DNA of 30,688 nt from Anaerolineae bacterium (GTDB lineage Bacteria; Chloroflexota; Anaerolineae; Aggregatilineales; Phototrophicaceae), in NCBI GenBank assembly GCA_015492875.1, contig WGEI01000449.1:1-30688 (forward strand), read 5' to 3'. The notes under the pieces are model-generated. The model saw only the letters and a program-made list of their open reading frames with translations, made no database searches and was not told the DNA's origin. Shown here piece by piece: positions 1 to 30,688 of this stretch; within the stretch, counting starts at the first letter, position 1, and every line of letters starts with the position of its first letter. Position numbers and translations under genes: made by a program.

Positions 1-1751
1 CTTTTGATACTCATCAGATAGTCTTCCCGCAGGAATTTTTTATGCACTGCCGGGTCAATATGATCCCATGGGAAAACCTCATCAATATCTCGCTCCCGAT
101 GGGTATAAAACCATGGTTCTAGCCCCATTTCTTCAAAGGCTTGTAACCATAAATCATGGTGATGTTGGTCTTGCCAAGCATCAAATTTGCACCCCAGTTC
201 CCACGCGCGGAAAATAACCCGCGACATACGGCGGTCACCACGACTTAAAAAGCCCTCAAATTCAGAGGATTCAATATGATTCCAACGCAAATGCAGGCCT
301 TGTCCTCGAAGTTGCTCTTTGAGCATACGCTGTTTTTCTAGCACTTGTTCAGGTGTATCCTGTGGCACCCATTGGAACGGCGTATGTGGCTTAGGAATGA
401 ATGTGCTCACCCCAACATTTAGCGTCGCTTTGCCCCCAAGCACCTTACGCCCTTCCGCAAGAACAGCTTTGCACAGGTCAATAATGGCCTGCACATCTTC
501 TACCGTTTCATCTGGATGGCCTATCATGAAATAGAATTTGATAGTGCGCCATCCACGTGAATAAACGTCCCGCGCCGTTTGCAAGACTTGTTCAGTTGGC
601 ACAGATTTGTTGATAATATCGCGCATGCGTTCACTGGCGGCCTCTGGGGCAAAGGTGAAACCGCTGCGACGTGTATCGCCCAGTTTCTCTAACAAGTCAG
701 CGCTGGCCGATTCAATGCGTAAGCTGGGCAAGCTTAAGCTCAGCCCCATATCGCCGTATTTTTCCTGAACAGCATCCGCTAGTTCATGTACCCAAACATA
801 ATCAGATGAAGAGAGGCTCAGCAAACTGATTTCCTCAAACCCTGTGTGAGCGACAATTTCGCCAATGGCTGCTAGGATTTCCTCGACGGGGCGCTCCCGT
901 ACTGGTCGTGTAACCATACCAGCGTGGCAAAAACGGCACCCGCGCGTACAGCCGCGCATAATTTCTATTGGCGCACGATTGTGTACCGTATCGATATTGG
1001 GCACTATGAAGCGTGTAAATGGCTTCGGCAGTACAGGTACAATACGTTTCAGCACTTTAGGCGGCGCTTCTGGTGTATTGGGGATGATTTCTTTGACCGT
1101 GCCATCTTCGTTGTAAGTAACATCGTAAAAACGCGGTACATACATCCCTTGAATTTTCGCCACTTCACGCAGTTGCTCTTCGCGGCTAGCATCACGCATA
1201 CGCTGCATCAAACGGCCTAATTCAACGATGATTTCTTCACCCTCACCAATCACAAAGGCATCAATATATTCGTAAATTGGCTCAGGATTATAGCAAGAGT
1301 GCCCACCAGCAATAACTAGCGTATAGCGCTCGTCACGCTCTAAACTACGCAACGGCATCCCCGCCAAATCAAGCATATTGAGCACATTGGTATAAAGCTG
1401 CTCATAAGGAATACTGATGCCCAAAATATCGAAATCCAGTACCCGATGCTTAGTCTCTAATGAGTAGAGCGGAATATCTTCTTGGCGCATTTGCGCTTCC
1501 ATGTCAATCCATGGGCTGAAAACGCGCTCTGCTAGCATATCCGACTGGTTGTTGATTTGCTGGTAAAGCAGCATAATACCTAAATTAGACATGCCAATAT
1601 CATAAACATCGGGAAAGGCGAGCGCGATTTTGACATCAACCGCATCCCAATCCTTTACCACACTGTTATACTCGCCCCCGACATAACGCCCGGGTTTCTC
1701 AACTCGCAGCAAAATGCGGTCTAATATCTGTTCGATTTTTTCAGGGTGCAT
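1..1751 (-). CDS. B12-binding radical SAM protein, TIGR03960-like (3' end runs off the window)
   Basis: Manual translation from ATG at 1751: MHPEKIEQILDRILLRVEKPGRYVGGEYNSVVKDW...ALAFPDVYDIGMSNLG...IAGGHSCYNPEP...GEGEE. Radical SAM motif IEIMRGCTRGCRFCHAG near 915-965. C-terminal FPWDHIDP near 50-80. Segments I translated are in the same frame as the window edge. Absent from the ORF track, presumably because no stop lies in the window. Confidence 0.93.
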   Translation of the reverse strand, partial: MHPEKIEQILDRILLRVEKPGRYVGGEYNSVVKDWDAVDVKIALAFPDVYDIGMSNLGIMLLYQQINNQSDMLAERVFSPWIDMEAQMRQEDIPLYSLETKHRVLDFDILGISIPYEQLYTNVLNMLDLAGMPLRSLERDERYTLVIAGGHSCYNPEPIYEYIDAFVIGEGEEIIVELGRLMQRMRDASREEQLREVAKIQGMYVPRFYDVTYNEDGTVKEIIPNTPEAPPKVLKRIVPVLPKPFTRFIVPNIDTVHNRAPIEIMRGCTRGCRFCHAGMVTRPVRERPVEEILAAIGEIVAHTGFEEISLLSLSSSDYVWVHELADAVQEKYGDMGLSLSLPSLRIESASADLLEKLGDTRRSGFTFAPEAASERMRDIINKSVPTEQVLQTARDVYSRGWRTIKFYFMIGHPDETVEDVQAIIDLCKAVLAEGRKVLGGKATLNVGVSTFIPKPHTPFQWVPQDTPEQVLEKQRMLKEQLRGQGLHLRWNHIESSEFEGFLSRGDRRMSRVIFRAWELGCKFDAWQDQHHHDLWLQAFEEMGLEPWFYTHRERDIDEVFPWDHIDPAVHKKFLREDYLMSIK

Positions 1752-1804
1752 CAGGCACTCCCATGCTCACTAAGTGGTTGCGGCGAATTTTTATGATGTT
1801 TATC

Positions 1805-1833
1805 ATTATAACCTATATGAAATGGGATTTGAA
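1805..1833 (-). promoter_or_regulatory. sigma70-type promoter for the radical SAM gene
   Basis: Minus strand TTCAAA (1833-1828), 17 nt, TATAAT (1810-1805), followed by a GGGAG RBS before the ATG at 1751. Confidence 0.55.
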
Positions 1834-1852
1834 GTGAGGCGCTGAAGGGTAT

Positions 1853-2968
1853 GTGATGGTTAAATGGCGAATGCTTGTGTTATTTTTCACAATAATAATG
1901 TTTAATCCCTCTCTCTTTACTAGCACTGCGGAAAGCGATGCACCTGCGGTGATTTCTGCGGCGAACATCACATCGCTTCGTTCGGTATCGCATATCGATT
2001 TTGCGGACTATGGCGAATTTGAAAGCGGCTGGTTCGCCTTGAGTGAAGATGGTAATCGTATACGGGCGATGAACACCACAGCCTTTTATGACTTTGACTT
2101 GATAACGGGCGAAACCTATCGCACGCCATTACCGCGTGGTCGTGATAATATCCCCGCGCAAGTTGTTGATAGCGCATTGAACTTCCGTACAACGTTTGAT
2201 TTTAGCTATCGCTCTCAAGCAGACGTTTATTTGCTTAATGGTGTGTATTGTGTTTCCTATTTTGGGGATTGGTCAGGTGGTTTTTCTGGTGATAGCTGGC
2301 AACAGTGTTCAGGCCATGCCGATATTCCCCAAAGTATCTGGCTGGACGGAGCAACTGTTTGGCTAGAGGTAGTTGATACTACAACGTGGAAAACGCAAAT
2401 TATTCAGTTGCCTTGTGCCAACCGTGCTGCTGTTTATTTGCCCGAAGATTGCCGTTCTATCCCACATGTGTTAGCTGAAGATACGCAAGCCATTGTACTG
2501 ATTGGCCGTATTTCCCCGCCTTATGCCGTTACCTCTTCCGCAGATGGTGTTGTGAAGCTGTGGGATATTCAGGAAGGGCGGCTTATCTCTTCTGCTATAA
2601 CTGCGGCAGGCGTGCCCGCTGTTTTTGGCCAATTAAATACCGATGCTACGCATTTTATTTGGCGTGACGAAAATTCGCATAGTCTGCGATTAATCAATTT
2701 CATGACGGGGGAAGACCGCTTTATTGCCCCATTAAACGGCGCTTATGCCCAGTATTTCTTTTTAACACCCGCTGCTGATGTTGCTATTGCGGTCAACTTA
2801 GGGTTTGAGCCGTCGGTAATCGCATGGAATACGCGCACAGGCCAGCGGTATAATCTCGGAGCTTACCGTGCCTGCACACGCATTCCTGATATGGCGCGCT
2901 TGAGTGACGATGGCACTACCTTAGTGATTGGCTGCGATACGGGTTTAGATATTTGGCGTATTGAGTAG
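1853..2968 (+). CDS. Secreted or membrane-anchored WD40/beta-propeller-like protein
   Basis: 371-aa ORF (GTG 1853, or ATG 1856). Hydrophobic N-terminus MVKWRMLVLFFTIIMF. WD-like segment VTSSADGVVKLWDIQEG, plus blade ends IAWN and LSDDGTTLVIGCDTGLDIWR. Confidence 0.65.
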   Translation: MMVKWRMLVLFFTIIMFNPSLFTSTAESDAPAVISAANITSLRSVSHIDFADYGEFESGWFALSEDGNRIRAMNTTAFYDFDLITGETYRTPLPRGRDNIPAQVVDSALNFRTTFDFSYRSQADVYLLNGVYCVSYFGDWSGGFSGDSWQQCSGHADIPQSIWLDGATVWLEVVDTTTWKTQIIQLPCANRAAVYLPEDCRSIPHVLAEDTQAIVLIGRISPPYAVTSSADGVVKLWDIQEGRLISSAITAAGVPAVFGQLNTDATHFIWRDENSHSLRLINFMTGEDRFIAPLNGAYAQYFFLTPAADVAIAVNLGFEPSVIAWNTRTGQRYNLGAYRACTRIPDMARLSDDGTTLVIGCDTGLDIWRIE

Positions 2969-2971
2969 CCG

Positions 2972-3895
2972 TTATAGCGCTTGCACCTGTGTTAAGGCGG
3001 CTCTTAAACGCCTATCGCGCTCCGCTATAGAGACGCGGCTTAAATCCAGAAAACCACGCTCTTCAATGCAAAAGCTAGCCGCCACCGCCCCCATACAGCC
3101 AGCCTCCGCTAACGAACGTCCTTCAGTTAGCCCTGCCAGCAACGCACCGCTATAGGTATTCCCAGCACCAGTTACGTCGACAAGGGTTTCTGGCGTAATC
3201 GCTGGGATATGCCATTGCGCAGTCCCGTCACTGACAATAGAGCCGCTTTGCCCCATGCGCAACATCACAACACCCGCCCCATCGTCATGGAGTTGTTTAA
3301 CGAGTGTGCTTGGCTCTCGTTCATTATAGATAGTGATTGCTTCAACGAGGTTGACAGACACAATGAGCCTATGTCCACTATGGCGATTAAGGGCATCGCG
3401 TACCGTTGTGCCGTGCTCTGCATTGAGAATTTGTTGTAACGGCTCCCACAATATCAAGCTGCTTTTCGGTAATATTTTCAGCCAAGCAGATAAACTATTG
3501 GCGGCGTTGTGCATGTAATAGCTTTTCGCATGGCGATAGGCTTCTGGGCAATGTTCTGGTTGAGCGGCATAGATAAATGGTTCGGTGATTTTTACACGAT
3601 ATAATTCTCGCCTCGTGCCATCTTCTTCAAATAATTGCCATGCCCGTATCTGAGGTATATCAAGCTGGAATAAGCCGCGTATATCGAGATGTTTGGCCAA
3701 GCGTTCGGGGATATGCTGTGGCAAGTTATTGCCATGTACGGCGTTGATGCCGACATTGTCATGCCATAGCGCCATTCCCATAGCGGCGTGTACAGCTGCC
3801 CCGCCTAATTGCTCCATATAAGTTTGGCCGGTGGGCAACACAATATCATCAATGAAAATTGACCCTATTGCAATGATGTCCGGCGAGTGCTCCAT
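2972..3895 (-). CDS. PfkB/ribokinase-family kinase (MAK32-like GAGN variant), putative pseudouridine kinase partner of PsuG
   Basis: N-terminal IGSIFIDD...LGGAAVHAA and C-terminal VDVTGAGNTYSGALLAGL PfkB signatures. Starts 3 nt after the psuG stop. Confidence 0.85.
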   Translation of the reverse strand: MEHSPDIIAIGSIFIDDIVLPTGQTYMEQLGGAAVHAAMGMALWHDNVGINAVHGNNLPQHIPERLAKHLDIRGLFQLDIPQIRAWQLFEEDGTRRELYRVKITEPFIYAAQPEHCPEAYRHAKSYYMHNAANSLSAWLKILPKSSLILWEPLQQILNAEHGTTVRDALNRHSGHRLIVSVNLVEAITIYNEREPSTLVKQLHDDGAGVVMLRMGQSGSIVSDGTAQWHIPAITPETLVDVTGAGNTYSGALLAGLTEGRSLAEAGCMGAVAASFCIEERGFLDLSRVSIAERDRRLRAALTQVQAL

Positions 3896-3898
3896 CAG

Positions 3899-4810
3899 TT
3901 ACACTCTTTGTAATGAGATGGCAATTTGTGCGGCAACCCGCGCATTATTTTTCAACAGGGCTGTATTGGCGTTACGAGACCGGTTTTCGGTTAATTCGGT
4001 AATACGCGCCAATAAGAAAGGCGTTGTTTCTTTGCCGTGAATACCTTGCTTATCCGCTTCTTTGGCTGCTTGCTGAATCGCTTTTTCAGCAATGTCTTGT
4101 GGCAAGGCGTCTTTTTCCGGCACGGGCACGGTGAATAAAATGCCATGGGATGCGCCTATTTTCTCGCCAGCCTTGATTATTTGGGCGGCCTCTTCTGGCG
4201 TATTCACTCTTGCATCAACAGGCAATCCGCTATCACGGGTGAAAAATGCGGGAAGGCCATCGGTTTGATAGCCAATAACGGGGACGCCCTGCGTTTCTAG
4301 AACTTCTAATGTCAACGGTAAATCCAAGATATATTTTGCGCCAGAGCACACAACTGCTATAGGTGTACGCCCTAATTCAATTAAATCAGCTGATACATCA
4401 AACGGATGCCCCCGATGCACCCCGCCAATGCCGCCAGTAGCAAATACGCGAATGCCGGCCATATGGGCAATGATCATCGTTCCCGCCACGGTTGTAGCGC
4501 CGTTTTCTTTACGCCCTATCACAATAGGTAAATCTCGACGGCTACATTTGCGAATTTTTTCACTAGGCTGTTGCCCCAACCATTCAATTTGCGCTTGGCT
4601 TAAACCGATGGTGATTTGGCCATTGAGTATGGCAATTGTTGCCGGAATAGCGCCCTCATCACGAATGGCTTGCTCCATAGCTAGCGCGGTTTCCACGTTG
4701 AACGGATACGGCAGCCCGTGCGCGATAACCGTAGATTCTAGCGCCACAACAGGCTTTCCCCTATCTAACGCTTGTTTAACTTCATTTGTATAGTGCAGTT
4801 CAGGGTGCAT
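3899..4810 (-). CDS. psuG: Pseudouridine-5'-phosphate glycosidase
   Basis: Motifs VALESTVIAHGLPYP, KCSRRDLP, ATTVAGTM, FATGGIGGVHRG, DVSADL, GAKYILD, GKETTPFLL. Start placed at ATG 4810 (MHPEL) because of a GGGAGG RBS just upstream; the ORF track start at 4861 runs into the terminator. Confidence 0.95.
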   Translation of the reverse strand: MHPELHYTNEVKQALDRGKPVVALESTVIAHGLPYPFNVETALAMEQAIRDEGAIPATIAILNGQITIGLSQAQIEWLGQQPSEKIRKCSRRDLPIVIGRKENGATTVAGTMIIAHMAGIRVFATGGIGGVHRGHPFDVSADLIELGRTPIAVVCSGAKYILDLPLTLEVLETQGVPVIGYQTDGLPAFFTRDSGLPVDARVNTPEEAAQIIKAGEKIGASHGILFTVPVPEKDALPQDIAEKAIQQAAKEADKQGIHGKETTPFLLARITELTENRSRNANTALLKNNARVAAQIAISLQRV

Positions 4811-4838
4811 AAAACCTCCCATTCTTGAATAGCGCATC

Positions 4839-4847
4839 ATTTTACCA
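4839..4847 (-). promoter_or_regulatory. Extended -10 promoter for psuG-pfkB
   Basis: Minus strand TGgTAAAAT, about 30 nt upstream of the psuG ATG and immediately downstream of the terminator. Confidence 0.5.
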
Positions 4848-4855
4848 CGCTGCCC

Positions 4856-4896
4856 AAACAAAACCGACCCACACCTGTTGGTATGGGCCGGCTTTT
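4856..4896 (-). terminator. Intrinsic terminator of the giant gene
   Basis: Minus strand AAAAGCCGGCCCATACC-AACA-GGTGTGGGTCGGTTTTTGTTT. Fully paired stem (with G-U pairs) on this strand only, followed by a U-tract, 30 nt after the stop at 4928. Confidence 0.8.
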
Positions 4897-4927
4897 GGCA
4901 ATAGAATTGCCGTTCAGGTTCTACGGT

Positions 4928-7900
4928 TTATGGCCACACGTTGATAGCATCAATGGTGAAGTTGCGGCCAGGCTCCTGATTTTCGAAGATGACCAAGTGA
5001 TTGCCTTCACCAAATCCATAGAAGACGATGGGCGTGAAGTAGGTGCGGCGTCCTCGCTGGCTGAAATCGCTAGTCAGTGTCGGTGTAGCAGGCTTATTAT
5101 CCGTTGTATATTGCTCACCACCGCAGTGCATGTAGACGCCTTCTACTAGCACCAAGCAGGCGTTGATATTAGAGCTGCCGCGTGCATCCATTTGCTGGTA
5201 GACGGTTATCGCGTTGCCGCTGACATAGGCTTGCATCACTGCGCCAGCATTGCTAGTTGTATGCTGTATCAGGTTGTATGGTCCGCGTGGCGGAGCTTGC
5301 CGCGATGTCGTGGTTGTCCACAGCTCAAATGGTGCAAAGTCTAGGCCTGCTGTGGTGTCGTCATAGAACCCACCTGTTAGGGTTGTATCGCTTGCGTCAC
5401 CAAAGACCACAATCGCATCAATCCAGAGTGTGCGCCCGCTAGCACCACCTACAGTATCGCCCAGATTGCGAATTTGAACATCGTAGGTGTCCGCTGGTAA
5501 GCCATAGAAGGCGAAACCATATTGTTGCAGCGTGCCGCGCGGCAACAGACGCCCCGGGTTCAAGTCCGTCCAGTTGCTATTGCGAGCGTTGTTGTTTGCA
5601 GAGACCACATCACACCACACATCGCCGGATGCAATGCTGCCGATATAGTTTTGTCCAGAGAAGTAGCCCGGTGTTGTTTGGAAGTCGCTATAAGATGCCG
5701 GGAAGGGATCGCCACCAACCTTACGGTAGCAAACCATGAAGTCTGCACCAGCGCCATCGACACGGGTCAAGATTGACCAACCAGTACCGTTGATAGTGAA
5801 GTCCAGTGTCGCACCAATCTCTTTAGTTTCGGCAGCCAATGCACCATTAGCACGATTATCCTTGCGTGAACACCATTCGGTATTCAGGTCACAATTGCGC
5901 CCTGTGTCAGGATTGAGTGCTGTGCCGCCACTGGCGTTGAAGTTCAGGACGGTATCTGGCAAGAACTCATTGTACAGGCCTTCAGATAGCACATTGTTGG
6001 AGATGACTTGATAGCCATCGATATTGAAGAAGCCCTTGCTCAGTGTTGTCAGAATGATTTTGTGTTGGCCACTGAGGCTGCCGCCTAGCAAGCTTGCTAA
6101 ATCAACCATAACCTGCCCAGATGTCTGCATGGCATCCGTTAACGTGCAGTTGGTTGCGTTGGCAATGCTGAAAGTGCGGGTTGCACGATCCCAGGCGACA
6201 GTGCCGCTTAGATTATCAGCACAGACCAGTAGCCATTGGCTGTTTTGGCGGCTAGTAGATGACGTATCCACCACCACAGTATAGCTTGATACACCACTTG
6301 GAACATTTACGCTGATGACCGCTGTTGGGCCAGCGTAGGTGTTGCGGGCGCGGTTATTATCATCGACCACTGCATAACGGCTTTGGCCACTATCTTTCTT
6401 AGCTGCGCGACCAGTAATTTGACTCCAGCGATTTTCTGGCAACACTTGCAAGAATGATGTGCCACTGCCATCAACTGCATCTTCATTGTAGAAGCCCGGC
6501 GCAGAATCTGGTGGCGCGGCGTCATCAAAGACCTGCACGAAGTCGATGCTCAACCGTCCGACAGCGTAGCGGTTCAGTCGCGGGTCATCTTGGTTGCGTC
6601 CCAGTACCGACACGCCGTCTTCTACATCGCGGATACGGACGTAGTAAGTGCCATTGGGCAGACCAGCGGCGACTAAACGGGTTACGGTCGGCGTTGGCCG
6701 TGCTTCTTCGTTTTGGTAGATGATACAGGTTTGTGCATTGCCTGTTTCGCTGGTTTCATCAAACGTCGCGTCATCATCAACACAAATTTCTGTATCGCCA
6801 CCATTGCGGTCGATGGGCATACCGACCATTGCGCCTGTACCTTGGAAGGCGAAGGTTACGGATGCCCCCGGTGTGCTACTTTGCATGATACTGCCGCCGT
6901 AGTAGTTACGAGTATGGAACACTTGCGCCCAGCTGCCACCTTCAGCCACTGCGAACCCATCAACATAGAAAAGGGTTGCGCCATTGGTGGCCACAATTTG
7001 CAGTGTGGCGTTGCTGATAGTGCTGCTTGGCGTGTATTCAAACCGTAGCTGTTGCCATTTATTGACAATACCGTTGGTTGAGGTTGCCGACGCACCCCCA
7101 ATCGGTGAGCCACTATTTGCCAATTGGGCAGTAACCTGTGTGCCGCTAGAGATGTAAACCCAGCCGGTCACGGTGTAGGTTTTGCCCGCCTCTAAGGTGA
7201 AGGAGGCGCTTTCAATGCCCTGTAGCGCAGTGCTTACGTCCACTTTGCGTGAGTAGCGACCGATGTATTTGGGGTTAGTCCAACGGCTATTGACTGTCGC
7301 ACCTAAGCTATTCCACAGCTCGTCGCCTTCCATACCACCATTTGGCAGTACATTGTTGTAAGCTGCGTTGTATTGGATGCCCGGTGTGAACTCATCATGT
7401 AGCCCTGCACTCAGCACGCCGGCAACTGCTGGCTCAACCGCGTCGAACATCACCGCACCATTTGTGAGGGCTGTTACGGTGACGATATGCGGTCCCGTGC
7501 CAGCGCCTGTGTTGTAATGCAGTGTGAAGCCCGCTTGATTGCCAACGCCATTGTTCTCGATGATGGAGCAGGTGCGGTCAGTGCGGTCAGCTTCGCTGAT
7601 AGCGCAGACAAGCAACGGCGCATAGTTGCGGCTTGATGCGCGGTAGATGGTCACGGCATCCGCGTTATTGGTGCGGAAGATGACGCTAGAGCCAGAGCTA
7701 GTTGTGCGGCGGATTTGATCGATATTCTGGCCAGAGTGACGGCTTGCTGCCCGCCCGCTCAAGGTTGACCAATTGTCGCCAACGTACATGAAGTTGTTAT
7801 CAACATTACGGTTGTTGTAGTTGCCTTCATAGCGTTGGCCTGGTGTTAGTTGGTTCAGTGTTGTTGCGTTCAGGTCGCTGCCGAACACCTCAACATAGTC

Positions 7901-10900
7901 GAAGTCCATCTTTAGTGCGCCTGCAGCATGTGGCGCGGTGATATAGTCTTCGTTCAACAGTTGCACCACAGCGGTGTACGTTGTTGCTGGGTTCAAGCCC
8001 AAGATTGTTGCTGCGAAGTCATAGTTCGCCCGCGATTCTGTATTGAACACCTGGCAGATGCCGTTGCTGATAACCGTACTCGCATCTGTTGTGGCTGTAT
8101 CGTCCACACAGACACGGATGAGGTCAGCGTTACGGTCGGCGCGTAGGTGTGCGGCAAAACCGCTACCTTGCAATTGGAAGAGCACACCGCCGTTGATGTC
8201 CTTTGTATTGAACACTGTGCCGCCATAAGCGCCGCGATAAGCTATTTCGGTGTTCGTTGTGGCGCTTAGGTTGCCGTCGAATGCCATGATATTGGCATGG
8301 TTGTTTTGATAAATGCCTTCGGGTAATGGGTCATTGCTATCGACTAAGCGAACGACATCCACAAGGAGTTTACGCCCGTCAGTGTTTTCAATCGTTACCC
8401 AGCAGGCATTGGCCACACAATCCACAGCGCCCGTATCGATAGCAGCACTCTGGTTGTAATCAGCTGCGACGCCAGTTTGGTTGTTAACCGTGACGCATTG
8501 GCTGTTATCGATAGCGTCTTTGGTTGTGTCTGTACCAATAACTCCGAAGCATACCCGCGCTTGCCCAAACTGCTTGTTTACCTGACGGATGTACTCGAAA
8601 TCAGGCTCACCAGTGAACTCGAAGTAAGCGACTGAACCGCGCATATTGCCCTGATGCTGGCTGCCATTGAAGGACAACGGACGCCGCTCAACAACCTCTG
8701 TCAGACTGCCGAAGGGGAAGTATTGCAAACGTGGGTCAGTGTTGTCAACTGGTTCAACCGCATTGATGCGTAGTGTGCTATCTGCGCCAAGAACCTCCAC
8801 GCGGTCAACGTTTAACACTTTGCTGCCATCAGTATTGGTGATGCGCACCGTGTAAGAGCCGTTGTTGCCCGCTGCGTCGCCATGTAAGCCCATGTATGTC
8901 AGGCCAACTTGTTGCAGCGCAGTAGATGACGCGCTGTTGTTGACGGTTTCATTGATATCCGCACAGTCATTATTGCCTTGTGCGCTTACACAGACTGTGT
9001 AACTGCCCGATGTTGTGCTGCTTTCCACCAGCACCACGCTGAAGCCAATACCTTCCATATCGAATTCAACATAGCCACTTGGCGAAATCTGTTGCACCAG
9101 CTTATTCGATGCCTGCGTCATGCTCACCTGAGTGGCGTTATTGAACGTCAGGCTGGCATCATCTTGCTGGTAAATACCTTCGGCCAGAACACCTGCTTCG
9201 AGTATTTGAACGGCATCGAAGTAAATGCGTCCGCCGTGCTTCAGATTAGTGATGCTGATGGCATAGTGGTCAGTGGGGTTATTGGCGATGCTACCGGCTG
9301 GAACAGCGATTTGCTGCTTACCGGCTTTATCCGCCAAGTTGTGCGTTGCACAAGTGCGCTCTTGAACCACATTGGCGTTATCAATTTGCGTCCAGCAAAC
9401 CTCTACGGTATCGCTTGTTGAGGCTGTGCCGTAGTGCAACACAATACCCGCGATTTCTTTCGTGCCATCGCCGGCAACAAACGAAATGCTAGCGCCATAG
9501 TCATCGGTTAGGGCATAGGTTTGGTTCAGGTAACCGCGCGCCCGTGTGCCGCTGGTGAATGACCAACTGTTGTTATCTGGTCCGTAGGTCAGGATAAGGG
9601 CGTTATTGGCATCTCGCTGCTGGTCATCATACAGGCTGCCAAGCACCGATAGCGCGCCATAGACTTGCACCGCATCCACAACTAGCTTAGCCGATGTTTG
9701 GTTGGTGATGGTGACATCGTAGTTGCCTTCCGGCAGGCCGGAGAATGTGATGCCAGATGTGCCAGATACTGTCCGCGTATTATTGGTGCTCACCGTTTGT
9801 GTCGTGCTGAAGCAGCAATCTGTGCCACTCGTTTGGGTGATTTGAACTTGTAGGTTGCCACCCGTTTTGCCGAACTCGGTCACGAAGGTGAAACCTGTCG
9901 CGTTTTGCAGGCTGAATTGCACCGAAGCACCAGCAGTTGTATTGACCAATGCTTGGCCACCGCTGTAAGTTCTACTTGATACAGTATCCCATGTGCCTGT
10001 GTTGCTCAGCTCAAAGATGTCGTTATTGCCATCGGTCGTCAGGCCGTTGCCCACCGATTCTTCAAAGTAACCAGCGGCTAAGGCAGTGCCATGTATGACC
10101 TGAACACGGTCAATCGGTAGTACACCTGGTGTCAGTGCCCGTACTGTAACAACGTGGTTGCCTACGACGCCCAGCGCTGGAATATCGCTCTTGCTCACCA
10201 CCACCTGCGATTGTGTCCCCAAGTCAGTCAGGAAGTCCGCACAATTATCTGCTGCATCGTTGTAGTCATAGCCTGTGCCGTTGTAACTCATAGCACCGCT
10301 AGTATCGTCCACACAAACCTGTACTGTTTTTGTGTTTGTACGGCTCGCTGGCCCGGTATGCAGTACCAGAATGACGCCATCAGTTGAGGGGACATTCACC
10401 TGCATGACCGCTGTTGGACCGGCATAGGTGCGGATAGCTGCGCCACGGCTATCACGTAGGCTGAAGAACGAGCTTTCCGAGTAGTTGCGGGCAAAGCGCC
10501 CTTCAACCGTGCCCCATAGCTCGGCTGGCAAGCCCTGGAGATAGCGATTGCCGCTTCCATCCACTGCTGTGTCTTCATAAGTGCCCGGCGCGCTGATGGC
10601 TGGGGGTAGGGCGCTGTTATACACCCGTACATAGTCAATTGCGATTTGGCCGATGCTACGGCGGTTGTTGCGTGCCGCCACGGTGTTGTTACGCACGAGG
10701 CTGCTATAACCATTTTCCACGTCGCGGATGACAATGGTATAGGTGTTACTTGGCAATGGCCCCACAAAGCGGCTAGTTGTATAGCTTGGCCGCGCCGACT
10801 CGTTATCGTAAGTTGCGCAGTTGGCGTTTTGTAGCCCGTTAGCGCCATAGTCGACCGAGTCAGTGTAGCAGATTTCGACCTCGCCGCCGATATTCTCGGT

Positions 10901-13900
10901 AATCATACCGATTTCGGCTGCGGTGCCGGTGAACTCGAAGCGTACTTCTGCGCCGTAGCTATAGCTGGTCATCACACTGCCACCATAGTAGCTGCGGGTG
11001 TTGACACGTTGTTGCCATGTGCCGCTTTCGATGATGTGAACGTCGTCCACAGTGAAGGTGACTACGCCACCGCTGGCTGTGAACTGAATTTGCGCAGTGC
11101 CGCTGATGTCTGATGCGGCGCGCACAACCAGTGTCTGCCATTTACCGGTGATGGTGTTGTCGGCAGTAGCATCGTAGACGGTTGTGCCGCTCACGCTCAT
11201 CTGCACTGTGCCAACGGCGCCTGAGGCGATATTCACACGGGCGATGACCGTGTACATCTTGCCATTTTGCAGTTGGAAGTCTTCGCTTTGGATGCCCTGT
11301 CCAGCAGCTGTTGCAACAACTTGTCGTCCGCGAGCGCCTTCATAACGAAGCCCGCTATAGACGTTACTGGTGGCTGGCAACCCGCCGATCTCACTCCAGT
11401 GGCCATCAACTTCCATCTTGCCATTGCGCACAAGGTCATTGCTGCCAGTCTGGTAGATGATAGCGGGGTTGGTGCTATCATGCTGGCCTTCGGTTAGCGG
11501 GCTGCTGCTATCCACAACTTCCACGCTATCCAATCCAGCGCTGCCCGTTGTCAATAAGGTGATGCTGACGATGTGCGGGCCAGTGTTGCCGCTCTCATTG
11601 AACTTGAACGAGACCGGTTGCGCAGTGGCCGTGCCGCCATCGTTATTGATTACCTGGCAACGTTGCTGGCTCAGGTCTACTGATAGCGGCCCTCCGCTGA
11701 CCGGCGCCGCACAGATGAGGAACGGCGTGTAAGCGCGGCGTGTATTGCGGTTGATGATGATGGCATCGCCGCCATCAGTGCGGAAGGCGACCGTTGCGCC
11801 CGGTGCGCCACCACGCCCCGGCGTATCAACCTTGCCATTGAGTGCGCCGCGTTGGTTCGCTGTTGACCAGTTCCCGAAGTATAGGAAGTTCTTATCAGCA
11901 TCGCGGTTGGTGTAGTTGAAGTCATATGCCATGCCAGTGCTCAAGATATTGAGGTTGCTGGTATCGTTCCAGTTCGATGTGTTGAGCCATGGTGTGTCGT
12001 ATACACGAACACCATCGAACCGCATCGTGACCGGCGCTTTGGCGCCCGTATGCGCTTTAGGCGCGTAGTCATCATCGAGCATCTGTACGACAACAGTGAA
12101 GTTGCCATATTCAAATGGCCCGACGAAGCGGCGGCCTTGAGAGACTAATCGTGCTGATTCATTGTTTTCGATATGGCAAGCGCCGCTATTCAACACTGTG
12201 TTGACATCGCTTGCTTGCGCGCCATCGGAGAGCAAATCGCCACTGTAAACACAGATGAGGACAGCGTCTGCTTTGTTGTTGAACTCGAACAGGATTTCCG
12301 CTGCCGTCCCTTGGAAGCCGAAGATGATGCCATCGCCCACCGTTTGGGTTTCCATCATCCCCTTTCCAGAGGCGCGAGTAGCGAAACGCGATTCCACTTG
12401 ACTGAAGGCATCACCGCCGATGGTGTAGGTTGGGCTAGGTGTGCCAAAGCCAGTTGTGCCGAAGAAGTAAATATCCTCAGAGAACTCCTCGAACAAACCT
12501 GTTGGTAAGGCTGCGCTAGTATCCTGAACGGCGACGCGGTCAACGCTGAATTTCTCGTTAGTCAGGCTGAAGATTTCAACCACATGATTGCCACTACTCG
12601 CCCAAGCGCTACGGAACATGCTCTCGGTGAAGACCATGCTGCCATAAACAGGCTGCATGATTGTGTCGTTAACTGGCGAGAATGTACCGTCTGCCTGTAC
12701 CTGTTGGTATTGGTATGTGCCGCTGATTGTCTCTGGGTTTTGGCGCATATTAACGACCACACAGTTGCCTGCTTGTGTGCTGCTATCTACTGCGCGGTCA
12801 ACACAGACCATCAGGTTCTGGCTATCCAAACGGAAGTTGGATTGGTGATACACATAGAACGTATCAGCAGCGTTGGGTATTTCGAATGTCACGGCTGGAC
12901 CAGCGGCGATGACACCACGATTGAGCGCTGCAACCGTGTCATATGGCGCACGCCCAGCGAAGTTCAACGCCCAGCTATCGTCCAAACCGTTGTTGAAGAT
13001 GAACTTATCTAGTTCTGCAACATCCGTTTCGCCAAAGCCCATCGGTTGCAGTGGGTCATTGAATACTGTGATGGAATCGATGAACATCCGCTCGCCAGTT
13101 GGCACGCTGAGCACATCAATTGTCACTGTATAGGTTATCGGGTCTCCGTTGCTATCGAAGGCTTGTAGGCCATTGAATGGGCGGAAGACCTTGTAAGTGG
13201 TTGCTTTTGCTGCGCCCAGTGCGTTGTCATAGCGTTGGCATATGTCGACGCCGGTTCCCGTTACACAAACGTTGTAAGTTGCGCCCGTGCCATCCAGCCC
13301 GATGTCTTCCAGAATTGTGCCAATAGCGAAGCCAGTTGCGCCCGTAATCTGGAAGGTTAGGTCGGCATTGGCGTCGGTTGTTGTGCGGGCTAAGCCACCG
13401 GTGGCTTTTGCATCGGTGAGTTCTGTCCAGTTACCTGCTGCGGTAAACATATCGATGAGTTCGCCTGATGATACATCGTAGAAGCCCGGTGCTAGCGGGT
13501 CTGCGTTTGCAGATGCCGATGGAATGATACTGAACGCATCAACTTGGAGTTTAGGGCCGTTAGCGCCAGCTGTGCCGTTCGGGTTGTTGGTGATGACAAC
13601 TGTATGCACTGTTACATCGTTGAGGCCGTTACAGGTTACGGTGTAGCCCAATACCGTGCGTTCACCAGTTGAAGACTGTGTTGCACCATTGGTCACGCGC
13701 GAGTTGATGAGCACGTTGCCATTAGTTGCTGCATAGGTAGAGCAGGTGACAGGGAGGGCATCTATTGTCAATGTGGCTGTGGATTCGCCATTAGCGCCAA
13801 CTGTCCAGTTCGGGATATTGCTTCCACCGCCGCTATCTCGGATGTCGAGTTGCCATTCCCCAGCTCCAGATGGCAAGCCTTCCATATAGAGGGTGAAGCC

Positions 13901-16900
13901 TGCGCCAATGAAGCGGAAGGTGGCTTGGTCACCGTTGATACGTGTTTCATGCAAGGTGTTGTTGATGCCCGTATCTGAGTAAATCGGCTTCCAGCCCGTG
14001 CCACTATAGCTGAAGGCGAAGCTGCTGTCATCATGCAAGCCTTCATCTGGAATGTCGCTCACGATGCGCACACGGACGTACATATCAATCGTTGCGCCCG
14101 CATTGCCATTGGCTGGGTTGCTATCGGTGACGGTGTAATGCAACACTGTCATGCCAGCGGCATCGGCGACAGGAGTGAGGCTGACCTCGCCAGTGGCTGT
14201 GTTGACAGCACTTCCCAGATTAGTGAATAGGGTGGCGGGGTCATCGCCTGCGTTACCTGCGCCCAATTCATTATCCGCCCAGTCTAGTTGACTGTATGTG
14301 AATGGGAACTGGCGCTTATCTGTTGCACTGCTATCGGATAGGAAGAAGTTATCCGTTGTGAAGAATGGCCGTAGATTGAATTGAATGGTTGTGTTCATGA
14401 TGCCTGCAGCGCTGAATTCATTACTGCTCACACCATCCCACACTGGCGAACTCAATGTTGTGTCATCGTCTGTGGTTGATGGACGAATGACGATTGTCAA
14501 AGTGCCCTGTGCTAATGCGCCAATGCTATCGATAGCTTGATAGTCGAAGGTAACATCTGGTGGCACGCCAGTGGTATCTGCCCAACCGACATTGCTCGCA
14601 CCAGTATCTGTGAAGAAGTGCGCAGGTGGGCAGTAGTAGGCGGTTGAACCGATGATGATGACGCCATTGGAGTTGCTATAGTTGACACCTGTAGGTGTGC
14701 CCGGTGGCAGCGGGCAATCCACGCCATAGTTATCAGGGGATACTGCCAATGAGAATGTCAATGAGCCAAAGCCACCTTCAACATGCTGCCCTAGTTCATG
14801 TGATACATAAGGCACATTGTCTTCTATGATGTCTGGCAGTACGACATTATCCTCACCACTCTTGATACGGAGTGGCACAAACTCAAATGCGCCGATGTCA
14901 ATATCGAGATTGGTGTCAAGGTCAGAGTCTTGTTTACGTACATTATCGGCATAGTCACGGCTATAGTCTAATCCCGCACTTATCAGCGCATCATAAACAG
15001 CGGTGTTCCCCGTCTCAACACCTTCATTCAAGAATGTTGGACTCAAACGGCGTAATTGGTAGTAAAGCGGGTCTGTCAAGGCATTCAGGCTCAGCAGTGG
15101 ACCAACGAAGCGGTTATCGTTGGGGTCTGTACCGGGTTCTGGGTCGACATTAACGATATTACCATTCAGACCATTATTGCTACCGTCAGCAATGGTTGTA
15201 TGGCACACGCCACCTTCACCTGTCGTGAAGAGTCCATCCCAATCCCAAATCCAGTTATTTGTTGCGCCTTGATTGTTGGTGCCGTTGAGGTTTTGGCATA
15301 GATTATCTGGCACATCTCGTACAAGCACGAGACCGCCGGGAATTTGATTGTCTGTCAGTAAGTTATTGTGGAATTCCCACGGCGCATTGTTGATACTGCC
15401 GTAATTGTTGCTGTTGCCCGTCGTGGAATCGTCAGCATCGCCGCGTAATATCACTGCGCCGAACTCAACTCCAGAAGCACTTAGATTATTGTGTGCGAGG
15501 GTATTGTTCACAAAATGGAACGCCCGCACAAAATACAAGCTGAATAATGGACCTGGTGTCCCCGCATCAATGGCTGTTGTGTTGTTTAGGATGACATTGC
15601 CCACAACTCGCACCGGTGTTGTATCAGCTGCGCTACCGGTTGAGATACGAATGAGCGAGTCGATATTGTTCCCAACGAAAGCGTTATTCACAACATCAAC
15701 TGCACTGTTCTCAAGGGCTAATAAACCTTTGAAGAACAAGCTGCCGCTGATGATTGGGCGAGAGGAATTTGTATGCGTGTTGTTGCTAAAGGTGTTGTTC
15801 CGTATCTCGACCGGATTAGCTGAGACACCGGAGTTAGTCACCTGGATGGTTGGCGAATTAAGCGTTGAGCCAGTTAAGCCATTAAATGTGTTATATGAGA
15901 TGATGACACCATCGCTGCTATTGATGACGCTAATCATCGGGTAGATAACATCGTTCATGCTAGAAAAGTTGTGATACATCAACGAGGCATCATCTGAAGC
16001 ATCAACCAGAATGGGGCGTGCTGTCGGAACGAAGAAATCTAGCCGTTGGGGAATGCGGAATGTAAACCCGTGGAAACCAAAGGCAGTTGTCCCGTTTTTG
16101 ATATACACGCCAGCAACGTCGCTATCAAGATATGTATTCATCACCGGCATGATGCTATCGGCGTTGTCTGCGCTAGTGACGGAATCATAAGAGTAGACAT
16201 TCACGGCGGGTGCGCCATTGAAATAAAGCGGTGTAGCCCACTCTCCAGGCCCGACGATGATACAATCGCCCGCACTCGCGTTATTAACCGCTTGCCCAAT
16301 GCTGGTGTATGGTGTAGCTTCCGAGCCGTTGGGCACGCTGTTGCCCAATGTGCCCAAGTCTTGTGAGACGTAGATGAAGCCCGTGCACGCGGCTGGGGCG
16401 TTATCTGGCACAGCGGGATGGCTAATCTGGCTTAGGTCGTACGTCGGCGAGCCAAGCACAGCAAAGCCCGCGCCATAAACCATATCAAAGCCATCAGCAC
16501 TGCTGCCAAATGGCATATCGAACGAGTGCCCCATCAAGTAATCTTCAATAGCATCGACTGCGGCAGAGCCACCAGTGCTGAACTGCGGCATATTGCTGTT
16601 GTTTTGCTTCATCAGGGCGATAATGCCGCCGATATGTGCTGCCGCCGCGCTTGTACCATTGAAGCCACCCACACAGTTAGAGGTGGGGCTACCGGTGCTT
16701 ACAGTAGAGACATAGGTCGGCCCAACGATTTCTGGTTTGACTTCGTTTTGGCTGTAGGGCGGGGTATCAGTTGGTGCGCTACCGCCTGCGCCAAATACGG
16801 GGCCGCGAGAGCTGTATTCATAGACTGGGTAATTATCATCTGGGCTGGCACAAACCGCACCAACCGTGATAGCTTCACGGGAATCAGCTGGGCGGCCTAA

Positions 16901-19864
16901 TGTGCCTGCTGTTGTGAGTTCAGTGAAAGTGCCTCCACTTGGCGCGTTGATTTTGCCGCTGCCGAGTAATTGCACTTGTATCACCCCAGCATTGCTGCCA
17001 GAAATTGACAAGGTCAAATCGCAGAAGCCATCACCTTGTACCGTACAGCTACCTACAGTGAGCTGACCAACTGGATTACCAATGCGGGCAGGTTTATTGA
17101 CTGTGGTCATGCCAGGTCCGCTTAAAGAAACGGTGTAGTCGTTGCTGCCGCCCCAATCATTCCAACTCAGGTTAACGACATCGCCTTGTAGTGCGTCAAT
17201 GTTAAATGTGACCGTGCCGCTGGTGTAGTTAATCGTACGGTAGCGGAGGCCATCCGTATCGTTGTTGCCGTTGTTGCCCGCCGCGACGACGACTGCAATA
17301 CCGGCTTGCCGTGCTTGAGCGATTTCATCGTATAGGTTTTTGTTGCCGCCGGATGGGACGTAGCCTAGTGTACCATCGCCAGGACTGGCAACGACACCCA
17401 AGTCCATAGCGATGATGATGACATCGTAACCTGTCGTGCGCGCCGCATTGACGGCATTGGCCATTTCAACGGTCGCATCAATAATGTCACCATCGTTATC
17501 ATCTGCTTTGAAAAGCCGCACATTAGCATTGGGGGCAATATCGCAAACTACTTCGGCTACTGTGAGGCCGTGTGTGGTATCGCCACTTTGCGGTGTGCCA
17601 TAGACCAATGTGGCGCTATTGACACAACTTTGCTCGGCTGTCAATGTCACAGGATTGCCAAAGCCACGATCGATAATGGCAATATCAACCCCCGTGCCAG
17701 TGAAGCCCCCTAGATGCCATTCATAGACGTTGAGCATATCGAAGGCTTCTGTAGCCGCTGACCCTGCCGGGGCTTCTAATCCACTTGTAGAGGCGGCGCG
17801 CGCTGGTAAGCGGACTGCACCAACTTCGGCTGTGTTGACTAGCGGCACAAATCCCGGAATGGGGATACGGGCAACAATACGGCGCTCGTTAGTATCAAGC
17901 ACCACGCCGCCAGCCGCTTCGGCAATGGCCGCTACTGCTTCGGTTGTGTAGCCATTGGCCGGGTAGATAACCACGCGCACGCGCCCGGTTTCATCAATAT
18001 CTAACCCGTAGCTCTCCGCGATTTCAAAAGCAGTCGCTGGGTCTGATTGGAGGAACTCTGTCACAATAGCCGTGAGCGAGCCATCAAGCTTGACTTCAGT
18101 CTCTGGCGTCAAGCCCATGGGGATGGCCGCCGCGCTTGGTTCAGGTGTGGCTTCAGGCTCTGTTGCGGGCGTGCTGGCCAATTCTGTAATAGCAATATCA
18201 TCCAGCATGATGTTGGATGCGCTATTGGCCACAAAACTTATATCGCCAGCGCTATCATTCAACCCTTCAACAATGAGTTCATCAACACCATTCACATTGA
18301 GCATGGCGTTACCGCCGTTAACGGTGAAGGTAATGGCGTGCCAGCTATTCAAAGCGTGCGCAATGCCGCTTTCGGCCAGAAGTTCGTTCGTCTCGCCCAA
18401 AGCATAGAGGGCGCTGTTATCACTCTCAATTGTCAGCAGGTATCCGCTGCCATCGTTCAGGCGGAAGAAGATACCCAGCCCACTGTCTTCGCCATTGGCC
18501 GCATCAGTGAGGATGTTCAGGCGCGCTGTTAAGGTGAAGTTGCTCAGGCTGAGGGGTTCGTTAAGCCCAAGCGTTGAGTTCGCCGCCATCAGAAGGGCGA
18601 AATTGCTTTCACCGCTATCAACAACATTCCCGCCAGCACCAAGCGCCCAATCCGCGTTCTCATCGTCAAAGTTGATACCAACCTGAACGCCTGTTGCCGT
18701 ATCCTCAGCTGGCATCTCAGCTACAGGGGCTTCAGCGGTGGTTTCTGGTTCAACAGTTGTTTCTGGCTGAATATCAGACTGTTCGGTCGGTTCTGCTGTT
18801 GGCTCAACTGTTGGTTCGGGTGTGGTGATAACTTGCGGCTCATCCAGTTTTTGAATGATGATGTTATCAATATCCACCGCACCGCTGTTGACCGCATCTG
18901 TCGTAAATGAGAAGCTGCCGCTTGTAGCAGTTTCAGTATCTGTGTAGTTAATGCGTGGCGCACCGTCGACGCTTACAGTGATGACATTACCAAGCGCCTG
19001 CACGCTGACCGTATGCCATTCAGGTGCTGCTGTCGGGTCTGGTGTGACTTCTGGCGAAGTCGATGGAGCGGGGGAGTTCGCCAAAACAGTTTCGCCCCGT
19101 ACCAAGCTCACATTGCCCTGTGCATCCAACACAACGGCAAAAGCGGCATTGCTGGCGCGGGCGTCAAGATGTGCTGCCGCACCATTAGCCACTCGTACTT
19201 GAGCCGTCATGGTAAAGTGTGGCCAGTCTAAGCTTAATGCTGCTCGTTGGCTGGGCTGGTCAGTTGTCAGGTAATAATTACCGCTCTCTTCAACAACTGC
19301 CCAACCATCTGTTGCTAACCAGCCGTCACTGTTGCCATCTTGGAAGTCATCGCTGAAAAGCGTAACAACCGGGGTCTCGCTTGGCGCCGGCGTTGTGGGA
19401 ACTGGCTCAGTTGTCGTTTCCGGTTCAACAGTTGGCTCAGTTGTTGTTTCTGGCTCAATCGTTGGCTCTGCGGTGCTCTCCGCTGGTGACGTAGGTTCTG
19501 CCGTGCTTTCTGGCGGCGGCTCTGTTGCAGGTGGAGTAGTTGGCTCTTGTGTAGTCTCCGGCGGAGCAGTTGGAGGAAGCGTATCAGGTTCTTCCGTCGC
19601 TTCTGGAAGCGTTGTTGGAGGAATGGGCGTCGCCGTTGGTGGCGCTTCTTCTGGCGTAGGCGTCGCCGTTGGCGGCAATGGCGTTGCCGTTGGTATAACG
19701 GGCGTCGCCGTAGCGGTTTCAGTAGCAGGTGCTGGCTCTTCTGTGCCTTCTTGCGCCGATACAGCCATACTACCACTAGGGATAATGGCTAGCACAAGGG
19801 CAAGAATGCCCAGCAACCATACAAAAGTAATCGAGTAAGTGTTACGCCGGTGATGAGCTTTCAT
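4928..19864 (-). CDS. Giant (4,978 aa) secreted multidomain S8 serine protease / adhesin-like surface protein
   Basis: Single uninterrupted ORF with a GGAGG RBS. Sec-type signal peptide (basic N-terminus, hydrophobic core, V-S-A|Q at about aa 37). Contains a subtilisin triad, a beta-helix and repeated beta-sandwich modules (see sub-features). Confidence 0.9.
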   Translation of the reverse strand: MKAHHRRNTYSITFVWLLGILALVLAIIPSGSMAVSAQEGTEEPAPATETATATPVIPTATPLPPTATPTPEEAPPTATPIPPTTLPEATEEPDTLPPTAPPETTQEPTTPPATEPPPESTAEPTSPAESTAEPTIEPETTTEPTVEPETTTEPVPTTPAPSETPVVTLFSDDFQDGNSDGWLATDGWAVVEESGNYYLTTDQPSQRAALSLDWPHFTMTAQVRVANGAAAHLDARASNAAFAVVLDAQGNVSLVRGETVLANSPAPSTSPEVTPDPTAAPEWHTVSVQALGNVITVSVDGAPRINYTDTETATSGSFSFTTDAVNSGAVDIDNIIIQKLDEPQVITTPEPTVEPTAEPTEQSDIQPETTVEPETTAEAPVAEMPAEDTATGVQVGINFDDENADWALGAGGNVVDSGESNFALLMAANSTLGLNEPLSLSNFTLTARLNILTDAANGEDSGLGIFFRLNDGSGYLLTIESDNSALYALGETNELLAESGIAHALNSWHAITFTVNGGNAMLNVNGVDELIVEGLNDSAGDISFVANSASNIMLDDIAITELASTPATEPEATPEPSAAAIPMGLTPETEVKLDGSLTAIVTEFLQSDPATAFEIAESYGLDIDETGRVRVVIYPANGYTTEAVAAIAEAAGGVVLDTNERRIVARIPIPGFVPLVNTAEVGAVRLPARAASTSGLEAPAGSAATEAFDMLNVYEWHLGGFTGTGVDIAIIDRGFGNPVTLTAEQSCVNSATLVYGTPQSGDTTHGLTVAEVVCDIAPNANVRLFKADDNDGDIIDATVEMANAVNAARTTGYDVIIIAMDLGVVASPGDGTLGYVPSGGNKNLYDEIAQARQAGIAVVVAAGNNGNNDTDGLRYRTINYTSGTVTFNIDALQGDVVNLSWNDWGGSNDYTVSLSGPGMTTVNKPARIGNPVGQLTVGSCTVQGDGFCDLTLSISGSNAGVIQVQLLGSGKINAPSGGTFTELTTAGTLGRPADSREAITVGAVCASPDDNYPVYEYSSRGPVFGAGGSAPTDTPPYSQNEVKPEIVGPTYVSTVSTGSPTSNCVGGFNGTSAAAAHIGGIIALMKQNNSNMPQFSTGGSAAVDAIEDYLMGHSFDMPFGSSADGFDMVYGAGFAVLGSPTYDLSQISHPAVPDNAPAACTGFIYVSQDLGTLGNSVPNGSEATPYTSIGQAVNNASAGDCIIVGPGEWATPLYFNGAPAVNVYSYDSVTSADNADSIMPVMNTYLDSDVAGVYIKNGTTAFGFHGFTFRIPQRLDFFVPTARPILVDASDDASLMYHNFSSMNDVIYPMISVINSSDGVIISYNTFNGLTGSTLNSPTIQVTNSGVSANPVEIRNNTFSNNTHTNSSRPIISGSLFFKGLLALENSAVDVVNNAFVGNNIDSLIRISTGSAADTTPVRVVGNVILNNTTAIDAGTPGPLFSLYFVRAFHFVNNTLAHNNLSASGVEFGAVILRGDADDSTTGNSNNYGSINNAPWEFHNNLLTDNQIPGGLVLVRDVPDNLCQNLNGTNNQGATNNWIWDWDGLFTTGEGGVCHTTIADGSNNGLNGNIVNVDPEPGTDPNDNRFVGPLLSLNALTDPLYYQLRRLSPTFLNEGVETGNTAVYDALISAGLDYSRDYADNVRKQDSDLDTNLDIDIGAFEFVPLRIKSGEDNVVLPDIIEDNVPYVSHELGQHVEGGFGSLTFSLAVSPDNYGVDCPLPPGTPTGVNYSNSNGVIIIGSTAYYCPPAHFFTDTGASNVGWADTTGVPPDVTFDYQAIDSIGALAQGTLTIVIRPSTTDDDTTLSSPVWDGVSSNEFSAAGIMNTTIQFNLRPFFTTDNFFLSDSSATDKRQFPFTYSQLDWADNELGAGNAGDDPATLFTNLGSAVNTATGEVSLTPVADAAGMTVLHYTVTDSNPANGNAGATIDMYVRVRIVSDIPDEGLHDDSSFAFSYSGTGWKPIYSDTGINNTLHETRINGDQATFRFIGAGFTLYMEGLPSGAGEWQLDIRDSGGGSNIPNWTVGANGESTATLTIDALPVTCSTYAATNGNVLINSRVTNGATQSSTGERTVLGYTVTCNGLNDVTVHTVVITNNPNGTAGANGPKLQVDAFSIIPSASANADPLAPGFYDVSSGELIDMFTAAGNWTELTDAKATGGLARTTTDANADLTFQITGATGFAIGTILEDIGLDGTGATYNVCVTGTGVDICQRYDNALGAAKATTYKVFRPFNGLQAFDSNGDPITYTVTIDVLSVPTGERMFIDSITVFNDPLQPMGFGETDVAELDKFIFNNGLDDSWALNFAGRAPYDTVAALNRGVIAAGPAVTFEIPNAADTFYVYHQSNFRLDSQNLMVCVDRAVDSSTQAGNCVVVNMRQNPETISGTYQYQQVQADGTFSPVNDTIMQPVYGSMVFTESMFRSAWASSGNHVVEIFSLTNEKFSVDRVAVQDTSAALPTGLFEEFSEDIYFFGTTGFGTPSPTYTIGGDAFSQVESRFATRASGKGMMETQTVGDGIIFGFQGTAAEILFEFNNKADAVLICVYSGDLLSDGAQASDVNTVLNSGACHIENNESARLVSQGRRFVGPFEYGNFTVVVQMLDDDYAPKAHTGAKAPVTMRFDGVRVYDTPWLNTSNWNDTSNLNILSTGMAYDFNYTNRDADKNFLYFGNWSTANQRGALNGKVDTPGRGGAPGATVAFRTDGGDAIIINRNTRRAYTPFLICAAPVSGGPLSVDLSQQRCQVINNDGGTATAQPVSFKFNESGNTGPHIVSITLLTTGSAGLDSVEVVDSSSPLTEGQHDSTNPAIIYQTGSNDLVRNGKMEVDGHWSEIGGLPATSNVYSGLRYEGARGRQVVATAAGQGIQSEDFQLQNGKMYTVIARVNIASGAVGTVQMSVSGTTVYDATADNTITGKWQTLVVRAASDISGTAQIQFTASGGVVTFTVDDVHIIESGTWQQRVNTRSYYGGSVMTSYSYGAEVRFEFTGTAAEIGMITENIGGEVEICYTDSVDYGANGLQNANCATYDNESARPSYTTSRFVGPLPSNTYTIVIRDVENGYSSLVRNNTVAARNNRRSIGQIAIDYVRVYNSALPPAISAPGTYEDTAVDGSGNRYLQGLPAELWGTVEGRFARNYSESSFFSLRDSRGAAIRTYAGPTAVMQVNVPSTDGVILVLHTGPASRTNTKTVQVCVDDTSGAMSYNGTGYDYNDAADNCADFLTDLGTQSQVVVSKSDIPALGVVGNHVVTVRALTPGVLPIDRVQVIHGTALAAGYFEESVGNGLTTDGNNDIFELSNTGTWDTVSSRTYSGGQALVNTTAGASVQFSLQNATGFTFVTEFGKTGGNLQVQITQTSGTDCCFSTTQTVSTNNTRTVSGTSGITFSGLPEGNYDVTITNQTSAKLVVDAVQVYGALSVLGSLYDDQQRDANNALILTYGPDNNSWSFTSGTRARGYLNQTYALTDDYGASISFVAGDGTKEIAGIVLHYGTASTSDTVEVCWTQIDNANVVQERTCATHNLADKAGKQQIAVPAGSIANNPTDHYAISITNLKHGGRIYFDAVQILEAGVLAEGIYQQDDASLTFNNATQVSMTQASNKLVQQISPSGYVEFDMEGIGFSVVLVESSTTSGSYTVCVSAQGNNDCADINETVNNSASSTALQQVGLTYMGLHGDAAGNNGSYTVRITNTDGSKVLNVDRVEVLGADSTLRINAVEPVDNTDPRLQYFPFGSLTEVVERRPLSFNGSQHQGNMRGSVAYFEFTGEPDFEYIRQVNKQFGQARVCFGVIGTDTTKDAIDNSQCVTVNNQTGVAADYNQSAAIDTGAVDCVANACWVTIENTDGRKLLVDVVRLVDSNDPLPEGIYQNNHANIMAFDGNLSATTNTEIAYRGAYGGTVFNTKDINGGVLFQLQGSGFAAHLRADRNADLIRVCVDDTATTDASTVISNGICQVFNTESRANYDFAATILGLNPATTYTAVVQLLNEDYITAPHAAGALKMDFDYVEVFGSDLNATTLNQLTPGQRYEGNYNNRNVDNNFMYVGDNWSTLSGRAASRHSGQNIDQIRRTTSSGSSVIFRTNNADAVTIYRASSRNYAPLLVCAISEADRTDRTCSIIENNGVGNQAGFTLHYNTGAGTGPHIVTVTALTNGAVMFDAVEPAVAGVLSAGLHDEFTPGIQYNAAYNNVLPNGGMEGDELWNSLGATVNSRWTNPKYIGRYSRKVDVSTALQGIESASFTLEAGKTYTVTGWVYISSGTQVTAQLANSGSPIGGASATSTNGIVNKWQQLRFEYTPSSTISNATLQIVATNGATLFYVDGFAVAEGGSWAQVFHTRNYYGGSIMQSSTPGASVTFAFQGTGAMVGMPIDRNGGDTEICVDDDATFDETSETGNAQTCIIYQNEEARPTPTVTRLVAAGLPNGTYYVRIRDVEDGVSVLGRNQDDPRLNRYAVGRLSIDFVQVFDDAAPPDSAPGFYNEDAVDGSGTSFLQVLPENRWSQITGRAAKKDSGQSRYAVVDDNNRARNTYAGPTAVISVNVPSGVSSYTVVVDTSSTSRQNSQWLLVCADNLSGTVAWDRATRTFSIANATNCTLTDAMQTSGQVMVDLASLLGGSLSGQHKIILTTLSKGFFNIDGYQVISNNVLSEGLYNEFLPDTVLNFNASGGTALNPDTGRNCDLNTEWCSRKDNRANGALAAETKEIGATLDFTINGTGWSILTRVDGAGADFMVCYRKVGGDPFPASYSDFQTTPGYFSGQNYIGSIASGDVWCDVVSANNNARNSNWTDLNPGRLLPRGTLQQYGFAFYGLPADTYDVQIRNLGDTVGGASGRTLWIDAIVVFGDASDTTLTGGFYDDTTAGLDFAPFELWTTTTSRQAPPRGPYNLIQHTTSNAGAVMQAYVSGNAITVYQQMDARGSSNINACLVLVEGVYMHCGGEQYTTDNKPATPTLTSDFSQRGRRTYFTPIVFYGFGEGNHLVIFENQEPGRNFTIDAINVWP
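4931..14055 (-). repeat. About 17 tandem jelly-roll (galactose-binding-like) modules within the giant protein
   Basis: Recurrent module start L-x-x-G-x-(Y/F/H)-(D/E/N/Q) near 14050, 13490, 13040, 12505, 11940, 11495, 10590, 10080, 9640, 9185, 8750, 8325, 7845, 7410, 6500, 5985 and 5378. Internal motif (A/V)xFxFxG(T/A)G(F/W); module end (I/V)D(A/R/Y)(V/I)xV. Confidence 0.7.
14060..14860 (-). other. Ig/cadherin-like domains within the giant protein
   Basis: IIEDN...TFDYQAIDSIGALAQGTLTIVIRP and VSLTPVADAAGMTVLHYTVTD...ATIDMYVRV resemble bacterial cadherin/Big-type strands. Confidence 0.5.
14870..16390 (-). other. Right-handed parallel beta-helix (pectin-lyase-like fold) within the giant protein
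   Basis: Typical cap FIYVS...GSEATPYTSIGQAVNNASAGDCIIVGPGEW. Asn-rich coils (IISYNTF, IRNNTFSNN, VVNNAFVGN, FVNNTLAHN, FHNNLL). Terminal DIDIGAFEF resembles the choice-of-anchor Q ending. Confidence 0.75.
16460..18100 (-). other. Prodomain plus subtilisin-family (S8) peptidase domain within the giant protein
   Basis: Asp in VDIAIIDRGF (~17670), His in DTTHGLTVA (~17571), oxyanion Asn in VAAGN (~17275), Ser in FNGTSAAAAH (~16650). Also SSRGP, KPEIVGP and YGAG. Prodomain-like segment KLDGSL...GRVRVVI...AEVGAVRLP lies upstream. Confidence 0.92.
18180..19365 (-). other. Two concanavalin/DUF1080-like beta-sandwich domains separated by a PTE linker
   Basis: LFSDDFQDGNSDGW...EWHTVSVQALGNVITVSVDG...DIDNIII and INFDD...W...SWHAITFTVNGGNAMLNVNG...MLDDIAI. 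Confidence 0.6.
19370..19750 (-). repeat. Pro/Thr/Glu-rich low-complexity stalk (PTATP and EPTVEPETTT repeats)
   Basis: GGCGTCGCCGTTGG-like units at 19626, 19659, 19680 and 19701. A 30-nt tandem unit at 19404-19463. A similar linker lies at about 18690-18845. Confidence 0.85.
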
Positions 19865-20069
19865 GATATGAACCCCTCCAAATTAACTGTCCGGCTGGTG
19901 ATAAGCAGCAAACCACGACACAGATAATTGACCGGTCGCGGTGGCCGTGCACTTGCACAATGTTGCGATGTAGATAATTGCTTTACTCTCAAATCACTAT
20001 ACACCATCTCAAATGAATTAGTGTTAAGCTACAAGGGATACCGCCGAGAATAGGAAAAAGATACGGGAT

Positions 20070-20100
20070 GAGAAAATAAAAAACCGGTAAAAACCGGTTA
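20070..20100 (-). terminator. Intrinsic terminator after the DUF2344 gene
   Basis: Minus strand TAACCGGT-TTTT-ACCGGTT followed by TTTTATTTTC. The 7-bp stem begins inside the stop codon. Confidence 0.6.
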
Positions 20101-20775
20101 ACTTTTCGTTTCTTCTGCAAGGTGGAGGCGGTATCTGTGGATGGTGAAGTAGCTTTCTGCTAGTCCTAAAAGCTCCAACAGTTTTTCTGGTCGCATATTC
20201 CCCACATTACCCACCGAAAGATGCGCAATGAGCGTCTGCTCATCTTCCATGCGTAACTCATGGATAAGGGGGCGCAAATCCACTTGAATACGTTTTTCTC
20301 GGCGTTTACGCTTCTTTATCCGCTCAACGATGATCGTGTCCTGCGCTAGCATGTCGCTGATTTTTTCTTTTAGCACTTCACTATCAATTGGCTCTTTGAA
20401 TTCGATGCGATATTCTGCGCTACGTACTAAGGTTTGTAAAGCTGCCCCATCAATGGGGACTGATTCGATACGGTAAATTTCCAGACCGCTGGGGCTAGTG
20501 GCGAGCAGGCGCTCTTTCAACCCAGCAAGCTCAATGGGTTCTTTAAGCGCAACATCGATGATTTCACATTCACTAGTGATACCCAATGGCAGGGCAGAGG
20601 CAAGTTGAATTCTGGGACGTGTGTTGAATCCCTCCGTATACAGTAGTGGGAGGTTGGCGCGGCGCAAAACACGCTCCCATGTTTTTGCGATGTCGAGATT
20701 GCCCGTATACTTCATAGGGCCGCTTTTGCCAAAGTGTATGCGTAGCCGCTGTTTAACCGGTGATATATGTGACAT
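20098..20775 (-). CDS. Radical SAM-associated protein, TIGR03936/DUF2344-like
   Basis: RLRIHFGKSGPMKYTGNLDIAKTWERVLRRANLPLLYTEGFNTRPRIQLASALPLGITSECE...VDLRP...RPE matches the DUF2344 consensus pattern. Confidence 0.88.
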   Translation of the reverse strand: MSHISPVKQRLRIHFGKSGPMKYTGNLDIAKTWERVLRRANLPLLYTEGFNTRPRIQLASALPLGITSECEIIDVALKEPIELAGLKERLLATSPSGLEIYRIESVPIDGAALQTLVRSAEYRIEFKEPIDSEVLKEKISDMLAQDTIIVERIKKRKRREKRIQVDLRPLIHELRMEDEQTLIAHLSVGNVGNMRPEKLLELLGLAESYFTIHRYRLHLAEETKS

Positions 20776-20854
20776 TTGTTCGCCTTATGCTACCATCTAA
20801 TATCTCGATGCGGTACAATAATTAAAACATTTGTCGGGTAATCTGAGAAGAGTG

Positions 20855-21319
20855 ATGACATCATCTACACCGCGTAAACGCCCAGATGCTATGCGAGAAC
20901 ATCGCTATGAAGTGCGGCGGCAAATTTTACTGCCTTTCGCCCTAGTAGGTGGTGTCGTTCTAACTGTTTTGGTGATAACGTTATTATTGCCCCAACGGGC
21001 ACAAGTCTCGCTGATAGCGGATTTATTGCTAACTTTGCTGGTTTTATGCCCAATTGTGCTATGTTTGTTCCCGCTGATGGTGGCTTTATGGGTTGCGGTA
21101 TTCGGCCTCAACCACGTTCATCGTGGTATAGCATCGGGAATGCAACGTATAGAAGACATCACTTTATCGTTGGTAGAACGCTCTACGGCATTTTCTCAAA
21201 TGGTTGAACAACGTTTCGCTGTTTTAGGCCAATACCTCGCACGGTTTAGCCGAGTTTTGAAAGTGTTTGACCCGCCAGAAGAAGATTCTGAGGATGGAGT
21301 AGCTCATGACCGAGATTAG
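20855..21319 (+). CDS. Hypothetical membrane protein (2-3 TM plus helical tail)
   Basis: Hydrophobic stretches ILLPFALVGGVVLTVLVITLLL and LIADLLLTLLVLCPIVLCLFPLMVALWVAVFGL. Start uncertain (TTG 20831, ATG 20855 or later). Overlaps the next gene by 14 nt. Confidence 0.65.
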   Translation: MTSSTPRKRPDAMREHRYEVRRQILLPFALVGGVVLTVLVITLLLPQRAQVSLIADLLLTLLVLCPIVLCLFPLMVALWVAVFGLNHVHRGIASGMQRIEDITLSLVERSTAFSQMVEQRFAVLGQYLARFSRVLKVFDPPEEDSEDGVAHDRD

Positions 21320-21575
21320 CCCAGAAGATAGCAATGTCCAAATTCTTGTCGATAATCCTACAGCTTCAGAATGGAAGCGTAACACCTATATGTTTGGCGC
21401 ATTTTTAGGGGCGGTTTTTGGTATTTTAGCCGCATATTTTTATGCCCGCGCCGCTGAAGAAGAAGTGCAGCGAACAGGGCGTAAAAGCGCTGTGCCAACA
21501 CGCCAAATTTTGGGCTTAGGGGTGTCTGCATTAACGCTCATTCGCCAAATCACCGAAATGGGAAAGTCTAAATAA
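21306..21575 (+). CDS. Small membrane protein, YtxH-like glycine-rich TM
   Basis: GGAG RBS; YMFGAFLGAVFGILAAYFYARAAEE; stop 2 nt before the SRAP ATG. Confidence 0.65.
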   Translation: MTEISPEDSNVQILVDNPTASEWKRNTYMFGAFLGAVFGILAAYFYARAAEEEVQRTGRKSAVPTRQILGLGVSALTLIRQITEMGKSK

Positions 21576-21577
21576 AT

Positions 21578-22267
21578 ATGTGCGGGCGATTTTCATTGAC
21601 AACGGACTTGAATAAACTTCAACAAAGCTTCAATTTAGACGAAGTGCCGCCTGTGTTTGCGCCGCGCTACAATATCGCCCCTTCACAGCCCGTTGCCGTT
21701 ATCGCTAATGACAACCCCAAAAAACTCACCTTTTTCAAGTGGGGGCTAGTACCTTCGTGGGCAAAAGACCCGCAGATTGGCAGCAAAATGATCAATGCCC
21801 GTGCCGAAACTTTAGAGGAAAAGCCCTCGTTCCGCGCCGCTTTTAAGCGTCGCCGCTGTCTCATCCCCGCTGACGGGTTCTTTGAGTGGGCGAAGCGCAA
21901 TGGCGATAAAGTACCCATATATATCCGCATGAAAGACCATCGCCCATTTGCTTTTGCTGGCTTATGGGAAACTTGGTTTGGGCCAGAGGGGGAAGAAATA
22001 CGCACTTGTACAATTATCACAACAACACCCAATGAAGTGCTTCGCCAATTTCACCATCGTATGGCCGTCATACTCTCCCCACAAGATTACGAAACTTGGC
22101 TATCACCAGATGAATTGCCAGCAGATACGCTAAAACCGCTTTTACAACCCTATTCGGGCGATGATATGGAAGCTTACGAGGTGTCGCGTTTGGTGAATAG
22201 CCCCGCCAATGACACACCAGAGTGTATCCAGCCTTATGAGCCACCAGCGCAACGGTTGTTATTGTGA
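21578..22267 (+). CDS. SOS response-associated peptidase (SRAP/YedK/HMCES family, abasic-site crosslinking protein)
   Basis: MCGRF N-terminus (catalytic Cys2), RYNIAPSQ, WGLVPSW, INARAET, RRCLIPADGFFEW, AFAGLW, HHRMAVIL, VSRLVNSP. Confidence 0.96.
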   Translation: MCGRFSLTTDLNKLQQSFNLDEVPPVFAPRYNIAPSQPVAVIANDNPKKLTFFKWGLVPSWAKDPQIGSKMINARAETLEEKPSFRAAFKRRRCLIPADGFFEWAKRNGDKVPIYIRMKDHRPFAFAGLWETWFGPEGEEIRTCTIITTTPNEVLRQFHHRMAVILSPQDYETWLSPDELPADTLKPLLQPYSGDDMEAYEVSRLVNSPANDTPECIQPYEPPAQRLLL

Positions 22268-22272
22268 GCGGG

Positions 22273-30688: not shown

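Follow-up and report, generated by a model that had tools for sequence, protein, structure and literature searches.

The locus and its giant gene

The window, that is, the whole 30,688-nt stretch of DNA that was analysed, carries on its reverse strand a giant gene encoding an acidic protein of 4,978 aa, with a mass of 526 kDa and a pI of 4.3. The positions of the gene, its flanking signals and the domains of its product are collected in Table 1. The open reading frame of approximately 5,000 aa described in the initial annotation is intact, and the terminators proposed on either side of it were both found: a hairpin with a T-run upstream, and a strong hairpin with a U-run after the stop codon, the latter not being picked up by the consensus terminator scan. 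Every identified neighbor of the giant gene in the window is a housekeeping gene and none is a secretion gene; the lack of secretion genes nearby had already been noted from the DNA alone.

Table 1. Features of the giant gene and its product in the window (all on the reverse strand)
Feature	Position (nt)	Strand	Residues	Details
Terminator-like hairpin + T-run	20082..20099	(-)		Upstream of the giant, 3' of the DUF2344 gene
Shine-Dalgarno GGAGG	19875..19879	(-)		10 nt 5' of the ATG; read directly
Giant gene	4928..19864	(-)	1-4978	4,978 codons + stop, ATG to TAA, uninterrupted
Signal peptide	19754..19864	(-)	1-37	Predicted SPase I cut VSA/QE, between A37 and Q38
Pro/Thr/Glu low-complexity linker	19370..19753	(-)	38-165	128 aa; P 29%, T 28%, E 18%
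ConA-like lectin domain 1 (DUF1080/3keto-disac_hyd, LamG)	18830..19369	(-)	166-345	Pfam PF06439
ConA-like lectin domain 2 (Laminin_G_3-like)	18170..18682	(-)	395-565	Pfam slightly under cut-off, and HHalign
Subtilase prodomain	17783..18142	(-)	575-694	AF2 model; Foldseek matches to pro-subtilisin/CspB
Candidate autocleavage site R-A-x-S-T		(-)	~688-693	Prodomain end; motif conservation tracks triad integrity
S8 subtilase catalytic domain	16385..17764	(-)	701-1160	
Catalytic codon D732	17669-17671	(-)	732	
Catalytic codon H765	17570-17572	(-)	765	
Catalytic codon N864	17273-17275	(-)	864	
Catalytic codon S1072	16649-16651	(-)	1072	
Nine-strand jelly-roll inserted in S8	16919..17242	(-)	875-982	Between N864 and S1072; DSSP of model
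Right-handed parallel beta-helix	14945..16378	(-)	1163-1640	PGEY cap and Asn ladder
Ig/cadherin-like region (Big_9/Cadherin_5-like)	14054..14944	(-)	1641-1937	
CBM-like jelly-roll modules M1-M19	4931..14053	(-)	1938-4978	19 homologous modules
Five-module block M4-M8	10097..12526	(-)	2447-3256	Internal duplication, first copy
Five-module block M13-M17	6005..8344	(-)	3841-4620	Second copy, 30-43% identical to M4-M8
Terminal module M19	4931..5404	(-)	4821-4978	
Intrinsic-terminator-like hairpin + U-run	4857..4896	(-)		Directly 3' of the stop codon; dG -40.6 kcal/mol, z -4.5

The source of the DNA is a fragmented short-read MAG (598 contigs, 86% complete) and the gene is internally repetitive, points that favor a chimeric assembly or a pseudogene in decay. 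The probability of either is negligible in our estimation. The gene extends over 14.9 kb without any stop codon, read depth across it is even (10-18x) and without joints, and unitigs of a second sample tile it. An identical domain order is found in approximately 50 clusters of relatives and one closed genome, and 33 of the 40 strain SNPs in the gene are synonymous. It is the synonymous SNPs, the even depth and a collinear ortholog in the complete genome CP146238.1 of an isolate, Aggregatilineales bacterium SYSU G02658 (gene at approximately 883,015-898,100), that make an assembly artefact unlikely. Purifying selection acts on the giant gene, whose reading frame is intact.

Domain organization of the giant protein

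The sole Kyte-Doolittle hydrophobic segment of the protein lies within residues 8-38, and the A-Q-E/D motif at its end is conserved across the giant family, both in agreement with the signal peptide that had been proposed. The composition of residues 38-165 likewise fits the proposed PTE stalk. It could also be argued that the hydrophobic segment is an uncleaved signal-anchor and that the Pro/Thr/Glu stretch spans the wall, making the giant a membrane-tethered cell-envelope proteinase. The hydrophobic core, at approximately 17 residues, is long for a signal peptide, and the linker that comes directly after it could serve as a stalk across the wall were the signal left uncleaved; wall-spanning regions of Gram-positive surface proteins resemble such linkers. 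However, the family conserves a small-x-Ala followed by Gln-Glu/Asp downstream of a Pro/Gly break, as is typical of SPase I sites, and autocleavage of the prodomain would leave the anchor on the lectin head alone, unless the prodomain stays bound. We consider a signal-anchor unlikely; it concerns location only, and so is compatible with either a protease or a scaffold function.

The two lectin-like sandwiches recognized in the initial annotation correspond to two ConA-like domains. The first matches PF06439/LamG at residues 178-320 with 27.9 bits against a cut-off of 26.8, the second matches Laminin_G_3 at approximately residues 436-528 with 27.2 bits, just below the cut-off of 27.6 (E 5e-6), and HHalign relates the two domains at 100% probability. 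An AlphaFold2 model of the following prodomain/S8 region (pLDDT 86, pTM 0.86), together with its Foldseek matches, confirms the prodomain. The complete catalytic set read earlier from the DNA, with its serine at approximately nucleotide 16650, was found in canonical motifs and in order: D732 (IIDRG), H765 (THG), the oxyanion N864 (AAGNN), and S1072 (GTSAAAAH). Pfam PF00082 matches the giant with 44.7 bits (cut-off 21.8), and the giant family profile matched subtilisin E/BPN' in the PDB at E ~1e-27. A single-sequence phmmer search of the S8 region against the PDB returned only a TAL-effector repeat match, rejected as spurious; it was the family profile that gave subtilisins.

The best PDB matches of the S8 model in Foldseek are Csp proteases (CspA/CspC/CspB, E 2e-14 to 7e-11) and pro-subtilisins. 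The Csp proteases (CspB and the pseudoproteases CspA/CspC; PDB 4i0w, 6mw4, 9pr8/9pr9) likewise consist of a prodomain and a subtilase interrupted by a jelly-roll, and both they and the giant family include members with a dead triad. In CspB, a nine-strand jelly-roll of approximately 130 aa interrupts the catalytic domain, and the prodomain stays bound (PMC3567191); taking the Csp proteases and the giant together, the jelly-roll measures approximately 110-130 aa. In Csp-type subtilases the cleaved prodomain occludes the active site. The identification of the S8 core in the initial annotation stands, although this structural analogue, with its central jelly-roll and bound prodomain, had been left unnamed. 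The Csp proteases are clostridial spore proteins of approximately 550 aa that activate SleC, whereas the 4,978-aa giant has a signal peptide and a huge tail and belongs to the Chloroflexota. Identity between them is only 14-18%, classical subtilisins instead score best against the giant family by sequence profile, and the giant has no match to PF18425 CspB_prodomain. In place of a spore-germination context, the giant has housekeeping neighbors, and its named relatives are all Anaerolineae.

Cell-envelope proteinases (lactocepin PrtP, streptococcal C5a peptidase/SpyCEP) and pyrolysin-type subtilases with their long C-terminal extensions also combine an exported S8 domain near the N-terminus with a very long multidomain stalk. 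Gram-positive cell-envelope proteinases break down protein at the cell surface, and two such structures (PDB 5xya and 7edd) are among the structural matches of the giant's S8 domain. The PrtP/ScpA type has a PA-domain insert, Fn-type A/B domains, and a C-terminal LPXTG or other wall anchor, whereas the giant has no PA match in Pfam, its insertion being the Csp-like jelly-roll, and has neither the Fn-type domains nor LPXTG or another recognized anchor. Its tail of CBM-like jelly-rolls and a beta-helix is 2-3 times longer than those of these proteases.

Three results bear out the beta-helix that had been called from the sequence, namely the arrangement of strands in the model, the NosD/Beta_helix/DUF1565 entries matched in the ESM Atlas, and the right-handed beta-helix proteins matched in BFVD; a single-sequence phmmer search of this segment against the PDB gave no match. 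Cleavage of polysaccharide had been suggested as a possible second activity of the protein, and the giant would then be bifunctional, combining the protease with a beta-helix that works as a polysaccharide lyase or hydrolase. The fold is indeed pectin-lyase-like, and the BFVD matches include phage tail proteins that have a pectin-lyase fold or carry a pectate-lyase superfamily annotation. However, the residues that are at least 80% conserved among 44 relatives are confined to the Asn ladder, Gly, Phe and the PGEY cap, and these relatives have no conserved acid/base residue and no Asp/Glu/Lys/Arg/His cluster able to form an active site. Pectate-lyase-like enzymes share the fold, but the acidic and basic residues, catalytic or Ca-binding, that are conserved in their groove have no counterpart among the conserved positions of these relatives. 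The beta-helix is moreover the least conserved segment of the giant family (0.22 bits per residue) and matches no Pfam lyase or hydrolase family. We regard a bifunctional enzyme as very improbable, and the proposed polysaccharide cleavage is not upheld. Because the Asn ladder alone is conserved, the beta-helix is, judging by its sequence, structural.

The Ig/cadherin-like domains that follow match weakly in the giant protein alone (E 2e-4), and their earlier assignment gains support from the family, in which Big_9 was found in 15 of 32 members and Cadherin_5 in 11 of 32. The modules of the tail are all linked by HHalign profile-profile comparison. Approximately 17 jelly-rolls had been estimated; the fold is correct and the number is not, since 19 are counted by boundary motifs. 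CBM_4_9 (PF02018) matches the protein with 39.8 bits against a cut-off of 25.9, the best stretch being residues 4171-4292 (M15), and M6 taken alone scores 21.7 bits, which is below that cut-off. M6 and M15 match CBM_4_9, while the other 17 modules belong to no named family. A local Cys pair is present in all modules except M6 and M15, with two pairs in M12 and M18. The whole protein has 50 Cys, arranged as 25 local pairs. The two Cys of M9 are adjacent (3350/3351), and an alignment of the C-terminal modules shows no variation in the pairs of M13, M14, and M16-M19.

By fold, the modules match CBM22, CBM16, and a porphyran-binding CBM (TMt 0.66-0.77), and by profile they match the porphyran-binding CBM 8xmz at E 4e-7. 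They share the jelly-roll with known tandem CBMs (CBM4/9, CBM22, CBM16; Xyn10C CBM22-1-CBM22-2, PDB 4xup; 8xmz), whose arrays comprise 2-4 modules on glycoside hydrolases, whereas the giant has 19 modules after a protease. Together with the CBM_4_9 matches and the HHalign links among the modules, these fold matches suggest that the tail may bind glycans. A model of a seven-module stretch had a pTM of 0.78, which suggests that the packing between modules is fixed. Self-BLAST with the whole protein returned the identity match alone; the internal duplication of M4-M8 and M13-M17 was found by chunked BLAST.

The protein ends in IDAINVWP, and the searches agree with the earlier reading that no TM helix, LPXTG, SLH or autotransporter barrel is present. 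No LPXTG, RTX motif (GGxGxD), lipobox or C-terminal hydrophobic stretch was found in the giant protein, Pfam gave no match to SLH or autotransporter domains, and the only match to Por_Secre_tail was internal and at chance level (E 0.034). The secretion hallmarks of T1SS RTX adhesins, T5SS autotransporters, and T9SS cargo are accordingly lacking in the giant. M19 is the best-conserved part of the giant family. In the four genomes searched it occurs once per genome, on the giant only, and because of this single occurrence we rejected the possibility that it is a shared C-terminal sorting or anchoring tag. A toxin was also considered, Cry protoxins and Vip3 being among the top fold hits, and was rejected, as the whole-chain TM is ~0.1 and the match is limited to the CBM-like jelly-rolls of these proteins; neither Pfam nor the top fold hits gave a pore-forming domain.

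Distribution of the giant family and conservation of its locus

The giant had been described as stand-alone. In the sense of unique this does not hold, because the homolog search returned approximately 50 clusters of collinear relatives of 3,000-5,400 aa, and all named genome records among them are from Anaerolineae/Aggregatilineales. The giant has the family-wide order SP - LamG - Pro - S8 - beta-helix - Ig - M1..M19 and the C-terminal signature ENRxH...(I/V)DA(I/V)xV. The number of modules varies among family members, the protein described here being a 19-module form with a duplicated five-module block. Public records name the family members "hypothetical protein", and literature searches found no description of the family or its architecture, in line with the earlier remark that the architecture was not recognized from any characterized protein. 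The giant is a member of an uncharacterized family built of known parts, which in the relatives examined occupies one and the same chromosomal site, flanked by the same housekeeping genes, within a single group of filamentous Anaerolineae.

Within its taxonomic family, the giant was found in 22 of 79 sampled genomes, and approximately two thirds of the sampled genomes, complete ones included, gave no match. Its apparent absence from one same-genus genome (G001) was rejected as an assembly artefact, the two ends of the gene lying on two short contig ends. No paralog was found in the genome from which the window derives. Other genera of the taxonomic family repeat the gene order DUF2344 - giant - PsuG: PsuG adjoins the giant in seven orthologous loci, and DUF2344 does so in four of these. 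In two small complete genomes the giant is missing exactly at the DUF2344/PsuG junction. Because this order recurs, and because the giant is missing at that very junction elsewhere, gene order indicates that the giant is vertically inherited.

Proposed function of the giant

The triad and oxyanion Asn are complete in 47 of 50 giants, and catalysis is therefore likely to be under selection. Three giant lineages (P0039/L013, P0070, and P0072) independently lack the catalytic residues, yet retain a full open reading frame of 3,000-4,400 aa, and a related family of approximately 2,000 aa carries the dead triad D-R-N-Q/E. Self-processing at the prodomain junction is plausible, because the R-A-x-S-T motif is conserved only with an intact triad and has degenerated in members with a dead one.

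Support was obtained for the initial description, in which a multidomain S8 protease is exported, carries a very long tail of lectin/CBM-like modules, and lacks a recognizable anchor. On balance, we lean toward the interpretation that the giant leaves the cell by the Sec route, processes itself, and acts as a protease that its module tail retains in a glycan matrix. The host is an Anaerolineae bacterium, probably Aggregatilineales-like, of a hydrothermal-vent community, and the giant would be a disulfide-rich, extracellular protein, given its one N-terminal hydrophobic segment with the AQE end, its 25 Cys pairs, and its acidic pI. We infer the signal-peptide and prodomain cuts, glycan binding, location, and substrate as follows. 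After Sec export, the signal peptide would be cut between A37 and Q38. The prodomain would then fold the Csp-like S8 domain, and the enzyme would cut itself at the R-A-x-S-T junction near residue 693. The prodomain and the two lectin domains ahead of it may remain non-covalently bound, by analogy with CspB. The active protease would be carried at the end of an extended and mostly rigid arm made up of the beta-helix, the Ig-like region, and 19 CBM-like jelly-rolls. This arm may bind glycans, whether those of the cell's envelope or sheath or the polysaccharide of biofilm and detritus around it. The protease would thereby be kept near the cell, digesting matrix-bound protein for a peptide-scavenging heterotroph. 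The three triad-less lineages weigh against this interpretation, since the loss of the triad from a retained full-length frame means that proteolysis cannot be the only selected function. The match of no more than two of the 19 modules to a named CBM family also counts against it, as does the lack of an identified anchor.

These same lineages, which lost the triad and kept the giant open reading frame, make a structural or adhesive role the main rival. The giant would then be mainly a scaffold (a sheath, surface layer, matrix fiber, or an adhesin between cells or between cell and substrate) of filamentous, aggregate-forming Anaerolineae, and the S8 domain would serve self-maturation only, or be latent and locked by its prodomain as in Csp. 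We hold this to be possible, although distinctly less probable than the tethered protease. The dead-triad family of approximately 2,000 aa is consistent with a scaffold, as are the module tail, which makes up approximately 60% of the protein and is also under purifying selection (its SNPs are mostly synonymous), the strong conservation of M19, and the fixed packing suggested by the seven-module model. The nearest S8 structures, those of Csp, retain a bound inhibitory prodomain. Giant genes are frequent in Anaerolineae, and many of them encode surface proteins (PMC10608941). Retention of the triad and oxyanion Asn in almost all giants argues instead for selection on catalysis, and the searches of the protein gave no motif for self-assembly, S-layer, SLH or anchoring. 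The many same-family genomes without the giant imply that the envelope of the group does not require it.

A more elaborate scheme, which we judge to be quite unlikely, is that the giants build an extracellular sheath, fiber or matrix of filamentous, aggregate-forming Anaerolineae. Subunits of ~0.5 MDa would be laid down via the rigid CBM-like array, and a Csp-like latent protease, kept inactive by the bound prodomain and lectin head, would be released on contact with a glycan or protein cue. If true, the giant would be a structural protein that processes itself and is gated by a signal, a kind of protein without a characterized counterpart.

Anaerolineae abound in sediments, vents, sludge, and anammox granules, and are thought to use polymers and cell debris within aggregates. 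To our knowledge, hardly any work has addressed their envelope or extracellular machinery. A single-copy gene for a protein of ~0.5 MDa at one locus across genera of a family represents a large investment, and the giant family provides a concrete handle on how Anaerolineae filaments feed or stick together. It also extends the Csp-type subtilase design, with its central jelly-roll and possibly retained prodomain, beyond clostridial spores, and supplies 17 types of CBM-like module that are unnamed in any domain catalogue. Since an ortholog is present in an isolate whose genome is closed, experiments are feasible.

The giant gene is a genuine reading frame

The reading frame that the initial annotation assigned to a giant exported S8 subtilase is present as a single unbroken ORF of 4,978 codons, with GGAGG 10 nt 5' of its ATG. 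Its product of 526 kDa has a pI of 4.3, Lys at 1.2% (58 residues, against 335 Asp) and 50 Cys that can be assigned to 25 local pairs. The composition is unusual also in that Thr, Gly, Ala and Asn make up more than 37%. One hydrophobic segment was found in the whole protein, at residues 8-38, and because it carries a conserved SPase-like motif a cleaved signal is favoured over a membrane anchor.

The window is an entire 30.7-kb contig of a MAG of 3.4 Mb in 598 contigs (86% complete). Three runs of a single metagenome study of a hydrothermal vent contain the gene's DNA; along the gene, the best of them shows an even word depth (10-18x) with zero joints. A strain variant was detected in a second sample, 33 of its 40 listed SNPs being synonymous, and the domain order is seen again in ~50 representative collinear clusters as well as in the closed genome of an isolate. 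An assembly artefact is therefore a very unlikely source of the ORF.

Terminators had been proposed on both sides of the gene, and both positions bear hairpins: a terminator-like one 3' of the upstream DUF2344 gene, and a strong hairpin with a U-run 3' of the giant's stop codon (dG -40.6 kcal/mol, z -4.5), on which a consensus terminator scan made no call. The identified neighbours are housekeeping genes without exception, encoding radical-SAM, PfkB kinase, pseudouridine glycosidase (PsuG), DUF2344, SRAP, FtsK, S1-domain, GNAT, LiaF-like and sigma-70 factor proteins. The longest-ORF start of PsuG, a TTG at 4861, overlaps the giant's terminator hairpin; since Pfam and tblastn matches begin only at aa 9-27, the true start probably lies further downstream.

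Features of the giant protein (aa) and of the window (nt, strand)
Feature	Position	Remarks
Signal peptide	aa 1-37	ends VSA/QE; A-Q-E/D ending common across family
P/T/E linker	aa 38-165	
ConA-like lectin domain 1	aa 166-345	PF06439 27.9 bits, cut-off 26.8
ConA-like lectin domain 2	aa 395-565	Laminin_G_3 just below cut-off
Prodomain	aa 575-694	
R-A-x-S-T motif	aa 688-693	after last prodomain strand
S8 domain	aa 701-1160	D732, H765, N864, S1072
Right-handed beta-helix	aa 1163-1640	
Ig/cadherin-like domains	aa 1641-1937	weak in this protein
Modules M1-M19	aa 1938-4978	134-200 aa each
Radical-SAM gene	3-1751 (-)	Radical_SAM_N2
371-aa ORF	1853-2968 (+)	N-terminal signal-like segment
PsuG	3899-4861 (-)	
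Giant gene	4928-19864 (-)	
DUF2344	20098-20775 (-)	
647-aa ORF	26145-28088 (-)	N-terminal half multi-pass hydrophobic

Catalytic core and its likeness to the Csp subtilases

The structure predicted for aa 570-1700 (pLDDT 86.2, pTM 0.86) matched the clostridial germination subtilases CspA, CspC and CspB best in the PDB (E 2e-14 to 7e-11), followed by unprocessed pro-subtilisins and Tk-SP. CspB is a subtilase split by a nine-strand jelly-roll of ~130 aa, which rigidifies the enzyme, and its prodomain remains bound with the active site blocked (PMC3567191). In the model of the giant, nine beta-strands lie at aa 875-982, between the oxyanion Asn and the catalytic Ser. The likeness is architectural and is no proof of membership, because identity is 14-18%, classical subtilisins rank top by sequence profile, and the biological context is wholly different. 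Many proteins of 500-1,100 aa (P0081-P0153) match the prodomain and jelly-roll-bearing S8 domain alone (query aa ~590-1140), so the Csp-like design also occurs as stand-alone proteins, in unsampled taxa.

Of the 50 giant S8 domains, 47 have a complete D/H/N/S set. It is lost in three lineages, P0039 (A-T-D-A), P0070 (S-T-D-S) and P0072 (A-D-N-S), which retain full-length ORFs despite the loss. Catalysis is under selection in the giant family, yet it cannot be all that is selected for. P0039, encoded at L013:17-13288 (MAG contig DAOTTW010000034.1), is an ortholog of 4,424 aa that carries D>A, H>T, N>D and S>A replacements and an altered prodomain junction in an otherwise intact ORF, and is a predicted giant pseudoprotease. 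The R-A-x-S-T motif is kept in members with an intact catalytic triad and has decayed in most dead-triad sequences inspected, that of L013 included; as its conservation tracks the state of the triad, as expected of an autocleavage site, we consider it a candidate for that role.

A related signal-peptide family of ~2,000 aa (prodomain, S8, beta-helix and final jelly-roll) has D-R-N-Q/E at the catalytic positions, with zero copies found in the window's genome. Its members (P0007, P0012, P0013, P0015, P0018, P0020, P0021, P0023 and P0024) are mostly ~2,000 aa long, P0018 being 1,373 aa, and combine S8 with, in most, prodomain and beta-helix. All except P0015 have a final jelly-roll-like strand, D-N/x-(I/V)-S. 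His is replaced by Arg throughout, and Ser by Gln or Glu in every member but P0020 (D-R-D-S).

Accessory domains, module tail and function

The two ConA-like domains are related to each other (HHalign 100%), and in relatives the Ig/cadherin-like region matches Big_9 (15/32) and Cadherin_5 (11/32). Across the beta-helix in the 44 relatives covering it, conservation of at least 80% is reached by an Asn ladder, Gly, Phe, two Cys and an N-terminal PGEY cap, with no conserved acidic or basic cluster, and conservation is the lowest of all the giant's segments. Both observations oppose the polysaccharide cleavage entertained in the initial annotation, and an enzymatic role of the beta-helix is improbable.

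The CBM-like jelly-roll modules M1-M19 typically start G-x-Y-D/E-D/E and end (I/V/L/F)-D-x-(I/V)-x-(V/I), and most have a local Cys pair. Direct comparison gave type A (M2, 4, 7, 9, 11, 13, 16, 18), type B (M5, 8, 14, 17), CBM_4_9 (M6, 15) and singletons (M1, 3, 10, 12, 19). All 19, the CBM_4_9 pair included, are linked by profile-profile comparison (83-100% probability) through M2, M9, M10, M13 and M19, and M13-M17 duplicate the block M4-M8 (30-43% identity). For the model of aa 3841-4978 (pLDDT 85.4, pTM 0.78), the matched proteins carry arrays of CBM-like jelly-rolls. TMt is 0.66-0.77 for tandem CBM22, for CBM16 and for a porphyran-binding CBM, and whole-chain TM is low for Cry protoxins, reelin repeats and GH101. 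Because each genome has a single M19, this terminal module was rejected as a shared sorting tag.

The existence of giants without a triad, the high conservation of M19 and the apparently fixed module packing speak for the main rival reading, a scaffold of structural or adhesive function with an auxiliary or latent protease; we rate this reading as possible but tentative. Best supported, and slightly favoured on balance, is a Sec-exported, self-processing protease whose CBM-like tail would hold the enzyme in a glycan matrix to break down protein outside the cell. Cell-envelope proteinases are conceptually close to such an exported subtilase. Each part of the giant belongs to a known kind; the combination of Csp-like S8 core, beta-helix, Ig-like domains and 19 CBM-like modules appears uncharacterised in the papers and databases searched, as do the absence of any known anchor and the family's restriction to one lineage and one locus.

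Distribution of the family and its locus

Searched exhaustively, aa 570-1700 yielded 1,026 matches, of which 75 had E < 1e-30. Giants of 3,000-5,371 aa account for ~50 representative proteins; these have their parts in the same order and share a signal peptide that ends in AQ(E/D) as well as a terminal module ending ...ENRxH...(I/V)DA(I/V)xV; public records call the giant 'hypothetical protein'. All named genome loci (35/35) are from Anaerolineae, Aggregatilineales or Chloroflexota, among them the isolate genome CP146238.1 and also 'Anaerolineae bacterium CFX8'. Sampling of the order gave a match in 22/79 genomes from the window's own taxonomic family and in 0/121 from seven other families. 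One same-genus genome has the gene split across two contig ends.

Other genera of the family show the order DUF2344 - giant - PsuG, followed in most loci by PfkB, a secreted protein without assigned function and the radical-SAM gene. Two small closed genomes within the family (L056, L057) have DUF2344 abutting PsuG without the giant, PsuG alone lying between DUF2344 and the radical-SAM gene. In the window, the latter two are 18 kb apart and enclose the giant, PsuG, PfkB and the 371-aa ORF. This ORF has zero Pfam matches and, by eye, a WD-repeat-like motif; four relatives (L011, L014, L015, L016) keep it close to the giant's locus, at 33-50% identity. The 647-aa ORF, likewise with zero Pfam matches, adjoins FtsK in two relatives also (L055, L056), at 47-50% identity.
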